DNA from: a phage
Strand: one strand, 5' to 3'
DNA: 64,000 nt
Assembly (NCBI GenBank): GCA_012813795.1
Contig: GCA_012813795.1_4087.1
In this document: in pieces, positions 1-64,000 of the stretch
Numbering within the stretch: the first letter of the stretch is position 1
Layout of the letters: every line of letters starts with the position of its first letter
The notes under the pieces: generated by a model
What the model was told of the DNA's origin: nothing
Seen by the model: the letters and a program-made list of their open reading frames with translations, nothing else
The model's database searches: none
Made by a program: the position numbers and the translations under genes

Positions 1-34
1 AAAAAAAAAGAGTGACAAAGATATATTGTCACTC
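1..34 (-). terminator. rho-independent terminator downstream of 55..894
   Basis: 8-9 bp inverted repeat GAGTGACAA/TTGTCACTC (10-34) followed on the minus strand by U9 (plus A9 at 1-9). Confidence 0.6.
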
Positions 35-54
35 ATCATTATATCACCAGAAAC

Positions 55-894
55 TTATTTGTCCTGGGTATTTTCAGTAAATTTCTTCCACAGTAGTAAT
101 GTATTTTGACGAATTATTTCAATATGTCTTGAACTAAATTGTCTTTCATTATCGTCCCATAGTGCATCTGAATTCAAAAATGCAAGAAACACAAATGCAA
201 CATCTTCTCGTGGTACATTAAACACTGTATTGTTCGTACATACACGATCCATTGGTACAGGCATACCACCAGTACGATCACTGTACTGTAAGTCACGTGC
301 CACCAGATTTACATCTTTGACGAATTTATGATTGATATAAGGCTTCAGAACGTTAAGGAAGTCATTGTATCCATTATTGTGGTCAATTTCAAACATTACA
401 TGTTCAGTATTGTCCGCGTCTTCACAGTCGTTATTATTGCTATTTTTGAAATCAAAAAATCGCTCACTCATTCTACTGGAGTTTGAAGATGAACAATTGC
501 GTATACCACCAGAACGGCGTTTGAGATTTTCTAAATCTTCATCAGTACTGGAATAATAAGTAAGATCGTATGAATCATTACCAATAATAATACGCTTAGT
601 ATAATGGTTATAAACTATAAAGTCATAATCTTTAATACCAAGTAACATTAACTGGAATACTAATTCATCCGGTACATCAATGAGTGCATGTTCAAAGTCT
701 TCATATCTGGAACGGAATACAACATCATTAAATCCACGGTAGATAATAAAATTACCAAAGTCGTTATAATTTTCATGCATATGGACATTTTCATTTCTGA
801 TGTATTCAGACGAAGCTGGTGCAACACGGTCATCTTCTGATGCGTAATGATCAGTTTCTTTAACATTAAAGTTGATAATAAAATTTAATTTCAT
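55..894 (-). CDS. hypothetical protein, divergent FamA-like
   Basis: 279-aa minus ORF; variant motif DELVFQLMLLGI. Confidence 0.6.
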   Translation of the reverse strand: MKLNFIINFNVKETDHYASEDDRVAPASSEYIRNENVHMHENYNDFGNFIIYRGFNDVVFRSRYEDFEHALIDVPDELVFQLMLLGIKDYDFIVYNHYTKRIIIGNDSYDLTYYSSTDEDLENLKRRSGGIRNCSSSNSSRMSERFFDFKNSNNNDCEDADNTEHVMFEIDHNNGYNDFLNVLKPYINHKFVKDVNLVARDLQYSDRTGGMPVPMDRVCTNNTVFNVPREDVAFVFLAFLNSDALWDDNERQFSSRHIEIIRQNTLLLWKKFTENTQDK

Positions 895-907
895 AGTGCC
901 TCATAGA

Positions 908-933
908 CAAAAAGGCCGAGAATATTCCCGACC
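908..933 (-). terminator. rho-independent terminator (minus strand only)
   Basis: GGUCGGG/CUCGGCC stem is perfect only in the minus-strand RNA (two G-U pairs), followed by U5; lies downstream of 948..1256. Confidence 0.5.
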
Positions 934-947
934 TTTTTTATTATGTA

Positions 948-1256
948 TTAGTTTGAGGTTCCCCAGCAGTAGACTGGTTTCAAATTCTCAAGAGGATTAA
1001 CTTCAGGTTTCAGTACTGTAACGCGAACTTCATAAGTACTTCCATCTGCACGAGTCATTGTTTCATAATGAATACTTTCAATGAACGTTTCATATTCTTC
1101 TTGTGAACGAGCACGAACTGCTGAAGAGTATTTCTTCTTAGTATCCGATTTTAAGGTAACACTTACGAGTTCTGCTTCTTCGCCATTTTCAAGCTTGTTG
1201 AAATCAAACTCTGGTACACCTTCAAACATATCAAATTTCATTCCGTTGTCTTCCAT
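948..1256 (-). CDS. hypothetical protein
   Basis: 102-aa minus ORF in tiled array. Confidence 0.6.
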   Translation of the reverse strand: MEDNGMKFDMFEGVPEFDFNKLENGEEAELVSVTLKSDTKKKYSSAVRARSQEEYETFIESIHYETMTRADGSTYEVRVTVLKPEVNPLENLKPVYCWGTSN

Positions 1257-1310
1257 TTTAAATTCCTTTTTATATAATGTTTAATTAGTTTGTTTTAATA
1301 ATCGGAGATA

Positions 1311-1697
1311 TTACAGTACTTCGTATTGTAGTGTTCCGTGACGGAACTTCTCTAGCTGTGATAGTACTTCTTTACGTTCAACAATCTCTGGTACTTCTTC
1401 TTGAAGTTGATTACACACTTCAACAATGAAATCCCAATCTGAATCACAATTCTGACGAACAGCTTCAATTGTTTTCCAGTCAGTACTGATTTCACCTTCG
1501 TCATTGCGATAGTTAGGCCATGCACGACCGTAGTCACCTACTGTTTTATCATTCAAAACGCGAATTGCATTGAAAATCTGACCAGTACCAAAGAATTTAG
1601 TTTGTTTCATATCTTCTAAACAACATAGTTTTGGTTCACCTTGTACCTCGATGAGAAGTACACCACCAATTGCTTTTAGAATAGAACTTGTATTCAT
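1311..1697 (-). CDS. hypothetical protein
   Basis: 128-aa minus ORF. Confidence 0.6.
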   Translation of the reverse strand: MNTSSILKAIGGVLLIEVQGEPKLCCLEDMKQTKFFGTGQIFNAIRVLNDKTVGDYGRAWPNYRNDEGEISTDWKTIEAVRQNCDSDWDFIVEVCNQLQEEVPEIVERKEVLSQLEKFRHGTLQYEVL

Positions 1698-1763
1698 CTT
1701 TATCTCCGTTTATCAAAAAGATGCGAACATTATATCATTGAATTGTCATATGTCCAGATGATT

Positions 1764-2066
1764 TTAGACAATATTTTCAATCCAATTTTCAAAGTCTTGA
1801 ATTGCAAGGATGAACATATTCTCGTCTTGGAAGTCGAGGATGTGCTCGCTATATAGATAACTGATGTACTTACTGTCCTCTGTCTTTGTATTGTGCTTAC
1901 AGTTCATGATAAGCATTTCAACAGCACGCTCATATGAACATGGATTCAAATACAATTTAGTACCATCAGGGTGAACAACCTCTACTGCTCCTTCAGGAAT
2001 AAAACGTTTCCCAGTATTAGGAGTATATGGTTGTGTCAAAAATTTAATTTCAAATTTAGTATCCAT
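1764..2066 (-). CDS. hypothetical protein
   Basis: 100-aa minus ORF. Confidence 0.55.
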   Translation of the reverse strand: MDTKFEIKFLTQPYTPNTGKRFIPEGAVEVVHPDGTKLYLNPCSYERAVEMLIMNCKHNTKTEDSKYISYLYSEHILDFQDENMFILAIQDFENWIENIV

Positions 2067-2086
2067 ACTAAATCTATCTCCATGTA

Positions 2087-2923
2087 TTAACTTACTCTTT
2101 CAATATTTTCGAGAATAGTATTAACTATACTCATCTTACCACCTAACTGTTGGTAAGTTTTCAACTTATTAACTATGCCTTTACGTAAGATATCAAGAAT
2201 CTCGTACTGCTTAGGGTTCAGTACTAACTCTGCTTGAAATGCTGCCAGAGGATCAAAAATACCAAGCAATGATGCATCAGGTACATCCAGTTCTAATGTA
2301 AACGAATGTCGGTATCCAGCGGTTATAGTGGCGATTGTTTTATCGCCTGTACTAGTGATATCCAAATCACACATTACTGGGCGACCATCATCACTTGTAT
2401 ATCTAAAAAAAGCAACACTACGCATAATAATACCGTCTGATGACAAACGTTCTTGGAGTGTGATGTTGCTTTCTTCTGTACCTTGTGTTAGACGGAAAGT
2501 TGTTTCAAATGATCGTACATTATTTTCAACAGTATATTTTGCAAATCTATCAGTACTGTGAATAGAAACTATACCCTTGGCATTAACTCTACGATTGAAA
2601 ACTATATCATTAATCGTAGTATCTCGGTAACGAATTGTATCTTCTGACTTGTAATAATGGACTGATGGTGTGTTGAATATTTCAGACTTAAGATCTGAAT
2701 CATATTCGTATGATAGTGAAGTTTCATAAGTTTCATTATTACGAATATTAATATCTAGTGTCGAAGGACGGATATTGTTTTTTACAGAAACAGTATATCC
2801 TGTAATGTTATAAACATCATAAGATTCTCCATTTGCTGTTTTAACTGCACCAAATGTTTCAGGATTCTCAGATAGAATCTTGATATGATCAAGTACTGAA
2901 TACTCTTTGAAGTTTAAGAACAT
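2087..2923 (-). CDS. hypothetical protein
   Basis: 278-aa minus ORF. Confidence 0.6.
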   Translation of the reverse strand: MFLNFKEYSVLDHIKILSENPETFGAVKTANGESYDVYNITGYTVSVKNNIRPSTLDINIRNNETYETSLSYEYDSDLKSEIFNTPSVHYYKSEDTIRYRDTTINDIVFNRRVNAKGIVSIHSTDRFAKYTVENNVRSFETTFRLTQGTEESNITLQERLSSDGIIMRSVAFFRYTSDDGRPVMCDLDITSTGDKTIATITAGYRHSFTLELDVPDASLLGIFDPLAAFQAELVLNPKQYEILDILRKGIVNKLKTYQQLGGKMSIVNTILENIERVS

Positions 2924-2945
2924 TTACATTTCCTCGGACAAAAAA

Positions 2946-3083
2946 TTAGTCGAGATAAAATCTCGACTGGTGTTTAATTTTTCCATTTTTGACAGCTTTC
3001 TTGCGGTCCACGTGCACTTGAGCCTTATTAAACTCATTACAGTGCTTTGCAACAAAGTTGTTTACTTTAGATTTCTTAGCCAT
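2946..3083 (-). CDS. small highly basic protein (45 aa), not in ORF track
   Basis: Hand-translated MAKKSKVNNFVAKHCNEFNKAQVHVDRKKAVKNGKIKHQSRFYLD; GGAG SD 5 nt upstream of ATG; fills the gap between neighbours; hairpin GTCGAGAT..ATCTCGAC overlaps the 3' end. Confidence 0.45.
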   Translation of the reverse strand: MAKKSKVNNFVAKHCNEFNKAQVHVDRKKAVKNGKIKHQSRFYLD

Positions 3084-3085
3084 AA

Positions 3086-3559
3086 TTACTCCAGGTATGG
3101 ATCTTTCACTGTAAGGCTCTCGATATCACTTGCATATAGAACTACATTGACTTGCTTCTCAGATACTTTAAAGTCATGATAACTATCTTTGATTATGAAG
3201 TTGTCAAGTAGAAAACCCTTGGTAACGCACATCATAATTTTATCATCTTTAATAGTATATGTATTTTTCTTCTTATGCACTTCACTCTGTGGTGTGATAG
3301 AAGGATCATTACGAACAACACAATCAATATATTCTTCATTTGTATTCATTGGAATACCCATAATAAATGAGTTTTCAGTACTGATAGTTAGTATAAAAAT
3401 ATTAGTACGTGGACAATGGAAATGTTCATACATTGACTTGCTGCACAAGAAAAGGCATTGGATAATGTCTCTTACGTTAAACATTATATCATGCACTTTG
3501 AAAGCGTCCAACTCTAAAATGTCATCAATCTTTCCGTTTTCAACAGTTTTAATCTCCAT
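3086..3559 (-). CDS. hypothetical protein
   Basis: 157-aa minus ORF. Confidence 0.6.
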   Translation of the reverse strand: MEIKTVENGKIDDILELDAFKVHDIMFNVRDIIQCLFLCSKSMYEHFHCPRTNIFILTISTENSFIMGIPMNTNEEYIDCVVRNDPSITPQSEVHKKKNTYTIKDDKIMMCVTKGFLLDNFIIKDSYHDFKVSEKQVNVVLYASDIESLTVKDPYLE

Positions 3560-3599
3560 GATCTATCCTTGATCGTCATCGCACATCCATGTGCTGGTG

Positions 3600-4100
3600 T
3601 TACGACACAGCGTTTTCGTAATATTCTATTGCTTCCGAGATATTTTGAATTGCCTGTGCCTTTAATGATTTGTTATAGCGACCAGTAAATGAACCTAAAT
3701 TCTTAATGAGATCAAGAAATAATGGAAGTACTTCAGATGTATCAGTAAAATCACACTGATATAAAGTTCCCATCTGGAACAATTCACCGCCGTCTACGCA
3801 CAACGTGTTAAAGTCTTTTTGTACTCCCTTTTCTTCATTGAAAATGAAATACGAAGTCCCCATGTGGTGAAGATAAACACCATGTTCATCCTGAACGTGG
3901 CAGGGGGTAATACACATCGCCGTATTGTCAATATTATTTACTATCGTCAAACGGAGGCTATGTAATCCGAAAACTACAGTACTATTGAGTGTACTGCATT
4001 GTAAATGGTCATTGGTGATAGTAACTTTACTTGTCCTTTTGTCATCGAATGAACGTGTAATCAAAGAAATGCAAAGTTTCATATCAGTTGTTAGTTTCAT
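3600..4100 (-). CDS. FamA paralog
   Basis: 166 aa; motif GGELFQMGTLYQ. Confidence 0.65.
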   Translation of the reverse strand: MKLTTDMKLCISLITRSFDDKRTSKVTITNDHLQCSTLNSTVVFGLHSLRLTIVNNIDNTAMCITPCHVQDEHGVYLHHMGTSYFIFNEEKGVQKDFNTLCVDGGELFQMGTLYQCDFTDTSEVLPLFLDLIKNLGSFTGRYNKSLKAQAIQNISEAIEYYENAVS

Positions 4101-4542
4101 CCAAAATACCCTTAATATGTTTGATTAAATTGACTAGTACTGATTTATCAAATGGATTATTTAGACCAATACACTCGTACTGGAATAAGTCACCATCAAG
4201 AATAACATCTAAATCAATATCTAACTTCTTATTGTTGGTATCAAACATAGTAACATTATCAGAAGAAACTGTCAACACTTTTTGTGAATTTTTAATCTTA
4301 TTACTGATATAAACATCAATAAGTAATTTACTGTTCACTGTAACCGTTTCAAAGATGATTTGACTAGTACCGTAAATGTATTTTACTGAATTATGTATTC
4401 GTGAATATTTTAATTTGTATAAATTAATACCATTGTACTTACATTTGGTATCAATTTTTAATTTGCATGATAAGATAGCATTAACTAATTCATTTATATT
4501 AGTTAATCTTGTTTTGGCTATCGATAAAGTTGGTAAATTCAT
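4084..4542 (-). CDS. FamA paralog
   Basis: 152 aa; motif DGDLFQYECIGL; start uncertain (44-nt overlap with upstream gene). Confidence 0.6.
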   Translation of the reverse strand: MNLPTLSIAKTRLTNINELVNAILSCKLKIDTKCKYNGINLYKLKYSRIHNSVKYIYGTSQIIFETVTVNSKLLIDVYISNKIKNSQKVLTVSSDNVTMFDTNNKKLDIDLDVILDGDLFQYECIGLNNPFDKSVLVNLIKHIKGILDETNN

Positions 4543-4963
4543 TATGTAATACCTTTAGGCATTGTAATGTTTCTGACATGATATTTGAATCGAACTCAAT
4601 ACTATCAAATTTGATAAATGTACTTTGTGTGAAGAAGGTAGATTCCACATCGGTTGAATAAAATGATTCATCAAAGAGATTAGTACTGAACATACCAGTT
4701 TTCTTTTTAAAGAACATCATAAATTTTGAATTATAACGAATGACGGCTTCATCTTTATTAATGATTATACGAGAAATCTGTGTTCTCGTTTGGGTGAGAA
4801 TATTGATTTGGAAAACATTTTTCTTAACTTCAACAATATCAACCATATAACCATCCCCACTATAAAAGTTACTTCTAACTTGGATTGGCTTTGATGTGAT
4901 ATTGATAATAGCGTCTTGAATAAAAAAGTTTACCGTATCAATGTTTCCTAAAATGTCTAACAT
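4499..4963 (-). CDS. FamA paralog (divergent)
   Basis: 154 aa; motif STFFTQSTFIKF. Confidence 0.55.
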   Translation of the reverse strand: MLDILGNIDTVNFFIQDAIINITSKPIQVRSNFYSGDGYMVDIVEVKKNVFQINILTQTRTQISRIIINKDEAVIRYNSKFMMFFKKKTGMFSTNLFDESFYSTDVESTFFTQSTFIKFDSIEFDSNIMSETLQCLKVLHNEFTNFIDSQNKIN

Positions 4964-5481
4964 AAATTCTCCTTAATAGCTGTCATATTTACGAGAAATT
5001 CTTCAAGTACTTCCTCTGTAATACGCTCTGTATACCAGAATATCACAATATCTTTTGAAAGACGAACATTCATAAAAATATCTACTAACTCTCTGTAGTA
5101 CTCTAGAGTTTCTAGATCTTTTAGAATTAATGAGTACTGAAACATAGATTCTTCAGTTAACTTAAATTCTGGATATAGTAATTCGTTAAATTCAATTGAT
5201 TCAATCTGTACTTTTATTTCTTTGAAGTTATTGGTTATACAACCTGAATAATTATTTCGGTACAACGCGGCATAATCCAGGAATTGTGCTTTGTGATTAA
5301 AATCAAGAACAGTTTCACCTTTATATGACAATCGGTGGAACGCCGAGAACCTTGTAATTTCCCACGGTTGCTTAATATCTAGTTCTGTAATATCAATTTG
5401 ATTGTGCATAAGATCTGTGAAAATCTCACCAATCTTTAATAGTAACTTAGTACGTACCAGTACTGTCATTGGATCAGTCAT
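4957..5481 (-). CDS. FamA paralog
   Basis: 174 aa; motif EESMFQYSLIL. Confidence 0.65.
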   Translation of the reverse strand: MTDPMTVLVRTKLLLKIGEIFTDLMHNQIDITELDIKQPWEITRFSAFHRLSYKGETVLDFNHKAQFLDYAALYRNNYSGCITNNFKEIKVQIESIEFNELLYPEFKLTEESMFQYSLILKDLETLEYYRELVDIFMNVRLSKDIVIFWYTERITEEVLEEFLVNMTAIKENLC

Positions 5482-5900
5482 TATACACCTTCATATTCAT
5501 CAAGAAAATCTTCGATAATCATTTCAGCTTCATCCATATGCATAGCATCAACTTCAACAATACGAACTTTAGATGTATCCCAAATCATATAACTAGGAAC
5601 ATTGTCCGGCTCGTATTCATTTTTGTACTGAACTGCATCGTAACCTTCAGTATCACAATACTCAATAAGTGATCGCCATTCGTCATCACTACCCAAATCC
5701 TCACACAGAAGCACGTTATCAACGTCAACTTCTAATACATGCAAGTACACTGTGTCAGCATCAACAACGTTCAGTGGGCTTCTCAGCTTGCGTAATGCAG
5801 CCTCAAGAGCACTATGCTTCCCTCCCATATGCAAACCACCATACGGAATGTAGAAGTTGTCAATTTTAACAGTACTTGCATGGTATAGAATCATCATCAA
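5481..5900 (-). CDS. hypothetical protein
   Basis: 139-aa minus ORF; no FamA motif. Confidence 0.6.
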   Translation of the reverse strand: MMMILYHASTVKIDNFYIPYGGLHMGGKHSALEAALRKLRSPLNVVDADTVYLHVLEVDVDNVLLCEDLGSDDEWRSLIEYCDTEGYDAVQYKNEYEPDNVPSYMIWDTSKVRIVEVDAMHMDEAEMIIEDFLDEYEGV

Positions 5901-6496
5901 TCCTCAGTGAGAATACAGTTCAGGTACGAACACAGTTCATCGTAAAAGAGTTTGTCCAGCACTGTAAGATAACAGATACCGTTCTCTTTCATTGCAGCCT
6001 GTATTTTATCATAACCATTCACTGTGTCAAGGATTTCTTGATAAGATAATGCATCATCGTTAACAGTACTGCTCTGGAATGCCATTTCTTCTATGTTATC
6101 GATGGGTTCCTCATCGGAATTTAAGAAGCCTCCATTTTGATATATAATGTAATCTTCATTCCATGATTTAGTGAAACGGAGCAGGATGGGTTCATTAGCG
6201 AACATTTCGATATCGCCACTTTCAATGTCGTATGAACAATATAGATTACAGTCTTCATCTATGAATTCTGCCATAAAGATTGCAGTTCGAGAACCATCAT
6301 ATACATAAACTCCAGTTTTGTTCATCTCAACATCAACTGCCATTCCATTTTTGAATTGCATTCGAATCGTGATTTTAAGACTTTGGAGTATGTTATTTTC
6401 TGTATCTTTAACACTATACAATCCACGATATCGTAACCACAAATCTTTGATAGTACTTAAAGAAATGATTAAGTCTTCATTGGGATCTTTTTTCAT
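5897..6496 (-). CDS. FamA paralog
   Basis: 199 aa; motif EEMAFQSSTVND. Confidence 0.65.
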   Translation of the reverse strand: MKKDPNEDLIISLSTIKDLWLRYRGLYSVKDTENNILQSLKITIRMQFKNGMAVDVEMNKTGVYVYDGSRTAIFMAEFIDEDCNLYCSYDIESGDIEMFANEPILLRFTKSWNEDYIIYQNGGFLNSDEEPIDNIEEMAFQSSTVNDDALSYQEILDTVNGYDKIQAAMKENGICYLTVLDKLFYDELCSYLNCILTED

Positions 6497-7098
6497 TCTG
6501 GAATTACCATGTCCGTAATTAATGTGGGCTGTTCAATACATTCAGGGTTAATAACAATGAACATTTTACGTAAACTTTTCACTTTGTACCAATCATTCAG
6601 TACTGAAACCATCAGCCACAATTCTTCTGGTGTAGTGGTAACTTCACCGAGTACACTCATTTGAAACAAAGCACCCTTGCAATCTTCAAGTGAAGTCAGT
6701 TTTGTTTTGTATCCTGATTCAACATCCATGAATGTTTTTGTCTTAGCATCGTATACGATGTACACACCCTTACCATCATCTAAAGTTAAAAATACCGGAG
6801 AGCCAGTGCTAAATTTACATTCATTAAACTCAGGAAACAGGTCATTAACTTCTTCATCTGGAACTTCTGTCAATTCCAGTGCTGAATAGTCAGTATAGAT
6901 ATTAGTAATCTCAATACTATATTTGTTGTACCAAGTCGCAAATGGTGTAGATTTACCTTTTTTGAATAATTTAAAATCACTTTTTGAACCGTACTTTTGG
7001 AATAGTTCTTTTTTAGCTTTAACTAAATCAGGGGCAATAGCTAATAAATCACGTAGTGCTTTTTCGTATTGTAAGTATTCTTTTCTGATATTACTCAT
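6493..7098 (-). CDS. FamA paralog
   Basis: 201 aa; motif KGALFQMSVLGE. Confidence 0.65.
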   Translation of the reverse strand: MSNIRKEYLQYEKALRDLLAIAPDLVKAKKELFQKYGSKSDFKLFKKGKSTPFATWYNKYSIEITNIYTDYSALELTEVPDEEVNDLFPEFNECKFSTGSPVFLTLDDGKGVYIVYDAKTKTFMDVESGYKTKLTSLEDCKGALFQMSVLGEVTTTPEELWLMVSVLNDWYKVKSLRKMFIVINPECIEQPTLITDMVIPE

Positions 7099-7630
7099 TG
7101 TAACCCTCTAAAAAATAATCTAATGTATCAAGTACATCACTATCAAAAAAGCAATTATTAACTACAACGATACCAGTATTATGTTCTAAATCATAACATT
7201 TATCCAGTACATTGATGCATTCATTGTACTCAATGATATCATGAAGAGTACTGTGCTGAAAGTGTTCTTCTTCAGTGTACTCGCAGTAATTAATATCAAC
7301 ACTGAACGATTGGTCGTTTCTTTTGCACGGATATAATTTAGTAGACTTTCGTCCAGACCATGTAATTGAATAACAACCAATCGAATTCTGTGGGATTTGT
7401 GTACCAGCATGAAGCATAATGTACAGAGCTTGCGAACTGTATGATTCAACGTACAAACGGTTCTTATCTGCATTCATAACACAACCATCAATTGACATGC
7501 TTAGTGAATGTGACATTCTACTGGCTTTCCTGATACCACGGCAGAAATTCACATAACGCTGGCGTAAGCTGTTAACTTTCTCAGGCCATAGCTCAAATTC
7601 TTTAGTATTTGATAATGTTGCAATGTGCAT
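7091..7630 (-). CDS. FamA paralog
   Basis: 179 aa; motif EEEHFQHSTLHD. Confidence 0.65.
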   Translation of the reverse strand: MHIATLSNTKEFELWPEKVNSLRQRYVNFCRGIRKASRMSHSLSMSIDGCVMNADKNRLYVESYSSQALYIMLHAGTQIPQNSIGCYSITWSGRKSTKLYPCKRNDQSFSVDINYCEYTEEEHFQHSTLHDIIEYNECINVLDKCYDLEHNTGIVVVNNCFFDSDVLDTLDYFLEGYNE

Positions 7631-7632
7631 TA

Positions 7633-8235
7633 TTATTCCTTAATAACTGGTATAGCAGACCAAATTCGTTTCATTAGTTCATCTTCTAATACCACATCAG
7701 TACTGATCTTTTTGTAGTTCATTGATAATAGAAAATTACATTTCAGTTCTGATTTTAATTTTTCATAAAGATCAATGTTCATATGCATTTCTTCATATGA
7801 AGGTAAAGAATGAATTAATGTATTTTGAAAATACCATTCTTCGCTGAAATCTTTCACTTCAACACTTTTGATATTCTTAAATGAATCCTTATCAAAATAA
7901 TATGAAACATCAGAACCATTATAATGTGAAAATGTTTTGAATAATTTTATTTCATTTGTACTACGAAGAATTCTTTCATAGGACAGAATTTTACTATCTT
8001 CTAATTCACCATGAAGTATCAGTGAAATATCAAAATCATTTGCAAGTCCAGCACCAAGGCGTTTGAATGCTAGTGTAATTCGTTGTTCACATGCCGAGAT
8101 TTCAATCCTGTAAAAATCAGTTGCATACGTTAACATAGAGTATGGGAGATGCAACTTTTCATTATTAGAAATACTTTTAGCTAACGTAATGACAGGGTTA
8201 AGCATTTTATTAAGAATAGGCATGTCAATGATCAT
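7633..8235 (-). CDS. FamA paralog
   Basis: 200 aa; motif EEWYFQNTLIHS. Confidence 0.65.
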   Translation of the reverse strand: MIIDMPILNKMLNPVITLAKSISNNEKLHLPYSMLTYATDFYRIEISACEQRITLAFKRLGAGLANDFDISLILHGELEDSKILSYERILRSTNEIKLFKTFSHYNGSDVSYYFDKDSFKNIKSVEVKDFSEEWYFQNTLIHSLPSYEEMHMNIDLYEKLKSELKCNFLLSMNYKKISTDVVLEDELMKRIWSAIPVIKE

Positions 8236-8236
8236 A

Positions 8237-8740
8237 TCATAATTCTCTTAGTTTTTTCAATACATAGTGTAGTACTTCATCTTCATTTGCATACGATGTG
8301 TACATGAGAAATTTGCAACAAGTACTGTTAAGATAGCACATGTAGGTGAACATTGCACTATAATTATTCACAGTACTGTTCTGAAATTCAACTTCATCAA
8401 TTTCACCCAATGATACAGGTCGCATGTTGCAATCTACACCATCAATTTTTACAACAGTAGTTCCTGGATGAAAGACTGCGGATTGTGAACCTATGGTGCT
8501 TGTATCGAAACTTGGTGCATCATAGATAGGACTATTGCTATCAAAGAGCATGAAAATGTCATGGTCTAAACCTCTTTTCTGCTCAAATACAACTCGGATC
8601 ATACCATCTTTTTGTATTTTAAGAATAATATCTGGAGCCAGTTCGAATCGACCATATTGTTCATTGATATATTTTTCTTCAAGAATTTTATGTAATTCCA
8701 CAAAGTCTTTAGTACTAAAGTGTTCCATCATATCCCTCAA
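8237..8740 (-). CDS. FamA paralog
   Basis: 167 aa; motif EVEFQNSTVNN. Confidence 0.65.
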   Translation of the reverse strand: MRDMMEHFSTKDFVELHKILEEKYINEQYGRFELAPDIILKIQKDGMIRVVFEQKRGLDHDIFMLFDSNSPIYDAPSFDTSTIGSQSAVFHPGTTVVKIDGVDCNMRPVSLGEIDEVEFQNSTVNNYSAMFTYMCYLNSTCCKFLMYTSYANEDEVLHYVLKKLREL

Positions 8741-9173
8741 CTAATTTTGTAATTTCTGCTCTTCGTACATCAATGTCATGAGCAAATGATATGGATGTGA
8801 AACCACGTTCTGCTGCAATGGCTCGCAACTGTAGGAGAAGTAATAACGGATATATCACTTCATCAGAATACAAAGTACTTAATTGAAATATGGTTGCTTC
8901 ATCAATCTCAGTACTTAAATCTATACTTTTAATATCAATGATTAACTGTGTATTGAAATACCATACATTGTCATTGACATAATCTATAGTAGTATTATCC
9001 ATTACACTATAATCAATGTATCTTTCATTTGACCATAATGTCATCATATCATCGCCGTCTGATGGATAGCTTACATCAAACCATGAACCTGATTTTCGAG
9101 CTTTACCATTATCCAGTTCATTGAGGCAGTACTGGATTAACTTTTTCAGTAATTCGTAATCGTCTTTATTCAT
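8715..9173 (-). CDS. FamA paralog
   Basis: 152 aa; motif EATIFQLSTLYS. Confidence 0.65.
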   Translation of the reverse strand: MNKDDYELLKKLIQYCLNELDNGKARKSGSWFDVSYPSDGDDMMTLWSNERYIDYSVMDNTTIDYVNDNVWYFNTQLIIDIKSIDLSTEIDEATIFQLSTLYSDEVIYPLLLLLQLRAIAAERGFTSISFAHDIDVRRAEITKLVEGYDGTL

Positions 9174-9651
9174 TGCATTTCCAGAATATAGGATGTTTGT
9201 TAAGTGTTTGAAATATCATATCAAATGTAAATTTGTAATAAGAATAAACACCGAAATTAATTGATATAGAATTTAAATTAGTTTCATGCACCATAGCACT
9301 ATGTATCAGTACTGCATTTCTATGAAACTCATTATCAAGGCTCACTTCAGCCATAAAATCATCTAAAGTTCTGTCGCCGTTCTTTTTCTCGTATATGATT
9401 TCACCACTGGGTTCAATGAATACTGAACTTTCCCTTGATAGGATCATGTTTCGTTTCACAATAACATTTTGAGATTCTTGACAGTTGAGTTCACAAAATG
9501 TCCATGAGCCACAGAACACAGATATAATGTCGTTGTTTTTCACGAAGTTAAAGGGAATGCCATCAATCATTATCTGTACTTCGTGCACAAATTTATGAGA
9601 ATACTTCTCAAGAATTTTACAAAATTTAATAACGTCTGCTGGATTTAACAT
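9166..9651 (-). CDS. FamA-like (divergent)
   Basis: 161 aa; degenerate motif DNEFHRNAVLIHS. Confidence 0.55.
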   Translation of the reverse strand: MLNPADVIKFCKILEKYSHKFVHEVQIMIDGIPFNFVKNNDIISVFCGSWTFCELNCQESQNVIVKRNMILSRESSVFIEPSGEIIYEKKNGDRTLDDFMAEVSLDNEFHRNAVLIHSAMVHETNLNSISINFGVYSYYKFTFDMIFQTLNKHPIFWKCNE

Positions 9652-10205
9652 TGGATTGCCTTAATATGTTCAATCATTGCCTTGGAGTTAGTACTCATGT
9701 ACTCAAATATATCATCATTCATGAGTTCTGTCAAGTTCAATTCAACCGTACATCCATCTGGTAAGTTCTTCTGACAGAACGGAGCCAGTACTGCACCGTA
9801 CAGTACATACGGATCATCAATAATTAAACTCTTCTGGAAGCAATCACAATCCATATCTTCTTCATTATCGAAGTAAGTACTGATATCTATTGCAGTACTA
9901 TCTTTACACATCAACTCTACATCACCTTTTTTAATTACTACACGCTTTGTCTTGGTATTGCGTAATCGGGTGTATTCTTTTATGTGTCGTTGTTGTGTAT
10001 TGATTTCAATGATATCTTTGTGGTTGTGCGTTATTGTGAAGTGCATATCATTATTCAAATCACCACTCAGAAAAAAATTAAGATCTCTTAGTACAGTGTG
10101 ATTGACTTTAATGTATTCACCTTCACGAATTAAACTCAGTGCAGCTACACAATCTTCAATGAACTTCTCAAGAAACTTTCCTCTACTGTAAAGACTATAT
10201 TTCAT
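9645..10205 (-). CDS. FamA-like (divergent)
   Basis: 186 aa; degenerate motif DDIFEYMSTNS. Confidence 0.55.
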   Translation of the reverse strand: MKYSLYSRGKFLEKFIEDCVAALSLIREGEYIKVNHTVLRDLNFFLSGDLNNDMHFTITHNHKDIIEINTQQRHIKEYTRLRNTKTKRVVIKKGDVELMCKDSTAIDISTYFDNEEDMDCDCFQKSLIIDDPYVLYGAVLAPFCQKNLPDGCTVELNLTELMNDDIFEYMSTNSKAMIEHIKAIQC

Positions 10206-10780
10206 GAGAACTCCCCAGTATTGTTGATAAGACTGTCCAGACCTTCATGAATTCTTTTAAATTCACTACGTTTAAAACGATGAACAATTTGTTGCAATGG
10301 ACAGTATTTGTCTTTCTTATCCAGTTCATGATTGACGATTGTACTGAAAAGTAATAAATCCAATTCGTTAGTACTGTACATAGTACTTAACTGGAATAGT
10401 TCTTCTTCTATAGTACTACTGTTAAGATTAATCTTTGGAATTTTTTTACCTGAAATAACAATCCCTGCAAATTCACTTGTCCCTGGAACTTCAGCATTTC
10501 CTCCAATAATATAATCGTAGTTAATGTACCCATCGTTATTGGTTAAATCTTCTTTATTGTACTTAATTATCAGAAAGACACGTAGATCATTCATCGAAAC
10601 TACTGCATGATCATACATACCTTCCTGGTCTTTAGTAATCGCCAAACGCATATATGGGAGATTAAATGTCTTTCTTGTTTTACATAAATCACTATTAAGA
10701 ATAGCATTCACTTTCAAAACCATCTTAGTGTAATATTGATACTCTTCGGACATGTAATTATAAAGATTTGAGAAATGCAT
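10202..10780 (-). CDS. FamA paralog
   Basis: 192 aa; motif EEELFQLSTMYS. Confidence 0.65.
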   Translation of the reverse strand: MHFSNLYNYMSEEYQYYTKMVLKVNAILNSDLCKTRKTFNLPYMRLAITKDQEGMYDHAVVSMNDLRVFLIIKYNKEDLTNNDGYINYDYIIGGNAEVPGTSEFAGIVISGKKIPKINLNSSTIEEELFQLSTMYSTNELDLLLFSTIVNHELDKKDKYCPLQQIVHRFKRSEFKRIHEGLDSLINNTGEFS

Positions 10781-11330
10781 TTAATTCCTCCAGTAATTCT
10801 TCTTGTGTTTCAGTACTTTCATTGTATAAATTATTGAAAGCGGAACACTCCCCACTACCAAGTTGCATTGATAGTTGATATACAAAATCAGCTTTAGCTA
10901 TCATATCATAACCTGGGAGCAACGACAACTGGAAAAGATATGCTTCTCGCTCTTCTGGATTTTGTAGCTCAGGTGCAATATGAAGATATTCTTCATCATC
11001 ATAATAATCATCGTACAAATTTCTGACGATTAATTCGTTAGTTTCTTTGAGTTTATTCACAGTAAGACTACAATCAGAAACTGAACCCAGAAATTTACTC
11101 TCTCTGCCTGATGCCACATAAGAAGCATCAACTGACCATATATTTTTGGTTTTATGTTGAATGCAGTGTTGTATTTGGATATTAGCATAACGATACAAAG
11201 TACTGCAATCAAAAACTAATCGGTACATTGGATTGTTGAAGTAATGAAAAATATTCTCAGTTCTTTTTTGTTCATCTAACTTATGAGTAAGTTCTTCTAG
11301 TACTTTAAAAATATCAATTAGTGTTTTCAT
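10758..11330 (-). CDS. FamA paralog
   Basis: 190 aa; motif EAYLFQLSLLPG. Confidence 0.65.
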   Translation of the reverse strand: MKTLIDIFKVLEELTHKLDEQKRTENIFHYFNNPMYRLVFDCSTLYRYANIQIQHCIQHKTKNIWSVDASYVASGRESKFLGSVSDCSLTVNKLKETNELIVRNLYDDYYDDEEYLHIAPELQNPEEREAYLFQLSLLPGYDMIAKADFVYQLSMQLGSGECSAFNNLYNESTETQEELLEELNAFLKSL

Positions 11331-11868
11331 GTTCTTTTCTCGTTTGTGCGTAGTTTTTCAAGTCCTTGAGTAATACTACTAATTGATCATCAGTGAGTAA
11401 TGATGCTGTTGCACTATATGACATATAATAATTATTGAGATTGAAATCAAATTTATAGTTACGTGCTAAAGCTTCAATCGTAAGTGCATCAGTGATTAAT
11501 TTATCGTGAGTTACAGAACTCTGGAAATTTTGTTCTTCTAAATTCTCAGTACTGAACAACGCAATAGGATCATATGATGGTTCTTTGTAATCAACTGCCT
11601 CTTTCATTCGAGGATTACGTGAAATAAAAGCCCAAGTACTGTCATATGAAAAATCAACAACACAGTCTTCCTCATCACCTTCATGTGGATAAATGCACAG
11701 AAAAGTTTTATTTTCTTCTGTGAACATCTGCTGCGTTGCAATACCCTCTCCTGTGTATTCAATTTCATAATCGAAACCGATTCTTAATTTACGTCCCTGT
11801 GAATTACACGTTTCAAGAAGTTTTCCCAGTTCGTTGTAAATTTGTAAGATTAATAGGTAATTGTTCAT
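11314..11868 (-). CDS. FamA paralog
   Basis: Track ORF 11314..11925 trimmed to internal ATG at 11868 (MNNYLLIL...), preceded by GAGGA SD; the discarded N-terminus translates the terminator hairpin; motif EEQNFQSSVTHD. Confidence 0.6.
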   Translation of the reverse strand: MNNYLLILQIYNELGKLLETCNSQGRKLRIGFDYEIEYTGEGIATQQMFTEENKTFLCIYPHEGDEEDCVVDFSYDSTWAFISRNPRMKEAVDYKEPSYDPIALFSTENLEEQNFQSSVTHDKLITDALTIEALARNYKFDFNLNNYYMSYSATASLLTDDQLVVLLKDLKNYAQTRKEHENTN

Positions 11869-11904
11869 ATGATATCCTCGGTTAAATAATATTAAAATAA
11901 TAGC

Positions 11905-11934
11905 AAAGAAAAAAGCCAGAGTCAATACCCTGGC
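11905..11934 (-). terminator. rho-independent terminator of the chemoreceptor cassette
   Basis: GCCAGAG..CCCTGGC hairpin followed on the minus strand by UUUUUUCUUU, directly after the stop of 11942..13354. Confidence 0.6.
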
Positions 11935-11941
11935 TTTAAAA

Positions 11942-13354
11942 TTATTTCACGTTAAAAATCGAAGTGGCTTTTTGTAAAGCATGTACTTCAGACTGTTGAT
12001 TGTCTACCATCATCATTGTGTCCTTTACATGCTCCGCATTTTGCTGTACTGAACGGTCCATCATATTAACACTCTCAGTAACCTGAAGGATTGCAATACT
12101 TTGTTGTTCAGCCATTATAGCTAAATCATCAATGAACTGCAAGAGTGAATCAACATTTTTTACAATAGAATCAATATCACTTGCAGTTTCGTTGATTTGT
12201 TCTATTACTTGGTTGTTGTTTTTTACGGAGTTATCAACGATTTCTTTAATTTCTTTACTACATGCATCACATTTCATTGCTAAGTTACGAACTTCCTGTG
12301 CAACAACAGAGAATCCACGTCCATGTTCACCCGCTTTAGCAGCTTCAATACTGGCATTTAAAGAAAGAATATTAGTCTGGAAAGCAATAGTTTCTATATT
12401 TTTGAGTATAGCAACTATAGCATTAGAATCTTCTTTAATTCTATCCATCTGCTCTTTGCAATTATTGATACTTTCAATTGCATTAGTACTGGATTCTTTT
12501 GTAGTTTTAACCATACTTTTTGCAGTATTGGAGTTATCAGATGTATTTGCAGATGTAGCACTTAATTCTTCCATAGCAGCAGCGATTTGAGTAAGTGCCT
12601 GTCCTTGTGTTTCAGTTCTGAAAGCTAAATCATTACTTTTACTTTCGAGATGATAGGAGTTGCTTTTCATTGACTGAACTGTAATTTGTACTTGTTCAAT
12701 TGCCTCACGCATAGCTGATATTGTTTTACTAAAAGTCTGTGCAAATTCGGAGTTGAAATGATTATTTTGTATTTCTAAAGTAATATTGCCGTCTTCAGAA
12801 TTCACTGATCTTGCAATTCGTTGAATTTCATCTGCTTCATTTGCATCTTTCTCCATAATGTACGCAACGTACATCAGAACTATTGCCTGAACTACTACAT
12901 ATATTGCGTGCTCTATAATGTGCCATAACGAAATATGGTGAAAAGAAAACACAAATAATATTGGAATTCCAGCACCCTGTAACAATCCAAATAATAAATG
13001 ATGTATAGCAATCAGTACTGAACCTGCTAATACACAACGCCAGTCACGCCATACAATCAATAAACTTAAAAAGATAAAAACTGTAAAGTGCCATTCCACC
13101 ATCCCTACACCAAGATGTATTAGTAACGCACTCCAGCACATCACATTTATACTTAACAACGTTCGAGTGAATGCATTACTTTCAACAAATAGTAAAGGAG
13201 TTAGCATTACTAATAATAAAACTGCACCGATTAGTGCAATAATAAAACTACCATGAACAACACCGGAAACTAAAGTAGCAGCAAATAAAGCCCCTATACA
13301 ACATAGTACTAAATTATCGGCTTTTTTGCGTATATTTTCTAAATTACTTTTCAA
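11942..13354 (-). CDS. methyl-accepting chemotaxis protein (MCP)-like polytopic membrane protein
   Basis: 470 aa; N-terminal half has several hydrophobic helices; C-terminal half carries the MCP signalling-domain signature [37 protein letters not shown] (canonical chemoreceptor hairpin-tip motif); no periplasmic sensor or HAMP domain evident. Confidence 0.8.
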
Positions 13355-13899
13355 CGTACTTCTCCATAATTTAAATTATCATCAATGTATTTTTTTAATA
13401 ACAAATGTATTTTCTCTAGTTCCTCTTGGCTTTTGGTAAGTAACTTGTCCATAATTGTAATTTCATAATGATCTTCTAATAACCTAAGTAATTTATAACC
13501 CATTTCTAGCTTATTATAAGTTAATTGATCATATGACATAGCAGCCATGAACATTTGTTCTTTGAAAGTGTTTGAATCAATTTTAGCTACAGCTAACTTC
13601 TCGTCATCTTCATAAGAATGTTTTACCAGTATCTTAGTGTAGCGTGATACATTATATAGACGAATTTCACTATCTCCGCGTAGAATTTCCATCTTGTATT
13701 CTTGTCTACGTTGTGTTGCATTAATGATCTTTACGACATAACCTAAACCACTAATGAACAATGTAATATTAGAATATACTGATGGAGATTCTTTTGGGTT
13801 GATATTTAATTCACCTAACTCAAAATTAACAGTATTATTATCAGGACTGTTTTTAAAAATATAAATCATGCATTCAATAATATTTACAATGCTATCCAT
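13351..13899 (-). CDS. hypothetical protein, first gene of the MCP cassette
   Basis: 182-aa minus ORF overlapping the MCP-like gene by 4 nt (coupled); own promoter upstream. Confidence 0.6.
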
Positions 13900-13930
13900 A
13901 AAATACGCTCTCTTTTAAATAGGTTACAAT

Positions 13931-13959
13931 ATTCTAACATTCTACATTACTAATGTCAA
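13931..13959 (-). promoter_or_regulatory. sigma70-like promoter of the MCP cassette
   Basis: Minus strand reads TTGACA-N17-TAGAAT. Confidence 0.55.
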
Positions 13960-13970
13960 CCTATAAACGA

Positions 13971-13994
13971 AAAAAGACCCATCAGGGTCTTTTA
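13971..13994. terminator. bidirectional rho-independent terminator
   Basis: GACCC-atca-GGGTC hairpin flanked by A5 and T4; contains the stop codon of 13982..14533. Confidence 0.55.
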
Positions 13995-14533
13995 AATGCT
14001 CGTAAGTCTCTCAGAATGTTTGGTAGAGTGCCTTGTTCCATTACGGAATTCAGTACATTAAGATCCATTGTAAGATAGAAACCATCAGGGATGTAATCAC
14101 GAACTAACTTATCCAACTCAATGATATCCATTGTTAACTGATCATATAGAGTACTGTACTGGAAAAGCACCCCATCGTCAACATTTAAATCTATTAAGTT
14201 ATCACCGTGATTGCATTGGCAAAAGTTATTAGCAAGATTTTTATGTTTAATGCTGCTTATGTACACATATGGATAACGTGTGAGTACACGATTCTGTGCC
14301 TCCGAGCATCCATCTTGTATTTCTTCTTCTGATAACTCAGGGTGCAAAAGAAACAATGAACTATCACTAATGTACAAAGTACCGATGCAACCGATTTTAT
14401 TATTACTGTGTCGAATATAACATGAACCAAGATTTGATATAGGTTTTATATCTTGTAGTACAATAGGAAAAAAGTTAATAATAACTTTAGATAGATCTTT
14501 TAGTACTGGGTTTATTGTTAATGGTAGACTCAT
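13982..14533 (-). CDS. FamA paralog
   Basis: 183 aa; motif DGVLFQYSTLYD. Confidence 0.65.
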   Translation of the reverse strand: MSLPLTINPVLKDLSKVIINFFPIVLQDIKPISNLGSCYIRHSNNKIGCIGTLYISDSSLFLLHPELSEEEIQDGCSEAQNRVLTRYPYVYISSIKHKNLANNFCQCNHGDNLIDLNVDDGVLFQYSTLYDQLTMDIIELDKLVRDYIPDGFYLTMDLNVLNSVMEQGTLPNILRDLRAFKRP

Positions 14534-15162
14534 TTCATTATCCTTGAACCGCCTATATAGGTATCGTTAAAATAATTATCATTTTCAAACGCCATGTTAT
14601 TCAAATCAGCAAGGTCATCGAAGTAACCGCCTTCAATACATATTTCTTTGAATACATCACTGTACTTGAATAAATTTACTAAACTAAAGGTAATGTCTGC
14701 TCTTTGAACTTTAGTACCTTTAAGGTGCTCATGTAGATATGGGAAAACAATAGTATATAATAAATCATTCGGTTCATATAATAAACTATATTGAAAGAAT
14801 GATTCTTCTGAATAATCCATATCATTGAGGTTCAATCTAAGTACCTCATTACGATCCAGTACTAATGTTTTATCTGACAAATCGAAGTTCAAGCAGTGCG
14901 TATAAAATGGTCCTAAGTTCCCAACTCTATTTTTATCTGAACCACTAGGACTGAAATCAAGCCATACTTCATTCAACTCACTATCATCTGATTCTATGTA
15001 CTCAAGAACATTGTTATGAAAACGCATGTCATAACATTCAAGGAACTTATCATCCTTCAGACGTGGTAATATGTCCGTTAATGCTCGTGCATACGCAATG
15101 CAGTGCTTATACTCTAGGCGATGAAACACGTACTTTGAAATTGGTTTTCTTTTTGAACTCAT
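14530..15162 (-). CDS. FamA paralog
   Basis: 210 aa; motif EESFFQYSLLYE. Confidence 0.65.
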   Translation of the reverse strand: MSSKRKPISKYVFHRLEYKHCIAYARALTDILPRLKDDKFLECYDMRFHNNVLEYIESDDSELNEVWLDFSPSGSDKNRVGNLGPFYTHCLNFDLSDKTLVLDRNEVLRLNLNDMDYSEESFFQYSLLYEPNDLLYTIVFPYLHEHLKGTKVQRADITFSLVNLFKYSDVFKEICIEGGYFDDLADLNNMAFENDNYFNDTYIGGSRIMK

Positions 15163-15166
15163 TCAA

Positions 15167-15781
15167 TTAATCCCCAATTGAACATATGTTTTCTTCAGTA
15201 ATACTTTTTAATTTAAGTAATAACCCATCCCAGTCCTGTTCTTTGAATATTTCAGGTTCTAATTTGATATACTTTGTCAATGGTAATTTAGGGGATAGAT
15301 TTTTACAAAATTTAATAGCATCAATAACACAGGCGTTGTGAATTAATGAGTACTGAAACAATGTTTCGTCGAGTACATCATCATCTGGAATATCCAGAAA
15401 TTCAGGTTCATGTGTTGTGACATAGTAATCTTCTTCTTCATCCATATCAATGTAGACTTTATTAAGATAATTAAGTCCAGATGAACTAATAAAAATACCA
15501 TCGCTTCTTGAGATACAAATATAAGAACTGGGCATATATATATCTAAATCTCTTGCACTGTTGTGGTCGGTCAATTCTGTTCTTACGCAGATGATAGCTT
15601 TACAATTTTCATCCATTAAATCAAACCATTTGTCACCACGGTCAAATTTGTATGTAGAATTTTGTTCAGTACTGGTATGAAATGAAATAACACGATTTGT
15701 TAGACGCCATGCAAATTCATGAATACGAATTAGTTCTAAACTTATCTGACTAATTTTATCTATTGTTTCGTTTGTCAGCAT
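15167..15781 (-). CDS. FamA paralog
   Basis: 204 aa; motif DETLFQYSLIHN. Confidence 0.65.
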   Translation of the reverse strand: MLTNETIDKISQISLELIRIHEFAWRLTNRVISFHTSTEQNSTYKFDRGDKWFDLMDENCKAIICVRTELTDHNSARDLDIYMPSSYICISRSDGIFISSSGLNYLNKVYIDMDEEEDYYVTTHEPEFLDIPDDDVLDETLFQYSLIHNACVIDAIKFCKNLSPKLPLTKYIKLEPEIFKEQDWDGLLLKLKSITEENICSIGD

Positions 15782-16262
15782 TTTTTAAAATCCTTACCTG
15801 TTTAATAAAGTGCTTCATTGAAGCAAATTCAAAACTAATTCTCTGAAACTCACTATATTTTTTAAAGTACGATAGAATAAACATAGCTTTAAGTTCAGAG
15901 TCATTGTAAATTAATGAATTTTGGAAATAATTTTCATCCGTTAAATCAGTAATGTACGGAAGTATATGATTAATAAATTGTGCTTTTCCTCTTTGGTGTG
16001 AAATATATTTTATATCAGAACCATCTGAACGAAATAGAATATAGTCTGTTTTACCTTTCTCAAACATAGAATGAGCCAGACGATCTTCAGCTTTAGTATG
16101 AAAATATATACAATGAGCACCATGACGTATATTAAAAGACGATTCAGTACTGTGATGGATAGCGAAATATCTATGCAAATTAACTTCATTAACGTACAAA
16201 TAAGTTATTGTATCAAGACAATCCTTTGCGAACTTTATTAGTTCTGATAGTTTCCTCGACAT
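15756..16262 (-). CDS. FamA paralog
   Basis: 168 aa; motif DENYFQNSLIYN. Confidence 0.65.
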   Translation of the reverse strand: MSRKLSELIKFAKDCLDTITYLYVNEVNLHRYFAIHHSTESSFNIRHGAHCIYFHTKAEDRLAHSMFEKGKTDYILFRSDGSDIKYISHQRGKAQFINHILPYITDLTDENYFQNSLIYNDSELKAMFILSYFKKYSEFQRISFEFASMKHFIKQVRILKNADKRNNR

Positions 16263-16271
16263 ATAGCACCT

Positions 16272-16742
16272 TTATAAATGTTCCAAAAAAGTATTAAAGA
16301 AATCCAAATCAATATAAAAGGAATTAAGTCCCTCGCTTCTTAAGTATGTCACAATCACAGATAGTAAAAGTATATTACTTGTATATAATAATGAGTTTTG
16401 AAAGTACATCTCTTCATTACATATTTCAATATGTGAAGGTAATACTTTAAAATCACTGTCATGAACACAAATTTTATCAAGGTATGAATGGTACTGAATA
16501 TAATGGTAATCAAAGCTCATGAATGATTCATCATCACACACTGATTCCCCTATGTTTAAAACTTCAGTACCAGCGTAATACCATGCATTATGAGTATTTG
16601 ATTTTTCAAACACTTTGTCAAATTTACCATTATTACCAGCATGATAAATCTTCATCAAAATCTTTGCAAAATCAATACACGCCGCATATGAATCGTATCG
16701 GATGACATGACCATCCAGTACTAACTCGTCGGATTCTATCAT
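16272..16742 (-). CDS. FamA paralog
   Basis: 156 aa; motif EEMYFQNSLLYT. Confidence 0.65.
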   Translation of the reverse strand: MIESDELVLDGHVIRYDSYAACIDFAKILMKIYHAGNNGKFDKVFEKSNTHNAWYYAGTEVLNIGESVCDDESFMSFDYHYIQYHSYLDKICVHDSDFKVLPSHIEICNEEMYFQNSLLYTSNILLLSVIVTYLRSEGLNSFYIDLDFFNTFLEHL

Positions 16743-17221
16743 AGAGAAAGTTCCTCTGCAAGTAATTCCTCAATAAGTTCAAGATGTACTAAATCCAGAT
16801 AGAAAGCACTGGCATTTACACTATTGAGATATGAATACAACATTATAGCACGAACTGTTTCTTCTGTATAGATCAAAGATAACTGAAAGTGCGTCTCTTC
16901 AGTAGGCTTATAAGAACCTATATTATCAAGTACAATTGTCTCTTCCTCCCATTGGAAGTAACATACAAGTGTATTCCCTGGGGTAAAGGTCATGTACAAA
17001 TCCATTAGATTGTATTCTGAATCATCATAAATCGTAGCGTAGATGGCCTCTCTTTTGGATTTGAATGTAGGTAGTTTTATGACAAATGAACTTTTATCAC
17101 AGCTTTTAATCTTATCGACATATGAACGCTTTTGGAACTCAGTACTTTCCATTATAAGATGAATTTTGTAAATCTTTTTTGCAAAATCAATATCTTCCTG
17201 GAATGTCATTAATCTCTCCAT
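16739..17221 (-). CDS. FamA paralog
   Basis: 160 aa; motif EETHFQLSLIYT. Confidence 0.65.
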   Translation of the reverse strand: MERLMTFQEDIDFAKKIYKIHLIMESTEFQKRSYVDKIKSCDKSSFVIKLPTFKSKREAIYATIYDDSEYNLMDLYMTFTPGNTLVCYFQWEEETIVLDNIGSYKPTEETHFQLSLIYTEETVRAIMLYSYLNSVNASAFYLDLVHLELIEELLAEELSL

Positions 17222-17640
17222 TTTTTTCCTGGGAAATGCTTATCGTAGAACTCATCATCACTAAGCATATAATCAGGAATTTCTCTTTCGATCTTTAAAA
17301 ACTCTACATTAGTTGAAAAATATTCAGGGTTAGACTTAGGCACAAAGTCCATTAAACCCTCCTGAATCTTCTTGAGAAGGTCAATATCACCACGGTAAGG
17401 ACATACTAAGCTGTACTGAAATAGCTCGTCAGGTAGCATTACAGCGAGATTCTCAATGTCATATTGTGAGTTATCTTTGTGAGAATAGATATAGAATTTA
17501 TTCTCCGGTACTGGTTGTGTTACTTTAGAATAATACAATTCGTTATTATCATCCAGCATTACACTATGAGTGCAACCATACGTTTGAAATCTTGTATTAA
17601 GTAAAGCCTTTGATTTAACTTTTATAATTTCAAAATACAT
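17209..17640 (-). CDS. FamA paralog
   Basis: 143 aa; motif DELFQYSLVCP. Confidence 0.65.
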   Translation of the reverse strand: MYFEIIKVKSKALLNTRFQTYGCTHSVMLDDNNELYYSKVTQPVPENKFYIYSHKDNSQYDIENLAVMLPDELFQYSLVCPYRGDIDLLKKIQEGLMDFVPKSNPEYFSTNVEFLKIEREIPDYMLSDDEFYDKHFPGKKWRD

Positions 17641-17978
17641 TAATCCACCTCAAGTGTATATTTGTGCATCATAAATGATTTAACCAGAAATAAATCTTTG
17701 TGTTTTAGTTTCTGAAGAGACTCCAACAAAATATTCTGTACATCTAATAATTCGTATACATCATATTCAAATGCAGTGCTCATTTGAAATAGTTCTTCTT
17801 CACTTAAATTGTAAAGAAGTTCCAAATTCGTATCTTTGTGTTTAGTAGAAATAAAAGATACAATGGATTCATCCTCTTCTACAGAGAAGATAACCCAATG
17901 TCCAGCCTTGCATTCTTTTTGGACAATGAAAATTTCATCACCATCGTGCATGTACTCAATATCAACTACTTTTCCCAT
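17640..17978 (-). CDS. FamA paralog (short)
   Basis: 112 aa; motif EEELFQMSTAFE. Confidence 0.65.
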   Translation of the reverse strand: MGKVVDIEYMHDGDEIFIVQKECKAGHWVIFSVEEDESIVSFISTKHKDTNLELLYNLSEEELFQMSTAFEYDVYELLDVQNILLESLQKLKHKDLFLVKSFMMHKYTLEVD

Positions 17979-18465
17979 TTAGATATCCCTTGCATACTTC
18001 AAAATCATTCAAATCAAAATAGAAGTCAGTTTCAATTTCATGCTTATATCGGAGAAAACTGTAGAGTGTTATGACATTCAATACCAACATATTCATAGTA
18101 GTACTTAACTGAAAGTAATCTTCTTCAGAAATTAGTTTTACATCTTCTTCATTGATACTACTCTTTTTATTACGACCCTTTTCATCACGTAAATCTACTA
18201 CAACTTCACCTTCTTTTGAGTAAGATAGGTAATTCATGCCTACACTATATTCACTATCATCAAATGATTCACAGAAGATTTCCATCATTTCGCCTGATTT
18301 CTGTGTATATGTTAAACAACTTTTCCTATCCCTGTTAAGACTCTTTTTTCGAGAATACATTGAACCAAATGCTGTAGTATTGTTCTTGAATTCATCATAG
18401 ATTTCGTAGATATCTTTTGCGTACTGTTCAATCTCATCGTAATTAAGCTTACTAATATCAGGCAT
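17962..18465 (-). CDS. FamA paralog
   Basis: 167 aa; motif EEDYFQLSTTMN. Confidence 0.65.
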   Translation of the reverse strand: MPDISKLNYDEIEQYAKDIYEIYDEFKNNTTAFGSMYSRKKSLNRDRKSCLTYTQKSGEMMEIFCESFDDSEYSVGMNYLSYSKEGEVVVDLRDEKGRNKKSSINEEDVKLISEEDYFQLSTTMNMLVLNVITLYSFLRYKHEIETDFYFDLNDFEVCKGYLNGKSS

Positions 18466-18962
18466 TACAATTCTCCTACACGATTAATATGATCCAACAT
18501 GATATCATAATCACAAAGGTCAAAGTAAAATTGGGCATCAGGTGGTAATTTTTTATGCAATTCAGATATTGCAGTTAATGCAAAAACCACATCTTCTGAA
18601 TAGATTGTGCAGTACTGAAAGTATTCACACTCATCATTGATATCAATGAGATCTATATCTTCGTACTCCAAAAATTCTTTATAAAAACGAAGTGTACCTT
18701 TCGCTTTCGCATTGAATCCAAAGAATGACGAACCAAGAATTCTTACATTATTATATGCTTCAACTTTGCTGTATAACATATGCATACGAAATGACAGGAC
18801 ACTGGATACCTGTACTGTATCGGTAAACATTTCACCACTTTTGGGGTACACATATGTAACGTCAAAATTAGTTTCAACATCTCTTAAAAAGTTATGAATG
18901 CGAATTAAATTGTCTGCAAAAGTTATAGCATTACTGTATGAGAGTTCAGGATTGAATTGCAT
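18465..18962 (-). CDS. FamA paralog
   Basis: 165 aa; motif ECEYFQYCTIYS. Confidence 0.65.
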   Translation of the reverse strand: MQFNPELSYSNAITFADNLIRIHNFLRDVETNFDVTYVYPKSGEMFTDTVQVSSVLSFRMHMLYSKVEAYNNVRILGSSFFGFNAKAKGTLRFYKEFLEYEDIDLIDINDECEYFQYCTIYSEDVVFALTAISELHKKLPPDAQFYFDLCDYDIMLDHINRVGEL

Positions 18963-19018
18963 GATATGATCCTTTTCGTATTAGATGAAAAAGATTATAT
19001 CATGCACAGAAGGAGGTG

Positions 19019-19555
19019 TCAAGAGGGATTACGAACAAAATTCCAAATTAGATCGTAAAAAGTAAGGTCAACATAAAAAGGAGGGAAGTTATTCTGTTTA
19101 AGCCAAGAGAACATGAATTGTACACCAACTATGTACGGGTCGTCAACAGTACTCATCTGAAAGAACAGTTCTTCGGTAAGTTCTTCTTCGATAAATGGAA
19201 GAACAATGTCAGTATCTACGTAAAAGAACTTTATTCTGTCATAGTAAGGTGAATAACTTAAAAAGCCACCGCTGTATTTTGGATCATATTCAGGGTCATT
19301 AAATTTGTTGATATTGAACATATCAACACTGTACCCGTCATCATCCAGACCTCTTGAACGAATACTGAAGTAATCATAACTTGAATCAATAAATCTGTCA
19401 GATTTTACCCAAATAGAAGTCTCTCTGTTATTACAAATGAACTCATGGATTTGCATAAGATCTTGAGCAGTACTGCGAGCGTGTTCAAAAGTGTCAACCT
19501 TTAAATGGTGAGTACCGTCCCAATCATCTTTCTCTATTCTGTCATAATCTAACAT
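19019..19555 (-). CDS. FamA paralog
   Basis: 178 aa; motif EELFFQMSTVDD. Confidence 0.65.
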   Translation of the reverse strand: MLDYDRIEKDDWDGTHHLKVDTFEHARSTAQDLMQIHEFICNNRETSIWVKSDRFIDSSYDYFSIRSRGLDDDGYSVDMFNINKFNDPEYDPKYSGGFLSYSPYYDRIKFFYVDTDIVLPFIEEELTEELFFQMSTVDDPYIVGVQFMFSWLKQNNFPPFYVDLTFYDLIWNFVRNPS

Positions 19556-19557
19556 AA

Positions 19558-19896
19558 TTAAACCTCTTTGTATTGGACAATAAATTCCAGTTTTCTTTGT
19601 AGTTCACATGGATAGTTATTCATTATATCTTTCATTAGTTGCTGATACTTAATTAACTTTTCAATATCTACAATTCTATTGTACTCCCATACTAATGATT
19701 CCTGAAATAACTCTTCTTCACTATAATCACTGTAATCAAAAATATGAAATACATCTCGTGCTAAATTATTAGTGATTATCTTGAACATATTCTTTTCATA
19801 TGTAAGATAATAAAAATGTTCTTTCTTGTGGTTATAACCTAACTCAATCATTACATAGTACTGATGTTTGGCTATAGTAACTTTTACTAAATCCAT
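19558..19896 (-). CDS. FamA paralog (short)
   Basis: 112 aa; motif EEELFQESLVWE. Confidence 0.65.
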   Translation of the reverse strand: MDLVKVTIAKHQYYVMIELGYNHKKEHFYYLTYEKNMFKIITNNLARDVFHIFDYSDYSEEELFQESLVWEYNRIVDIEKLIKYQQLMKDIMNNYPCELQRKLEFIVQYKEV

Positions 19897-20309
19897 CAGT
19901 ACTCAACCTCTACATGGATAGATTCAGGAAACTTAGTCATATGATCTTCTGGATAGTTCTGCATTGCTTTGATCATTTCTGCCTGTGTAGCACGGACGTA
20001 TTCAATTGGTGCTCCTGGTAAATCCCAGACTGTACTTTCCTGAAAGAATTCCTCTTCTAACAGTACTGTAAGATTTACAAAATCATTACGATAATTTTTT
20101 GAATCATCATATGTGAAGATTTTAAAAGACCCATTTTCATATAGTACAAGAACAAAATGGGAGAATTTTTGTAATGCACCACCCATTTCCACGACCGCAT
20201 GATTCAGTGTACAAATGACCTCTTTTTTCCTCATACCGAATTGGATTCTAATTTCTTTTTTCATAAAATCTCCTTCAGATGAGTACAAAATTTGTACAGT
20301 ATATTGCAA
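19896..20309 (-). CDS. FamA paralog
   Basis: 137 aa; motif EEEFFQESTVWD. Confidence 0.65.
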   Translation of the reverse strand: MQYTVQILYSSEGDFMKKEIRIQFGMRKKEVICTLNHAVVEMGGALQKFSHFVLVLYENGSFKIFTYDDSKNYRNDFVNLTVLLEEEFFQESTVWDLPGAPIEYVRATQAEMIKAMQNYPEDHMTKFPESIHVEVEY

Positions 20310-20911
20310 TCCGCAATGTACAATAACTCAAGAATTTTGGAATTCTGAAATTCCTTGCACAGAACATTAGAACTGTATGTAGCTGCTGAATCCACATCCA
20401 TAATCAAATCCTGTTGGAATGCAACATCAGTACTTGGATTGAGATCCACATCTTGTACTGCACCTTTATTATAAAATGAAGTACCTGTGCCTAAATTCTT
20501 ACCCAATCCAATAATGAAAGAAGTACTGGAATTTAATGTAAGTTGATACAGATTGCTTCTTACATCGTAGAAGAAACGATTTAAATCACGATCAATCTTG
20601 AAATCATCATTGCATTTAATCAAATCACGCTTTGACATATATGGTTTAATATACATAAAGTTCACACCATTATATGAAAGCTCAAAGTCTTTTTGTGTTT
20701 TATTAAATGATTTAACTAAATCACGAAATGTAGAAGGTGATTGACTCAGTACTGTATCGTAATAATATTCAGCAGTACTGATAAGTAGCTTAGCTTTCTC
20801 GTGAATATCAAATGTGGAAGTTTTGTTTAAATTGATCAATTCTTCTCTCCATTTCATCAATACAAGTATCAATGTCTTCATAATTTGCATATACAAATAC
20901 AGGAGCATCAT
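20261..20911 (-). CDS. FamA-like (divergent)
   Basis: 216 aa; motif DVAFQQDLIMD; overlaps upstream gene by ~100 nt, so true start is probably an internal Met (e.g. MKWREEL, ~20857). Confidence 0.5.
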   Translation of the reverse strand: MMLLYLYMQIMKTLILVLMKWREELINLNKTSTFDIHEKAKLLISTAEYYYDTVLSQSPSTFRDLVKSFNKTQKDFELSYNGVNFMYIKPYMSKRDLIKCNDDFKIDRDLNRFFYDVRSNLYQLTLNSSTSFIIGLGKNLGTGTSFYNKGAVQDVDLNPSTDVAFQQDLIMDVDSAATYSSNVLCKEFQNSKILELLYIADCNILYKFCTHLKEIL

Positions 20912-21356
20912 CCCTTAAACGAAGGATATTCCACAAAGAAATACCAAACACTTCAATATCATTGTACACTGTACTTAACTGAAAAACACTTTCTTCATTA
21001 ATTTCAAGGTGTGGTAAATCTATGTGTTTGTCAACATCGCTTAATGATGTAACATCAACTGCACTCGCACCTGCATTAAAAGTATTCAGTACTGTCGAAT
21101 CTTTTCTGTACACTAATCCATACAATTCCCCATTGTTATGGGTGCACATAGATAATTTTCCATTTGTTTCAGGAACAGAACCGAACTTAATAATTGTTCG
21201 GCCTGACGATCTGAAAGACATATACGTTATGGAATCGTTTTGTGAAACAATTAGCTCACTCCTAGAAAGTATACGCTCATCTTGCAGTACTACTTCCGTC
21301 AATTTGGTTAGTGTACTTAACTTATTTGCAAAAGAAATTATCTCATCATAGGTCAT
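20808..21356 (-). CDS. FamA paralog
   Basis: 182 aa; motif EESVFQLSTVYN. Confidence 0.65.
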   Translation of the reverse strand: MTYDEIISFANKLSTLTKLTEVVLQDERILSRSELIVSQNDSITYMSFRSSGRTIIKFGSVPETNGKLSMCTHNNGELYGLVYRKDSTVLNTFNAGASAVDVTSLSDVDKHIDLPHLEINEESVFQLSTVYNDIEVFGISLWNILRLRDDAPVFVYANYEDIDTCIDEMERRIDQFKQNFHI

Positions 21357-21582
21357 AGTGTTCGCTCATTTCATTCATATATTCATAGCACGATAGGTAT
21401 ATAATTTTTTTAATCATAAAAGACATATCAGATTTGTCACTGTCCTCTGCAATACGAAAAATATAACGCATATTAGCAAAGATATAAAGAGGTATATCCG
21501 ATTCTTCAGTACCAGAAAATATATCTATAATAAACCCATAACTAAAATCCGATGCTGGTGCTTGTTCAAAAGTATTGTCCAT
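21346..21582 (-). CDS. hypothetical protein
   Basis: 78-aa minus ORF. Confidence 0.5.
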   Translation of the reverse strand: MDNTFEQAPASDFSYGFIIDIFSGTEESDIPLYIFANMRYIFRIAEDSDKSDMSFMIKKIIYLSCYEYMNEMSEHYDL

Positions 21583-21772
21583 TTTTCATCCTTATAATAC
21601 CCAAAAGATACTTAATATACGTCTCAACTGAAGCCTCCTGGTATTGTGTCCCTATGTACATCAGTAACTGTAATTCCGACACGTCATTTTGATTGGATGA
21701 CCTGATTGCAGTGAACATTTGAGCACTGTATTGGTTAAGAATATCTTGCATGTCTCTGTGTCTTATACCCAC
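21566..21772 (-). CDS. FamB paralog
   Basis: 68 aa; motif LLMYIGTQYQEASV. Confidence 0.6.
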   Translation of the reverse strand: MGIRHRDMQDILNQYSAQMFTAIRSSNQNDVSELQLLMYIGTQYQEASVETYIKYLLGIIRMKNGQYF

Positions 21773-21990
21773 GTGGACTCCCCCTTTCCTTGAACTTTAT
21801 TCTGAATTAATTTCTGAAGGTTAAAAATGTAATCTTTCATCACAACCTCTTGATAATTAGTTCCAAGAAAATGATTCAACTTGTAATCATGATATGGACG
21901 CCTCTTCTTCAAAAGGGGATGAAATGTATTCCATTTTGTGTAAATGTCAGAACACATTCTGTAGTACTGGTGTTTTGGAATATACTTCAT
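21763..21990 (-). CDS. FamB paralog
   Basis: 75 aa; motif HFLGTNYQEVVM. Confidence 0.6.
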   Translation of the reverse strand: MKYIPKHQYYRMCSDIYTKWNTFHPLLKKRRPYHDYKLNHFLGTNYQEVVMKDYIFNLQKLIQNKVQGKGESTWV

Positions 21991-22556
21991 AGTATACCAT
22001 CAACGAATACATCTTCGAATTCAAATGTTGAAGTATCAATGTATAAATTACTTCTGAAGTTCATTTGCATCTCCATATATAGACGCAAGATCATGTACAT
22101 GTCATCTGTACATGACAATTGAAACATCTGCTCTTCAAATGTGTTGTAATTGTATTTTGGGATTTCAATAGTACTACTCTTTACTGTATCCCACCAGTTC
22201 TGAATACCAAAATATAATTCAGTACTTTTTCCTGTATAAAACAAATTCATGATTTGATTTTTTTCATTCAAGTACAAACGGTTCGTGCCGCATACGGCAA
22301 TACCAATACCAATAAGTGTAAGTGCAGGAAGACCGTCACGTAATACACGACAACGATGAAATGTACCACCCTTATAGACTGCCTGTAGGTAGTATCCTTC
22401 TTTAATAATGTCTCGTGATGGAATCAAACCAGTACTACAATCCTTAAGCAAAGGAACTATAATGTTGATTTTACGAGATAATTCCTGCATTTCCTCTGCA
22501 TTGTAAGCATCAATAATCATTTCATGTGCACCTTTTGAATTAATATTACTGTGCAT
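21987..22556 (-). CDS. FamA paralog
   Basis: 189 aa; motif EEQMFQLSCTDD. Confidence 0.65.
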   Translation of the reverse strand: MHSNINSKGAHEMIIDAYNAEEMQELSRKINIIVPLLKDCSTGLIPSRDIIKEGYYLQAVYKGGTFHRCRVLRDGLPALTLIGIGIAVCGTNRLYLNEKNQIMNLFYTGKSTELYFGIQNWWDTVKSSTIEIPKYNYNTFEEQMFQLSCTDDMYMILRLYMEMQMNFRSNLYIDTSTFEFEDVFVDGIL

Positions 22557-22592
22557 TGTAACACAGTACAGGCTCTTGTCAATAGCATGAAC

Positions 22593-23039
22593 TCATTTTT
22601 TAGAACTAATCTTACGTAAGTACTCAAAGTAATCTAAATCAATGTATACCTGATCGTGCTTCAAGTTCATAGTACTAATAAGATAAAACAAACGTAATAC
22701 ATGTAGTTCTTCATGATTCAGTACTGTACTCAATTGAAAGTATCCTTCGTCAGTACCTACACTTTGTATTGTCTCTCTGGTATACACTGTACGGTCATCA
22801 CTACTGTCACGTACCACAATCAACTCGTCTGCCAGTGCATTATAGGAGATGTAATTTGAATAAGAATTGAAAAATGATTGCTCATCAGAGCACCCACCAC
22901 AGAAAGTAAAATATACACACCCACCTTTCTCGTATTCAAGTTCACTACCCAATACTTTAGGATTATCATTGAAGTACTTGATTATTTGTACAATATCCTG
23001 AACCAACTTATCATTTACTTCATAATAATAAAAAAACAT
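22593..23039 (-). CDS. FamA paralog
   Basis: 148 aa; motif DEGYFQLSTVLN. Confidence 0.65.
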   Translation of the reverse strand: MFFYYYEVNDKLVQDIVQIIKYFNDNPKVLGSELEYEKGGCVYFTFCGGCSDEQSFFNSYSNYISYNALADELIVVRDSSDDRTVYTRETIQSVGTDEGYFQLSTVLNHEELHVLRLFYLISTMNLKHDQVYIDLDYFEYLRKISSKK

Positions 23040-23044
23040 TACAA

Positions 23045-23500
23045 TTACCTCTTATATTTCTGTGTCTCTATGTATTCATAATCCATATAGAAACATGTTG
23101 AATCTATACTTTTAAAGTACCACATAATGACCAGAGTATCGAGTTCATGTTCAGTATATACAGTACTTTGCTGAAAGTAATACTCTTCACTATCCCACGG
23201 ACCATCCAGTACTGAAAACGGAATTGTCAAATCTTTAGCATAATAATCAGGGTTGTATACGGTTATATCTGACCCTGGGTAGTAATTGATAAAGTAGTAC
23301 AAAGGGTTATAACCACAATTATCATGATCATAATCATCACATTGCAGTACTAATGTATCAGAACCATCAAAATCCTCAATATTCTTCGTGCAATATTCAG
23401 TCTCTGACATTTTGAAGATACCTGGAATTTCTCCACCTTTGACCTTAATCATGTACTCATGAATCTTCTTTGCTTCTTTCAATGCACTTTGTAACGACAT
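23045..23500 (-). CDS. FamA paralog, MSL-subfamily
   Basis: 151 aa; N-terminus MSLQSALKEAKKIHEYM; motif EEYYFQQSTVYT. Confidence 0.65.
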   Translation of the reverse strand: MSLQSALKEAKKIHEYMIKVKGGEIPGIFKMSETEYCTKNIEDFDGSDTLVLQCDDYDHDNCGYNPLYYFINYYPGSDITVYNPDYYAKDLTIPFSVLDGPWDSEEYYFQQSTVYTEHELDTLVIMWYFKSIDSTCFYMDYEYIETQKYKR

Positions 23501-23943
23501 TACAAATCCCCTGTACTTAAATATTCACATGCTCCCCAGTCAAGAAAGAATGGTTCAAAATTCAATTCCTTAAAGTACCACAACACAACCAAGGAATCAA
23601 GCATTTCTTGGTTAAAAATGAGACTCTGTTGGAAGTAATACTCTTCAGTACCCCACGGGCCATCAAGTACCCCGAAGTCAACAGGTGAATTTGATGTGTC
23701 AAAAGTAATCTTAGTACCTGGAATATATACCATAAAACTAGTATATTGACTACATGAAGAGTACTGTATAGTATTGTCTTTATCATGACCCATAAGTAAA
23801 ATATCAGCAGAGTATGTCTTTATACCTGATAGATAATACTCATTACCAAAAGCACTTACTTTATCACCATAGAACCCACTTTTTATGTTATCGTGGAAGT
23901 GATGTATTTTGTGTGCCAGTTCAAGTGCACTTACTAAACTCAT
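23500..23943 (-). CDS. FamA paralog, MSL-subfamily
   Basis: 147 aa; MSLVSALELAHKIHHF; motif EEYYFQQSLIFN. Confidence 0.65.
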   Translation of the reverse strand: MSLVSALELAHKIHHFHDNIKSGFYGDKVSAFGNEYYLSGIKTYSADILLMGHDKDNTIQYSSCSQYTSFMVYIPGTKITFDTSNSPVDFGVLDGPWGTEEYYFQQSLIFNQEMLDSLVVLWYFKELNFEPFFLDWGACEYLSTGDL

Positions 23944-24410
23944 ATATCCTCTTTTATAACTCGTAATAGATCCAAGTCCATATAGAAGTTAGGACAATCA
24001 GTGTTGTTAAAGTACCACAGAATGACAAGCTTGTCAAGCACATCTTCCTCGTAGATAGTATTCTGCTGGAAGTAGAACTCTTCACTTCCCCAGTCATTAT
24101 CCAGTACTGAATACGGAAGATATACCTCTGGTGCACCTGTTTGAATAAATGAATCTTGGATTAAAATATCAGCATCACGACAGAAGTACATGTAATTATC
24201 TTCCAAATTAACATCACATCCAATGAGTGTTGTTTCAGAATCATCTAAGTTTTCTTCATACATATGAATATATTCACTACTGTCATCGTATATCATTCGA
24301 CAATATGATTTACCTTCCTTGAATAGATATCCATTGAGACAATTTGATACAATTTCTTTGCTGCATAAATCAATTAACTTCGCAATCTCTAATGCTCTTT
24401 CTAAACTCAT
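23940..24410 (-). CDS. FamA paralog, MSL-subfamily
   Basis: 156 aa; MSLERALEIAK; motif EEFYFQQNTIYE. Confidence 0.65.
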   Translation of the reverse strand: MSLERALEIAKLIDLCSKEIVSNCLNGYLFKEGKSYCRMIYDDSSEYIHMYEENLDDSETTLIGCDVNLEDNYMYFCRDADILIQDSFIQTGAPEVYLPYSVLDNDWGSEEFYFQQNTIYEEDVLDKLVILWYFNNTDCPNFYMDLDLLRVIKEDI

Positions 24411-24411
24411 T

Positions 24412-24894
24412 TCAACCCCTGTGAAGTTTATTAATACCGTTATCTACAGTTTTCTTTACGTATCTGTAATCGAAATAGAAGTTCGCAGAACCAATACTTT
24501 TAAAGTACCACATAATTACAATACAATCAAGTTCTTCTTCATTGTATACAGTACTTTGTTGGAAGTAATACTCTTCACTATCCCACGGACCTTCCAGTAC
24601 TGCACACGGAATTATAATGTCATCGGTATCGTGGACAGTACTGTAGATGGTAATATCTCCATCATTAACATAGACCATGTACTCATTATGCATATCAATG
24701 AAACATTCATAATCATTAGGGTCGGTATCTAGTACGCACGTTTCTGTATCTGGGAAGTCATTATCAATGAGGTTATCAGAGACATAATATTGAGTACTTG
24801 TGTCTTTGGAAATACCGTAAACTGAACCTTCTTTTGCCATATTCATGTACTCATGAATCTTCTTTGCTTCTTGTAATGCTCTTTCTAAACTCAT
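24412..24894 (-). CDS. FamA paralog, MSL-subfamily
   Basis: 160 aa; MSLERALQEAKKIHEYM; motif EEYYFQQSTVYN; C-terminal ...LHRG encoded by a repeated junction sequence. Confidence 0.65.
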   Translation of the reverse strand: MSLERALQEAKKIHEYMNMAKEGSVYGISKDTSTQYYVSDNLIDNDFPDTETCVLDTDPNDYECFIDMHNEYMVYVNDGDITIYSTVHDTDDIIIPCAVLEGPWDSEEYYFQQSTVYNEEELDCIVIMWYFKSIGSANFYFDYRYVKKTVDNGINKLHRG

Positions 24895-24895
24895 T

Positions 24896-25078
24896 TCAAC
24901 CCCTGTGAAGTGTCTTAATATATTCTCGGTACGCCCAGAGAATATTAGCTATATACAATTCACTACTATCTCGTGCACCGAAGCTGTCATTTGTAATACA
25001 GTTTTTATGACTAATGTCTTTAACAAAACGACGAATAACTGCGTTTATAAATGATTCCATTTGTTCTTTTTTAAGCAT
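24896..25078 (-). CDS. hypothetical protein, possible duplication remnant
   Basis: 60 aa; shares only the C-terminal LHRG-stop junction with 24412..24894. Confidence 0.4.
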   Translation of the reverse strand: MLKKEQMESFINAVIRRFVKDISHKNCITNDSFGARDSSELYIANILWAYREYIKTLHRG

Positions 25079-25404
25079 CAGTACTCCAGATTAATAGAAT
25101 AAATGCAAGAACGAACTATTTGGTCCTTGTTATCTCTGTAGTACTTTTGTAATGCAAGGTACATAAAGAAATCGATTTCTTTATCCCATACTAATGATTC
25201 CTGAAATATAAAACTTTCATAGTTCTCCATGTATTCGCATTCGATGTAATTAGGAAGCTTATCTGTTTTGGATATGTACTCAATATTACATTCATTGAAA
25301 TCACGAATAATCAATATAGGTGTTTTATTCAATGTAGTAAAAAAGCACGTATAAGTAAAACCACTTCCCATTGTACTTGAAGAAACATATATTTTAGTAT
25401 TCAT
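25078..25404 (-). CDS. FamA paralog (short)
   Basis: 108 aa; motif ESFIFQESLVWD. Confidence 0.6.
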   Translation of the reverse strand: MNTKIYVSSSTMGSGFTYTCFFTTLNKTPILIIRDFNECNIEYISKTDKLPNYIECEYMENYESFIFQESLVWDKEIDFFMYLALQKYYRDNKDQIVRSCIYSINLEY

Positions 25405-25748
25405 TAGAATCTACTCTTAATAAGTTTATTACAGTGCTCATTGTATTCTTCCTCGGAAATAACTTGAGTACTGCTATTGTTGAAATGATTTCTGTAATGA
25501 CCAGTATTCAAACAGAATGATGCGTTGTTACGAGTTATAATGTATTTCACAATTTCTCCGCACCAGACTTCTCCAGTGAAAGTCTTTATTTTAATTTTAG
25601 TACCATTATGTTTTTTCTGTAGTACTACTTTTATTTCTTCGAACATTTCATTAAAGAAAGAAAGACTTGTCCATCCGTGCATTAAATCTTCAATTTCATA
25701 TAATGTATTCTGGAGAAGATCTATTTCACGGTATTCATTGTATGTCAT
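25404..25748 (-). CDS. hypothetical protein
   Basis: 114-aa minus ORF; no FamA motif. Confidence 0.55.
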   Translation of the reverse strand: MTYNEYREIDLLQNTLYEIEDLMHGWTSLSFFNEMFEEIKVVLQKKHNGTKIKIKTFTGEVWCGEIVKYIITRNNASFCLNTGHYRNHFNNSSTQVISEEEYNEHCNKLIKSRF

Positions 25749-25759
25749 AGTTAAGACCC

Positions 25760-26116
25760 CTATAGATTGAAATAGTACTGAACCGTCTTGTGCTTATCTA
25801 GAGTTAATTCCATCATGCACTTCGCAGAGTATTCTTTCATGATATTCTGAATACCAATAACTTCATCTAGTGTACAAATATATTTCTTATCGAACACTAA
25901 TGATTCCTGAAATAGAGTAGCCTCATCCATTTCTGTATAGTCCAGCATAGGTTCATTAACACCACCACCAACTCGACCGTAATCAACAAAAGAAAATCCA
26001 TCTAATGTGTACTTAATATATCGGTCCAACGAATGATTGGTATCCCCCTTAACGAGATTACAATAGAACTCAACCTTTTTGTAGAAAAAACTGTGAATAG
26101 CAAAATCATTGCTCAT
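25760..26116 (-). CDS. FamA paralog (short)
   Basis: 118 aa; motif EATLFQESLVFD. Confidence 0.6.
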   Translation of the reverse strand: MSNDFAIHSFFYKKVEFYCNLVKGDTNHSLDRYIKYTLDGFSFVDYGRVGGGVNEPMLDYTEMDEATLFQESLVFDKKYICTLDEVIGIQNIMKEYSAKCMMELTLDKHKTVQYYFNL

Positions 26117-26316
26117 AATAACCTCTACTATAATTAATAAGGTAAACTACAATATAAGGAGCACGTTCGGCGGCGGGGTATTTTTTGTTTAAGGAAACAT
26201 GAACTGTACTCTGAAAAACACAATATAAAATTTTATATTAAACATATACCTTAACATGTTTTTCAGCGAAAATTTTTTTGACCCCCAAAAACAAGCCTAT
26301 ATTTATCATTTTAAAA

Positions 26317-26883
26317 TTACCCCTTTTCCGCGTCCTTATCAAACACGTACTGTATGTACTGAAGCATTGCAACGAGATCAATATCACGGTCAAATCTCAA
26401 CGTTAACTTCTCCGTTAACTCCCCGAAGGTATCATAATAATGCTTAACAAAATAACGATATCGTATTGAATTATAATCGTGCAATGTACTGTACTGAAAC
26501 ACTACATCAGGACTATATGGCATCAAATCTATAAGCTCACTTACTTTTAATTTCTCATTTTCGCCATTATTTTTAACTGTTATATATTCATTTGAACTGA
26601 ACCATGCACATGATACATCTGAACAAATTGATGTTGTACTGTAAAATCTATCTGTACTCACAAATAATACACTATGTGATTTGTTGGATTTTCTTTCGTA
26701 AATCGATAAATCCGACATAAGCGTAATGATTGGTTCGTGACGAAATTTATCATGCTGGTACGTTTCCTGAAACGCATTCGGATTTTTGTAAATCCTATCT
26801 ACAATTAAATACAACCCCTTGATGTATTCTAAATCATCTTCTATCGCTTTGCATGTACTTTCTATGTCCTGAAGGTCCAGCAT
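26317..26883 (-). CDS. FamA paralog
   Basis: 188 aa; motif PDVVFQYSTLHD. Confidence 0.65.
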   Translation of the reverse strand: MLDLQDIESTCKAIEDDLEYIKGLYLIVDRIYKNPNAFQETYQHDKFRHEPIITLMSDLSIYERKSNKSHSVLFVSTDRFYSTTSICSDVSCAWFSSNEYITVKNNGENEKLKVSELIDLMPYSPDVVFQYSTLHDYNSIRYRYFVKHYYDTFGELTEKLTLRFDRDIDLVAMLQYIQYVFDKDAEKG

Positions 26884-27419
26884 TACTCCCCCTTAATCTC
26901 TTTGAGATCTTTTACTAACCTATCGTACCACGTTAAAGCTAAAAAGAAATTCGTTTTCACATTAGCACGTAATACATTATATACTTGCTGCACCTGTAAA
27001 ACATAAGGATCTTGTACTAAGGACTCCTGAAAATATTCTTCAGGACTCAGGATGTTAGGATTCAAGGTTGCAATATCAACGTGCTTTGTTAAACCAAAAA
27101 AGGTTTCTTCCTCTCTCTTGCTCATATCCAAATAACGAATCCAATTCACTGGAGCGAACTCTTCAGATGCTGATGTAGCCGATGTAATAGCATTGAACAA
27201 AAGACAATACTCTAACTGCATCTTCTCACCTACAGCGTGCATTACCGTATCTCTCCTGTAATACACAATAGAGGGATACTTTTCAATATCGCTCTTAGGC
27301 TCAAGCCATCCTTCCTTGTGCTTAGGATAGATGTGGTCAAAATCCCCAGCCTCAAACGCCTGTACGATTTTTACTAAATTGTCAGCGAACTCGTACTCAA
27401 AATGTTTGTGCTGGATCAT
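26883..27419 (-). CDS. FamA paralog
   Basis: 178 aa; motif PEEYFQESLVQD. Confidence 0.65.
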   Translation of the reverse strand: MIQHKHFEYEFADNLVKIVQAFEAGDFDHIYPKHKEGWLEPKSDIEKYPSIVYYRRDTVMHAVGEKMQLEYCLLFNAITSATSASEEFAPVNWIRYLDMSKREEETFFGLTKHVDIATLNPNILSPEEYFQESLVQDPYVLQVQQVYNVLRANVKTNFFLALTWYDRLVKDLKEIKGE

Positions 27420-27471
27420 CTAAATCACTCCCGTCTTTGTTGTATTGTGTGTTATTGCATGTTATTGCGTA

Positions 27472-28110
27472 TTATAACACAATCTCTTTTAACTTCAAAA
27501 TGAAATCTTCATATACTTTTATCTGAAAATGCGGACTCTGTGCACTGAAACTAAACCCATGTTCAATCAATTTCTTGTACTCATTCGCATATTTGCACAA
27601 CTTCAGGATTTCGGTAGGGTCCACCATATCCTTCTGTACTAAGGACATTTGAAAAAGCACTTCCTCTACACCCTCGTACTCTTGCCCTGCAATGTAACAT
27701 ATGTCATCTTCTAACGATAATGATATGAACGTCTTTGTACTTATTGCATTACCATCTTTTGAAACACCATAATCTGCAACTGAATCCACAAAGGAATCCG
27801 GCTTAGATGAACCTGCTATGTCGCAAATGTACTTGTCAATGTATGTGATGTTATTGTTGTTATCGAATATACCAAATGCTAATGACGTGTCAAATACTTC
27901 CCTGAAACCAATTCTGTCACTACCGATAACTAAAACTAATTTACCACAGGATGCACTGTATCTGGATGCGGAATCAAATGGAATCTCCAATTTTGAATTC
28001 TCAGGGAAAATAGCATTGAACTTCTTTAGCATTTCAAACATATAAGGAACATGAGGCTCCATGAACTTCATCACCTCATACGGTGAAGCATTTCTGGGAA
28101 AATTATTCAT
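27472..28110 (-). CDS. FamA paralog
   Basis: 212 aa; motif EEVLFQMSLVQK. Confidence 0.65.
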   Translation of the reverse strand: MNNFPRNASPYEVMKFMEPHVPYMFEMLKKFNAIFPENSKLEIPFDSASRYSASCGKLVLVIGSDRIGFREVFDTSLAFGIFDNNNNITYIDKYICDIAGSSKPDSFVDSVADYGVSKDGNAISTKTFISLSLEDDICYIAGQEYEGVEEVLFQMSLVQKDMVDPTEILKLCKYANEYKKLIEHGFSFSAQSPHFQIKVYEDFILKLKEIVL

Positions 28111-28627
28111 AGGTTTTTACCCTTAAATTTTCGAAATCCCATACATCGCTGATTGTACCCTCGTGTCTGTAATCATAATATTGTACTAAAACATTATACA
28201 ATAACTTCAACGATACAAATTCATGATTCCACGGAGCTTTATTCTCATGAACACATTTAGAGATATAAGGTATCATATATAAAGCAACCATCTCTAATGG
28301 TTCATGTACACATTGCTTTTGAAAATATTCTTCTTCTTGCATACAATGCTCAGGAATAATTAGATCATCATGTTTACCGAAGACATATGAACCTACTGTG
28401 TATTTTTTCACATCGCAAGCGAACCATATTGTACTATCCGAAACAAATGGAATGATACCATTATTGTTTGCAATGTACATCATATGGTAAGAGCTATTTG
28501 GCTTGTTAAATACCTCTATACTTTTAATATTACTACAAATCGCGTATTCAATACAATCAATAATCTTATCTTTAAATGCACCAATTTCATTGAATGTCAT
28601 TGCTTTCTGTATTGTTGAACTGCTCAT
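28103..28627 (-). CDS. FamA-like
   Basis: 174 aa; motif EEEYFQKQCVHE. Confidence 0.6.
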   Translation of the reverse strand: MSSSTIQKAMTFNEIGAFKDKIIDCIEYAICSNIKSIEVFNKPNSSYHMMYIANNNGIIPFVSDSTIWFACDVKKYTVGSYVFGKHDDLIIPEHCMQEEEYFQKQCVHEPLEMVALYMIPYISKCVHENKAPWNHEFVSLKLLYNVLVQYYDYRHEGTISDVWDFENLRVKTYE

Positions 28628-29148
28628 ATGTTCTCCTTAAAAAAATCCAAATACTCTTCATTGAAAGCATAGGTATCATCTTTTTTGTTATGCACAATGT
28701 AATCATAAAGAGCAATGAATGCAGGGATTATGATCTTACATGATTTATTATTGTATTTGTGCTGCTCCAAATCAACGGTGTTCAATTTAGCAATAAGCAT
28801 AGCAGCAAAGATATCTTCATGGTGGTGTACTGTGCTGTACTGAAAATATTCATCCTCTCCAATATCGGGTTGATTTAATTGTATATCCAAATAATCATGC
28901 TCATTGGACCTTGTTATATTATATCTTTGTAATGCGACTGAATGCATGAACCACAATCTATCTTCTTTGAAATATGGAAAAATCGTTTGTTCTGTGCTAA
29001 CAAAAATTTCCTCATTTTTATCATATTTCACAAGAGGTGCATACATTTTATTTTTTGATGCACTAATAATTAAATTAAAAATATAATGAACCTTATACAC
29101 TGCACTTGATGCATCTTCGTATGTACTTGGGATCATGAAACTCGCCAT
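28624..29148 (-). CDS. FamA paralog
   Basis: 174 aa; motif EDEYFQYSTVHH. Confidence 0.65.
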   Translation of the reverse strand: MASFMIPSTYEDASSAVYKVHYIFNLIISASKNKMYAPLVKYDKNEEIFVSTEQTIFPYFKEDRLWFMHSVALQRYNITRSNEHDYLDIQLNQPDIGEDEYFQYSTVHHHEDIFAAMLIAKLNTVDLEQHKYNNKSCKIIIPAFIALYDYIVHNKKDDTYAFNEEYLDFFKENI

Positions 29149-29228
29149 AAATGTCTCCTTTAAAATGAATACACATGATAACAGCTTTGGTCTTCTATGT
29201 CAATACCAAAACAAAAAAAGCCCATATC

Positions 29229-29726
29229 TTACGATACAGGCTCGGTTGGGTAAAAGGACTCATATACATTTTTCATTTGCTGGAAATAAAAATATACATG
29301 ATTCTTAAGCACACCATTCTCATAAAGCATCTTATATATTGCGTAGAAAAAGATATCAATTTCTTCATACAATGTACTGTACTGGAACCACAATTCCGGT
29401 GTCAAGGGTTCTGTACTGTATTTGATTTCCAACAAAGCATCATCCATTGGTTTATCACGTCCTGGATACGTATACCAAAGGTCATCTCTTTCCAGACGAA
29501 GATCATTTTCATCAGGATATACATTGTCAGGAGCAAAATTTAAAAAACTAAAAAGCACTTTACCTGAATTTGATTCTTCTAACTGATTGTTGATGTAATC
29601 ATATTTGTGATTTATTGAAGCATATCCTTTTCCTTCATATGCTTTCATTATATTGTATACACCTTCAATGTACTTAACGTACTGTACAGCACTCTCTAAA
29701 CTAAATTCCACTTTACATTTTTGCAT
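29229..29726 (-). CDS. FamA paralog
   Basis: 165 aa; motif PELWFQYSTLYE. Confidence 0.65.
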   Translation of the reverse strand: MQKCKVEFSLESAVQYVKYIEGVYNIMKAYEGKGYASINHKYDYINNQLEESNSGKVLFSFLNFAPDNVYPDENDLRLERDDLWYTYPGRDKPMDDALLEIKYSTEPLTPELWFQYSTLYEEIDIFFYAIYKMLYENGVLKNHVYFYFQQMKNVYESFYPTEPVS

Positions 29727-30058
29727 AATAAAATAATCTCAACTAAAGCAAGAACTGTATTGAATTCAAAACACCCTGTGATTCCTTGAATGCTCATGTA
29801 CTTTGCTATTACATATTTCTGTACTAAATTATCATTCTTCTTGAATTCATCAAACGCATCATTACAACGTGTCATGTATTCTGTACTCAAAAATATCTTA
29901 TGCATCTCTAATGCACTCTGATAATATGCGTACAACTCACGAATATCTATACTACGCAAATCACTTTGTTCGTACTTATGATACGGAATAGCTTCAATTT
30001 CAATATTATAAAACCATTCTGTTAACTTATTAATATCAAATGTATTATTCAGCTTCAT
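29696..30058 (-). CDS. hypothetical protein
   Basis: 120-aa minus ORF; no FamA motif. Confidence 0.55.
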   Translation of the reverse strand: MKLNNTFDINKLTEWFYNIEIEAIPYHKYEQSDLRSIDIRELYAYYQSALEMHKIFLSTEYMTRCNDAFDEFKKNDNLVQKYVIAKYMSIQGITGCFEFNTVLALVEIILLCKNVKWNLV

Positions 30059-30623
30059 AACTCAATATCTCCATTAAGCACTCATAAACACCATCAATCG
30101 CATAAGCACAAAAATTGAAATTAATTTTGTGATTCTTGTGTAATGGACTATTGTGTACTGTACTCAACATAACACTATAAAACAAAGAACGTTCATGGGT
30201 AAATAATGATTCCTGAAAAAATGCTTCCTCTGATTTAATTTTATTATATTCAATCGGTTGATCATTAGAATAAAATGAATCTTGATTTGAATTGTACCAT
30301 GTGCAATCCAAATCATTCTTTGATATAACTGGTGTTGGATTAAACTGTAAAAGACTAATAACACTACGGGCATTCGGTGTATCAGGTGTATTGAATCGTT
30401 TGTCAAAATGACGTGTGCACGCAATATGTGAATCAAAATCAGATGGTTTAAACCCTATGCACGCGTTAATGATTCTTGTATATGGTTTTTTATTATGTGC
30501 TGCTTTCTGTACATTATATAAGGCTGCAACAATACAAGCTAACTTTTGTCCCATAAGGATTGCATTAGCATAGGTGTACTGAATATCCTTACTTTCATTA
30601 TACTCATTGTACTTCGAGGTCAT
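30045..30623 (-). CDS. FamA paralog
   Basis: 192 aa; motif EEAFFQESLFTH. Confidence 0.65.
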   Translation of the reverse strand: MTSKYNEYNESKDIQYTYANAILMGQKLACIVAALYNVQKAAHNKKPYTRIINACIGFKPSDFDSHIACTRHFDKRFNTPDTPNARSVISLLQFNPTPVISKNDLDCTWYNSNQDSFYSNDQPIEYNKIKSEEAFFQESLFTHERSLFYSVMLSTVHNSPLHKNHKINFNFCAYAIDGVYECLMEILSYEAE

Positions 30624-30912
30624 AATATTTCCTTTCCCATTCGGTTACATGTGCATTAAAATTCATAACAGCTTTCTGTATCTTTTTTAATAATAACACA
30701 TCATATCCACCTGTGTCAATCACTAATTGCTGTTGAAACAATTCTTCGTCGGATAATGTATTGAAATCTACAAAATAATCTGTGACTTCGTTATCATTTA
30801 AATGTGCCATGTACCAACCTGAACTACATGAATAAATCAAATTCCAACCGTCTTCATCGCCTTCTAATTCAACATAAATCATATCTTTGGTATAGAGCAT
30901 TCTATACTTCAT
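30604..30912 (-). CDS. FamA-like (short)
   Basis: 102 aa; motif DEELFQQQLVID. Confidence 0.6.
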   Translation of the reverse strand: MKYRMLYTKDMIYVELEGDEDGWNLIYSCSSGWYMAHLNDNEVTDYFVDFNTLSDEELFQQQLVIDTGGYDVLLLKKIQKAVMNFNAHVTEWERKYYDLEVQ

Positions 30913-31417
30913 AACTATATCCTTGCATCAAAATATCATAAACTGCTTGAATGTCAGGAACTTTTATATAAAATTTAAAACCCTTAATTAAAGGATTCGC
31001 GTACAATGAACTGAATAACTTTAGATAATGCATTTGACGAGGACTATATAATAACGATTTCTGAAATAATTCAGCACTACAATCTGTACTAATATCAATT
31101 AAATCAATTCGTTCTTCTACTTCATCATCTTGTTTCAAATCATAAAAGAAATAATCGTTTGTGTTTACCCACAAATACCCTTCTTTATTTTCGTATACAA
31201 CAGGAGATGTTTGTACTGGATTGGCTTGGGTAAATGCTGCAATACAAACGTTAACATTCCCTGCATTATTTGCATTGTGAAACATAAACGATAATTTACC
31301 ATGCCTATCTTCTATGCGTAATTCACGTATATCAATGTACTTATGTATAGGATGATTATTTTTGAGCATAAGCATTATTGTACTAATCTTGTGCGTTAAT
31401 AATTCAATTTCATTCAT
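30902..31417 (-). CDS. FamA paralog
   Basis: 171 aa; motif SAELFQKSLLYS. Confidence 0.65.
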   Translation of the reverse strand: MNEIELLTHKISTIMLMLKNNHPIHKYIDIRELRIEDRHGKLSFMFHNANNAGNVNVCIAAFTQANPVQTSPVVYENKEGYLWVNTNDYFFYDLKQDDEVEERIDLIDISTDCSAELFQKSLLYSPRQMHYLKLFSSLYANPLIKGFKFYIKVPDIQAVYDILMQGYSYEV

Positions 31418-31423
31418 ATATTA

Positions 31424-31789
31424 TTACCTATAGCATTTGAGCACTGTAACCAATCCCTCTGCATTCTTGAAATGCATTAAAGACAATGAACTATCAACGT
31501 ACTGCAATGATATAATTACATCCTGATTGGTGTGTTTGAATAAAAATTCCTGTACTGAATTCGTACCATAATACATGTACTTCGTTGCTTCAATCTGCAA
31601 ATAAGGTACTTCTGTATTGTGTAAAAAGATATTGATTATTTCATTATTCTGCAATCTGCAATCAAATTTGTATGTTTCATATAACGGTACATCCGATGAT
31701 GCCTGTGCTGTATGTGCGGTGTTTATAAATGATAAAAACACAAATGTTAAAATGAATATGATTTTATTGAACATGTTTTGTTTCCTCAA
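31424..31789 (-). CDS. secreted (signal-peptide) protein
   Basis: 121 aa; N-terminal hydrophobic stretch FILTFVFLSFINTAHTAQA|SS with AxA-type signal-peptidase site. Confidence 0.6.
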   Translation of the reverse strand: MRKQNMFNKIIFILTFVFLSFINTAHTAQASSDVPLYETYKFDCRLQNNEIINIFLHNTEVPYLQIEATKYMYYGTNSVQEFLFKHTNQDVIISLQYVDSSLSLMHFKNAEGLVTVLKCYR

Positions 31790-31983
31790 TAATGTTTGTA
31801 CTTGTGTAAAATTCTATCCTGTACTGAAAGATGCTCAAATACAATTAAACTCAAATAATAATTGTAATCATTGATACCACCCCTCAAATGCATATTGTAA
31901 TACAGCTTAATACTATCTAATAATGAATCCTGTAATGCATGTAATGCATTTAATGTCTTTGCATCTATCATCATCTTTCCCAT
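31786..31983 (-). CDS. hypothetical small protein
   Basis: 65-aa minus ORF. Confidence 0.5.
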   Translation of the reverse strand: MGKMMIDAKTLNALHALQDSLLDSIKLYYNMHLRGGINDYNYYLSLIVFEHLSVQDRILHKYKHY

Positions 31984-32372
31984 TTAATAGGGTATTCCGT
32001 TTCATTTACTACATACGACATAATCCATCCGTAATGGATAGGATGATATTTGTCTGAATCAGGAATAAAATATAAAGCTGTACTGGGATTATAACTGAAG
32101 AAATCCCTCTCGTCAAATGTTAATCTGGCTAACTTAATTTTCCTTGGAATTGCATGAGGACGAACTGTATTCTTTACACAGAATATACCATCCTTGTATT
32201 TTGGTACTATAACATCCAATGCACTCTGGATTAACTCCTGAAAGACTAAATTGATTTGTGCAAATGAATCCTTCTTGTTATGCATTTCGTGCCATAAATC
32301 TCGTCTTGCATTTAACATCATTATTACTGGTCTAAGATCCTGTACTACTGTTAGATTCTGCATTGTATTCAT
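31971..32372 (-). CDS. hypothetical protein
   Basis: 133-aa minus ORF. Confidence 0.55.
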   Translation of the reverse strand: MNTMQNLTVVQDLRPVIMMLNARRDLWHEMHNKKDSFAQINLVFQELIQSALDVIVPKYKDGIFCVKNTVRPHAIPRKIKLARLTFDERDFFSYNPSTALYFIPDSDKYHPIHYGWIMSYVVNETEYPIKWER

Positions 32373-32589
32373 TTATCTCATTCTGTAACTTAACAACCAA
32401 AATTTGCGTATGAATTTTTCGTTCAAGGTGCTTGATAAATTTCTGTACCATTTCTTCTTGTACTGATGTACCAAGATAAAATAACATATTAAATTCCGAT
32501 AATCGCAAAGCAAAATCTTCATCGCCCCCTTGTAAACAAAAATCCCTGTACTTTGATGCGTACAAATGATGGTTTACATTTTTGTACAT
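32332..32589 (-). CDS. FamB paralog
   Basis: 85 aa; motif MLFYLGTSVQEEMV. Confidence 0.6.
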   Translation of the reverse strand: MYKNVNHHLYASKYRDFCLQGGDEDFALRLSEFNMLFYLGTSVQEEMVQKFIKHLERKIHTQILVVKLQNEINEYNAESNSSTGS

Positions 32590-32792
32590 TTAGACTCCTT
32601 TGGTGTGCATACTATCTCTGTTCGTAAAGCCCTTATGTATGCATCAACAAATTGTGGCTGTGCTCTCGTTCCTAGATAAAATAATAAATCGAACTCTGCC
32701 ATTTTAACATTAAAAGGATCTGAATCTACATTTCGAATAAAATGTCTGTACTTCAATTCATATCCGTTAGGCATCTTCTTGTATACTATCAT
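32574..32792 (-). CDS. FamB paralog
   Basis: 72 aa; motif LLFYLGTRAQPQFV. Confidence 0.6.
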   Translation of the reverse strand: MIVYKKMPNGYELKYRHFIRNVDSDPFNVKMAEFDLLFYLGTRAQPQFVDAYIRALRTEIVCTPKESKCTKM

Positions 32793-33102
32793 ATTCTATA
32801 CAATCACCTCTTTTAATCGAATCCCAAACTTCCTTCATCTTCTTCTGTAATGCAATCATAATATCTATATCAAACATATAAGGGTCATGAATTAGACTGT
32901 ACTGAAATAATTCATCTTCCTGCATAAGAGAAAGATCCTGAAGCAACTCGTACTTACCTAAACTCCTGGGACTCAAATAAGCAAAATATTCTTTACCGTC
33001 CTCAAAAACATAATGTACTTCATGATTCATGTACTTCTTGTAATTCTCATGCGTATAAGCAAATATACAACCGGAATTAATTCTATGAATGTTGAATTTC
33101 AT
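32767..33102 (-). CDS. FamA paralog (short)
   Basis: 111 aa; motif EDELFQYSLIHD. Confidence 0.65.
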   Translation of the reverse strand: MKFNIHRINSGCIFAYTHENYKKYMNHEVHYVFEDGKEYFAYLSPRSLGKYELLQDLSLMQEDELFQYSLIHDPYMFDIDIMIALQKKMKEVWDSIKRGDCIEYDSIQEDA

Positions 33103-33109
33103 ATATCCC

Positions 33110-33445
33110 CTATATTACAATTCTATGCACATCTTGAATGAAATGCTTTGGAAGATTACTATACGATATCATCTGCCTTTGTACTTCCTTCATTTCATTG
33201 AACGTAAATCCAAAAGAATCATCGTGTACTAAACTGTACTGAAACTCTTCTTCTTCAGAGATATCAACTAGATTCGGTACTGCAATCTTGTTTCCTGTGG
33301 ATTTTACACCGTCTACCCAATAGAAACAATTATCAACTTTATTGTACTCAAATACCTTAACCCCAGAACCGCTCTGGAAATTGGACAACGCAATGAAACA
33401 GATTTTATCTCTGACAATACAATTGAATTTACGTGTCATCTCCAT
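33110..33445 (-). CDS. FamA paralog (short)
   Basis: 111 aa; motif EEEFQYSLVHD. Confidence 0.65.
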   Translation of the reverse strand: MEMTRKFNCIVRDKICFIALSNFQSGSGVKVFEYNKVDNCFYWVDGVKSTGNKIAVPNLVDISEEEEFQYSLVHDDSFGFTFNEMKEVQRQMISYSNLPKHFIQDVHRIVI

Positions 33446-33681
33446 CTCTCTCCGTCATCGCAAGAGTACTGGTACGTTGTCGTTAGGGTAGGAACCATGT
33501 TTGTAATCGGCATGTTATTCACAATAACCGTTACGGGCATCATAACCGTCTCTTTTCTACTCTGTCCTGTCTTTGTGCAATTCATCTTGTGCATTTCATC
33601 TGAATCCAGATACGCTAATACAAACGGTGCAATCCCAAGAACAATACACAAGACGATAAGGAAATTTAAAAATTTTAACAT
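33436..33681 (-). CDS. small membrane-anchored protein
   Basis: 81 aa; N-terminal hydrophobic segment FLNFLIVLCIVLGIAPFVLAYL. Confidence 0.55.
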   Translation of the reverse strand: MLKFLNFLIVLCIVLGIAPFVLAYLDSDEMHKMNCTKTGQSRKETVMMPVTVIVNNMPITNMVPTLTTTYQYSCDDGERWR

Positions 33682-33719
33682 AATCTGTACCCTATGATTA
33701 ACGTTAGTGTACTATAGCA

Positions 33720-33950
33720 CTACATTAGAGTACTGTCAACTGCTTTGTTCTCTATTATGCTCATTAAACCCCAAATTAGATAACGAACACTATCAGCTTG
33801 ATAGTTAGTACCTACTGTGCATTTTAAAATTAACTCATCTTTCAGTACTGCACGTTCTTCTTGGGGTATAGGAAGAGAATTTATTTGTTGTATTTGTGGT
33901 TGTAAAGTATTAATAAGCTTACAGTACTCTTCGAATGATAATCTTTTCAT
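33720..33950 (-). CDS. FamB paralog
   Basis: 76 aa; motif CTVGTNYQADSV. Confidence 0.6.
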   Translation of the reverse strand: MKRLSFEEYCKLINTLQPQIQQINSLPIPQEERAVLKDELILKCTVGTNYQADSVRYLIWGLMSIIENKAVDSTLM

Positions 33951-33962
33951 GGTTCAGTACTC

Positions 33963-34304
33963 TTAATACTCAATAATGTGTTCTTCATAAGCATCACGAG
34001 GCTCCTGTTTAGTTTCTTTCATTAGTACTATCATTTTATGTACTAAGGGCATAGGAAACTCTAAATCCCATACTAATGATTCCTGAAAGTATTCCTCTTC
34101 TGATAAAGTACTTAAATCTTCAATGTCAATGTGTTCGTACATATTATTTTCGTAATTAGCAAAAGATATATATAAACCTCCTGTGGAACTGTAAGTAACT
34201 GTGAATGGCGTACCCTTGTAGTCCATTACATCTTTACATAGACTACTTTTGATGTATATATTTTCATACGATATGTATACCTTGAGTTGAATATTAGTTT
34301 TCAT
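33963..34304 (-). CDS. FamA paralog (short)
   Basis: 113 aa; motif EEEYFQESLVWD. Confidence 0.65.
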   Translation of the reverse strand: MKTNIQLKVYISYENIYIKSSLCKDVMDYKGTPFTVTYSSTGGLYISFANYENNMYEHIDIEDLSTLSEEEYFQESLVWDLEFPMPLVHKMIVLMKETKQEPRDAYEEHIIEY

Positions 34305-34306
34305 TT

Positions 34307-34528
34307 TTAAACACCTATTCCATTAGCAATAGCATCACGTAAAGCTGTCAAATACTTCTGTACTGCTTGCTCTTGATGATTTGTATCTAAAAGTATATAC
34401 ATCCATAATTCACTGTAATGTACATCTTGTGTATAAGGGTCATTGTAACTTTTTGATAATATAGCATCAAATTCAGATGCATGAACCCTTGTGAACTTAA
34501 GAATATCTTTTTGTGTTATGATTCTCAT
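34307..34528 (-). CDS. FamB paralog
   Basis: 73 aa; motif ILLDTNHQEQAV. Confidence 0.6.
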   Translation of the reverse strand: MRIITQKDILKFTRVHASEFDAILSKSYNDPYTQDVHYSELWMYILLDTNHQEQAVQKYLTALRDAIANGIGV

Positions 34529-34740
34529 ATCTTTTCCTGTACTATCTTTATAAGAATCTCAATATATGAATTAACAGTTATTTCTTGATGCTGTGTTCCT
34601 AAGAGTAGCAGTACTATCATCTCTGAACGCAAAAGATTTTTTTCAAGTTCCCCTATATCAGTTCTTGTATCAAGTACAATAAATTCTTTCTTATTTTTTC
34701 TGAATAGTGCCAAGTACTCTTGGTTTGATATTTCCTTCAT
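34525..34740 (-). CDS. FamB paralog
   Basis: 71 aa; motif LLLGTQHQEITV. Confidence 0.6.
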   Translation of the reverse strand: MKEISNQEYLALFRKNKKEFIVLDTRTDIGELEKNLLRSEMIVLLLLGTQHQEITVNSYIEILIKIVQEKI

Positions 34741-34967
34741 AGTTTATCCCTGATGCCATTTAAAAGTGCTCTAATATGCTCCTGTACGAATTGGTACTGA
34801 CTGTCTGTTCCTAGAGTGAGTAACAATCTTAAATCTGAACTTTTGATATGATATTCTAAATCATTATTTGATTCTTGCATCAGTTTCTTAAAGGATGAGA
34901 AGTTTGCTGCCATTAGTTCAATGTATTCTGCTGTTCCTAGGGGTTTGTGTATGTGCTGTCTGTGCAT
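34737..34967 (-). CDS. FamB paralog
   Basis: 76 aa; motif LTLGTDSQYQFV. Confidence 0.6.
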   Translation of the reverse strand: MHRQHIHKPLGTAEYIELMAANFSSFKKLMQESNNDLEYHIKSSDLRLLLTLGTDSQYQFVQEHIRALLNGIRDKL

Positions 34968-35179
34968 TTTAATTGTATTACCCTTTTGAGTGTATTAATG
35001 TAATTATAAACATTGGCTTCTTGATAGTTAGTTCCTAGAGTAGCTTGAACGTAGATTTCATTTAACTTAATAATTTTATCCGTATCTGGTAGTTTTGATG
35101 TGTTAATGGCAAATAACTTCAAAAACAGTCCATTTATGATTGTTCGGTATTCTTCTCCGGTAATGATTCGCATTTGCAT
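34937..35179 (-). CDS. FamB paralog
   Basis: 80 aa; motif ATLGTNYQEANV; start may be Met3. Confidence 0.6.
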   Translation of the reverse strand: MQMRIITGEEYRTIINGLFLKLFAINTSKLPDTDKIIKLNEIYVQATLGTNYQEANVYNYINTLKRVIQLKCTDSTYTNP

Positions 35180-35379
35180 TGGATAGACCTTTGGAGTGTA
35201 TTAAGATAATCCACGATGATGTGTTCTTGATAGTTAGTTCCTATAGTAGCTAGAACATAGATTTCACTTATTAGAATATTTTTTTCATCCTGTGATAATT
35301 CTTCTGACCAGCTACGATGCAACTTTGGAATTAAACTACTTAATAGTTGGTTGTATTCAGTAGGTGAAATGATTTTCAT
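35134..35379 (-). CDS. FamB paralog
   Basis: 81 aa; motif ATIGTNYQEHII. Confidence 0.6.
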   Translation of the reverse strand: MKIISPTEYNQLLSSLIPKLHRSWSEELSQDEKNILISEIYVLATIGTNYQEHIIVDYLNTLQRSIQCKCESLPEKNTEQS

Positions 35380-35591
35380 TTACATCTTCTCAGTACTGAT
35401 TCTTTAAGTTCATCGATGTAGTCCTCAACAAATTGTTCTTGTAGGTTTGTTCCGAGATGTAACAGTACTCTTAAATCTGCTCTCAGTACTTCTTTGTCAT
35501 CTTCATCTATATCAGACAGTGATATGTTTAAGAATTTACTTGAATTCTCTATAAGTAATATTACTTCATCACCTTCGCTTAAAATTTTCAT
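35376..35591 (-). CDS. FamB paralog
   Basis: 71 aa; motif LHLGTNLQEQFV. Confidence 0.6.
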   Translation of the reverse strand: MKILSEGDEVILLIENSSKFLNISLSDIDEDDKEVLRADLRVLLHLGTNLQEQFVEDYIDELKESVLRRCK

Positions 35592-35797
35592 AATCTTTGT
35601 GTTTTCCTCGACAGTAGATACAGGTAACGTTCAGTGCATTGTTCTTGATAGTTTGTTCCTAATAAATGAACTAATTGTTGTTCAGCTATAGAAAGCTGTT
35701 TATCTTCATAACAAGCGTATCGTTGTTTCCTATGGTATTCTTTATTGATAACATCAAGGATGATAACACCGTATTCGTCATCGGTCAAGTGTTTCAT
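35588..35797 (-). CDS. FamB paralog
   Basis: 69 aa; motif HLLGTNYQEQCT. Confidence 0.6.
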   Translation of the reverse strand: MKHLTDDEYGVIILDVINKEYHRKQRYACYEDKQLSIAEQQLVHLLGTNYQEQCTERYLYLLSRKTQRL

Positions 35798-36035
35798 GTG
35801 CTTTTCTTTTTCTTATATGTTTAGTTAAAAGGTATATTAGTTTTCTTACGTACTCGTCTTGATAGTTAGTCCCTAATAGTGCAAGAAGTTTTGCTTCAAC
35901 TAAAGCTAATTGTCGTTCTTCAAATGTGTGTTCCAGAATGTACTTGGGGTTTGATTTTTTAGAAATTGCACTATTAGTCTTCATTATAATCTTATGATAT
36001 TCATTGACCGTCAAGATTTTTATATTCTTGATCAT
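35778..36035 (-). CDS. FamB paralog
   Basis: Track ORF 35778..36146 trimmed to internal Met (MIKNIKILTVNEY) to remove overlap with the next paralog; motif ALLGTNYQDEYV. Confidence 0.5.
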   Translation of the reverse strand: MIKNIKILTVNEYHKIIMKTNSAISKKSNPKYILEHTFEERQLALVEAKLLALLGTNYQDEYVRKLIYLLTKHIRKRKAHETLDR

Positions 36036-36255
36036 ATATCTTTTCCTTAATAGTAATTTTAAGATATCTAAGAATCGATCGAACATAATAATCCTGTCTA
36101 TCGGTTCCAAGAAAGTACAGGAGTTGTTGATATAATACTTCTGCACTCCTTGCAGCAGGGGTTTGGTTTGGGTCTTTTGGAAGTTGATTTGTATGTTTTC
36201 TGGATTTAATTATTCTTTCTTTTATTTCATCGTCTGTTAAGTATATCATTTGCAT
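36001..36255 (-). CDS. FamB paralog
   Basis: Track ORF 36001..36291 trimmed to internal Met (MQMIYLTDDEI); motif YFLGTDRQDYYV. Confidence 0.5.
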   Translation of the reverse strand: MQMIYLTDDEIKERIIKSRKHTNQLPKDPNQTPAARSAEVLYQQLLYFLGTDRQDYYVRSILRYLKITIKEKIYDQEYKNLDGQ

Positions 36256-36482
36256 TTTATGTTCCTCACATGAATTGTTTGGATTAAACATTCAATCCAA
36301 GATGTAACATATCTTGTTTGATATTGTGTGCCTAAGAGACTCTGCATTTTAAACTCTGCTTCAAGTTCATATCTCTTTTCTATCGTAAAGCTTAAATGAC
36401 CATATTCTGCATCGTATCTTCTCAGTGATTCCCCAATTCTAGTAAATCTTTCTGCTAAGTTGATGTTATTCACAGTATTCAT
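36246..36482 (-). CDS. FamB paralog
   Basis: 78 aa; motif SLLGTQYQTRYV. Confidence 0.6.
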   Translation of the reverse strand: MNTVNNINLAERFTRIGESLRRYDAEYGHLSFTIEKRYELEAEFKMQSLLGTQYQTRYVTSWIECLIQTIHVRNIKCK

Positions 36483-36742
36483 CGATCAGTACACCTCAGT
36501 GGTTGGGTCATTTGATAAAAGTACAGCTTACCTCTGATTTCCATTAACAACTCGGCGATGACGCGATTTACTTCTGTCTCTTGATAGTTTGTTCCTAAGA
36601 AGACACCCATCTTTAACTCACGATGCATAATCATCTTCTTACTGTGTTGAATTTCTTGGCTGTAATAGATTGCATTACGTTTAGGTGAGATTTTTGCTAG
36701 TCGCTCGTTATATTCATCTTGACTTAAATTGATCATTTGCAT
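36479..36742 (-). CDS. FamB paralog
   Basis: 87 aa; motif VFLGTNYQETEV. Confidence 0.6.
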   Translation of the reverse strand: MQMINLSQDEYNERLAKISPKRNAIYYSQEIQHSKKMIMHRELKMGVFLGTNYQETEVNRVIAELLMEIRGKLYFYQMTQPLRCTDR

Positions 36743-36957
36743 TTACTTTGGACCTCATTTTGAAGTGCATTAATGACCTTCAGTACAGCACTCGCTTGAT
36801 AGTTTGTTCCTAAGACTGAAAGCATCTTGATCTCATTTACTACAATCCACTTATTTGATTGTTCAATAATGTAACTTTCATAAATGGCCTTGCGTAATGA
36901 ATAAGTTTTTGCAAGACGTACATAATATTCATCTTTACTTAAATTAATCATTTGCAT
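36733..36957 (-). CDS. FamB paralog
   Basis: 74 aa; motif SVLGTNYQASAV. Confidence 0.6.
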   Translation of the reverse strand: MQMINLSKDEYYVRLAKTYSLRKAIYESYIIEQSNKWIVVNEIKMLSVLGTNYQASAVLKVINALQNEVQSKCK

Positions 36958-37166
36958 TTACTTTTAACCTCTTTCTGGAGTGCATCAATCCATAGGTCTA
37001 TATACGTTTGTTGATAGTTTGTGCCTAAGAGTGCCTCTACATAGAGTTCAGCTACCTTTGCGTGCTTTAGGTCAACAGGGATGCTCTTATCGCTTGATAA
37101 CATTCTCCTTCTGCTGGTGCATGTTTTCAGAAGCCTGATGTATTCAACACCTTGTAATTTTCTCAT
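36948..37166 (-). CDS. FamB paralog
   Basis: 72 aa; motif ALLGTNYQQTYI. Confidence 0.6.
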   Translation of the reverse strand: MRKLQGVEYIRLLKTCTSRRRMLSSDKSIPVDLKHAKVAELYVEALLGTNYQQTYIDLWIDALQKEVKSKCK

Positions 37167-37378
37167 TCTCTGGATATCACCTTGTTACGTAGACTTGCTA
37201 ACCATGCGTCAGTATAGATGTTTTGATAGTTTGTCCCAATGAAGATAGATAGCTTCATTTCAGTTATTATAACACATTTGTCCACTTGTGCAATAGATTT
37301 GTTTAAAGAAATACTAGAAACTTTTGCTTGTATAGTTCGCAACAGCCTGTAATATTCATACCCACTAAGGATTTTCAT
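37163..37378 (-). CDS. FamB paralog
   Basis: 71 aa; motif IFIGTNYQNIYT. Confidence 0.6.
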   Translation of the reverse strand: MKILSGYEYYRLLRTIQAKVSSISLNKSIAQVDKCVIITEMKLSIFIGTNYQNIYTDAWLASLRNKVISRE

Positions 37379-37625
37379 TCTCTCGTCTCCAGACTTCCGT
37401 TCTTATATGTTGTTGATATGCTTCCAGATAGTTCTCTATTGCCTTAGCGATTGTTTGTGTATCGTCTCCCGTCATCAGTACAAGCATCTCTGCTTCACAG
37501 TGAATAAGTCTGCTGATATCATTAGTGAGTTTATCAGATACTGTATCATAGTGTTTGTGGATTAGTTTCTGAAATAGTTTAACGTACATGATGTGATTTA
37601 TTCTGGATCGCATTGTCTTTTCCAT
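37365..37625 (-). CDS. FamB-like (divergent)
   Basis: 86 aa; degenerate motif LVLMTGDDTQTIA. Confidence 0.5.
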   Translation of the reverse strand: MEKTMRSRINHIMYVKLFQKLIHKHYDTVSDKLTNDISRLIHCEAEMLVLMTGDDTQTIAKAIENYLEAYQQHIRTEVWRRENENP

Positions 37626-37849
37626 TCTCTTTTGGTCTGGCGGGTTTTATATGCTACAAGGTTTCTTAGTGCATTGATATAACGATCAGTGAAGATATCT
37701 TGTTTATTAGTTCCAACGAATTTAAGAAGAAACACGTCACCATTAACTACATCATTCTCAGGGGAAGGATAAAGTTCATTGTTCTTGCGAAGGGTGTTTA
37801 GTAAAGAGAATAGGGCAGATTGATACTCAGTGCTTGATAATACTTTCAT
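37598..37849 (-). CDS. FamB paralog
   Basis: 83 aa; motif KFVGTNKQDIFT. Confidence 0.6.
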   Translation of the reverse strand: MKVLSSTEYQSALFSLLNTLRKNNELYPSPENDVVNGDVFLLKFVGTNKQDIFTDRYINALRNLVAYKTRQTKREWKRQCDPE

Positions 37850-38073
37850 TAGTTCATTCCCTTTCTTTCTATATGTTTCATAAGAACATTAAGATACTCA
37901 CCCACAAACCTATTCTGATACTGCGTCCCCATGAATTCAAACAGCCATACTTCAGCAACCATTTCTTCAATTTCATTCCAAGATAAGTACATCATAGTGA
38001 AGTAAATGTGGTTCTCTTTTTGAGATGCACACCTTGAGCGAGCCTCGTATTCAAAGTTATTAATGCAGTTCAT
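37849..38073 (-). CDS. FamB paralog
   Basis: 74 aa; motif EFMGTQYQNRFV. Confidence 0.6.
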   Translation of the reverse strand: MNCINNFEYEARSRCASQKENHIYFTMMYLSWNEIEEMVAEVWLFEFMGTQYQNRFVGEYLNVLMKHIERKGMN

Positions 38074-38282
38074 AGTTTACTCCTGATGTATTTCTCAAGA
38101 GCTATTAGATACTCTTGGACATAAGATTTCTGGTGGTCAGTTCCTAAGAAGACACCCATAAGTAATTCTTTTTCCATAACTTTTGATAAGTGTACATCAT
38201 CACGGTCTGCATATATCAGCAAGATTTCAATCTGCTTAGAATTGTAACGTTTCCTATATTGCTCTGGTGTTAATATAATCAT
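38070..38282 (-). CDS. FamB paralog
   Basis: 70 aa; motif VFLGTDHQKSYV. Confidence 0.6.
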   Translation of the reverse strand: MIILTPEQYRKRYNSKQIEILLIYADRDDVHLSKVMEKELLMGVFLGTDHQKSYVQEYLIALEKYIRSKL

Positions 38283-38497
38283 AGTTTACTCTTTATATCT
38301 TCAATTAAAAATCCAATCCAATCATTGACATACTCTTCCTGAAAGTTTGTGTCCAGTACAGCCATCATGCGATATTCTGCTCTTTTGGCGTCGATTACAG
38401 TTTTAGGGAGGTCACCATGTATATCTATCATGTCATCAAGGTATTTCAATATACGACCAAATGCTTGTGTCTGTGTTATGATTTTCAATGTTTGCAC
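38279..38497 (-). CDS. FamB paralog
   Basis: 72 aa; motif AVLDTNFQEEYV. Confidence 0.6.
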   Translation of the reverse strand: MQTLKIITQTQAFGRILKYLDDMIDIHGDLPKTVIDAKRAEYRMMAVLDTNFQEEYVNDWIGFLIEDIKSKL

Positions 38498-38685
38498 CTC
38501 GCTCGTATGTCAGCTTTCAAAGATTCCAAATAGTGAGTTATCCACACTTCCTGATAGTTGGTTCCCATCGCAATCAACAGGTACAACTCAACTCTTTCTA
38601 AGTGCACATTGCTTTGGTAAATCCTTGCCGTGTTTTTACGTAGTATATGATGATATTCATCTTGGGTTAATGTACGCATTTTCAT
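38485..38685 (-). CDS. FamB paralog
   Basis: 66 aa; motif IAMGTNYQEVWI. Confidence 0.6.
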   Translation of the reverse strand: MKMRTLTQDEYHHILRKNTARIYQSNVHLERVELYLLIAMGTNYQEVWITHYLESLKADIRARCKH

Positions 38686-38879
38686 AGTTTACCATTTATC
38701 TCTAAACATAACTCTTTTACATATAGTTTAACATATTCATTTTGTAAGTTAGTTCCTAAGAATAGTTCCATAACTAATTCACGTTTATAGGCATTACCAC
38801 GTTTATGAGACTTATACATTATCATAGCCATGTTATTGATAAGTCTTTCGTGATGCTCTTCTTGGGTTAAAATACGCAT
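38682..38879 (-). CDS. FamB paralog (first of array)
   Basis: 65 aa; motif LFLGTNLQNEYV. Confidence 0.6.
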   Translation of the reverse strand: MRILTQEEHHERLINNMAMIMYKSHKRGNAYKRELVMELFLGTNLQNEYVKLYVKELCLEINGKL

Positions 38880-38913
38880 AGGGTAAATTCCATAGGTTCA
38901 TATATGAAAAAAC

Positions 38914-38942
38914 ATCATACCCCATACGAGGCATGATGTCAA
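38914..38942 (-). promoter_or_regulatory. sigma70-like promoter heading the FamB array
   Basis: Minus strand reads TTGACA-N17-TATGAT; overlaps palindrome CATCAT..ATGATG. Confidence 0.5.
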
Positions 38943-38949
38943 GTAGAAC

Positions 38950-39372
38950 TTATTTTTTCAAATAATTACATATATCGTTAATACTCATATTTTCTTGTTT
39001 AGTATATGGCCTGGTGTTTTCATATAAATCCCCAGATACACCGTTGTCATGTGGAACAGATAAATTACCCACATCAAACGAACTAATTACTGTATTTGAT
39101 ACATCAAGAAGGTTGAATTTATATTGGTTACTGGGTGTATCTAAAACAAATTGACCTTTATAATCTGAATATTCAATGTTAAATATTTCAGAATCATCAC
39201 TTATGAAATAAACACTTGAACGCATAACATCTTCATTCTTATTAACACAATTAATCAACATAGAATTCGATAGTATATGATAACTGAATGACATTTTTAG
39301 TAAGTTTTTTGGAAATTGAACATTTGCATCCATTTGTATATTAGAATTATAATCAACTTTAAATTTAATCAT
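38950..39372 (-). CDS. hypothetical protein
   Basis: 140-aa minus ORF. Confidence 0.6.
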   Translation of the reverse strand: MIKFKVDYNSNIQMDANVQFPKNLLKMSFSYHILSNSMLINCVNKNEDVMRSSVYFISDDSEIFNIEYSDYKGQFVLDTPSNQYKFNLLDVSNTVISSFDVGNLSVPHDNGVSGDLYENTRPYTKQENMSINDICNYLKK

Positions 39373-39482
39373 TGGTTTCTCCTTATGTTATTTGTTATGA
39401 TTATAGCATACGAAACATTTTTGTCCCACCCATGAACCCCTTCACACGAGCTAAGCAATTACCCGCCCCTAGTTGCCCTAAG

Positions 39483-39503
39483 TTATAATAACAGGTCGTT
39501 ATT
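39483..39503. repeat. perfect 8-bp-stem palindrome
   Basis: ATAATAAC-aggtc-GTTATTAT in the non-coding interval 39373-39607. Confidence 0.6.
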
Positions 39504-39537
39504 ATCACTGGGGTTATAAGGTATTGGTTCATTTTTT

Positions 39538-39584
39538 AATTGAGTCAATTATTTTTTGACTCAATTATTTTCTGACTAATAGTT
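39538..39584. repeat. tandem direct repeats (candidate operator/regulatory site)
   Basis: TTGAGTCAATTATTTT / TTGACTCAATTATTTT / cTGACTAATAGTTTT; each unit has a TGA(G/C)TCA half-palindrome. Confidence 0.6.
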
Positions 39585-39607
39585 TTAGTACTGAATCATT
39601 TAATTCA

Positions 39608-39817
39608 TTAATCATTACTTACTGCAATGATAATCTGCGTATCCGCGTAGTCCTGCCAGACTTCACCGCCAGCCTTTGCCCTGGTTAGTCGTGCTGTCAT
39701 CTGCTTAATAGTCTTAGGCTTTAGTGGAACCTGTTGCAGTACTGTACGCATAGCATCATCGACGTTATAGTGTACGCCTGCAATAGTACCTAGAACGCTG
39801 TATACTGTATAGTTCAT
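39608..39817 (-). CDS. hypothetical protein
   Basis: 69-aa minus ORF. Confidence 0.55.
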   Translation of the reverse strand: MNYTVYSVLGTIAGVHYNVDDAMRTVLQQVPLKPKTIKQMTARLTRAKAGGEVWQDYADTQIIIAVSND

Positions 39818-39885
39818 GTGTATGTACTCCTGATATAGTTAAGGCCGCTAGAGAGCGGCCTATGATGTTTGGTGATGTGTAACGC

Positions 39886-40287
39886 TTACAACCCTAAGAT
39901 AGTACGGGCTTCGTTACGCTCCTTAGTCTGCTGCATGATGTAAGCGAGCAAGTCCTTACTAATGTATCCCGTGCCCATAGCTTCACGGATGGATACATCA
40001 TAAGCACCGAACCCCGTGCGAACGATACGCACATCATTCAGGTTAGTGTTATAGATACCGCCGAGGTCAACGGCTTCAAATACTGCATCAACAGTATATT
40101 CATTGTTACCATCATTGAAGTTTTCCAGTTCAATAGTATTGTTAGTTGCCCAACGTTTACAGCTTCCAATGATGCGGCAATATTCAGGGTGCATGTGACC
40201 ATTGTTTACAGCATACTCCATGCCAGCTTTACCAAAAGTCCGAGCCAGTACTAAAACGTCAGCGTAGGAAGTGATTGAGAAAGTCAT
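39886..40287 (-). CDS. hypothetical protein
   Basis: Track ORF 39886..40350 trimmed to ATG at 40287 (MTFSITSYADV...) preceded by AAGGAG SD; the extension translates the promoter/hairpin module. Confidence 0.65.
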   Translation of the reverse strand: MTFSITSYADVLVLARTFGKAGMEYAVNNGHMHPEYCRIIGSCKRWATNNTIELENFNDGNNEYTVDAVFEAVDLGGIYNTNLNDVRIVRTGFGAYDVSIREAMGTGYISKDLLAYIMQQTKERNEARTILGL

Positions 40288-40341
40288 GGTAGTACTCCTT
40301 AAGTTAGGAGGGAGAACCATTTCCCCCTCTCTATGTAAAAC

Positions 40342-40369
40342 ATTATACACTTTACTAAGTACTATGCAA
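40342..40369 (-). promoter_or_regulatory. sigma70-like early promoter (module copy)
   Basis: Minus strand TTGCAT-N16-TATAAT, then GGGGG..CCCC 5'-UTR hairpin, then SD. Confidence 0.55.
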
Positions 40370-40376
40370 GTACTTT

Positions 40377-40709
40377 TTACATTTTAATACCTGGATTCAG
40401 GTAGCGGTGAGATCCATATTCTGGATCGGTTTCGGTCCAGTACTGTAAATCGATAGTACCTTTAGCGTTAATCTTGTCTACCAGCTTATTCATCTTAGCG
40501 TATACTACGTCCGCATCGATGCGTTTAAAGCCAGTAGCTTTAGTGTAGTAGTAGTGATTTGCTTCGCTATCATTGAGGATATACCGAGCACCGTTTGCAG
40601 TTTGTGCGATAATGATTGAGTATTCTACTTCCCGATCCAGCCCGTCAATGAATACAGATGAAACATTGGTACGGATGAAAGCGTTTACGATAGCGATTGA
40701 AGTACTCAT
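40377..40709 (-). CDS. hypothetical protein
   Basis: Track ORF trimmed to ATG at 40709 (MSTSIAIVNAF...) with AGGAG SD. Confidence 0.6.
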   Translation of the reverse strand: MSTSIAIVNAFIRTNVSSVFIDGLDREVEYSIIIAQTANGARYILNDSEANHYYYTKATGFKRIDADVVYAKMNKLVDKINAKGTIDLQYWTETDPEYGSHRYLNPGIKM

Positions 40710-40860
40710 TTGTGAATCTCCTAACTTTGTGGGCCGTCGCACCATTGCCGCCCTACGAGATACATTATTGCAGTACTGCTATACTTTGTCAATAGTTTTT
40801 TATTAATAGTTTTCCACTCCACCAGCAGATAGTTACTCACCGTTATTAACTATATATTTT

Positions 40861-40950
40861 AGATACACCTATGCACCCTGTGGGCTAGTTTTTGTCTATG
40901 CGTATATAATAGCAAAGGGACTGACCGGAGTCAATCCCTTTTTTTATTCT
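40861..40950. repeat. conserved inter-gene boundary element, copy 1
   Basis: ~90-bp unit: GATACAC..GCACCC-N3-GGGC box, TATATAAT, then GGGACTGAC-cgga-GTCAATCCC hairpin and T-run; near-identical copies at 43931, 47245, 49700. Confidence 0.6.
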
Positions 40951-40956
40951 TTTTTG

Positions 40957-41157
40957 TTAGATGATCTTCCAATCTTCCACGATCATTGTAAGATACCGAA
41001 CCATCGATTCGAGTGATTCGAATTCACGATAATCTGTCGCCCCACCAGCGGTACAAGTACAACCGATTAAGCCATTTTGCAATTCCTTAATCTGTACATC
41101 GATAAGGTTAGCTTTAGCTTCTTTCAGTACTTCAACCAGTGCGATAGCGATAGACAT
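40957..41157 (-). CDS. hypothetical protein
   Basis: 66-aa minus ORF with promoter module upstream. Confidence 0.6.
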   Translation of the reverse strand: MSIAIALVEVLKEAKANLIDVQIKELQNGLIGCTCTAGGATDYREFESLESMVRYLTMIVEDWKII

Positions 41158-41246
41158 AATGTTTTACTCCAAACTATTGGCGGGAGAACTATTCCCCCGC
41201 TCTATGTAAAACATTATACACTATAGGATAGTACTGTCAAATAGTT

Positions 41247-41504
41247 TTATGAGATATCCTCGATATAGTCGGCCCATTTCATTTTTTCAGTACTGTCAAT
41301 GGCTACCGGATTATTTGGATCAAACCATTCACCATTACCGCAATACATCCCCACGGCAACGGTTTTATATCCATCCTGGGCCGTATTCCAGGCAAGGCCA
41401 CGATAGATACGGCCTTTAACTGGTTGCAGTACTGGTAACGTTTTATGGTCTTCTACGTAGGCCATAGCTTGAGGATTTACCCGATATTGTGTGAATTGTT
41501 CCAT
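41247..41504 (-). CDS. hypothetical protein (paralog of 41585..41851)
   Basis: 85 aa; shares V.P..G..Y....W.....Y....G.W.DP..P pattern with neighbour. Confidence 0.6.
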   Translation of the reverse strand: MEQFTQYRVNPQAMAYVEDHKTLPVLQPVKGRIYRGLAWNTAQDGYKTVAVGMYCGNGEWFDPNNPVAIDSTEKMKWADYIEDIS

Positions 41505-41584
41505 GATGTTTCCCCTTTTAATATTGGGGGAGTATTCCCCCTATGCAAAACATTATACACTATCAGTTAGTACTGTCAATACTA

Positions 41585-41851
41585 TCAATTAAATTTAGGA
41601 TGTATTTCAATGTAGTCACAATAAGGAAAATATTCAATATAACGCGTAGTGATTGGATGTAACGGATCGGACCATACACCGCTACCCTCATAGCGTGCTA
41701 GTGGGCCTTTTAAGTACTTTTGTTGTTTCCTTGACCAGTATATGGATTGATAGACTACACCAACGGCAGGGACAACGAGCGGGAGCATAGAGTGATCTAA
41801 TACAACGGATTGATAATTTTTATTATAGCGATATGTTGTTTTCTTTTTCAT
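41585..41851 (-). CDS. hypothetical protein (paralog of 41247..41504)
   Basis: 88-aa minus ORF. Confidence 0.6.
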   Translation of the reverse strand: MKKKTTYRYNKNYQSVVLDHSMLPLVVPAVGVVYQSIYWSRKQQKYLKGPLARYEGSGVWSDPLHPITTRYIEYFPYCDYIEIHPKFN

Positions 41852-41903
41852 TGTTAACCTATTATAGAAATTATTAAGGGGATATTATCATCCCCTTTTA
41901 TTG

Positions 41904-42128
41904 TTATACTAGATTATTTAATCCTCTTATGGTTGATGCTTTTTCTTCTTTCTCCCATTGACGGTAATACTTCCATGCTTCGTGATAGGTGGCGATCAGT
42001 TCATCTTTTTGATCCTGATTACATGCCAGTACTGAATCACGGAAAGCGGTGTTATAGATAGAATCGAATGATTTCTTTTCTGCCGCCAGGTTAGATACTT
42101 CCCGAATCAGTTCATCATGATTAGCCAT
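41904..42128 (-). CDS. hypothetical protein
   Basis: Track ORF trimmed to ATG at 42128 (MANHDELIREV...). Confidence 0.6.
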   Translation of the reverse strand: MANHDELIREVSNLAAEKKSFDSIYNTAFRDSVLACNQDQKDELIATYHEAWKYYRQWEKEEKASTIRGLNNLV

Positions 42129-42196
42129 CGTAGTACTCCTTATTAGTGGGGGAGGATATCTCCCCCTATGCAAAACATTATACTTTGTTTTACTTA

Positions 42197-42460
42197 CTAT
42201 GCAAGTACTTTTTTCATATAAACATTAAATTCTACACCGCCGTAACCTTCTACGATGATATGTTTTGCGTTATCACGCTTGCACATAGTGAAACCGTTGT
42301 TGATATGTTCTGCATTTTCCAGGGATACATCACCGATAGCGGCACATACGGCACTTATAACAGTATTCCGCAAAGTACTGGTATCGTTAGCGGTCATAGT
42401 AGTTTGCAGTACTACGTTGTCGTATACGTGTGCATTGATAGTGATTTCAATAGCGTTCAT
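42197..42460 (-). CDS. hypothetical protein
   Basis: Track ORF trimmed to ATG at 42460 (MNAIEITINAH...); discarded MFYIERGKWFPL is translated promoter/hairpin. Confidence 0.6.
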   Translation of the reverse strand: MNAIEITINAHVYDNVVLQTTMTANDTSTLRNTVISAVCAAIGDVSLENAEHINNGFTMCKRDNAKHIIVEGYGGVEFNVYMKKVLA

Positions 42461-42547
42461 GGTGTATCTCCTGGACTTGAGGGGAAACCATTTCCCCCTC
42501 TCGATATAAAACATTATACGTTGATCTAACTACAATGCAAGTACTTT

Positions 42548-42739
42548 TTAAATTTTATTTCCGATATAGTCCGGCCTATTCTTTTCGGTCATACGCTTTG
42601 CTAATGTTTGCATATGGCTTATCGCGTTTAAGGTGTCTTCCTCCAGGGATGAATCAACATAATCAGGATCATTCTTCACCTTACAATGATTATGATAGCG
42701 TAGTACTGCCAGTACTTTTTTAACTTCTTCAACTGTCAT
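42548..42739 (-). CDS. hypothetical protein
   Basis: 63 aa; ATGA start/stop overlap with the upstream gene (translational coupling). Confidence 0.55.
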   Translation of the reverse strand: MTVEEVKKVLAVLRYHNHCKVKNDPDYVDSSLEEDTLNAISHMQTLAKRMTEKNRPDYIGNKI

Positions 42740-43008
42740 AATAAGTATTCCACTTCGTTAGCTTTCAGGTTAGTATCAATCATCAGTGGATTTTTGTAGT
42801 TCACAAAACGATTAGTTTTCTCGATAGCGAATCCCATATAATCCAGCTTACTAACAGTACATTCATTCTTAAAAACTTCTTTCGCTGCATCGATGGCTGA
42901 TTGCATGGATAACCGACCATCTAAATTAATGTTTCCAAATGATCCACCAGCAGAAGTAGGATTACCGTTCATATCTTTAATGATCATAGTAGCGGAGTAG
43001 CTAGACAT
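42736..43008 (-). CDS. hypothetical protein
   Basis: 90-aa minus ORF with promoter module upstream. Confidence 0.6.
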   Translation of the reverse strand: MSSYSATMIIKDMNGNPTSAGGSFGNINLDGRLSMQSAIDAAKEVFKNECTVSKLDYMGFAIEKTNRFVNYKNPLMIDTNLKANEVEYLL

Positions 43009-43061
43009 AATTTTGTTTCCTTTTAGTATCGGGGAGAACTATTCTCCCCTTGATGTAAACT

Positions 43062-43089
43062 ATTATACAGTACTGATATACTTTGTCAA
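43062..43089 (-). promoter_or_regulatory. sigma70-like early promoter (module copy)
   Basis: Minus strand TTGACA-N16-TATAAT; 5'-UTR hairpin GGGGAGAA..TTCTCCCC; module duplicated ~exactly at 43504-43586. Confidence 0.6.
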
Positions 43090-43095
43090 ATACTT

Positions 43096-43503
43096 TTATT
43101 CGCCCATATAGATTAGATTATCATCGCCTACATAGGGATCGCAAACGTTGATTTCTTCGCAGTACTTAGTGAATACATCGTCATAGTGACCGATATCACG
43201 ATCCCAAAAGCCAGTGCCGTGACCTTCGCGAGTAAGAAAGAGATCATGACCTGCATGATTATAAGTATAATCAGGATTATGGTGTTTTTGTACTGTTTCC
43301 ATATCTTCACCATGTACAGCAAGGAAACGTGAACATGCAATCACTGCCGCTTGATGGGCTTGCTCTGATAATTCATAATCTTCCAGGTAATCGCCGTTCT
43401 CATTGTATACAGTACTGAATTGCATAGCTTCAATGTAACCAGCGACCATTGCAGCATGATTTTTATCGTTGGTGATGTTCCGAGCTTGATTAGTAGTAGT
43501 CAT
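43096..43503 (-). CDS. hypothetical protein
   Basis: 135-aa minus ORF. Confidence 0.6.
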   Translation of the reverse strand: MTTTNQARNITNDKNHAAMVAGYIEAMQFSTVYNENGDYLEDYELSEQAHQAAVIACSRFLAVHGEDMETVQKHHNPDYTYNHAGHDLFLTREGHGTGFWDRDIGHYDDVFTKYCEEINVCDPYVGDDNLIYMGE

Positions 43504-43555
43504 GTTTTTATTCCTTTTAGTATCGGGGAGAACTATTCTCCCCTTGATGTAAACT

Positions 43556-43583
43556 ATTATACAGTACTGATATACTTTGTCAA
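43556..43583 (-). promoter_or_regulatory. sigma70-like early promoter (module copy)
   Basis: Minus strand TTGACA-N16-TATAAT; duplicate of the 43062 module. Confidence 0.6.
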
Positions 43584-43586
43584 TAC

Positions 43587-43808
43587 TTAATTACGTTTAA
43601 AATGATATGTGCCTTTATCATCCTGAACGCCCCATACTGATTTACCATCAACACCAGTGAAGCCGGATTGTAATTCAATATGGAAACCATTATTATCAAC
43701 TACAAAAACTTTTTTATTTTCATCCCGATAACATTGATATTCTGAATCAACATTAAAGGCCGCATCATTCAGAAGATTGGAAGCGTAAATGCAAGTCATT
43801 GTAGTCAT
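43587..43808 (-). CDS. hypothetical protein
   Basis: Track ORF trimmed to ATG at 43808 (MTTMTCIYASN...) with AAGGA SD. Confidence 0.6.
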   Translation of the reverse strand: MTTMTCIYASNLLNDAAFNVDSEYQCYRDENKKVFVVDNNGFHIELQSGFTGVDGKSVWGVQDDKGTYHFKRN

Positions 43809-43930
43809 GATTTTATTCCTTATTGCCAGGGAGAACCGTTTCCCCCTCTCGATATAAAACATTATACTTGATTCTAAGTACAATGCAAGTACTTTTTAAA
43901 AATAGTTTTCAGTACTCAATCATTATACAA

Positions 43931-44020
43931 TAGATACACTCCCGCACCCTATGGGTCAGTGAGCTATCTCTCAATGAATATATAATAGCAAAGGGACTGA
44001 CCGGAGTCAATCCCTTTTTT
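43931..44020. repeat. conserved inter-gene boundary element, copy 2
   Basis: Same unit as 40861..40950, directly 3' of the kinase-like gene. Confidence 0.6.
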
Positions 44021-44028
44021 AATCTTTT

Positions 44029-44613
44029 TTATCGTGTTATAGTTACGGCTTTTACGTCGCGTTGTTTATAGTACTGATTCCAAATATTGCGGGTTAAACC
44101 GTAATCAAGTACTTTAATCAGGCCATTGCGATCCTCGCCTATGTTCTGCTTTCTGATATCTCTTATCGTTAGTGTTGATAAGGTATCATCAACGTGTTGT
44201 AGTGCATCAGCGAAATGGTGTTGGCGTTCAATAGTGTTACGTTTAACATTGTACTTTAATTCATTGCAAGCGTTAACGTGCTTTACACTGCCTTTGCTTG
44301 CAGTACTCAAACGATCCATAACAATAAACATATTATCAGGATCGCTTAAATGCATATGCACTTTCGCAAAGAACTGTTTCAACCGAGGACGGTCATAATC
44401 TAAAAAATTCCATACCTTACATTCTGTTTCATTTTGTTCTACGCCAGCATCACAATTCGCGACCTTAATCACTAACCGATCATTTAAAGCGAATACGATA
44501 CGGGATGATCCGGCCCCGATGATTTCAAGTCCAGCCAACCGACAAACTGTAAGGATCTCTTTGTTAGTTTCCATTTCTGCCAGTGCCCGGATGAATTTAG
44601 TATAGTTACGCAT
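44029..44613 (-). CDS. protein kinase-like protein (T7 gp0.7-type Ser/Thr kinase fold suspected)
   Basis: 194 aa; glycine-rich loop IGAGSSRIVF, conserved lysine context LVIKVA, catalytic-loop-like DIRKQNIG, DFG-like VLDYG; AAGGAG SD. Confidence 0.55.
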   Translation of the reverse strand: MRNYTKFIRALAEMETNKEILTVCRLAGLEIIGAGSSRIVFALNDRLVIKVANCDAGVEQNETECKVWNFLDYDRPRLKQFFAKVHMHLSDPDNMFIVMDRLSTASKGSVKHVNACNELKYNVKRNTIERQHHFADALQHVDDTLSTLTIRDIRKQNIGEDRNGLIKVLDYGLTRNIWNQYYKQRDVKAVTITR

Positions 44614-44664
44614 TGCATTTACTCCTTAAGATAGCAGGGAGGTATTCCCTGCCTTGATGTGACT

Positions 44665-44693
44665 ATTATATGTTAGTACTAATTAGATTGCAA
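44665..44693 (-). promoter_or_regulatory. sigma70-like promoter of the kinase-like gene
   Basis: Minus strand TTGCAA-N17-TATAAT. Confidence 0.55.
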
Positions 44694-44910
44694 CAGTTTT
44701 ATTTGCAATTACTGAATGAATTGCGGTTTTACCTGATTTAGTACTGAATACATTAGCACGACCATTTTCAATAGTGATGCGGTATTCACCTTTACTATCA
44801 ATGAGGTTGATAAATTCAGGAGTACTAAACCGAGTTACTTTAAAAGTCAGTACATTGAGCAGGTCCACCAGCGTAGTAGTTTCTTTGATGCGTTCTAAGA
44901 TATTAATCAT
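44683..44910 (-). CDS. hypothetical protein
   Basis: 75-aa minus ORF. Confidence 0.55.
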   Translation of the reverse strand: MINILERIKETTTLVDLLNVLTFKVTRFSTPEFINLIDSKGEYRITIENGRANVFSTKSGKTAIHSVIANKTVAI

Positions 44911-44975
44911 TTTGTTTCTCCAGTTATTCCGTGTTGGTATAGATACATAGTACTAAAACATTTGAGTACTGTCAA

Positions 44976-45194
44976 TTAGATAATTGCATATTTCTTTAAA
45001 GATAATGCGTCTTGTGTTGGCTGATACTCCACGCCGTTACCGTTATCTACTTTAACTAATAAACCTTTGTCAATTAGTTTTTTAATAGTCCGTTGGCCTT
45101 GTTGAAAATTGGTAAAGTGTGAATCATTACGAAAGGTGTAACCATGTTGGATAGCTACATCAATAGTTTTCTTTTCGACTTTAGATAAATTCAT
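44976..45194 (-). CDS. hypothetical protein, possible small DNA-binding protein
   Basis: 72 aa; basic, ...RTIKKLIDKGLLVKV... reminiscent of a winged-helix recognition helix (weak). Confidence 0.45.
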   Translation of the reverse strand: MNLSKVEKKTIDVAIQHGYTFRNDSHFTNFQQGQRTIKKLIDKGLLVKVDNGNGVEYQPTQDALSLKKYAII

Positions 45195-45248
45195 TTTGTT
45201 ACTCCCCGTGTTGGTATGTACATATAGTACTAAAACATTTGAGTACTG

Positions 45249-45503
45249 TCAACGTGATATTAGTTTTATTTTCTTATTATATTGTTGGTGTTCATAGAGG
45301 TTCATCTTTCCGGTATTCTCGATTACTATCCTGTTGTTAGTGTCCACATCGATTACACGCAGTTTTCCGTTGCTTAACTTCCTCGGTAATAGATTACCAT
45401 TAATAAACTCATTAGCGAGCGTGACGGCCTTTGTGATGATTCTCTGAGGGGCTTTATAGTGTACCCGCAAGATATTATCTTTAGATAGTTGTACCTTAAT
45501 CAT
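45249..45503 (-). CDS. hypothetical protein
   Basis: 84-aa minus ORF. Confidence 0.55.
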   Translation of the reverse strand: MIKVQLSKDNILRVHYKAPQRIITKAVTLANEFINGNLLPRKLSNGKLRVIDVDTNNRIVIENTGKMNLYEHQQYNKKIKLISR

Positions 45504-45516
45504 TTTAGTTTATCCT

Positions 45517-45543
45517 ATAAAAAAGGCGGGAACTGATCCCGCC
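45517..45543 (-). terminator. rho-independent terminator
   Basis: GGCGGGA-actga-TCCCGCC hairpin followed on the minus strand by UUUUUUAU; downstream of 45566..45970. Confidence 0.65.
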
Positions 45544-45565
45544 GTGTTGTTAGTACTGCAAGTTA

Positions 45566-45970
45566 TTAGATAACCTGGCGGCGTTTACTGAATACTGTTA
45601 CACGATTACCCTTACGATCATGTCGGATCTCTTTCTGGTTGCGAACCAGTTCACTTGGACGCTTGAGGTTTGCCAGGTGATCCGCGTGAGTCCAAGCGGT
45701 ATGGTTTGCCTGTACTTTGATATCAGAACCAGCGATAAACTCATCTTGTGCGTCAAGTATTGCCGCCAGCATATCCGCTCGTTTTAGTTCTGCTGCTGTC
45801 AGTACTGGTTCAGGTGAATTCACAATATCAGAGATTTCTTTGAACTGTACGGCCCAGCGTTGGCCTTTCGGTGCTGTCGTTCCCATGTCTTTAAATGCTG
45901 CTCCTTCCTCGCGTGCAACAATACGGGCAGCTTCACGGGTAGCGTAGAATTTAGTAATCATGGTATACAT
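45566..45970 (-). CDS. hypothetical protein (paralog of 56881..57147)
   Basis: 134 aa; shares FxTREqAR..A...GA.FKDMG and IKHDRKGNRVTV with 56881..57147. Confidence 0.6.
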   Translation of the reverse strand: MYTMITKFYATREAARIVAREEGAAFKDMGTTAPKGQRWAVQFKEISDIVNSPEPVLTAAELKRADMLAAILDAQDEFIAGSDIKVQANHTAWTHADHLANLKRPSELVRNQKEIRHDRKGNRVTVFSKRRQVI

Positions 45971-46056
45971 CCTATTAGTTAAGTTAGTACTACAAGTTAG
46001 AGTCTATTATAAAGTACTATCTGGGCAATGTCAAATAGTACTTTAAATGGATTCTA

Positions 46057-46380
46057 TTACATGTCTTTCTTACGTTTTACATCGTTGTAGCGAACTGTTA
46101 TTTCTTTGTTGATCTCTTTTTCTATTTGATGAATAACTTTTTCTTTCGGGTTGAAACCTATAACGGTTTCTTTAATGATCTCCAAGCCTGTGTATTCGCC
46201 TTGTGTGCCGTAACCGTAAGTAAAGGTTTCATGTCCTAAATCCTCCCAGCGATCACCAATCAAAGCAGACACGTAGCAAGAGTGGTAAGTATTGCCGTGT
46301 GAATCAGTCCACCGATTAACATTAATGTCAAAGGAAGTAATAATTTTCAGTTCTACTTTCTGGGTGAGGATCATAGCCAT
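46057..46380 (-). CDS. hypothetical protein (paralog of 51661..51984)
   Basis: Track ORF trimmed to internal Met (MAMILTQKVEL); shares RWTDSxGNTYHSC.VS...FTYGY...NVKRKKD with 51661..51984. Confidence 0.6.
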   Translation of the reverse strand: MAMILTQKVELKIITSFDINVNRWTDSHGNTYHSCYVSALIGDRWEDLGHETFTYGYGTQGEYTGLEIIKETVIGFNPKEKVIHQIEKEINKEITVRYNDVKRKKDM

Positions 46381-46468
46381 TTTTATTTCTCTCTCTTTGT
46401 TAGGAGGGGAACCGTTTCCCCTCACTTGATGTAAACTATTATACAGTACTAAGATACTTTGTCAATAC

Positions 46469-46651
46469 TTATTTTTTGGAAAGTTTACGCATTAATTCTA
46501 CGCTTTCTTGTGAACGTTTTGCTACCTGGCAATCTGCATGGGCAGTAAACATTTTTGTATAGTCTGACGCTTTGCCACCGAACCGAGCGGCACGTTCACG
46601 GGCACTTGGAACTAATACGATTTCTTTCTTACAGATAGTGCACTTAGCCAT
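46469..46651 (-). CDS. small Cys/His-containing protein
   Basis: Track ORF trimmed to MAKCTICKKEIV...; CxxC...HxxC spacing suggests possible Zn binding; the upstream ~90-bp promoter module is identical to that of 46057..46380. Confidence 0.5.
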   Translation of the reverse strand: MAKCTICKKEIVLVPSARERAARFGGKASDYTKMFTAHADCQVAKRSQESVELMRKLSKK

Positions 46652-46739
46652 TTTTATTTCTCTCTCTTTGTTAGGAGGGGAACCGTTTCCCCTCACTTGA
46701 TGTAAACTATTATACAGTACTAAGATACTTTGTCAATAC

Positions 46740-47015
46740 TTAAGTATTGTAAATGTCGTGAATAGTGATAAAGTTTTTACGACCGTAAACCTGTAAATCA
46801 GTATCAATGTAGTGCTTATCAAGTACATCCTCGACGCTTAACGCGGTGTCGTGAATATCTTCGTAGAATTGAGGATCTACAATCTTGCTTAAGTCATCCG
46901 GCGTTAACTTATCGTTAAGCCATTGAACCGCCTGGATATCTGCATCACGTTTCCAGTCTTGCAGGTTAGTAGTAAGTACTTGTTCGATTTCGTTAGCTGT
47001 CAGTAGAATCCGCAT
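46740..47015 (-). CDS. hypothetical protein
   Basis: 91-aa minus ORF. Confidence 0.6.
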   Translation of the reverse strand: MRILLTANEIEQVLTTNLQDWKRDADIQAVQWLNDKLTPDDLSKIVDPQFYEDIHDTALSVEDVLDKHYIDTDLQVYGRKNFITIHDIYNT

Positions 47016-47244
47016 TTTATGTTTCCTTCTCAGTGGTTGATGTAAGTATTATACTCGTTTACTTTCTATTGTCAAACTATTTTATCAGGGGAGTTTTTCG
47101 TGTGCCTTACTCCTGGGCTACTTAACGGGGTTACTTGTTTCATTCCCCGTCCTGATGTAAAACATTATACTTGATTCTAAGTACAATGCAAGTACTTTTT
47201 TATAATAGTTTTCAGTACTAGATAATACGTCCACCAGCATATAA

Positions 47245-47335
47245 TAGATACATTTATGCACCCTGTGGGCTGATTTGTTTCTATGCGTATATAATAGCAA
47301 AGGGACTGACCGGAGTCAATCCCTTTTTCAATTAT
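47245..47335. repeat. conserved inter-gene boundary element, copy 3
   Basis: Same unit as 40861..40950. Confidence 0.6.
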
Positions 47336-47337
47336 TT

Positions 47338-47487
47338 TTAAACTTCTTTTGGGTTGCGATATGTGATAGCGTTAGGGTACATTTTCTTTAAGTTATTCCA
47401 TGCCTGGTTAAGACTATAACCGCTGGATCTTACTAGTTGGTGCATACCTTGCCCCAAAAATGTAACTTCGAATAAGTATTCTTTCAT
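47338..47487 (-). CDS. small protein (49 aa), not in ORF track
   Basis: Hand-translated MKEYLFEVTFLGQGMHQLVRSSGYSLNQAWNNLKKMYPNAITYRNPKEV; GAGGTG SD; ATGA overlap with the upstream gene. Confidence 0.45.
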   Translation of the reverse strand: MKEYLFEVTFLGQGMHQLVRSSGYSLNQAWNNLKKMYPNAITYRNPKEV

Positions 47488-47657
47488 GCTTGCACCTCGC
47501 GATCTGCTTTGCCTTTACGCCAGGCCGTTGCTAATTGTTCGCGTTGCCATACATCCAGCGATACGTAAAGTTTTGCGGTATCACCTTTCGGATATTCGCC
47601 AGTAGTACCCATCCGATAAAACAGATCTTTCAGTACTGTCAATTCTACCTGGATCAT
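47484..47657 (-). CDS. small protein (57 aa), not in ORF track
   Basis: Hand-translated MIQVELTVLKDLFYRMGTTGEYPKGDTAKLYVSLDVWQREQLATAWRKGKADREVQA; AAGGA SD; promoter module upstream. Confidence 0.45.
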   Translation of the reverse strand: MIQVELTVLKDLFYRMGTTGEYPKGDTAKLYVSLDVWQREQLATAWRKGKADREVQA

Positions 47658-47744
47658 GTTACTTTCCTTTTTGTTAGGAGGGGAACTATTCCCCTCTCTA
47701 TGTAAAACATTATACTTGATTCTAAGTACTACACAAGTACTTTT

Positions 47745-47957
47745 TTAATCTTTCAGCCAATGATCTTGGATGAATTTTTCACCGAAGCCTTGCTGCATGG
47801 ATTGTAACAGGCGTTCACGGTGAGCGGCGGCAAATTGCTCAGTACTATGCGTTACACCTGGTTGATATCTGGATTCACCATTGGGGGCGATGTATTGTAC
47901 ATCCCACGGTTTAGCGTTAGTATCAGACCATTTACGAACGATTAGTTGACCTTGCAT
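47745..47957 (-). CDS. hypothetical protein
   Basis: Track ORF trimmed to internal Met (MQGQLIVRKWSD). Confidence 0.55.
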   Translation of the reverse strand: MQGQLIVRKWSDTNAKPWDVQYIAPNGESRYQPGVTHSTEQFAAAHRERLLQSMQQGFGEKFIQDHWLKD

Positions 47958-48043
47958 TTTTCTTTCCTCAGTACTGGGGAGAATCATTTCTCCCCTTCAT
48001 GTAACTTATTATACAGTACTATAATCTATTGTCCAGTACTTTT

Positions 48044-48232
48044 TTAAAGTTTATGAATTAATTCTTTATCTAAACGATAGCGTACATTATTAATTGTAAC
48101 AGCATTGTTTTTAATGCTACGCTGTACAGGTCCACCAGCAATAACAAACGTTGCCTTATTACCCCGAACAATGATAGCACTTCCTGGATTGCCGTATTCA
48201 TCTTGTACTAAAATACTTGATAATTGTTCCAT
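48044..48232 (-). CDS. hypothetical protein
   Basis: 62-aa minus ORF with promoter module (TTGACA-N16-TATAAT) upstream. Confidence 0.55.
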   Translation of the reverse strand: MEQLSSILVQDEYGNPGSAIIVRGNKATFVIAGGPVQRSIKNNAVTINNVRYRLDKELIHKL

Positions 48233-48393
48233 TTTGTTTTCCTCAGTACTGGGAAGGGTTATCCTCCCCTTGATATAAAATATTATACACTATCTATCAG
48301 TACTGTCAATACTTTTTAGTACTTATTTAAACGCTCTCAAACGCATTCTAACGAGCTAATCTATTTTGTAGTACTATCGGATAGGTATATACT

Positions 48394-48422
48394 AAAAAGC
48401 CCACCAGCGTTAACCAGTGGGC
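48394..48422 (-). terminator. rho-independent terminator
   Basis: GCCCAC..GTGGGC hairpin followed on the minus strand by UUUUUAGU. Confidence 0.55.
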
Positions 48423-48428
48423 TATAAT

Positions 48429-48572
48429 CTTACATCTTGCGGATAATCTTAACAGTATCTTTCACCGATTTACCGTCTTGCTGGCATTGTTCGATCATTG
48501 CGTATTGTTCTGTGGTCAGATCTTCGCCAGTTTTTTCCAGTACTGCTTCGATGAATGAATCCAGTGCGATCA
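48429..48572 (-). CDS. small protein (47 aa), not in ORF track
   Basis: Hand-translated MIALDSFIEAVLEKTGEDLTTEQYAMIEQCQQDGKSVKDTVKIIRKM; promoter TTGACT-N16-TATAAT upstream, terminator downstream. Confidence 0.45.
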
Positions 48573-48663
48573 TTTTCTTTCTCTCTTAGGTTAAGTTAAC
48601 TACTGTTTATAAAACTTATTATACAGTACTATCGTATAGAGTCAATAGTACTGGTAATATATT

Positions 48664-48843
48664 TTAGCGGTAGTCGTCGTATGCTTTATTCAACTGGCGA
48701 ATGTAACTTTCAAAGGCTTCGTCTACCGTTTCATACTCCAGAACATAATCACCATAGGAAACTACATACATACCTTTTTGATCTTCAAACGTCATGATGA
48801 TAGAATCCAGACCAACGATTTCAGTTTTTGCGATGATAGCCAT
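48664..48843 (-). CDS. hypothetical protein
   Basis: Track ORF trimmed to MAIIAKTEIVG...; extension translates a promoter module repeated four times in the window. Confidence 0.55.
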   Translation of the reverse strand: MAIIAKTEIVGLDSIIMTFEDQKGMYVVSYGDYVLEYETVDEAFESYIRQLNKAYDDYR

Positions 48844-48925
48844 TTTTAATTCCTTAGTAGTGTAGTTGATAAAATCTATTATGCCAGTACTATCAATCTT
48901 TGTCAATAGTACTGTGATAATATTT

Positions 48926-49138
48926 TTAGTTAATGATAGTCAGTGTAAAATTGTAATCCCCTGCCTGGTATAGTATTTTGTCGCCGAACGTACCAACACG
49001 TTTCATATTGCAATAGATACCCATAACATTTTTTACATCTTTGATATTCCGAACGCCTGTGATATCCTTGTTGAAATTTTCATGATCAGAAAATAAAACT
49101 TGTTTTGCATTTTTCAGTACAGTGCAGATATTAGCCAT
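48926..49138 (-). CDS. hypothetical protein
   Basis: Track ORF trimmed to internal Met (MANICTVLKNAKQ). Confidence 0.55.
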   Translation of the reverse strand: MANICTVLKNAKQVLFSDHENFNKDITGVRNIKDVKNVMGIYCNMKRVGTFGDKILYQAGDYNFTLTIIN

Positions 49139-49217
49139 TTTGTTTTCCTTAGTTGTCTTGATAAAATCTATTATGCCAGTACTATCAATCATTGTCAATA
49201 GTACTGTGATAATAATT

Positions 49218-49577
49218 TTAATCCTGTAAACCGTTCGGGAAGAAATCGAGGCGATCATCGTCGTTCTCGCGTTCGGCGTAAGCACTTTCTAACGCCTCGC
49301 CAGTGTGATCATCAGTTAGATAATCATCCTCATAGTTCACATCCACACCAGTGATGAAAAACTGGCTATCGTCTGGATCATTGAAATTAATTTTCTGAAT
49401 GTTTACAATAACTGTATTGATTCCCAGGACACCGCCATCAGCCGTTACAAAGTACTGATAGTTTTCACATCCACCACTATTGAAACCGTAATTGATTTCG
49501 GCCCGACCATCATTTAAACGCAGTGCCTGGGCGATGATTTCGTTTTCAAAGTTAGATTGAGCAATTGAGATAGTCAT
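49218..49577 (-). CDS. hypothetical protein
   Basis: Track ORF trimmed to MTISIAQSNF... Confidence 0.6.
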   Translation of the reverse strand: MTISIAQSNFENEIIAQALRLNDGRAEINYGFNSGGCENYQYFVTADGGVLGINTVIVNIQKINFNDPDDSQFFITGVDVNYEDDYLTDDHTGEALESAYAERENDDDRLDFFPNGLQD

Positions 49578-49699
49578 GATTCGTTTCCTTATTACCAGGG
49601 GAAACCGTTTCCCCTCTCGATGTAAAACATTATACGCCAATTGAGATAGTTTGCAAGTACTTTTTAAAAATAGTTTTCAGTACTCAATACTTATATAAT

Positions 49700-49800
49700 A
49701 GATACACTTATGCACCCGGTGGGCTAGTGAGCTATCTCTCAATGAATATATAATAGCAAAATGGCTGACCGAAGTCAACCACTTTTTTCATTTATTTTTT
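49700..49800. repeat. conserved inter-gene boundary element, copy 4
   Basis: Same unit; the hairpin here shows compensatory substitutions (TGGCTGAC..GTCAACCA) relative to copies 1-3, consistent with selection for the structure. Confidence 0.6.
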
Positions 49801-49926
49801 AGCTTTTAGAATCGCCGCCTTTCGCGTCATGCCTTGCTTGATGTACTCCTTTACTTTCGCTTTACGTGCTTTCGCTTTATCTGCTTTCGTTTTAGGAGTA
49901 CTGTAAATTAAACCGTTAGGATTCAT
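49792..49926 (-). CDS. small Lys-rich basic protein (44 aa), not in ORF track
   Basis: Hand-translated MNPNGLIYSTPKTKADKAKARKAKVKEYIKQGMTRKAAILKAKK; TAAATG junction with the upstream small gene. Confidence 0.4.
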   Translation of the reverse strand: MNPNGLIYSTPKTKADKAKARKAKVKEYIKQGMTRKAAILKAKK

Positions 49927-50016
49927 TTAAATCACCATAAAGAATAGATATGTTACTAACAATACCGCGATCAATGCACCGCCCAGGGCCGAACTGTAAT
50001 AAGCTAATGATTTCAT
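49927..50016 (-). CDS. small hydrophobic peptide (29 aa), not in ORF track
   Basis: Hand-translated MKSLAYYSSALGGALIAVLLVTYLFFMVI, a single predicted TM helix; ATGA overlap with the upstream gene. Confidence 0.35.
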   Translation of the reverse strand: MKSLAYYSSALGGALIAVLLVTYLFFMVI

Positions 50017-50165
50017 TTTTTAGCCTGAAAATAATGTTTAATTTGAGCGGCGGTCAGTGCACAATTACGCAGGAAGTTTTCTGTATAACTGCGGCGAGTA
50101 CTGAAAGAAAATTGACCTTTGCCGTTGCCGATAGTAACATCAAACCGAGCATTATATTGTTTCAT
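50013..50165 (-). CDS. small protein (50 aa), not in ORF track
   Basis: Hand-translated MKQYNARFDVTIGNGKGQFSFSTRRSYTENFLRNCALTAAQIKHYFQAKK; AAGGAGA SD; promoter module upstream. Confidence 0.45.
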   Translation of the reverse strand: MKQYNARFDVTIGNGKGQFSFSTRRSYTENFLRNCALTAAQIKHYFQAKK

Positions 50166-50247
50166 TTTGATTCTCCTTGTATCAGGGGAGAACCATTTCC
50201 CCCCTCTATGTAAAACATTATACAGTACTAAAAACTAATTGCAAGTA

Positions 50248-50394
50248 TTATTTTTTAGATTTACGCAAACTTTCTACCATCTCAGGAGTAAGGCCCGGCG
50301 GGTAGGAAACCACTTCATCAACGAAACGTAAAGGGAATACCCCAGCGAAAGGTGAACATGCTTTCTTGGTATTACTCTTTTTTGATGCTTTCAT
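50248..50394 (-). CDS. small protein (48 aa), not in ORF track
   Basis: Hand-translated codon by codon: MKASKKSNTKKACSPFAGVFPLRFVDEVVSYPPGLTPEMVESLRKSKK; AAGGA SD. Confidence 0.45.
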   Translation of the reverse strand: MKASKKSNTKKACSPFAGVFPLRFVDEVVSYPPGLTPEMVESLRKSKK

Positions 50395-50476
50395 TTCATA
50401 TTCCTTAATTAGTGGGGAGAACCATTTCTCCCCTCTATGTAAAACATTATACAGTACTGAAAACTAATTGCAAGTA

Positions 50477-50719
50477 TTATTTTAAACTTTGTGCGACTAA
50501 TTTCGCACGGTCAATCATATACTGCCATTTTTGGATCTCTTCTGGTAGAAAACGATATTCACCAATAACAATAGTGATACACTTTTCAGCCTGGTCAATG
50601 TATGTAGTATCAATCTCGACTTGAACGGGTACACGTTCGCCGTATTCAGTTCCTGGGATAATACAATCATTATCATAAGTAACAGTAGTTGCAGTGTCTT
50701 TGATTAAAATGGTTTCCAT
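50477..50719 (-). CDS. hypothetical protein
   Basis: Track ORF trimmed to METILIKDTA... Confidence 0.6.
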   Translation of the reverse strand: METILIKDTATTVTYDNDCIIPGTEYGERVPVQVEIDTTYIDQAEKCITIVIGEYRFLPEEIQKWQYMIDRAKLVAQSLK

Positions 50720-50771
50720 TATACTTTCCTCGTTAGGTGTAAGGGGAAAAAGTTTCCCCTCTATGTAAAAC

Positions 50772-50799
50772 ATTATACAGTACTGAAAACTAATTGCAA
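50772..50799 (-). promoter_or_regulatory. sigma70-like early promoter (module copy)
   Basis: Minus strand TTGCAA-N16-TATAAT, then GGGGAAAC..TTTCCCC hairpin, then GAGGAA SD. Confidence 0.6.
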
Positions 50800-50999
50800 G
50801 TATTATTTTCTAAAAAATGATTGTATGCTGCATCAACCACTCTTTCGATAACATACGCCATCGGCACGTATCCAACTACATGACTACAATAGAAAGGACT
50901 ACGATTAGAATCATCGTATGCAAATACTTTTTCAGGATCTGCATCAATCACATACATATTAACTTTGAGTATGTCAATCTTATCCTGTACAGTAAGCAT
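50790..50999 (-). CDS. hypothetical protein
   Basis: 69-aa minus ORF. Confidence 0.55.
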   Translation of the reverse strand: MLTVQDKIDILKVNMYVIDADPEKVFAYDDSNRSPFYCSHVVGYVPMAYVIERVVDAAYNHFLENNTCN

Positions 51000-51004
51000 A
51001 TTAA

Positions 51005-51259
51005 TTAACCTTTTAAGTACTGGCTCAAATAGTCTTTTTGTTCTTCGGTGATTGGCGGCATCTTCCCTAGTACTGGATTGATGATATAATCCCCTGTAAC
51101 GTCATGATCCGCGTTCTCAGTACTAGCAACCGGACGAATACGGGCCATCGCCTGGGCTTGTTCTACGCTGTATTGTTCGTATAGTCTGCATTCTTCCGGT
51201 GTAGGCATTACATCGCTACGCTGCATAGGTTTAATGATGCTTTCTTGATTAACGTTCAT
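51005..51259 (-). CDS. hypothetical protein
   Basis: 84-aa minus ORF. Confidence 0.55.
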   Translation of the reverse strand: MNVNQESIIKPMQRSDVMPTPEECRLYEQYSVEQAQAMARIRPVASTENADHDVTGDYIINPVLGKMPPITEEQKDYLSQYLKG

Positions 51260-51310
51260 GGTATTATCCTCAATATTAGCGGCCTAAATCGACCGCTAAC
51301 GATGTTTTGA

Positions 51311-51580
51311 TTAATAGGTGTATGGTTGACGCTCAAACAATGATTGCACGTTGTACGCCCCGCTAATGGGCTTCGCTGGCAAATCAATTTTATATTGCTC
51401 ACGCTTAAAGATGATAAAACGACAATTGTTCTTAATATCAAAATTGATTGAACGTTCCAGGAGTTTTCCATCGTGCACAAATACAAGATAACCGCTTGCT
51501 ACTTGTTTTGTAGTACTGGTTGCAACCATCGACCGACGAACATGCGTACCTGCATCGATTAAAGTACTGATATTTTTCAT
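51311..51580 (-). CDS. hypothetical protein
   Basis: 89 aa; preferred over overlapping 51256..51486 because of AAGAGGA SD. Confidence 0.55.
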   Translation of the reverse strand: MKNISTLIDAGTHVRRSMVATSTTKQVASGYLVFVHDGKLLERSINFDIKNNCRFIIFKREQYKIDLPAKPISGAYNVQSLFERQPYTY

Positions 51581-51660
51581 TTTACTATCCTCTTAATTTG
51601 ATTTAATTTCTTTCCCCTATGCAGACACTATATCAAAGTATCTGCATAAAGTAAAGCTAA

Positions 51661-51984
51661 TTAAAGATCTTTTTTGCGTTTAACATTCTGTACAGTACAA
51701 TGCAACGGGATAGACAAATCATTACACAAACGATAGAGGGAGGTTTCAACAGTATCAAGCCCGTCTACTGATTCCTTTAAGAGATCTAACGCCGTTTGTT
51801 GATATGCATCTTCATAGCCATAAGTAAATGATTCAACCGCCAGATCATTCACACCGTTATCCAGTTCAACGCTTACATGACAAGAATGATAAGTATTGCC
51901 ATATGAATCAGTCCAACGTTTACCGTCAACATTGATTGCACGGATTGCAGCCAGGGAAACGGTGTTAATGATAGTTTTAGCCAT
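51661..51984 (-). CDS. hypothetical protein (paralog of 46057..46380)
   Basis: 107 aa. Confidence 0.6.
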   Translation of the reverse strand: MAKTIINTVSLAAIRAINVDGKRWTDSYGNTYHSCHVSVELDNGVNDLAVESFTYGYEDAYQQTALDLLKESVDGLDTVETSLYRLCNDLSIPLHCTVQNVKRKKDL

Positions 51985-52075
51985 TTTAGTATTCCTTAAA
52001 TTAATATGCGTTGTCTTGATAAAATCTATTATGCCAGTACTATCAAACTATGTCAATAGTACTGTGATAATATTT

Positions 52076-52288
52076 TTACTTACTTTCTTTAGCTGCTTTA
52101 TGTGCTTCCACTGCCATAACCACATCAGCACGAACAAAGTTAGCAACCGTATCAGTGTAATATTTGATTGCATCGTCAACTTCTGCGAACGTCCGATACA
52201 TACCACACCAAGATACTTTATAACCTGCTTTCACTTGTTCCAGCTTAACCAGTGATTTGTTTACTTTGATTTTAGTAATGATAGCCAT
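52076..52288 (-). CDS. hypothetical protein
   Basis: 70-aa minus ORF. Confidence 0.55.
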   Translation of the reverse strand: MAIITKIKVNKSLVKLEQVKAGYKVSWCGMYRTFAEVDDAIKYYTDTVANFVRADVVMAVEAHKAAKESK

Positions 52289-52370
52289 TTTTTGTTTCCT
52301 CTTAGTTGTCTTGATAAAATCTATTATGCCAGTACTATCAAACTATGTCAATAGTACTGTGATAATATTT

Positions 52371-52514
52371 TTACTTACTTTTTGCTTTCTTTGATGCTTC
52401 AACCTGGTCAGCCCACTCTTTACCCCATACTTGAGCATTATAGTGATACTGACAAAGAGCAACGCCCCGCTTTAAACCAGTAATAGATTTTTTACCACAT
52501 TGACAAGTTTTCAT
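52371..52514 (-). CDS. small Cys-containing protein (47 aa), not in ORF track
   Basis: Hand-translated MKTCQCGKKSITGLKRGVALCQYHYNAQVWGKEWADQVEASKKAKSK; GAGGAA SD; promoter module upstream. Confidence 0.45.
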   Translation of the reverse strand: MKTCQCGKKSITGLKRGVALCQYHYNAQVWGKEWADQVEASKKAKSK

Positions 52515-52600
52515 TTTTCGTTTCCTCTTAGTGGGGAGAATCATTTCTCCCCTTGATGTAATGTATTATACTTTATCCGATTTACTTTGCAAGTACTTTT

Positions 52601-52828
52601 TTAATTTAATTCATCTAGGCAAAGGATACGATCTACACCTAAATCAGTTAAGCTAATAGACGGCACTTGATAGGTTTCAATGTATGCTACATCGGCCCAC
52701 TGACCGAACTCACCTGCCGCCCAGTTATACATTGCAAAATGTAATTCCGCACCTTTCTTATTAGTAATTACAGCAACAGTAGAAGAATTGCCAGTAGTAC
52801 CAGTTACGCGAGTGATTACGATAGCCAT
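52601..52828 (-). CDS. hypothetical protein
   Basis: 75-aa minus ORF. Confidence 0.55.
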   Translation of the reverse strand: MAIVITRVTGTTGNSSTVAVITNKKGAELHFAMYNWAAGEFGQWADVAYIETYQVPSISLTDLGVDRILCLDELN

Positions 52829-52898
52829 TGTTTTGATTCCTATTCAGTAGTTGATGTATGTATTATGTCAGTACTTAAAACTATTGTCAAACTATTTT

Positions 52899-53051
52899 TT
52901 AAAGTTTATCAATGATTGATGCCGTTTCATTGATAGTCTTGCCGTGTTTTGCACACGCGATAACTGCTTTAAATTCCTTTGATGACCAATCTTTTTTCCT
53001 GCATACTGACATTACTTGTAAAGTGAAACAATCCAGTTCATAAGTATTCAT
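52899..53051 (-). CDS. small protein (50 aa), not in ORF track
   Basis: Hand-translated MNTYELDCFTLQVMSVCRKKDWSSKEFKAVIACAKHGKTINETASIIDKL; GAGGA SD; promoter TTGCAC-N16-TATAAT. Confidence 0.45.
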   Translation of the reverse strand: MNTYELDCFTLQVMSVCRKKDWSSKEFKAVIACAKHGKTINETASIIDKL

Positions 53052-53220
53052 CTTTATATCCTCAGTTAGTTAAGGTGTCTCGCCTTGATGTAATTAATTA
53101 TACGCTAATCTCTTAATCGTGCAAGTACTTTTTATTAGTTTTTATAAAATACTTTTAACGCTCTCAATCGCATTCTAACGGCCTTAACGCCACCAGCTAG
53201 GGCGATGTATCACATAAACG

Positions 53221-53254
53221 AAAAAAGCCCGTAGAATTGATTCTACGAGCTTTT
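53221..53254. terminator. bidirectional rho-independent terminator
   Basis: GCCCGTAGA..TCTACGAGC hairpin flanked by A6 and T4; 3' of the lipoprotein gene. Confidence 0.55.
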
Positions 53255-53270
53255 AAGCTGGTTGATTGTA

Positions 53271-53678
53271 TTACTTACAGTTATAGACTATGATCCCGAC
53301 CGTCCCGTGTCCAATGACTTCAACGTTATACACTAACTTGCCATTTACACGCTCGCGAGCATAAAAAACGCGTTCATTCTCGGCATCGCGATACGCTGAT
53401 AAAAATTTACGGTTTGGATACGCTTTCAGTACTGGCGACTCAGTGAAAAAGTCACCGATAACTACACTAAAATGATCCCCGTGTTCTGTTAATGGTATAC
53501 TACGCGGATCAGTAAATTGCGGACGGTTATCAATAACAAAATATGGATTCACTGTACAAATCTTATCGCCCATCTCTGAATAAGTTGGCTTAGGATCATT
53601 AGCCTGGATGGATGATTTAGGGGCCGTACATCCCACCGCCAACAGTACACAACTAATAACCGCAATTTTTTTAAACAT
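53271..53678 (-). CDS. lipoprotein (candidate superinfection-exclusion or receptor-blocking factor)
   Basis: 135 aa; signal peptide MFKKIAVISCVLLAVG|C with lipobox LLAVGC. Confidence 0.65.
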   Translation of the reverse strand: MFKKIAVISCVLLAVGCTAPKSSIQANDPKPTYSEMGDKICTVNPYFVIDNRPQFTDPRSIPLTEHGDHFSVVIGDFFTESPVLKAYPNRKFLSAYRDAENERVFYARERVNGKLVYNVEVIGHGTVGIIVYNCK

Positions 53679-53742
53679 AATGTTTACTCCTATAAAATTG
53701 TATTTAAAAGAAAATCCCCTAGCAATCAGGGGATTCGTTTGA

Positions 53743-54225
53743 TTATGCTACATCTTTACGGTGAGCTTCGATCCATTCCTCGCGAGTCATACCGCTGGCG
53801 TTAATCGCGTCCAGTACTACGGCAATGCAGTTACCGCGTACTGGTACAGTGTATTCCTCGCCATTATCCAGTACTACCGTGACACGTTCTTGAATCCATT
53901 TTTTAGCTTTTACTTCTGGCTTGTCTTCCCCGTATTTCGCTGCCAGGGCTTTACGGGCCATTTCGGTAACTACTTCCAGATCAAGCCCAGCGACGGCGGC
54001 GTTAATATCTTCAATCGTTTTCTGCAATTCTGCTTCGCGTGCTGCCTTCTCTGCTTCAATTGCCGCCGCTTTATTAGCTTGCAGTTCTTTCGCTTCGCTG
54101 TACGCAATGTTAAAATTGTTGCGTACTGCTTTCATGGTATCGCTATCCAGTTCAGCCAGGATCTCTGCCGCTACATTAGTTTCATTTGCTACCAGTGCTT
54201 TGATGAATGATTTTACGTTAGCCAT
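53743..54225 (-). CDS. hypothetical Ala/Glu-rich coiled-coil protein
   Basis: Track ORF begins at a TTG; ATG at 54225 (MANVKSFIKAL...) has GAGGAA SD; central AAAIEAEKAAREAELQK heptad-like region. Confidence 0.6.
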   Translation of the reverse strand: MANVKSFIKALVANETNVAAEILAELDSDTMKAVRNNFNIAYSEAKELQANKAAAIEAEKAAREAELQKTIEDINAAVAGLDLEVVTEMARKALAAKYGEDKPEVKAKKWIQERVTVVLDNGEEYTVPVRGNCIAVVLDAINASGMTREEWIEAHRKDVA

Positions 54226-54424
54226 TATGTAATTCCTCAATTAAAGTTTAGTTTACGTTAGATAGTGTATCAAAGTTTTCTCGACGTGTCCAGTTTTTCG
54301 TTCGACTTACTGGCGGTCTACTTAGTGCTCCCCGTCTTGATGTAATACATTCTACGCCTTTTTGTGGTAATGTCAACTACTTTTTTAAAACTATTTTCAA
54401 AGTATTCCAGTACTACGATACTAC

Positions 54425-54451
54425 AAAAACAAAAAAGCCCACCAGGTGGGC
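54425..54451 (-). terminator. rho-independent terminator
   Basis: GCCCACC-a-GGTGGGC hairpin followed on the minus strand by UUUUUUGUUUUUG; 3' of 54459..54689. Confidence 0.65.
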
Positions 54452-54458
54452 TATGTAC

Positions 54459-54689
54459 TTAATCAGTAAGTAAAATATTAAACACTTTGCCATTTAACGT
54501 TATTGGTGTACTGCTACCAGGCTTGAGATCAGTTAGTACACCTGCAATAGCTTTTTCATTGGCGACCTTTCCAGTGTCCAATAGTACTACAGTACTGATA
54601 AGATTAACGCTCGTTTCAATATCATAATGCACGGCGTTAAGGAGTTGTGTAGTACTTCCAGCGTTAAGTAAAACTATTCGCTTAGTCAT
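54459..54689 (-). CDS. hypothetical protein
   Basis: 76-aa minus ORF. Confidence 0.55.
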   Translation of the reverse strand: MTKRIVLLNAGSTTQLLNAVHYDIETSVNLISTVVLLDTGKVANEKAIAGVLTDLKPGSSTPITLNGKVFNILLTD

Positions 54690-54767
54690 GGTATTACCCC
54701 TTATACCAGGGGAACCGTTCCCCCTATGTAAAACATTATACGCGTTTAAAAACTATTGTATAGTACT

Positions 54768-55004
54768 TTATGATTTTTTATAAAACATTTCAGCAGTGAT
54801 ATTTTTACCCGTTGGTTGTACTTTATCCAGAATTTTTTGATGTCCAGGGCGACCAAATGAATAAGATCCGTAAACCGTAAACCAGTAGTTACCCTCAGTG
54901 TTTACATGTACAGCACAATAGGGAACGCCCCGCGATTCATCACTAGTAAAGTGTGCTACCGTTCCCGTTACATTCGAAGACGTTGATTTGATTTGTTCGA
55001 CCAT
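54768..55004 (-). CDS. hypothetical protein (paralog of 56154..56387)
   Basis: 78 aa; shares GVPYCAVHVNT.G.YW.TVYG.YSF.RP.H.KIL with 56154..56387. Confidence 0.6.
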   Translation of the reverse strand: MVEQIKSTSSNVTGTVAHFTSDESRGVPYCAVHVNTEGNYWFTVYGSYSFGRPGHQKILDKVQPTGKNITAEMFYKKS

Positions 55005-55112
55005 TTTCTTATTCCTTAGTTACCAGGGGAACCGCTCCCCCTATGCAAAACATTATACGCGTTTAAAAACTAATAGCAAGTATTTTAATAAAAAGTATTT
55101 GGAAAATAATTG

Positions 55113-55255
55113 TTGACAAGTGCATCCAGTACTGGCATAATTACTACATCAAGACGAAACAGTCACTAACCCACCGGGTGCCGAGATCCGTCTATTAAAT
55201 GATTCAGTACTGAAAAAGTAACGGGGAGTTATTATCTCCCCGCGTTGTTATTTTG
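55113..55255 (+). ncRNA. candidate plus-strand small RNA (box-containing)
   Basis: Only plus-strand unit with promoter-like TTGACA-N17-CATAAT (55113-55141); no ORF; contains conserved CCCACCGGGTGC box; ends at GGGGAG..CTCCCC hairpin (55223-55241). Confidence 0.35.
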
Positions 55256-55469
55256 TAAGGTATAAACAGAAGTCACCTTTATTTGCTACGCCGCCAGTGT
55301 AACGCGATGAATAGTTAGTAACGTCCTGGACTTCTGCTATTACCAGTGTATCATCATTCAATTCGTCGCAGAAGCAAACGGCTGGATCTTTTACGCCGAT
55401 ATTGTCGGCATGTTCCCGCATAGATTTAACCAGTGCTTCAAGTTGGGAAAGGGTAGTAATGTTAGCCAT
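55248..55469 (-). CDS. hypothetical protein
   Basis: Track ORF trimmed to MANITTLSQLE... Confidence 0.55.
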   Translation of the reverse strand: MANITTLSQLEALVKSMREHADNIGVKDPAVCFCDELNDDTLVIAEVQDVTNYSSRYTGGVANKGDFCLYLTK

Positions 55470-55555
55470 TGTATTTTCCTCATTACCAGGGAGAACCATT
55501 TCTCCCCTTGATGTAAACTATTATACAGTACTAAAAACTAATTGCAAGTACTTTT

Positions 55556-55759
55556 TTAATTTAATTGCTTTAACACATAATCATAAACACCACGCACATC
55601 ATTGATCATCGCCTCACGGTTAGCAGGTAACGCAGAAGGATCGCCACTATCCCAGGCATTGATAAAACTCCCCAAATCATGATAGATTTTATTTTGTAAG
55701 CCGATCAACTGTAATTCTTTTTCTTCAAGCTCTTTGATACGGTCGATTAAATCACTCAT
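55556..55759 (-). CDS. hypothetical protein
   Basis: 67 aa; SD GAGGATTATCTA shared with the upstream gene. Confidence 0.55.
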   Translation of the reverse strand: MSDLIDRIKELEEKELQLIGLQNKIYHDLGSFINAWDSGDPSALPANREAMINDVRGVYDYVLKQLN

Positions 55760-55776
55760 TAGATAATCCTCAGTAC

Positions 55777-56064
55777 TTAATTGTAAGATCCGCAGCGGTT
55801 GCAGTAGTTCCCGTCTTCCTCGTCATCGTCAACGAATTGACCGACGAAATGATCTACTTTCTCTTTGAGGCTTTTATAATCCTCTTCTACTTCCTTTAAA
55901 CGTTTCTGGTAGTATTCCAGGGCTTGCACATACGCCGCCTCAGCAGTTTTCTCCCGCATAGCTAAATTCATGCCGCGTGTTTCATCATAAAGCCAATAAC
56001 CATCGGTGCACTGGCTGATAGAAAATGATTTGGTTAACACTTTATAGTCAATTACTTTGCTCAT
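55777..56064 (-). CDS. hypothetical protein with C-terminal Cys pair
   Basis: 95 aa; acidic stretch then ...YCNRCGSYN. Confidence 0.55.
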   Translation of the reverse strand: MSKVIDYKVLTKSFSISQCTDGYWLYDETRGMNLAMREKTAEAAYVQALEYYQKRLKEVEEDYKSLKEKVDHFVGQFVDDDEEDGNYCNRCGSYN

Positions 56065-56153
56065 TAGATAATCCTCTGTAAATGCAGGGGAACCATTTCC
56101 CCCGCCTCGATATAAAGTATTATACTCGTTTAAACTTAGTATGCAAGTACTTT

Positions 56154-56387
56154 TTAGTGCTTAGTAAAATATTTTTCTGCGGTGATATCCTTTCCGGTAG
56201 GCTTCACTACTTCCAGGATCTTACTATGTGCCGGACGAGCAAACGAATACCCCCCGTATACAGTTAACCAATAGTCACCGTCAGTGTTTACGTGTACAGC
56301 ACAATAGGGTACACCTTTATCAGTATCAGCGATGGAATGTACTTTCGTTCCGGTCCGGCTTGTAGTCGTTTGAATTTGTTCGATCAT
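56154..56387 (-). CDS. hypothetical protein (paralog of 54768..55004)
   Basis: 77-aa minus ORF. Confidence 0.6.
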   Translation of the reverse strand: MIEQIQTTTSRTGTKVHSIADTDKGVPYCAVHVNTDGDYWLTVYGGYSFARPAHSKILEVVKPTGKDITAEKYFTKH

Positions 56388-56444
56388 GATGCTTACTCCT
56401 GGTTATAGGCGGGAACCACTCCCGCCATTGATTCAGTACTGAAA

Positions 56445-56675
56445 TTACATTCCAACCATTGCCGCACGAATTGCAGTAGTGCTATACTTAAAGCCGTCCG
56501 GCGTTGACTGACCGCGTAAAGTATCCATCATTAGCCGGGCGGCGGCATCGCGGTTATTTGTCTCATTGATGCAATCCAGGGCGTGACGATACAACCAGCT
56601 ATCATTGTTAATCCAAAGGCTTACATTCCAATGAGTTTTGTTTTTGTGACCTAAGAACATTTTTGATTTAGCCAT
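56445..56675 (-). CDS. hypothetical protein (paralog of 57230..57469)
   Basis: 76 aa; shares GHKNKT.WNVSLWINND..LYR and PDGFKYSTTAIRAAMVGM with 57230..57469. Confidence 0.6.
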   Translation of the reverse strand: MAKSKMFLGHKNKTHWNVSLWINNDSWLYRHALDCINETNNRDAAARLMMDTLRGQSTPDGFKYSTTAIRAAMVGM

Positions 56676-56880
56676 TTTGAAAATCCTCGTTTGATTTGAG
56701 CGGGGAACTATTCCCCGTCCTGATGTAAAACATTATACGCCTTTAAACATAGTTTGCAAGTACTTTTTAAAAATAGTTTTAATCACTTTCCTATAGATAC
56801 ACTCCCGCACCCTATGGGCTATCGCCTTGTATCCGGCTTGTAAGTATTATCTCACTAAGCCGGATAATGGTCAAGTACTT

Positions 56881-57147
56881 TTATTCAAGTACTGCAATCT
56901 TTTTAGTACGGTACACAGTAACACGGTTGCCCTTGCGGTCGTGCTTTATTTCTACCACTCGACGCGATACACTATCAGGACTTTTTAACGCCGATAACCA
57001 GTACTGTAACGATCTGGCGGTGCTACGCTTTACAATGACCCAACGTTCACCCCTGGCTGATTGTACGCCCATATCTTTAAACGTTGCACCGTCAACCTTT
57101 GCCGCTTGCCGAGCTTGTTCACGCGTTTCAAAGTATATAATATTCAT
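56881..57147 (-). CDS. hypothetical protein (paralog of 45566..45970)
   Basis: Track ORF trimmed to MNIIYFETREQARQ... Confidence 0.6.
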   Translation of the reverse strand: MNIIYFETREQARQAAKVDGATFKDMGVQSARGERWVIVKRSTARSLQYWLSALKSPDSVSRRVVEIKHDRKGNRVTVYRTKKIAVLE

Positions 57148-57229
57148 GCTGATACCCCATCGTTGATGTATGAATAAAATCCTATTATAAAGTACTATCA
57201 CCGTGCAATAGTACTTTAAATCTATTCTC

Positions 57230-57469
57230 TTACATTCCAACCATCGCGGCACGGATCGCCGTAGTGCTATACTTGAATCCGTCTGGAGTTTTATCTTGTC
57301 CAGTTTGCTCTAAAAATAGCATCATATGACGGGCCGCATCATTACGATTAGTATTAGCGTCGATAAATTCTTTCGCCAGACGATACAATGACTCATCGTT
57401 ATTAATCCAAAGGCTTACATTCCACTGAGTTTTGTTTTTGTGACCGTTGAAAGTTTTAGTAGTAGCCAT
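57230..57469 (-). CDS. hypothetical protein (paralog of 56445..56675)
   Basis: 79-aa minus ORF. Confidence 0.6.
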   Translation of the reverse strand: MATTKTFNGHKNKTQWNVSLWINNDESLYRLAKEFIDANTNRNDAARHMMLFLEQTGQDKTPDGFKYSTTAIRAAMVGM

Positions 57470-57554
57470 AATTAAAAATCCTCTTAATTATAGTGGGGAA
57501 CTATTCCCCACCTGATAGAAAGTATTATACGCCTTTAAACTTAGTTTGCAAGTA

Positions 57555-57788
57555 CTATTTTTTCAGTACTGGTAAACCTTTGATCTCACCTGGCTGTACT
57601 TCCTCAAAGGTCGCCGCCATCATACGGCTATCATCTTCCTTGCACTCTTCCATTGCATCACAAAAATGATTAATAACGTCCGGTGCAACGTCAACCACAT
57701 CAAACAAGCCAACCTCAGTGCAACGGCTTAAAGCGTTTAACAGGTCAGTCAGTGCAACGGATTGAGAAACAGTTAAGATAGTACTCAT
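57555..57788 (-). CDS. hypothetical protein
   Basis: 77-aa minus ORF. Confidence 0.55.
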   Translation of the reverse strand: MSTILTVSQSVALTDLLNALSRCTEVGLFDVVDVAPDVINHFCDAMEECKEDDSRMMAATFEEVQPGEIKGLPVLKK

Positions 57789-57882
57789 AAAATTAATCTC
57801 TTAATTATAGTGGGGAACTATTCCCCACCTGATAGAAAGTATTATACGCCTTTAAACTTAGTATGCAAGTACTTTTTAAAAC

Positions 57883-58245
57883 TTATTCGTAAATCTTGCC
57901 ACTGTCAGCCCATACCAGGAAACGCGGCATATTATCCCATGCATCTTGTTTCAAGTTTAAGCCGTGCAATACTTCTGTACTTTCCATCCCTGGTACTGGT
58001 TTACTATACACCGCAAACATTTCGCCCATGTACTGATACGCCATCGTTAAATCACTGGCGATCATCTTATGGATCATCGCATCAAGCATCACAGTAGCGG
58101 CGTATTGTTCACGCTTAAGCGGCAACATTGCAATCAATTCCCGATAAGCTGAAATATGAATCTTTACAGTCTCAGCCGGAAGATCTTTCATCTCTTCGCG
58201 AAAGTTAACCAGGTTAGCAATGATTTTAGTGATTTGAGTCGCCAT
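57883..58245 (-). CDS. hypothetical protein
   Basis: 120-aa minus ORF; last gene before the non-coding hub. Confidence 0.6.
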   Translation of the reverse strand: MATQITKIIANLVNFREEMKDLPAETVKIHISAYRELIAMLPLKREQYAATVMLDAMIHKMIASDLTMAYQYMGEMFAVYSKPVPGMESTEVLHGLNLKQDAWDNMPRFLVWADSGKIYE

Positions 58246-58564
58246 CGTTTTAATTCCTATTAAAGTGAGTTAGGAGCGTTTCCCCCGTCTCGATGTAAAA
58301 CATTATACGCCGTTAAACATAGTATGCAAATACTTTCTGCAAATACTTTTAAAATAGTTTTCTTTCTATATAGGAGTACTATCATTCAGTACTGAATCAA
58401 TCCAGGGAGTACAATTATTCAGTACTATACCCTCAAAACGTCCTCAGTCGCTTTCTAACGCATTAATACACCTAAGCTATACATTTGCACCACTCCCAAC
58501 AATCCAGGGCTTTACGGGCCGTTTAAACGCGTTAAATTATTTTCAATTATTTTGTTTTTAGCTA

Positions 58565-58592
58565 TTGACTCAGTACAGAAAAAGCGTATAAT
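58565..58592 (+). promoter_or_regulatory. plus-strand sigma70-like promoter in the non-coding hub
   Basis: TTGACT-N16-TATAAT; downstream non-coding sequence carries the conserved CCCCAGGGGGTGC box. Confidence 0.45.
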
Positions 58593-58779
58593 TACTACAT
58601 AGACGCGAGAAAGCGGATACCCCAGGGGGTGCGGAACTACGCCCAAAATTCAGTAAATTTAAAAAGGATACACTCCCGCACCCTAGCAGGTCAAAGCACT
58701 TTCTCAGTACTGAATCATAGTACCATAGTACGCCCCATGATAGCAAGCAAATTAATTAAAACTTTTTGCATCCAGGGTA

Positions 58780-58807
58780 TTGCTTTATTTTTCCAGTACT
58801 GTATAAT
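58780..58807 (+). promoter_or_regulatory. plus-strand sigma70-like promoter in the non-coding hub
   Basis: TTGCTT-N16-TATAAT; downstream non-coding sequence carries the CCCAACGGGTGC box. Confidence 0.4.
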
Positions 58808-58904
58808 AGTTCCATCAAGTCGAGAAAGACTCAAGCCCAACGGGTGCATAGTTACGCCCAAAATTCAGTACTAGATTATTTTTTAAAAATATTCATCCAG
58901 GCGG

Positions 58905-58933
58905 TTGACATTGCCCCCAGTTTATTAGATAAT
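58905..58933 (+). promoter_or_regulatory. plus-strand sigma70-like promoter in the non-coding hub
   Basis: TTGACA-N17-GATAAT, followed by GGGGAAACCATCCCC hairpin. Confidence 0.45.
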
Positions 58934-59030
58934 GATTCCAGATTCAGAAAAATCTAACTCCAGATACTGCGGGGAAACCATCCCCACGCGGTAGGGGAAC
59001 TAATGGAAAAAACAGTATAAAATTTTGATT

Positions 59031-59170
59031 TAGCCGTCTATACATCCAGACGTTTAGCCGTCCAAACGTCTAGCGGTACAGCCATCTAGCAGTACAGCCA
59101 TCTAGCCACCTAGAGGGATAGCCATCTTTACTTCCAGACTTCTGGAGGGCTAGACATCTCTACGTCCAAA
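59031..59170. repeat. iteron-like cluster (candidate origin, packaging or partition site)
   Basis: Reiterated ~11-bp units TAGCCGTCTA / TAGCCGTCCA / CAGCCATCTAGC x2 / TAGCCACCTAG / TAGCCATCTT / GGCTAGACATCTC plus palindrome CCAGACTTCTGG. Confidence 0.55.
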
Positions 59171-60000
59171 ATCCACACAGGGTTACTACGCCCAAAATCC
59201 GTCAGTACTATACCATAGATCTATCTTTGAGAAGGGAGTATTCAGTACTGCCATCATAGTCCTCACTATGTTACCCTAGGAGGATGAAGACTATCATGTA
59301 GTACTGAATACTTTTAAGGGGAATATCATCACATTGCGTGATGCATTATATATTAGATTAATATCAGTACTGCTACCATTCTGTTAATAACAGTACTGTT
59401 TATATTACGAAAAAAAGAGGTTGTCAAAGATGAACCACTACATAGGAGGATTCAATCTCTTCTGTACTGTCTCACGACAGGGGGAATAAGGCTCTGAATT
59501 GTTTGCGGCAATCCATCACTCTATGTAGAACATTATACAGTACTGAATCATAATGTCAATAACTTTCTTACATTTGCAGTACTAAAATCGTATCTTCTGT
59601 ATCTCTTCAAAACTCATTATATCCCAATAATCCTATATGTCCCAACGTGAATTCCAACTTTCGAAGATCCAACTTTTATTTCATAGGTACTCCAAAATTT
59701 TTACGATCCAGATTTACGATGGAGTACTAACCAACTTTTTGCTGGAGCCTCAAGGGGTATTCGGAATTTTCCCCAATGGGTAATCGGGATTTTTGACGAA
59801 GGGTAAATTGAACTTTTTTGAATAGGTGATTGGGAGTTTTCAGTACTGGTCATTCCGTGATTACTTTTGATTACATTTGACATGTTATGCAAAGTTGCAG
59901 TACGGTAAAAATATGTAAATTTTGGGCGACTTCATTTGCCTACTTAGTGGGATATCAGTACTGAATCATATAGGGGTAATCCTTCAGTACTGAATACTTT

Positions 60001-60120
60001 CCTGTACTCTAGTACACTCTATTACACTCTAGTACTCAATACTAATCACTACTAACCACTACAATGATTATAAATGATTACTTAAATGTTTATATATGAT
60101 TACTTATGACTACCTATGAT
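60001..60120. repeat. short direct-repeat cluster
   Basis: TACACTCT x2, TAATCACTAC/TAACCACTAC, ATGATTAC x4. Confidence 0.5.
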
Positions 60121-60163
60121 TACGGGGTTTAGCCTGGGGAGAATCCTAGTGATCGCATTTGTC

Positions 60164-60228
60164 CAGGCTGAATTTTAACAATTCAGACGTCGAGCAGGCT
60201 GAATTTTAACATATGCAACATATGTTAA
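60164..60228. repeat. 17-bp direct repeat plus 10-bp inverted repeat
   Basis: CAGGCTGAATTTTAACA x2 (60164-60180, 60194-60210) and TTAACATATG-caa-CATATGTTAA (60206-60228). Confidence 0.6.
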
Positions 60229-60270
60229 AGCCTGTATAATGCTTACACTACGGAGCTTCCCCTAGCTATA

Positions 60271-60513
60271 TTACTTCCTATATATAAGCATTAAGATATA
60301 GTAGTACTGATTGTACTGATTGTACTGATTGTACTGATTGTACTGATTGTACTGATTGTACTGTACATTCTCTTTAACAGGACAAGGGTCTATTGCTATA
60401 TTAGTACATCTATACAATTCATATCTATTAAAGGGTAGTTCTATGAGAGATTTAATCCATACTTGTTCATTCTCTTTGAGTTTACTTATATAGAAGTCTT
60501 TATGATTATCCAT
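60271..60513 (-). CDS. FamC paralog with internal (YNQ)n repeat
   Basis: 80 aa; MDNHKDFYISKL...; C-terminal YNQYNQYNQYNQYNQYNQYYYILMLIYRK encoded by the 9-bp tandem repeat. Confidence 0.6.
   Translation of the reverse strand: MDNHKDFYISKLKENEQVWIKSLIELPFNRYELYRCTNIAIDPCPVKENVQYNQYNQYNQYNQYNQYNQYYYILMLIYRK
60301..60363. repeat. 9-bp tandem repeat (x7) inside a coding region
   Basis: TGTACTGAT x7 on the plus strand, i.e. (CAG TAC AAT)n = (QYN)n on the coding strand. Confidence 0.8.
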
Positions 60514-60706
60514 AGATATATATTAACAACATTAGGTTAGAGTATAGTGCTTTAGTGTCATCTTGTTCTAGAGCTTCAATTGAGTTCGTTGTAGCTTTCC
60601 TAAAGCACATTTTTGCGTATGCACTTTTTGGATTAACGGGGGCGGTGGCTTCGCACCAGATTCTTTCGGTGGTTGATAGTTTACTCATATAGTATTCTTT
60701 ATACAT
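60506..60706 (-). CDS. FamC paralog
   Basis: 66 aa; MYKEYYMSKL...LMLLIYIYG. Confidence 0.6.
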   Translation of the reverse strand: MYKEYYMSKLSTTERIWCEATAPVNPKSAYAKMCFRKATTNSIEALEQDDTKALYSNLMLLIYIYG

Positions 60707-60707
60707 A

Positions 60708-60896
60708 TTAGTACCTGAATATAAGTAGTATAATGTTATAGTACTGATTAGTACTGCTAAGATTCTCTATAGAGCGAATAACAGTTAGGGAGTAGTTATA
60801 CTTGGAGTATGCATTATCCAGTGGGACTTTATATTGAGCACTAAGTGATAGTTCTGTAGGGAGAGTACTTAAGTAGAATTCTTTATGGTTTTGCAT
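60708..60896 (-). CDS. FamC paralog
   Basis: 62 aa; MQNHKEFYLSTL...ILLIFRY. Confidence 0.6.
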   Translation of the reverse strand: MQNHKEFYLSTLPTELSLSAQYKVPLDNAYSKYNYSLTVIRSIENLSSTNQYYNIILLIFRY

Positions 60897-60897
60897 A

Positions 60898-61086
60898 TTA
60901 GTACCTGAATGTTAGCATTGTTATGTAGTACAGCATATATGGATTGTCATCGTATATTAGGGTGTACTTAGTACATTGTTGGAACATTATTTTTGCATGA
61001 TCTTTTATGCCAATAGGTTTTGTTGGCACATGGTGTTGGAGATGCATTGGGAGATGATCTTTATAAAATTCTTTATAGTTGTTCAT
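60898..61086 (-). CDS. FamC paralog
   Basis: 62 aa; MNNYKEFYKDHL...ITMLTFRY. Confidence 0.6.
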   Translation of the reverse strand: MNNYKEFYKDHLPMHLQHHVPTKPIGIKDHAKIMFQQCTKYTLIYDDNPYMLYYITMLTFRY

Positions 61087-61087
61087 A

Positions 61088-61273
61088 TTAGTACTTATAT
61101 ATTAGTAAAAGGATGTGATACAGTACTCGATTATAGTCGTCAATATCTATCGAGGATTTAGTGCACTTAACGAAGTAGTCTTTTTCGTAGTCTTTTTCTA
61201 TACCCAATGGTTCTGTTGGTACAAGGTATTGTAGATGCATTGGGAGTTTATCTATGTAGTATTCTTTATACAT
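61088..61273 (-). CDS. FamC paralog
   Basis: 61 aa; MYKEYYIDKL...LLLIYKY. Confidence 0.6.
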   Translation of the reverse strand: MYKEYYIDKLPMHLQYLVPTEPLGIEKDYEKDYFVKCTKSSIDIDDYNRVLYHILLLIYKY

Positions 61274-61288
61274 ATTAGTCCTTAGTCC

Positions 61289-61489
61289 TTAGTACTGGAA
61301 CGCGAGATACAGGGTGTGGTACAGTTGTACTTGAGAATTGTTTTCATTAACTTCTTCATTAAGTACTTGTTCAGTACAATTGCGGAAGTAATCAGCTTCA
61401 TATATACAGTTAATGTCGCGAGGTTCATCATCTAATAGATTGCCTTGTAGAAACTTTGGTAGTTCTTTAATATAGAATTCTTTATACAT
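61289..61489 (-). CDS. FamC paralog
   Basis: 66 aa; MYKEFYIKEL...LYLAFQY. Confidence 0.6.
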   Translation of the reverse strand: MYKEFYIKELPKFLQGNLLDDEPRDINCIYEADYFRNCTEQVLNEEVNENNSQVQLYHTLYLAFQY

Positions 61490-61497
61490 ATTAGTCC

Positions 61498-61692
61498 TTA
61501 GTACACGAACGTGAGGTACAGGGTGTGGTATAGTGCTCGATGATAGCTATCATAATCTTGTATACATGCTTTAGTGCACATAATGAATCTTGCTTTATTA
61601 ATCTCTGTGTTTAAGTTTCTAGGATGTTCTAGGTGATCGATTATGTACTGTGGGAAAAATTTTAGGTATAGTTCTTTGTGTTCATTTTTCAT
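61498..61692 (-). CDS. FamC paralog
   Basis: 64 aa; MKNEHKELYLKF...LYLTFVY. Confidence 0.6.
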   Translation of the reverse strand: MKNEHKELYLKFFPQYIIDHLEHPRNLNTEINKARFIMCTKACIQDYDSYHRALYHTLYLTFVY

Positions 61693-61693
61693 A

Positions 61694-61876
61694 TTAGTAC
61701 CTGTATATAAGTGTTAGTACATTGTACAGGTTATAGATATCATCTTCATTTATTGCAGATTCTGTTTGATATCGGTAGAATATAGTTTGGCTCTTATCTT
61801 TGAAATCTACAGGTTCGCGGGGAATAAGCTTTTGTAGATCAATACTAAGAAAACTTATGTAGTATTCTTTATACAT
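61694..61876 (-). CDS. FamC paralog
   Basis: Track ORF 61694..61939 trimmed to MYKEYYISFL...; ends ...LTLIYRY. Confidence 0.55.
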   Translation of the reverse strand: MYKEYYISFLSIDLQKLIPREPVDFKDKSQTIFYRYQTESAINEDDIYNLYNVLTLIYRY

Positions 61877-62540
61877 AGTTTGTAATATACGTAATGAGGT
61901 GATGAATTTTCTTATTAGTACTGATAAGTTCATGTACATGTTTTGTTAGATTGTACGCGTTTTTGTACAGTACAGGGTTATCGATTACAGTACTGTACAT
62001 GAATAGTTCTTCTTCTGATAATTCTTTGCCTTGTAGTTCTTTGAGGAATTCTACAATTGATTTAGTTTCTTCTGTACGTTGTGCTTGCCAGAAGTGCATA
62101 TTCTCGTGTATTTCTTCTGCACCCATACTGTATATGCCACCCATTTGGAATTGTGCTGTATTGACATCGTGGGAGGTGTTACAATTCCCGAAGAAGTATG
62201 TATTCCCGAAGTATAGCATTAAAGTGCACGGGGTATTATCCAACTGCATATGGATGATGAAGGATGCGTTCTTTAGTACCTTCATGCTCGTATTAGTACT
62301 CAATACTTTTAAATCAGTATTATAGATATTCATATAATGAACAGCTATATTATTTTTCTTCATGTACAATTCAAGGTTCTTTGATACGTTAACTCCATTT
62401 GTACTGGTTTTTTTACTTTTCTTTAGGTTCTTTAGTACATTAGGATGATAAGTATATGCATTAGTGGTAGATTCAGCCTGGATTGATTGCAGGTACTTAA
62501 AGTGCTGTAGGTATCGTTTGCTTTGTGGATTAAGTTTCAT
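61869..62540 (-). CDS. FamA-like protein embedded in the FamC array
   Basis: 223 aa; variant motif EEELFMYSTVID. Confidence 0.6.
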   Translation of the reverse strand: MKLNPQSKRYLQHFKYLQSIQAESTTNAYTYHPNVLKNLKKSKKTSTNGVNVSKNLELYMKKNNIAVHYMNIYNTDLKVLSTNTSMKVLKNASFIIHMQLDNTPCTLMLYFGNTYFFGNCNTSHDVNTAQFQMGGIYSMGAEEIHENMHFWQAQRTEETKSIVEFLKELQGKELSEEELFMYSTVIDNPVLYKNAYNLTKHVHELISTNKKIHHLITYITNYV

Positions 62541-62551
62541 TTGGTTTCCTT

Positions 62552-62590
62552 AAATTGCTTATACTGCTTATACTGTTTATACTGTTACAA
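62552..62590. repeat. 9-bp tandem repeat (x3-4), intergenic
   Basis: TGCTTATAC TGCTTATAC TGTTTATAC TGTT just upstream of the 61869..62540 start. Confidence 0.6.
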
Positions 62591-62756
62591 GCGAGATTAT
62601 TTCTCTGTATGGGTTATTTTTTGTCAGGACGTGATGAATGCAGCTATTGAGATTAATAGTTTTAGTACTTTTTGTTCCCAGGTTGTAGTACTTCACGAAG
62701 GTGTCGTACATGAAACGATCCTTAGTACTGAGATTATCGGTGTAGTACTCTAGCAT
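62577..62756 (-). CDS. small Tyr-rich protein (59 aa), not in ORF track
   Basis: Hand-translated codon by codon: MLEYYTDNLSTKDRFMYDTFVKYYNLGTKSTKTINLNSCIHHVLTKNNPYREIISLVTV; AAGGAAT SD. Confidence 0.5.
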   Translation of the reverse strand: MLEYYTDNLSTKDRFMYDTFVKYYNLGTKSTKTINLNSCIHHVLTKNNPYREIISLVTV

Positions 62757-62766
62757 AGTTTATTCC

Positions 62767-62946
62767 TTATATAGAGATAAGTTTCAGTACTTCATTATAT
62801 GTGAACATTTCGTCCTGTGCCAATTTAGTACAATTCAGGAGTAATTTTCTTTGTTTTCTTTGCGAACTACAATGATAGCTCATTGAGAAGTAATTGAAGC
62901 CGTATCTATCTTCTGGGTAAATTACGCTTAGGTAGTATTCTAGCAT
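62767..62946 (-). CDS. small Tyr-rich protein (59 aa), not in ORF track; paralog of 62577..62756
   Basis: Hand-translated MLEYYLSVIYPEDRYGFNYFSMSYHC...; same MLEYY N-terminus; frame checked only at start and stop. Confidence 0.4.
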   Translation of the reverse strand: MLEYYLSVIYPEDRYGFNYFSMSYHCSSQRKQRKLLLNCTKLAQDEMFTYNEVLKLISI

Positions 62947-62954
62947 TGTATTCT

Positions 62955-63140
62955 CTACATTTCAATAAGTTTAAGTACTGCTCTGTACGTGTACTTAGTT
63001 GTTAGTGTTTCTTTTATAGCAGTACAGAAGTAATGTTGTTTGTCTCTAATACTGCCGCGTTTGTAGTACCATACATGGGAGTTGTGGCTGTACTTGTCTC
63101 TGTCGGATAGTTTTTGGTAATAGTAGCTTTTATGATTCAT
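62955..63140 (-). CDS. FamC paralog
   Basis: 61 aa; MNHKSYYYQKL...AVLKLIEM. Confidence 0.6.
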   Translation of the reverse strand: MNHKSYYYQKLSDRDKYSHNSHVWYYKRGSIRDKQHYFCTAIKETLTTKYTYRAVLKLIEM

Positions 63141-63349
63141 TGTAATGTAATTAGCCTTACTATATTAAAGTACTCGGTCCCTGTTGCACCTTGTAGAATA
63201 TTACGCACGACATGTTTGTGGTGCTGGATGATTGCTGAAGGTGCGGTTCTTTTAAGTTTTTTAAAAGTACTGAATTCTTGTTTAAGGATGAACTGTATAT
63301 CTTTAGGGAGAATATCTATGTAGTACTGATGAATGTTCATAGTTTTCAT
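63137..63349 (-). CDS. FamC paralog
   Basis: 70 aa; MKTMNIHQYYIDIL...IVRLITLQ. Confidence 0.6.
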   Translation of the reverse strand: MKTMNIHQYYIDILPKDIQFILKQEFSTFKKLKRTAPSAIIQHHKHVVRNILQGATGTEYFNIVRLITLQ

Positions 63350-63359
63350 ATAGCACCTT

Positions 63360-63551
63360 TTAGAACTTAAAGATGAGGTACATGATAGATAGGTACTTAG
63401 TTTCAGTAAACTGTTGTTCTATTGCATAACGTGTCTCCAACCTGAAATCGTAATTATAAAAGGGACTATTCTTTCTCATAGGTTCTTGAGGGAATGAGTC
63501 CCTGTATTGTTCGTGTAGTTTACTACAGTAGAAATCTTTATGATTATTCAT
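63360..63551 (-). CDS. FamC paralog
   Basis: 63 aa; MNNHKDFYCSKL...IMYLIFKF. Confidence 0.6.
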   Translation of the reverse strand: MNNHKDFYCSKLHEQYRDSFPQEPMRKNSPFYNYDFRLETRYAIEQQFTETKYLSIMYLIFKF

Positions 63552-63753
63552 AGAAGTATATTAGTCCGATTAAACTTGAGTACTGCATATTTTTGTTATT
63601 GCATTCAATAGCTTCTAGAGTACTACGTATACAATTATTAAAGCAATTCCTGGTGTTGGGTGTGTCTATACTTACAGGTGGTACACTCCTTAGAAACATT
63701 TGTTCTTCGTTGCTGAGGTATTTGGTGTAGAATTCTTTATGTTCAGTTTTCAT
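63544..63753 (-). CDS. FamC paralog
   Basis: 69 aa; MKTEHKEFYTKYL...LIGLIYFYE. Confidence 0.6.
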   Translation of the reverse strand: MKTEHKEFYTKYLSNEEQMFLRSVPPVSIDTPNTRNCFNNCIRSTLEAIECNNKNMQYSSLIGLIYFYE

Positions 63754-63754
63754 A

Positions 63755-63955
63755 TTAGTACTCCAATAGTAGTGTTAAGATGAAATAGTACTGCATACTT
63801 TCGTTACCTTCTATTGCATTCCAGATGAGGTTATTCCTGTTTGAGTTCAGGAGTCCTGGTATGCGTTTAGCATTTTTCAGTACTGTTTTTTGGTTCTTCA
63901 TTGCATCTTGTAGGCCAGGGTGCAATGCATTGATGTAGTACGGGTTAATGTTCAT
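63755..63955 (-). CDS. FamC paralog
   Basis: 66 aa; MNINPYYINAL...FILTLLLEY. Confidence 0.6.
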   Translation of the reverse strand: MNINPYYINALHPGLQDAMKNQKTVLKNAKRIPGLLNSNRNNLIWNAIEGNESMQYYFILTLLLEY

Positions 63956-64000
63956 ATAGCCACTAGTACTAAGATATTTAAAAATTGTTTACGGGTATCC

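Follow-up and report, generated by a model that had tools for sequence, protein, structure and literature searches.

Introduction

The closest described counterpart of the locus analysed here is the untranslated Repeat Region 3 of phage T5, its injection-stop region. DnaA boxes have been proposed to form a protein block at this region, a mechanism that is still a hypothesis (bioRxiv 10.1101/866236). The region is 1.2 kb long, conserved, rich in repeats and palindromes, and located at the inner end of a long terminal repeat. It contains clusters of sites for host DNA-binding proteins (DnaA, LexA and Fur boxes, the DnaA boxes paired within inverted repeats). Host RNA polymerase reads all small early genes of the T5 repeat in the direction of the left end, and the DNA is injected in two steps.

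T7 provides another point of comparison. Arrays of short repeats are reportedly found beside its terminal repeat, at the genome ends and the concatemer junction, together with the ORF-less promoters phiOL and phiOR, an account said to go back to Dunn and Studier in 1983 and Chung and Hinkle in 1990. Clusters of operators can also act without encoding anything: at the datA locus of E. coli (for DnaA) and in the Fur titration assay, such clusters lower the amount of free regulator. We know of no phage example of such a titration locus. Terminal repeats of ~20 kb are known for jumbo phages of the type studied here, and to our knowledge the contents at their boundary are undescribed.

In the met regulon of E. 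coli, operators consist of two to five tandem 8-bp metboxes with the consensus AGACGTCT, and their repressor, MetJ, is confined to five orders, including Enterobacterales, Vibrionales, Aeromonadales and Alteromonadales (PMC3228920). Here we analysed a non-coding hub in a 64,000-nt stretch of phage DNA (the window). A long direct terminal repeat (DTR) probably has its inner edge in this hub, which would act as a control region there; the hub also contains a 17-box array whose units resemble operators of the host's methionine repressor.

Results and discussion

A conserved region without genes

Judged by its sequence, the window phage is an Asteriusvirus, a jumbo coliphage of the 121Q/PBECO4/G17 type. 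The hub (Table 1) is 84-94% identical to the corresponding DNA of Asteriusvirus genomes, in which it is mostly unannotated. It was originally described as the only long ORF-free stretch, lying between early genes and a gene array, and both statements held: positions 58246-59700 form the longest segment of the window lacking any ATG-initiated ORF of 50 aa or more (1455 nt; the runner-up has 468 nt), with minus-strand early genes on one side and a minus-strand array of small genes on the other.

The hub contains no conserved ORF. In most of 12 relatives, frameshifts or stops disrupt its small ORFs; these ORFs had no match in PHROG, and none down to 20 aa was convincing. Both flanking genes, which encode small proteins without assigned function, have a PHROG match, and all 12/12 relatives keep the left gene intact. 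Positions 58435-59300 are conserved at 90% or more in 12 genomes, the level of the flanking coding sequence, and the architecture of the hub is kept in five genera. A scan for tRNA and tmRNA genes found none. In Rfam 15, no family reached its gathering score (the lowest E-value, 0.59, belonged to a plant microRNA model), and a permissive E-value gave nothing credible.

Table 1. Coordinates of the hub and of the features in and around it (window numbering).
Feature	Position	Strand	Basis or remark
Predicted direct terminal repeat, ~20.49 kb	39454-59944		Homology to G17 and fEgEco12
Non-coding hub	58246-60270		12-genome alignment; ~1.7 kb within predicted terminal repeat, 326 bp beyond
Sigma-70 promoter TTTGCA-17-TATAAT	58302-58330	-	Serves first early gene (57883-58245)
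P1, TTGACT-16-TATAAT	58565-58592	+	Score 11/12
Predicted unit-1 non-coding RNA	58598-58697	+	5' stem-loop CGC-GAGAAA-GCG; long-range helix GGGUGCGG/CCGCACCC
P2, TTGCTT-16-TATAAT	58780-58807	+	Score 9/12, weak -35
Predicted unit-2 RNA, paralogue of unit 1	58813-58880	+	70 nt, 71% identical; stem GUC-GAGAAA-GAC
P3, TTGACA-17-GATAAT	58905-58933	+	Score 11/12
P3 leader, hairpin then conserved box CGCGGTAGGGGAACTAATGGAAAAAA	58959-59012	+	Covariation
Array of 17 contiguous 8-bp boxes, metbox-like	59032-59167		11/17 above single-box threshold
Motif ACTACGCCCAAAAT, closing each plus-strand unit	59185-59198	+	Other copies at 58636, 58851, 59159
Hairpin CATCAC-attgc-GTGATG	59327-59343		Sequence
Sigma-70 promoter TTGACA-16-TATAAT	59532-59559	-	Perfect consensus, 12/12; leftward, no ORF behind
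Conserved module GGTACTCCAAAATTT...AGATTTACGATGGAGTACT...GCTGGAG	59660-59750		200-280 nt inside terminus
GACTTC + 11 nt, predicted right virion DNA end at 59944/59945	59928-59944	+	GACTTY-N11-end rule
Two TCAGTACTGAAT palindromes	59955-59999		Repeat families; just outside repeat
Direct repeats, 10-bp period (ACTCTAGTAC, TGATTACNNN)	60006-60123		Repeat families D6, D10, D14
Candidate terminase recognition sequence	60085-60160		98-100% conserved block outside repeat; inferred role
31-bp duplication	60164-60194		Private; absent from 11/11 relatives
Palindrome TTAACATATG-caa-CATATGTTAA	60206-60228		43 nt downstream of last small-gene stop; z = -3.8

The hub spans the predicted end of the terminal repeat

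Published terminus mapping concerns relatives of the window phage (PMC13070987, PMC6563267). Termini were mapped by read coverage in G17 and by PhageTerm and restriction digests in fEgEco12 (PMC13070987). The repeats of these two phages are 20,668 and 20,993 bp long, with identical junction sequences at both ends. Comparison of the left and right copies in G17 placed the boundary at 20,668, inside the G17 hub (19,041-20,933), and the fEgEco12 record begins at the nucleotide identical to the G17 boundary. A packaging site was one of the three roles first suggested for the hub, to be refuted by an absence of termini here. In the relatives with mapped termini the opposite was found, the right repeat boundary of both phages being the same nucleotide within the hub, which corresponds to 59944/59945 of the window.

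The right repeat end at this position is well supported by homology. The left end is a guess from weaker homology, GAGCTA/AGCAATTACCCGCCCC near 39453/39454, because the junction region in the window is diverged, poorly conserved and carries an extra 140-aa ORF; the exact left-junction sequence of G17 was not found in the window. With the virion end at 59944/59945, each genome end would therefore carry the left 1.7 kb of the hub, and the 326 bp on its right would be unique DNA outside the repeat.

The sequence GACTTY-N11 precedes the end in six records from four genera (G17, fEgEco12, pEa_SNUABM_12, XbC2, Muenster and Serratia BF). The module at 59660-59750 is 94-100% conserved within the genus, and recognisable at the ends of Eneladusvirus, Mimasvirus and Alcyoneusvirus. 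Together with GACTTC-N11 and the block at 60085-60160, it may mark where terminase recognises and cuts the concatemer. The analysis thus provides a predicted terminus at nucleotide level, a cut-site rule that holds across genera, and candidate cis elements for the generation of the 20-kb repeat.

Promoters and structured leaders

A regulatory region, likewise among the roles first suggested, agrees with the conserved promoters on both strands and the structured leaders in the hub. Of the three plus-strand promoters originally listed, P1 and P3 stood, and P2 fell below the rule of the scanner; in Muenster, P2 reads TTGACT-17-TATAAT. The total number of promoters in the scan (9) was not beyond chance (10.7 ± 2.9 in shuffled sequences). 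P1 is kept in four other genera (in pEa_SNUABM_12, XbC2, SE_PL, Muenster and Hallingskeid) and P3 in five, with differing spacers. The best promoter of the hub, on the minus strand at 59559-59532, had been overlooked; the block that holds it is 99% conserved. The promoter type at 58302-58330 recurs ahead of each early gene. In the proposed scheme, the host sigma-70 promoters at 58330 and 59559 would drive transcription leftward, into the small early genes, and those at 58565, 58780 and 58905 would drive it rightward, into short structured non-coding RNAs without an ORF behind.

No piece of the hub is conserved more widely than the start of unit 1. The 52 promoter-proximal nucleotides (58585-58636) are 92-94% identical in distant genera, among phages whose genomes are <30% identical (PMC13070987 Table 2). 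A pattern scan of IMG/VR for unit 1 matched only 121Q and Serratia BF. For the P3 leader, compensatory changes were found in 9/15 pairs of the hairpin, and the covariation score was reached by 0/500 shuffles. In the alignment, 86.7% of cells were paired, compared with 37-59% when the partners were slid, and the fold had z = -2.6. Support for the pairing of unit 1 (alignment, pair counts and fold) was weaker than for the P3 leader. The motif ACTACGCCCAAAAT also occurs downstream of the arrays in pEa_SNUABM_12 and SE_PL. Two further candidates were set aside. A minus-strand terminator, AGGGTGCGGGAGTGTATCCT (58665-58684), is not conserved in other genera, and the plus-strand RNA helix was preferred for this reason; a local unit-1 hairpin, GGGUGCG...CGCCC, holds only within the genus.

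An array of metbox-like repeats

The original prediction included an iteron-like cluster at 59031-59170. The repeats are real; they are not spaced iterons, and form instead a contiguous array with a period of 8 bp. The boxes were scored with the MetJ matrix from PMC3228920, an operator being defined as two or more adjacent boxes, each with at least 1/4 of the consensus score, that sum to at least the consensus (12.58 bits). Five adjacent boxes at 59032-59071 scored 44.5 bits, compared with a null maximum of 22.0 for five boxes, and were the sole run in the 64 kb beyond the published MetJ cut-off. The in-frame sum over all 17 boxes was +91 (null maximum -53). With the same scoring, the E. coli metJ/metB and metF operators gave 31.2 and 24.9 bits, respectively.

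The array thus resembles MetJ operators in its contiguous 8-bp boxes, in exceeding the published thresholds for single boxes and whole sites, and in per-box scores (6-11 bits) equal to those of metJ/metB and metF. It differs in length: E. coli operators have at most five boxes, whereas the array has 17 and relatives carry as many as 15 strong boxes in a row (109 bits). Compared with the arrays of relatives, that of the window is more degenerate, and just five of its passing boxes are contiguous. C replaces A at position 3 in about half of the array boxes, but in only 10% of natural half-boxes. MetJ operators lie at met promoters, whereas the array overlaps no methionine-gene promoter, has no met gene near it, and lies ~90 nt downstream of the predicted P3 start.

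The P3 transcript would run into the array, along which MetJ and its corepressor SAM would polymerise cooperatively. The sequence fits a decoy and a roadblock alike; most likely, the array would serve as a DNA-only decoy that competes with the short chromosomal met operators, so that methionine and SAM synthesis would be derepressed. Like datA and the sites of the Fur titration assay, it is a cluster of operator-like sites on non-coding DNA, although titration by the array is only proposed. Alternatively, bound protein might form a block near the repeat's inner end and pause either transcription or the entry of DNA, as suggested for the DnaA boxes of T5.

Arrays in other phages and host range

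In six repeat-resolved Asteriusvirus records, the array lies 747-757 nt from the start of the record. Similar arrays were found in the terminal repeats of T5-like (Pontus, PR1) and T7-like (PGT2, PSK2, NNA-G4) phages. Their occurrence shows, as far as sequence comparison goes, that arrays of this kind arose in the terminal repeats of three unrelated phage families. They are apparently restricted to hosts having MetJ: 61/62 and 48/49 of the records hit infect Enterobacterales, Vibrionales, Aeromonadales or Alteromonadales, a match that bears indirectly on MetJ binding. One array-bearing phage, XbC2, has a recorded host, Xanthomonas, without MetJ; the other hosts of its genus are Enterobacterales. 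At the equivalent place, Fur-box-like sequences replace the metbox array in Muenster, SE_PL, Hallingskeid and T5 Repeat Region 3.

Comparison with T5 and T7

The general description of T5 Repeat Region 3 given above, including the clusters of host-protein sites (predicted in the hub) and the leftward reading of the small early genes, also fits the hub. The overrun past the repeat boundary is ~270 bp in T5, 326 bp in the window and 265-302 bp in G17 and fEgEco12, and the T5-like PR1 and Pontus carry the same metbox-like array as the hub. T5 itself, however, has no sequence homology to the hub, which lacks DnaA, LexA and Fur boxes and the pairing of DnaA boxes within inverted repeats. The hub is also longer (2.0 kb), its promoter-RNA units are not known in the T5 region, and two-step injection is not known for this phage group.

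With T7 the hub shares short tandem repeats beside a defined terminal-repeat boundary and gene-less promoters aimed at the genome end, and in the T7-like PGT2 a metbox-like array lies 40-104 nt from the end. In contrast, the T7 repeat has only 160 bp, the T7 promoters serve its own RNA polymerase whereas those of the hub are of the sigma-70 type, and the T7 heptamers are not metbox-like.

Arrays for host repressors in terminal repeats could represent a general, protein-free device for host manipulation or DNA entry, in which a MetJ-SAM filament titrates the repressor or pauses entry; we offer this as a tentative possibility. The device may span T5-like, T7-like and Rak2-like phages; its boxes would be those of MetJ in the window phage, of Fur in sister genera and in T5, and of DnaA and LexA in T5-like phages. 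Titration of MetJ, if it occurs, would start from the first minute of infection. A pause at the inner end of the 20-kb repeat would make the Asteriusviruses two-step injectors like T5. If such arrays bind host regulators, the long unsolved T5 injection-stop region could be reinterpreted in a testable way, staged DNA entry would become a candidate mechanism in jumbo phages, and phage DNA may reprogram the host before any gene is expressed. Our literature search, in which subscription journals were thinly covered, found no work that connects the repeats of T5 or of jumbo phages with boxes for MetJ, Fur or LexA.

Alternative explanations

The array might instead be bound by a phage protein, such as the small terminase subunit or a ribbon-helix-helix protein, as part of the packaging recognition site, its metbox likeness being coincidental. 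The arrays always lie within terminal repeats, 40-800 nt from the physical end or repeat boundary, and the frequent C at position 3 and the recorded host of XbC2 also fit this explanation. We nevertheless consider it unlikely, given that the three phage families have unrelated terminases, that the host distribution follows the taxonomic range of MetJ, and that, box by box, the array scores as high as genuine operators or higher. Muenster, SE_PL and CBB, closer relatives without the array, keep the cut-site motif and the hub architecture. As regards the hub as a whole, it is quite unlikely that it is chiefly a small-RNA locus, whose unit-1, unit-2 and P3 RNAs act on host or phage targets and in which the repeat boundary merely found free non-coding space. 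The wide conservation of the unit-1 start and the covarying hairpins are as expected of such a locus, but Rfam gave no match and folding yielded modest z-scores (-1.6 to -2.6). Conservation across genera extends to the cut-site motif and its flanking blocks near the terminus, which argues that the position of the boundary is not incidental.

A replication origin, the remaining role first suggested, did not hold up and is improbable. The repeats could be iterons for an initiator, or the ORF-less promoters could yield primer or R-loop transcripts, as at T4 oriF/oriG or the T7 origins. Rak2-like phages have T4-like replisome genes (PMC5259590), the ORF-less promoters are conserved with structured transcripts, and the total GC skew flips sign at ~60.5 kb. 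However, the boxes are contiguous rather than helically phased iterons of 17-22 bp, no DnaA box (TTWTNCACA) was found on either hub strand, and no initiator gene is evident beside the hub. Nor was a clear AT-rich unwinding element found for an origin of either the iteron or the T4 type; the GC content of the hub (0.36-0.40) is not AT-rich relative to the genome. The skew minimum was rejected as evidence after codon-position analysis: the flip arises because the neighbouring small-gene family has C-rich third codon positions, rather than from mutation bias switching between strands, and the plus-strand GC3 skew of G17 across the hub (+0.10, +0.35, +0.11) does not change sign. It is extremely improbable that the hub consists of neutral spacer, or of decayed genes, in which the motifs arose by chance. 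The chance-level promoter count and the 31-bp duplication and 9-mer tandem repeat private to this phage are what such DNA would show, but conservation matching that of the flanking genes already contradicts it, as do the architecture held across five genera and array statistics far beyond the nulls.

Other repeats and site matches

In 10/12 relatives, the hairpin at 59327-59343 reads CCACCAGC-N4-GCTGGTGG, Chi and its complement. Repeat family D4 reflects the paralogy of unit 2, and D7 the ACTACGCCCAAAAT motif. The short direct repeats predicted at 60001-60120 were confirmed, with a period of 10 bp, outside the terminal repeat. The predicted 17-bp direct repeat (60164/60195) is also real, but belongs to the private duplication, and the 10-bp inverted repeat beside it is kept in only some relatives. 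A scan of the window's hub for Fur, DnaA, LexA and Chi sites found none, and the IHF consensus had one match, at 59018 on the minus strand.

Conservation and coding content of the hub

The hub, the non-coding stretch between the early genes and the small-gene array, matched 42 phage records at 83-94% identity (query 58260-60270). Nearly all belong to Asteriusvirus (121Q, PBECO4, G17 and relatives), a genus of jumbo coliphages of ~350 kb, and the nearest is Escherichia phage A4 (93.9%). The region is unannotated in most of these records, and a few automated annotations place short hypothetical proteins in it. The long ORF-free stretch of the original prediction was borne out: 1455 nt without an ATG-initiated ORF of at least 50 aa is the longest such stretch in the window, the runner-up being 468 nt. 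All but one of the small hub ORFs carry disrupting frameshifts or stop codons in several of the 12 relatives aligned, and the lone unbroken ORF is uninformative because its block is nearly invariant. A PHROG search with five hub ORFs gave no matches; both flanking genes were matched (2e-59 and 2e-12), and the left one is unbroken in every one of the 12 relatives. Within the genus, one long block of the hub is at least 90% conserved, the level of the flanking coding sequence, and three segments are variable. A repeat unit (...CTATCTTTCTATATAGGAGTACWATYATTCAGTACT...) just upstream of the first early gene's promoter differs in copy number among Asteriusviruses.

Positions of features in and around the hub
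Feature	Position	Strand
ORF of 140 aa outside the left repeat boundary	38950-39372	-
Left terminal-repeat boundary (predicted; weaker assignment)	39453/39454	
Chi sites	40819, 41042, 42944, 44865, 47231, 48132, 48401, 53190	+
G/C hairpins of early transcripts	57812-57826, 58274-58290, others	
Hub	58246-60270	
Longest ORF-free stretch	58246-59700	
Repeat unit of variable copy number	58350-58430	
Conserved block of the hub	58435-59300	
Promoter P1	58565	+
Promoter P2 (unconfirmed)	58780	+
Promoter P3	58905	+
Array of 8-bp boxes	59032-59167	
Shine-Dalgarno and mini-ORF	59277-59300	+
Variable segments	59310-59460, 59760-59930, 59960-60080	
Hairpin at the Chi-hairpin place	59327-59343	
Shine-Dalgarno-like copy	59443-59466	
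Minus-strand promoter	59559-59532	-
Module inside the right end	59660-59750	
Right terminal-repeat boundary (by homology)	59944/59945	
Direct repeats of 10-bp period	60006-60123	
Block just outside the repeat	60085-60160	
Small-gene array	60271-63955	
First small-gene ORF	60271-60513	
Tandem 9-mer repeat	60304-60366	

The right genome end

Very probably, the right genome end lies in the hub, and the hub serves as an early promoter region firing both ways. Its suggested role as a packaging site was supported by homology to G17 and fEgEco12, two Asteriusvirus relatives with mapped termini, which places the right boundary of the terminal repeat inside it. The two ends of G17 (370,817 bp) bear the same genes, and end-to-end comparison gave a repeat of 20,668 bp, whose right boundary lies within the G17 hub (19,041-20,933), 265 bp ahead of the first gene of the small-gene array. 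The fEgEco12 repeat, 20,993 bp by PhageTerm, was corroborated by restriction digests (PMC13070987). The fEgEco12 record, in the opposite orientation, begins at exactly G17's boundary nucleotide, and its other boundary is also identical to that of G17. The right junction reads ...GACTTC(N6)CTACT/TAGTGG, where the stroke marks the end. In the window, the left boundary was placed by alignment in a diverged region, the weaker assignment of the two, and would give a repeat of ~20.49 kb. The repeat cluster (the array of 8-bp boxes) lies 747-757 nt from the record start in six repeat-resolved Asteriusvirus records.

The end falls exactly 11 nt past GACTTY in all six listed genomes of four genera: G17 and fEgEco12 (Asteriusvirus), pEa_SNUABM_12 and Serratia BF (Eneladusvirus), XbC2 (Mimasvirus), and Muenster (Alcyoneusvirus; repeat annotated from PhageTerm). 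A module, GGTACTCCAAAATTT...GATGGAGTACT...GCTGGAG, 200-280 nt inside the end, is recognisable across the same four genera, and a block immediately beyond the repeat shows 98-100% conservation among Asteriusviruses. GACTTY-N11, the module and this block are putative terminase recognition and cleavage determinants.

GCGACTTC is also found at the left repeat boundary of G17 (record position 350149/350150) and fEgEco12, on the opposite strand and 2-4 nt outside the cut; it is absent from the left repeat boundary of the window. Nothing in the G17 junction region aligns with the ORF just outside the predicted left boundary. All eight Chi sites (CCACCAGC) lie inside the terminal repeat, and none occurs in the opposite orientation (0.23 per strand expected). 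By the Chi polarity rule, we take this to be the orientation that RecBCD recognises on entry at the left end of the genome. A hairpin of Chi and its complement (CCACCAGC-N4-GCTGGTGG) stands about 585-605 nt inside the right end in 10 of 12 Asteriusvirus hubs, its loop inverted in some relatives (acaa versus ttgt); the window and A4 keep a hairpin at that place and have lost the Chi sequence.

Promoters and non-coding RNA units

Two of the three plus-strand promoters originally predicted, P1 and P3, scored 11/12 each with the promoter scanner, and P2, with a weak -35 element (TTGCTT), was not confirmed by it. The scanner also found a perfect TTGACA-16-TATAAT on the minus strand, overlooked earlier. 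The total of promoter-like sites is not above that of shuffles (9 versus 10.7 ± 2.9). P1 and P3 recur in Eneladusvirus, Mimasvirus, Alcyoneusvirus and the SE_PL group, and P1 also in Hallingskeid, with good -35 and -10 elements and unrelated spacers, which argues for genuine plus-strand promoters.

The plus-strand units probably make structured non-coding RNAs. Unit 1, driven by P1, contains a CGC-GAGAAA-GCG stem-loop, with CGA/UCG in pEa_SNUABM_12 and GUC/GAC in the paralogous unit 2 behind P2; its long-range helix GGGUGCGG/CCGCACCC shows one compensatory change, in XbC2, and overall support for the unit 1 structure is modest. The P3 leader hairpin differs wholly in sequence between genera and retains its pairing, with both-sided changes in 9 of 15 pairs and 86.7% of cells paired, versus 37-59% with slid partners; its covariation score was reached by none of 500 shuffles (n = 5 sequences only). 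ACTACGCCCAAAAT closes every plus-strand unit. An Rfam search gave no match.

The plus-strand sequence TAGGAGGATGAAGACTATCATGTAG, in a block 95-98% conserved, has a strong Shine-Dalgarno element with a mini-ORF of five codons (MKTIM*) behind it, and a similar copy lacks an ORF. A G/C hairpin, GGGGA-N-TCCCC, opens early transcripts a few bases past the -10 element and is common to many small early genes.

A MetJ-operator-like array

The repeats described as an iteron-like cluster (59031-59170) are present, but their geometry is that of contiguous 8-bp boxes fitting a MetJ operator: 17 boxes in a single frame, AGCCGTCT ATACATCC AGACGTTT AGCCGTCC AAACGTCT onward. Scored with the published MetJ half-box matrix (PMC3228920 Table 3; consensus, 12.58 bits), boxes 1-5 gave 9.5, 6.3, 10.7, 7.2 and 10.7 bits, and 11 of the 17 boxes passed the single-box threshold. 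This array is the only run within 64 kb that qualifies as a MetJ site by the published rule. Summed in frame, its 17 boxes reach +91 bits, and the highest of 100 Markov nulls is -53 (best five-box null, 22.0); on the same matrix the genuine E. coli metJ/metB and metF operators, of four boxes each, score 31.2 and 24.9 bits. Longer contiguous arrays occur in relatives (fEgEco12, 15 boxes, 108.7 bits; SP27, 14; G17, 12). Whether the array is bound by MetJ we regard as evenly balanced.

BLAST with this array and that of Providencia phage PR1 found similar arrays in three phage groups: Eneladusvirus and Mimasvirus jumbo phages; T5-like phages of Vibrio, Providencia and Aeromonas; and T7-like phages of E. 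coli and Klebsiella (PGT2, PSK2, NNA-G4). Pseudoalteromonas phage PH1 was also matched. A terminal-repeat location is annotated for many matches. Among T5-like phages, Pontus has 15 boxes (111.7 bits), and PR1 has nine near-consensus boxes (88.5 bits) ~770 nt inside the repeat boundary, with two DnaA boxes and a CTGT-N8-ACAG box after them; the PGT2 array lies 40-104 nt from the genome end. Hosts fall in Enterobacterales, Vibrionales, Aeromonadales and Alteromonadales for 61/62 and 48/49 of the matched records, and MetJ is confined to these orders and Pasteurellales (PMC3228920). The sole exception is XbC2, the rest of whose genus infects Enterobacterales. Because the array-bearing phages have unrelated terminases, a shared host protein would be the simplest reader of the array. 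In a literature search of incomplete coverage, we found no paper linking MetJ with array-bearing phages, which is weak evidence of novelty.

Comparison with the T5 boundary region

The hub architecture is retained in Muenster, SE_PL and Hallingskeid: all three have P1 and unit 1, and the first two also have P3, the P3 leader hairpin and the AATGGAAAAA box. In these phages the array slot is occupied by Fur-box-like sequences (at least 14/19 matches to GATAATGATAATCATTATC), with 7, 4 and 3 sites, respectively, where nulls average 0.05-0.35. Four such sites (null mean 0.10) occur in T5 Repeat Region 3, inside annotated palindromes and DRC repeats, and the CTGT-N8-ACAG LexA-box form fits T5 palindrome D. 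T5-like boundary regions mix host-factor site types: T5 (9330-9640) joins the LexA-box-like palindrome D to Fur-box-like DRC repeats and palindromes, and in PR1 and Pontus metbox arrays adjoin TTATCCACA DnaA boxes and CTGT-N8-ACAG boxes. The T5 injection-stop preprint makes no mention of Fur, LexA or MetJ (bioRxiv 10.1101/866236).

T5 Repeat Region 3 is an untranslated 1.2-kb region of highly conserved repeats and palindromes at the inner end of the left terminal repeat, extending 270 bp past the boundary; it is thought to carry a cis-acting injection-stop signal, with DnaA boxes as the proposed anchor (bioRxiv 10.1101/866236). The hub resembles it in position, boundary overrun (326 bp), lack of translation and conservation, and likewise adjoins a repeat full of small early genes read leftward by host polymerase. 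Unlike the T5 region, it has no DnaA boxes and no sequence homology to T5; Fur and LexA sites are also absent from the window's hub. Since the DnaA boxes and the homology are missing and two-step entry is hypothetical here, we file the hub, by analogy, as T5-like in its presumed working and outside that family.

Possible roles of the hub

If MetJ binds the array, we slightly favour a decoy role. One entering genome would bring in two such arrays, each of roughly 12-17 boxes, to compete for MetJ; the met regulon as a whole numbers only a few dozen boxes, against which long cooperative arrays should be strong competitors. Alternatively, the array may act as a roadblock or entry pause, the kind of role proposed for the T5 region. 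That MetJ- and Fur-type arrays replace each other at one slot fits a decoy and a roadblock alike and decides for neither.

That the hub is a replication origin, as originally suggested, is very unlikely, and conceivable solely in a transcript-primed sense, because the hub has no DnaA boxes and no AT-rich element and its repeat geometry is not of the iteron type. Total GC skew does change sign at ~60.5 kb. We rejected this flip as a sign of an origin because it is produced by the C-rich third codon positions of the small-gene family (coding GC3 skew -0.32 in the window, -0.35 in G17). Plus-strand GC3 skew in G17 has no sign change from the repeat genes (+0.10) through the small-gene array (+0.35) to the plus-strand genes beyond (+0.11).

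Other repeats and palindromes

The 10-bp-period direct repeats and the 10-bp inverted repeat noted earlier are present in the hub. So is the 17-bp direct repeat, as a private 31-bp duplication of this phage. A tandem 9-mer repeat is also private: six to seven in-frame copies of GTACTGATT stand in the C-terminal part of the first small-gene ORF, against one copy in each of the 11 relatives.

The 64 kb contain 258 AGTACT sites (e.g. 40247-63965), versus roughly 20 expected from base composition by our estimate. The sites lie in coding sequence and at two fixed places in early promoters, as AGTACTTGCA at the -35 element and CAGTACTG abutting the -10 element. The longer palindrome TCAGTACTGAAT has four copies in the window, all in the hub, and the hubs of Muenster, SE_PL, pEa_SNUABM_12 and XbC2 are likewise rich in AGTACT.

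Follow-up and report, generated by a model that had tools for sequence, protein, structure and literature searches.

Variable-number tandem repeats (VNTRs) in coding regions, also called in-frame minisatellites, originate by slipped-strand mispairing. They are used for MLVA typing and are known from size-variable bacterial proteins. Bacterial contingency loci are related: Moxon and colleagues are said to have described them as simple-sequence repeats that drive phase variation. Campylobacter phages have hypermutable poly-G tracts, which are homopolymer on/off switches in receptor-binding (host-recognition) genes. Another kind of repeated sequence is HIP1 (GCGATCGC), the highly iterated palindrome of cyanobacteria. 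In coliphages, the contingency loci of T2 agt and T4 rIIA are homopolymers of at least 6 nt that undergo reversible +/-1 frameshifts, and reversion of these tracts was measured at about 1000-fold above point mutation (Gomez, Barrick and Waters, bioRxiv 10.1101/2025.10.21.683753).

Here we describe a 9-bp tandem repeat that encodes Gln-Tyr-Asn (QYN) within a small accessory gene of a jumbo coliphage. We consider it likely that the repeat is a recent expansion from one unit to six, private to a single lineage, and that replication slippage or template misalignment is its most likely cause. We analyzed a stretch of 64,000 nucleotides of phage DNA (the window), which has about 150 small ORFs, nearly all of them on the minus strand; we found no tRNA genes in the window. 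The region matches 36 phage records, from 32 Escherichia phages and 4 Salmonella phages. The matched records whose taxonomy we looked up are classified as Asteriusvirus or are unclassified below Caudoviricetes (121Q, PBECO4, A4, G17, and others). The best match, to phage A4, has 92.6% identity over 56% of a 3.2-kb query, and no record covers 80% or more of the query. Judging by sequence, the window is from an Asteriusvirus-type (121Q/PBECO4-like) jumbo coliphage.

Tandem Repeats Finder reports the tract at 60304..60363 with a period of 9, 6.7 copies, and 100% matches, and its score of 120 tops all 52 rows for the 64-kb window. Direct reading agrees with this and gives ATAGTA-(GTACTGATT)x6-GTACTG-TACATT. 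The best phase (GTACTGATT) yields six perfect units and a partial unit of 6 nt. In phase TGTACTGAT, which is the phase of the earlier note, there are five perfect units, which start at 60312, 60321, 60330, 60339, and 60348. That note had reported seven perfect units at 60301–60363 inside the ORF. The repeat is indeed perfect and is inside the ORF, but the number of units is five, or six and a partial unit, depending on the phase, and the tract starts 3 nt further along, at 60304. Chance is not expected to produce such a tract: the longest perfect period-9 tract is 60 nt, versus a mean of 17.3 nt and a maximum of 21 nt across 200 shuffles. For the other periods from 4 to 15, perfect tracts in the window reach at most 26 nt.

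On the coding strand the unit is CAGTACAAT, or Gln-Tyr-Asn, and the six full units are followed by the CAGTAC of a terminal QYY. The tract is in frame in the minus-strand ORF 60271..60513, as had been claimed, and encodes (QYN)6-QYY; the 9-bp unit leaves the ORF intact in every allele that we describe below. The 80-aa protein reads ...PCPVKENV-(QYN)6-QYYYILMLIYRK, and its residues 51–71, a 21-residue segment, are exclusively Gln, Tyr, and Asn. The coordinates of this and the other features are collected in the table.

Table. Features of the window, with strand and basis. "Private" duplications are present in the window but not in phage A4; their position is that of the insertion.
Feature	Position	Strand	Basis or comment
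Perfect 9-bp tandem repeat	60304..60363	-	Tandem Repeats Finder, unit positions, shuffle control, translation
Repeat-bearing gene, 80 aa, phrog_11711	60271..60513	-	PHROG match, orthologue clusters, pN/pS
About 14 further small paralogues (59–69 aa), tightly packed tandem array	60506..63955	-	ORF list, PHROG, alignment A1
Unrelated 223-aa ORF that breaks up the array	61869-62540		phrog_29152
Conserved, highly structured non-coding element just past the stop codon	60125..60275	-	RNA fold
Four abutting 10-bp tandem-repeat arrays	60006..60123	.	Tandem Repeats Finder; between the structured element and the terminal-repeat boundary
31-bp tandem duplication	60164..60194	.	Window-private, within the structured element
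7-bp tandem repeat, GGACTAA x2.7 on the coding strand	61275..61293	-	Tandem Repeats Finder
Second 9-bp tandem repeat	62556..62584	-	Tandem Repeats Finder, 3.2 copies, 95% match
Private tandem duplication, 10 bp	60006		In the 10-bp arrays
Private tandem duplication, 10 bp	60047		In the 10-bp arrays
Private tandem duplication, 31 bp	60164		In the structured element
Private tandem duplication, 45 bp	60308		Five QYN units
Private tandem duplication, 7 bp	61287		Shine-Dalgarno-like spacer
Private tandem duplication, 18 bp	62563		Two units of the second repeat
Inferred direct terminal repeat of about 20.5 kb (early region)	39450..59945	.	Homology to fEgEco12
Near-consensus sigma-70 promoters with CAGTACTG spacer	43045-43090, 43540-43585, 50430-50475, 50755-50800, 59532-59559	-	

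The protein belongs to phrog_11711, a family of hypothetical proteins that comprises small paralogues of the Asteriusvirus type. It matches the profile over its full length (positions 1–62 of 62, E = 2e-12), with the repeat as an insertion. The family's conserved motifs, K-[DE]-[FY]-Y near the N terminus and Y..L.LIYR near the C terminus, are both present in the 80-aa protein (alignment A1). Seven of the eight neighboring small ORFs that we tested are also members, and ORF 62577-62756 has no match in PHROG. Pfam has no match. A search with the family profile found only 33 representatives among 1.84 billion proteins, all of 59–69 aa except for P0044 (337 aa), which is a weak match over a short stretch. 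So, the family is narrow, and the 80-aa protein is longer than any typical member. Its orthologues, which form 19 protein clusters at 90% identity, have 61–70 aa; the one exception, the UE-S1 annotation with 98 aa, owes its extra length to an upstream N-terminal extension. When compared to divergent orthologues, the gene has pN/pS of 0.2–0.5, which implies that the gene truly codes for protein and is moderately constrained.

The gene is the most downstream of about 15 head-to-tail genes (59–80 aa) that extend from 60271 to 63955. Consecutive genes of this array are joined as ...AGG TAC TAA T ATG. (At the junctions within 60706-61700, the next start is one base past the stop, ..AGGTACTAATATG.) The C-terminal Arg-Tyr-stop codons of one gene would thus double as the Shine-Dalgarno-like site of the next. 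This layout suggests translational coupling, and the C-terminal [YF]-[RK]-Y may owe some of its conservation to the doubled role. Short in-frame tandem duplications other than QYN are also found in this protein family: EKDYEKDY at 61175-61198 (12 bp x2; old and fixed, with EKNYEKDY in 121Q), KEYKEYKEY at the N terminus of the TH47 orthologue, and LIPLIP and QRKQRK. None of these other duplications has more than three copies.

We read the repeat site in 14 relatives from GenBank (as DNA), in the 19 protein clusters, in two metagenome contigs, and in two Logan contigs. The usual allele is one unit and a half-copy, CAGTAyAAT-CAGTAC-TAC, which encodes Q[YH]N-QYY. A4, 121Q, G17, ph0011, EC.P1, WPEC3, J, UE-S1, fEgEco12, TH47, CRJP21, and SD-2_S15 have one unit; overall, this is the state of 12 of the 14 DNA-level relatives, 17 of the 19 protein clusters, and both metagenome contigs. 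The closest metagenomic relative has one unit as well. The remaining GenBank records probably do too, as their match spans equal those of the records that we read. Two units are found in slurp01 (CAGTATAAT x2) and in Logan contig L028 (GAGTACCAT+CAGTACAAT), and because these sequences differ, the two duplications are independent. Only the window phage has six units. Its closest relative, Logan contig L027, has a single unit; across 1163 aligned bases, the two differ by only 44 substitutions, but there are 141 gap positions. Relative to the ancestral state, the insertions are exactly 9 bp (slurp01 and L028) or 45 bp (the window), and the flanks align base for base. In all, 3 of about 35 sampled lineages depart from one unit, and the expectation that repeat number would vary between isolates is borne out by alleles of 1, 2, and 6 units.

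We also searched more broadly for longer alleles. Degenerate searches with QYNQYNQYYYI found no alleles of two or more units in JGI metagenomes, GTDB genomes, or IMG/VR; positive controls with the one-unit allele were recovered. A search for the exact three-unit sequence matched two unrelated contigs, and the search of IMG/VR for more alleles returned 121Q itself and no other.

The locus looks as expected if a VNTR arose by slipped-strand mispairing: the units are identical, the alleles differ by integral steps, and the relatives contain a proto-repeat. The ancestral sequence has two CAGTAC hexamers 9 bp apart, and misalignment of one hexamer with the other would duplicate one 9-bp unit. Such a duplication would have occurred on at least three separate occasions. 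Two or more perfect units would make further slippage easier, and the tract of the window phage would then have grown to six. The proto-repeat, the whole-unit alleles, and the independent duplications all fit slipped-strand misalignment. Because the tract is 100% identical, the expansion should be recent, and a unit of three codons leaves the frame unchanged. We infer that slippage was the mechanism and that the expansion was nearly neutral. There were no three- to five-unit intermediates among the sampled alleles, so the jump from one unit to six could instead reflect a single multi-unit event or selection for length. We also considered that a hairpin in the single-stranded repeat might have promoted the expansion, but its potential to fold is not beyond that of shuffled sequences (z = -1.4), and we rejected hairpin-driven slippage.

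The earlier note proposed that the repeat is a contingency locus. As in such loci, a simple-sequence repeat lies within a gene (6.7 units in 60271-60513, in a perfect 60-bp stretch of coding sequence) and the number of repeats differs between isolates, with three lineages off one unit. Phage contingency loci have been shown experimentally in T2 and T4 (bioRxiv 10.1101/2025.10.21.683753). Also, this family of paralogues, of which we found so few representatives, is fast-evolving and lineage-restricted, which is the kind of family that is often involved in host takeover. Under bet-hedging, the tract would be kept for the rapid and reversible changes in (QYN)n length that it allows. These would generate variants of an accessory protein confronted with a changeable host factor, for instance a defense system, and each burst would yield mixed progeny. 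However, we think that true contingency is unlikely. With a 9-bp unit, every allele stays in frame and all of the ORFs are intact, so there is no frameshift, no on/off switch, and no modulation of expression by repeat number. The phage contingency loci that have been described so far are frameshifting homopolymer tracts (bioRxiv 10.1101/2025.10.21.683753). Furthermore, relatives have not preserved a repeat tract. A single unit is not slippery, and about 30 lineages have no more than that, so mutability is not a conserved, selected property of this locus. And the five duplications nearby, which include non-coding ones, point to mutation pressure rather than selection on the protein. We conclude that the term contingency locus probably does not apply here.

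How would the expansion affect the protein? For the one-unit orthologue P0001, AlphaFold2 predicts helices at residues 3-10, 14-22, 30-41, and 50-64, with a mean pLDDT of 84.7. For the 80-aa protein, it also predicts four helices: the first three are as in P0001, and these are followed by a longer loop and by helix 4 at 57-79. The mean pLDDT of this model is 76.6, and the two 10-residue blocks of residues 41-60 average just 65 and 53. In these models, helix 4 grows from 15 residues (one unit) to 23 residues (six units). The QYN unit is at the predicted N-terminal start of this last helix, after a segment whose length varies among the paralogues (alignment A1). The 15 extra residues would be added at that point, after the length-variable loop, and we expect that the protein probably tolerates them.

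Alternatively, the longer segment might have been selected for a new function: as a longer or stickier linker, as an extension of the helix, or for self-association or aggregation. Q/N-rich prion-like domains self-associate or aggregate, and the QYN segment, with nothing but Gln, Tyr, and Asn at residues 51-71, may resemble them. The longer C-terminal helix in the model and an intact ORF in a gene under purifying selection are consistent with this. But the expansion is known from one genome only, the models have low confidence within the repeat (the blocks just mentioned), and perfect identity of the units at the DNA level leaves no time for selection on the sequence. We consider a gain of function to be quite improbable.

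The expansion of the QYN tract is not the only recent duplication in this part of the genome. We aligned the window to 50 kb of A4, with which it is colinear from 14.5 to 64 kb (91-98% identity), and listed insertions with a minimum length of 5 bp. All six of the tandem duplications that are private to the window (see the table) fall in 60.0-62.6 kb, and we saw no clear tandem-duplication indels in the other ~45 kb. The 10-bp arrays have two extra units relative to A4 (insertions at 60006 and 60047). The 31-bp duplication leaves a 16-nt direct repeat, CAGGCTGAATTTTAAC, at 60164 and 60195, and is absent from A4, slurp01, 121Q, and the P0001 and P0002 contigs. The GGACTAA repeat duplicates a Shine-Dalgarno-like spacer between two genes of the array, and part of it (insertions at 61280 and 61287) is private to the window. 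That the QYN expansion is clustered with five other duplications, several of them non-coding, suggests regional mutation pressure and not selection on the protein. We propose that the expansion is part of a local hot spot, which would comprise the 2.6 kb that adjoin the junction where unique sequence meets the direct terminal repeat. Identity to A4 is also lower near this junction (91%, versus 97-98% at 14-35 kb), and faster evolution there could account for part of the clustering of indels.

One member of the cluster is another 9-bp repeat. The unit of this repeat, read on the coding strand, is CAGTATAAG/A and shares 7 of its 9 positions with CAGTACAAT, the QYN unit. The first unit comprises the last two codons and the stop codon of ORF 62577-62756; the rest lies in the spacer before the 223-aa ORF. 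Every unit contains an in-frame TAA. The private 18-bp insertion raises the number of copies from one in A4 to three in the window; the repeat is absent from 121Q, slurp01, and J. This repeat was already noted as three copies at 62552-62590, in the intergenic region adjacent to the gene. It does exist, but at 62556..62584, with 3.2 copies that match at 95%, so it is less exact than that. Nor is it adjacent: it is 2.2 kb and seven genes away from the QYN gene. And it is only partly intergenic, as it overlaps the end of an ORF.

The other duplications also bear on whether the six units are an artefact. Assemblers that use a small k can miscount short tandem repeats, and an error in assembly or sequencing might have inflated the copy number. 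But the 60-bp tract is shorter than an ordinary read, its flanks are clean, and this genome has two more expanded repeats close by, so we view an artefact as very unlikely.

The location of the hot spot can be described in terms of the genome's ends. Phages of the genus Asteriusvirus have direct terminal repeats of ~20-21 kb, and for fEgEco12, the termini of its 20,993-bp repeat were found experimentally by PhageTerm and restriction digests (PMC13070987). By homology, position 1 of fEgEco12 maps to ~59,945 in the window and position ~20,993 maps to ~39,450, so the window contains a single copy of the terminal repeat, with a unique end on either side. (The layout of the window, which is unique start, terminal repeat, and unique end, is as in a collapsed or concatemeric assembly. 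The G+C content is 0.36-0.41 in the terminal repeat versus 0.31-0.36 to its left.) By the same mapping, the QYN gene comes last in the unique region, with ~326 bp between its stop codon and the boundary and ~359 bp between the repeat and the boundary.

Just past the stop codon is the structured element, at 60125..60275. It folds at -53 kcal/mol (z = -5.3), and nine relatives share its 3' stem (AGCCTGG/CCAGGCT), in which one change is compensatory. The inner hairpin has at least three versions, each of which is self-complementary (such as CATATG..CATATG or CAATT..AATTG). In Rfam, no family matches 60125-60275, and the one match reported (E = 0.76) is well below the gathering score. The element contains no canonical intrinsic terminator or T-run. 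Although it is strongly structured, we set aside RNA gene and terminator as explanations for it, since it fits no Rfam family and no canonical terminator. On the other side of the boundary, at the end of the terminal repeat, ~1.4 kb (58260-59700) has neither a long ORF nor a match in Rfam. Just inside the boundary, at 59069-59127, are 16/24-bp repeats. The copy number of the arrays at the boundary (60006-60123 and 59069-59127) differs among the window, A4, and the Logan contigs. These arrays are candidates for end recognition or processing sequences.

The QYN unit contains GTACTG, which is a half-site of the palindrome CAGTACTG. This palindrome is present 66 times in the window, or ~70-fold more than the 0.91 +/- 0.96 that is expected from dinucleotide-preserving shuffles. 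AGTACT is present 258 times (21.5 expected) and GTACTG 176 times (11.4 expected). The genome has 13-15 times more CAGTAC and GTACTG than expected, so that pairs of hexamers close enough together to seed slippage are common. Plausibly, tandem duplications are seeded by such hexamers, which the frequent motif would provide. Some CAGTACTG sites are intergenic and others are within coding sequence, where they occupy several reading frames (for instance at 543, 1011, 59956, 59985, 61988, and 63878). Codon pairs are also biased toward the motif: Val-Leu as GTA-CTG occurs 46 times versus 8.5 expected, Ser-Thr as AGT-ACT 80 times versus 19.9, and Gln-Tyr as CAG-TAC 47 times versus 13.2. The dipeptides VL, ST, and QY are enriched 1.6-2.1 times.

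The palindrome is over-represented in other jumbo phages as well. It has 24 sites in a central region of 121Q (L029; 0.5 expected) and 21 sites in Klebsiella phage RaK2 (L030; 0.5 expected), which is from another genus. Early promoters of the terminal repeat have the form TTGACA-N8-CAGTACTG-TATAAT, so that the palindrome fills the spacer. One of these (59559..59532) matches the consensus at 12 of 12 positions and is the first promoter inside the terminal repeat. The highest density of sites in the window is in the boundary region, with ten sites at 58.4-60.0 kb. AGTACT is nearly absent from 28000-32000 and 36000-40000, with 0 and 2 sites per 4 kb, versus ~10-29 elsewhere; these islands may be recently acquired DNA or genes that are exempt from maintenance of the motif. 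We found no mention of CAGTACTG or AGTACT in the searchable literature on jumbo phages or RaK2, and no mention of the QYN repeat there either; both searches included the Sharanji, fEgEco12, and CBB papers.

Given the palindrome, we also considered that the tract might act as DNA: its seven GTACTG half-sites, 9 bp apart, might be a binding array near the boundary for a putative factor that recognizes CAGTACTG. CAGTACTG is in great excess over expectation, with a codon-pair bias at the DNA level, the motif is densest around the boundary, and the tract is just 359 bp from it. But the tract has half-sites only (the first unit matches 7 of the 8 positions and the others are TGTACTGA), a spacing of 9 bp is not a helical repeat, and all of the relatives package their DNA without the array. 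This makes a binding array highly improbable. More generally, since every relative is without the repeat, we rejected the idea that it is conserved or functional DNA.

Slippage at the proto-repeat, which we prefer, might be part of a broader phenomenon. Tentatively, we suggest that in jumbo phages like RaK2 and 121Q, selection at the DNA level for CAGTACTG fills the genome with CAGTAC half-sites close to one another, which seed 9-10-bp duplications, in combination with a hot spot in the 2-3 kb beside the boundary that is perhaps linked to the copying or cutting of the terminal repeat when concatemers are processed. This combination is possible but doubtful. If it is correct, then the locus would be hypermutable now and the protein's length would be heterogeneous from virion to virion. 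From the sequence, the 60-bp tract may be hypermutable at present, and the duplications may be linked to processing of the terminal repeat.

By itself, the QYN expansion matters little, as it is a length polymorphism in a hypothetical phage protein of 65-80 aa. The tract could be used as a strain marker or as an amplicon for slippage rates in a jumbo phage. The value of the finding is that it points to the cluster of duplications at the junction of the unique region and the terminal repeat and to the excess of CAGTACTG. Should CAGTACTG turn out to have a function, whether in packaging, modification, self-marking, or transcription, this would outweigh the repeat as a result.

How does the locus compare with the known systems? 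Like HIP1, CAGTACTG is an 8-bp palindrome that is tens-fold over-represented, is dispersed through coding DNA in several frames, and shapes codon pairs. Unlike HIP1, it has a different sequence, it belongs to a clade of jumbo phages (Asteriusvirus and Alcyoneusvirus), and it is also found in the spacers of early sigma-70-type promoters. Like the poly-G tracts of Campylobacter phages, the QYN repeat is a repeat-driven source of diversity in a phage, but the QYN gene appears to be neither structural nor receptor-binding. As with T2 agt and T4 rIIA, we have a coliphage gene with a slippage-prone repeat, and the idea of heterogeneous progeny from a single burst is shared; the QYN unit differs from those homopolymers in being 9 nt and in frame. 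The QYN repeat also resembles bacterial contingency loci in that it is simple and intragenic and polymerase slippage is presumed, but it lacks a frameshift or promoter-spacing switch and a tract that is conserved in the lineage.

The best match is to coding VNTRs. As in those, the QYN tract is head-to-tail and perfect, its unit is a multiple of three, the alleles change by whole units, and the frame is kept. Furthermore, the tract grew from a pre-existing short direct repeat and is polymorphic between isolates. It differs from those VNTRs in that it is in a lytic jumbo phage, in a hypothetical protein of ~65 aa that looks cytoplasmic and helical, and in that just 3 of ~35 sampled lineages deviate from one unit. 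Overall, we would class the locus as an ordinary coding VNTR, which is new only as an instance.
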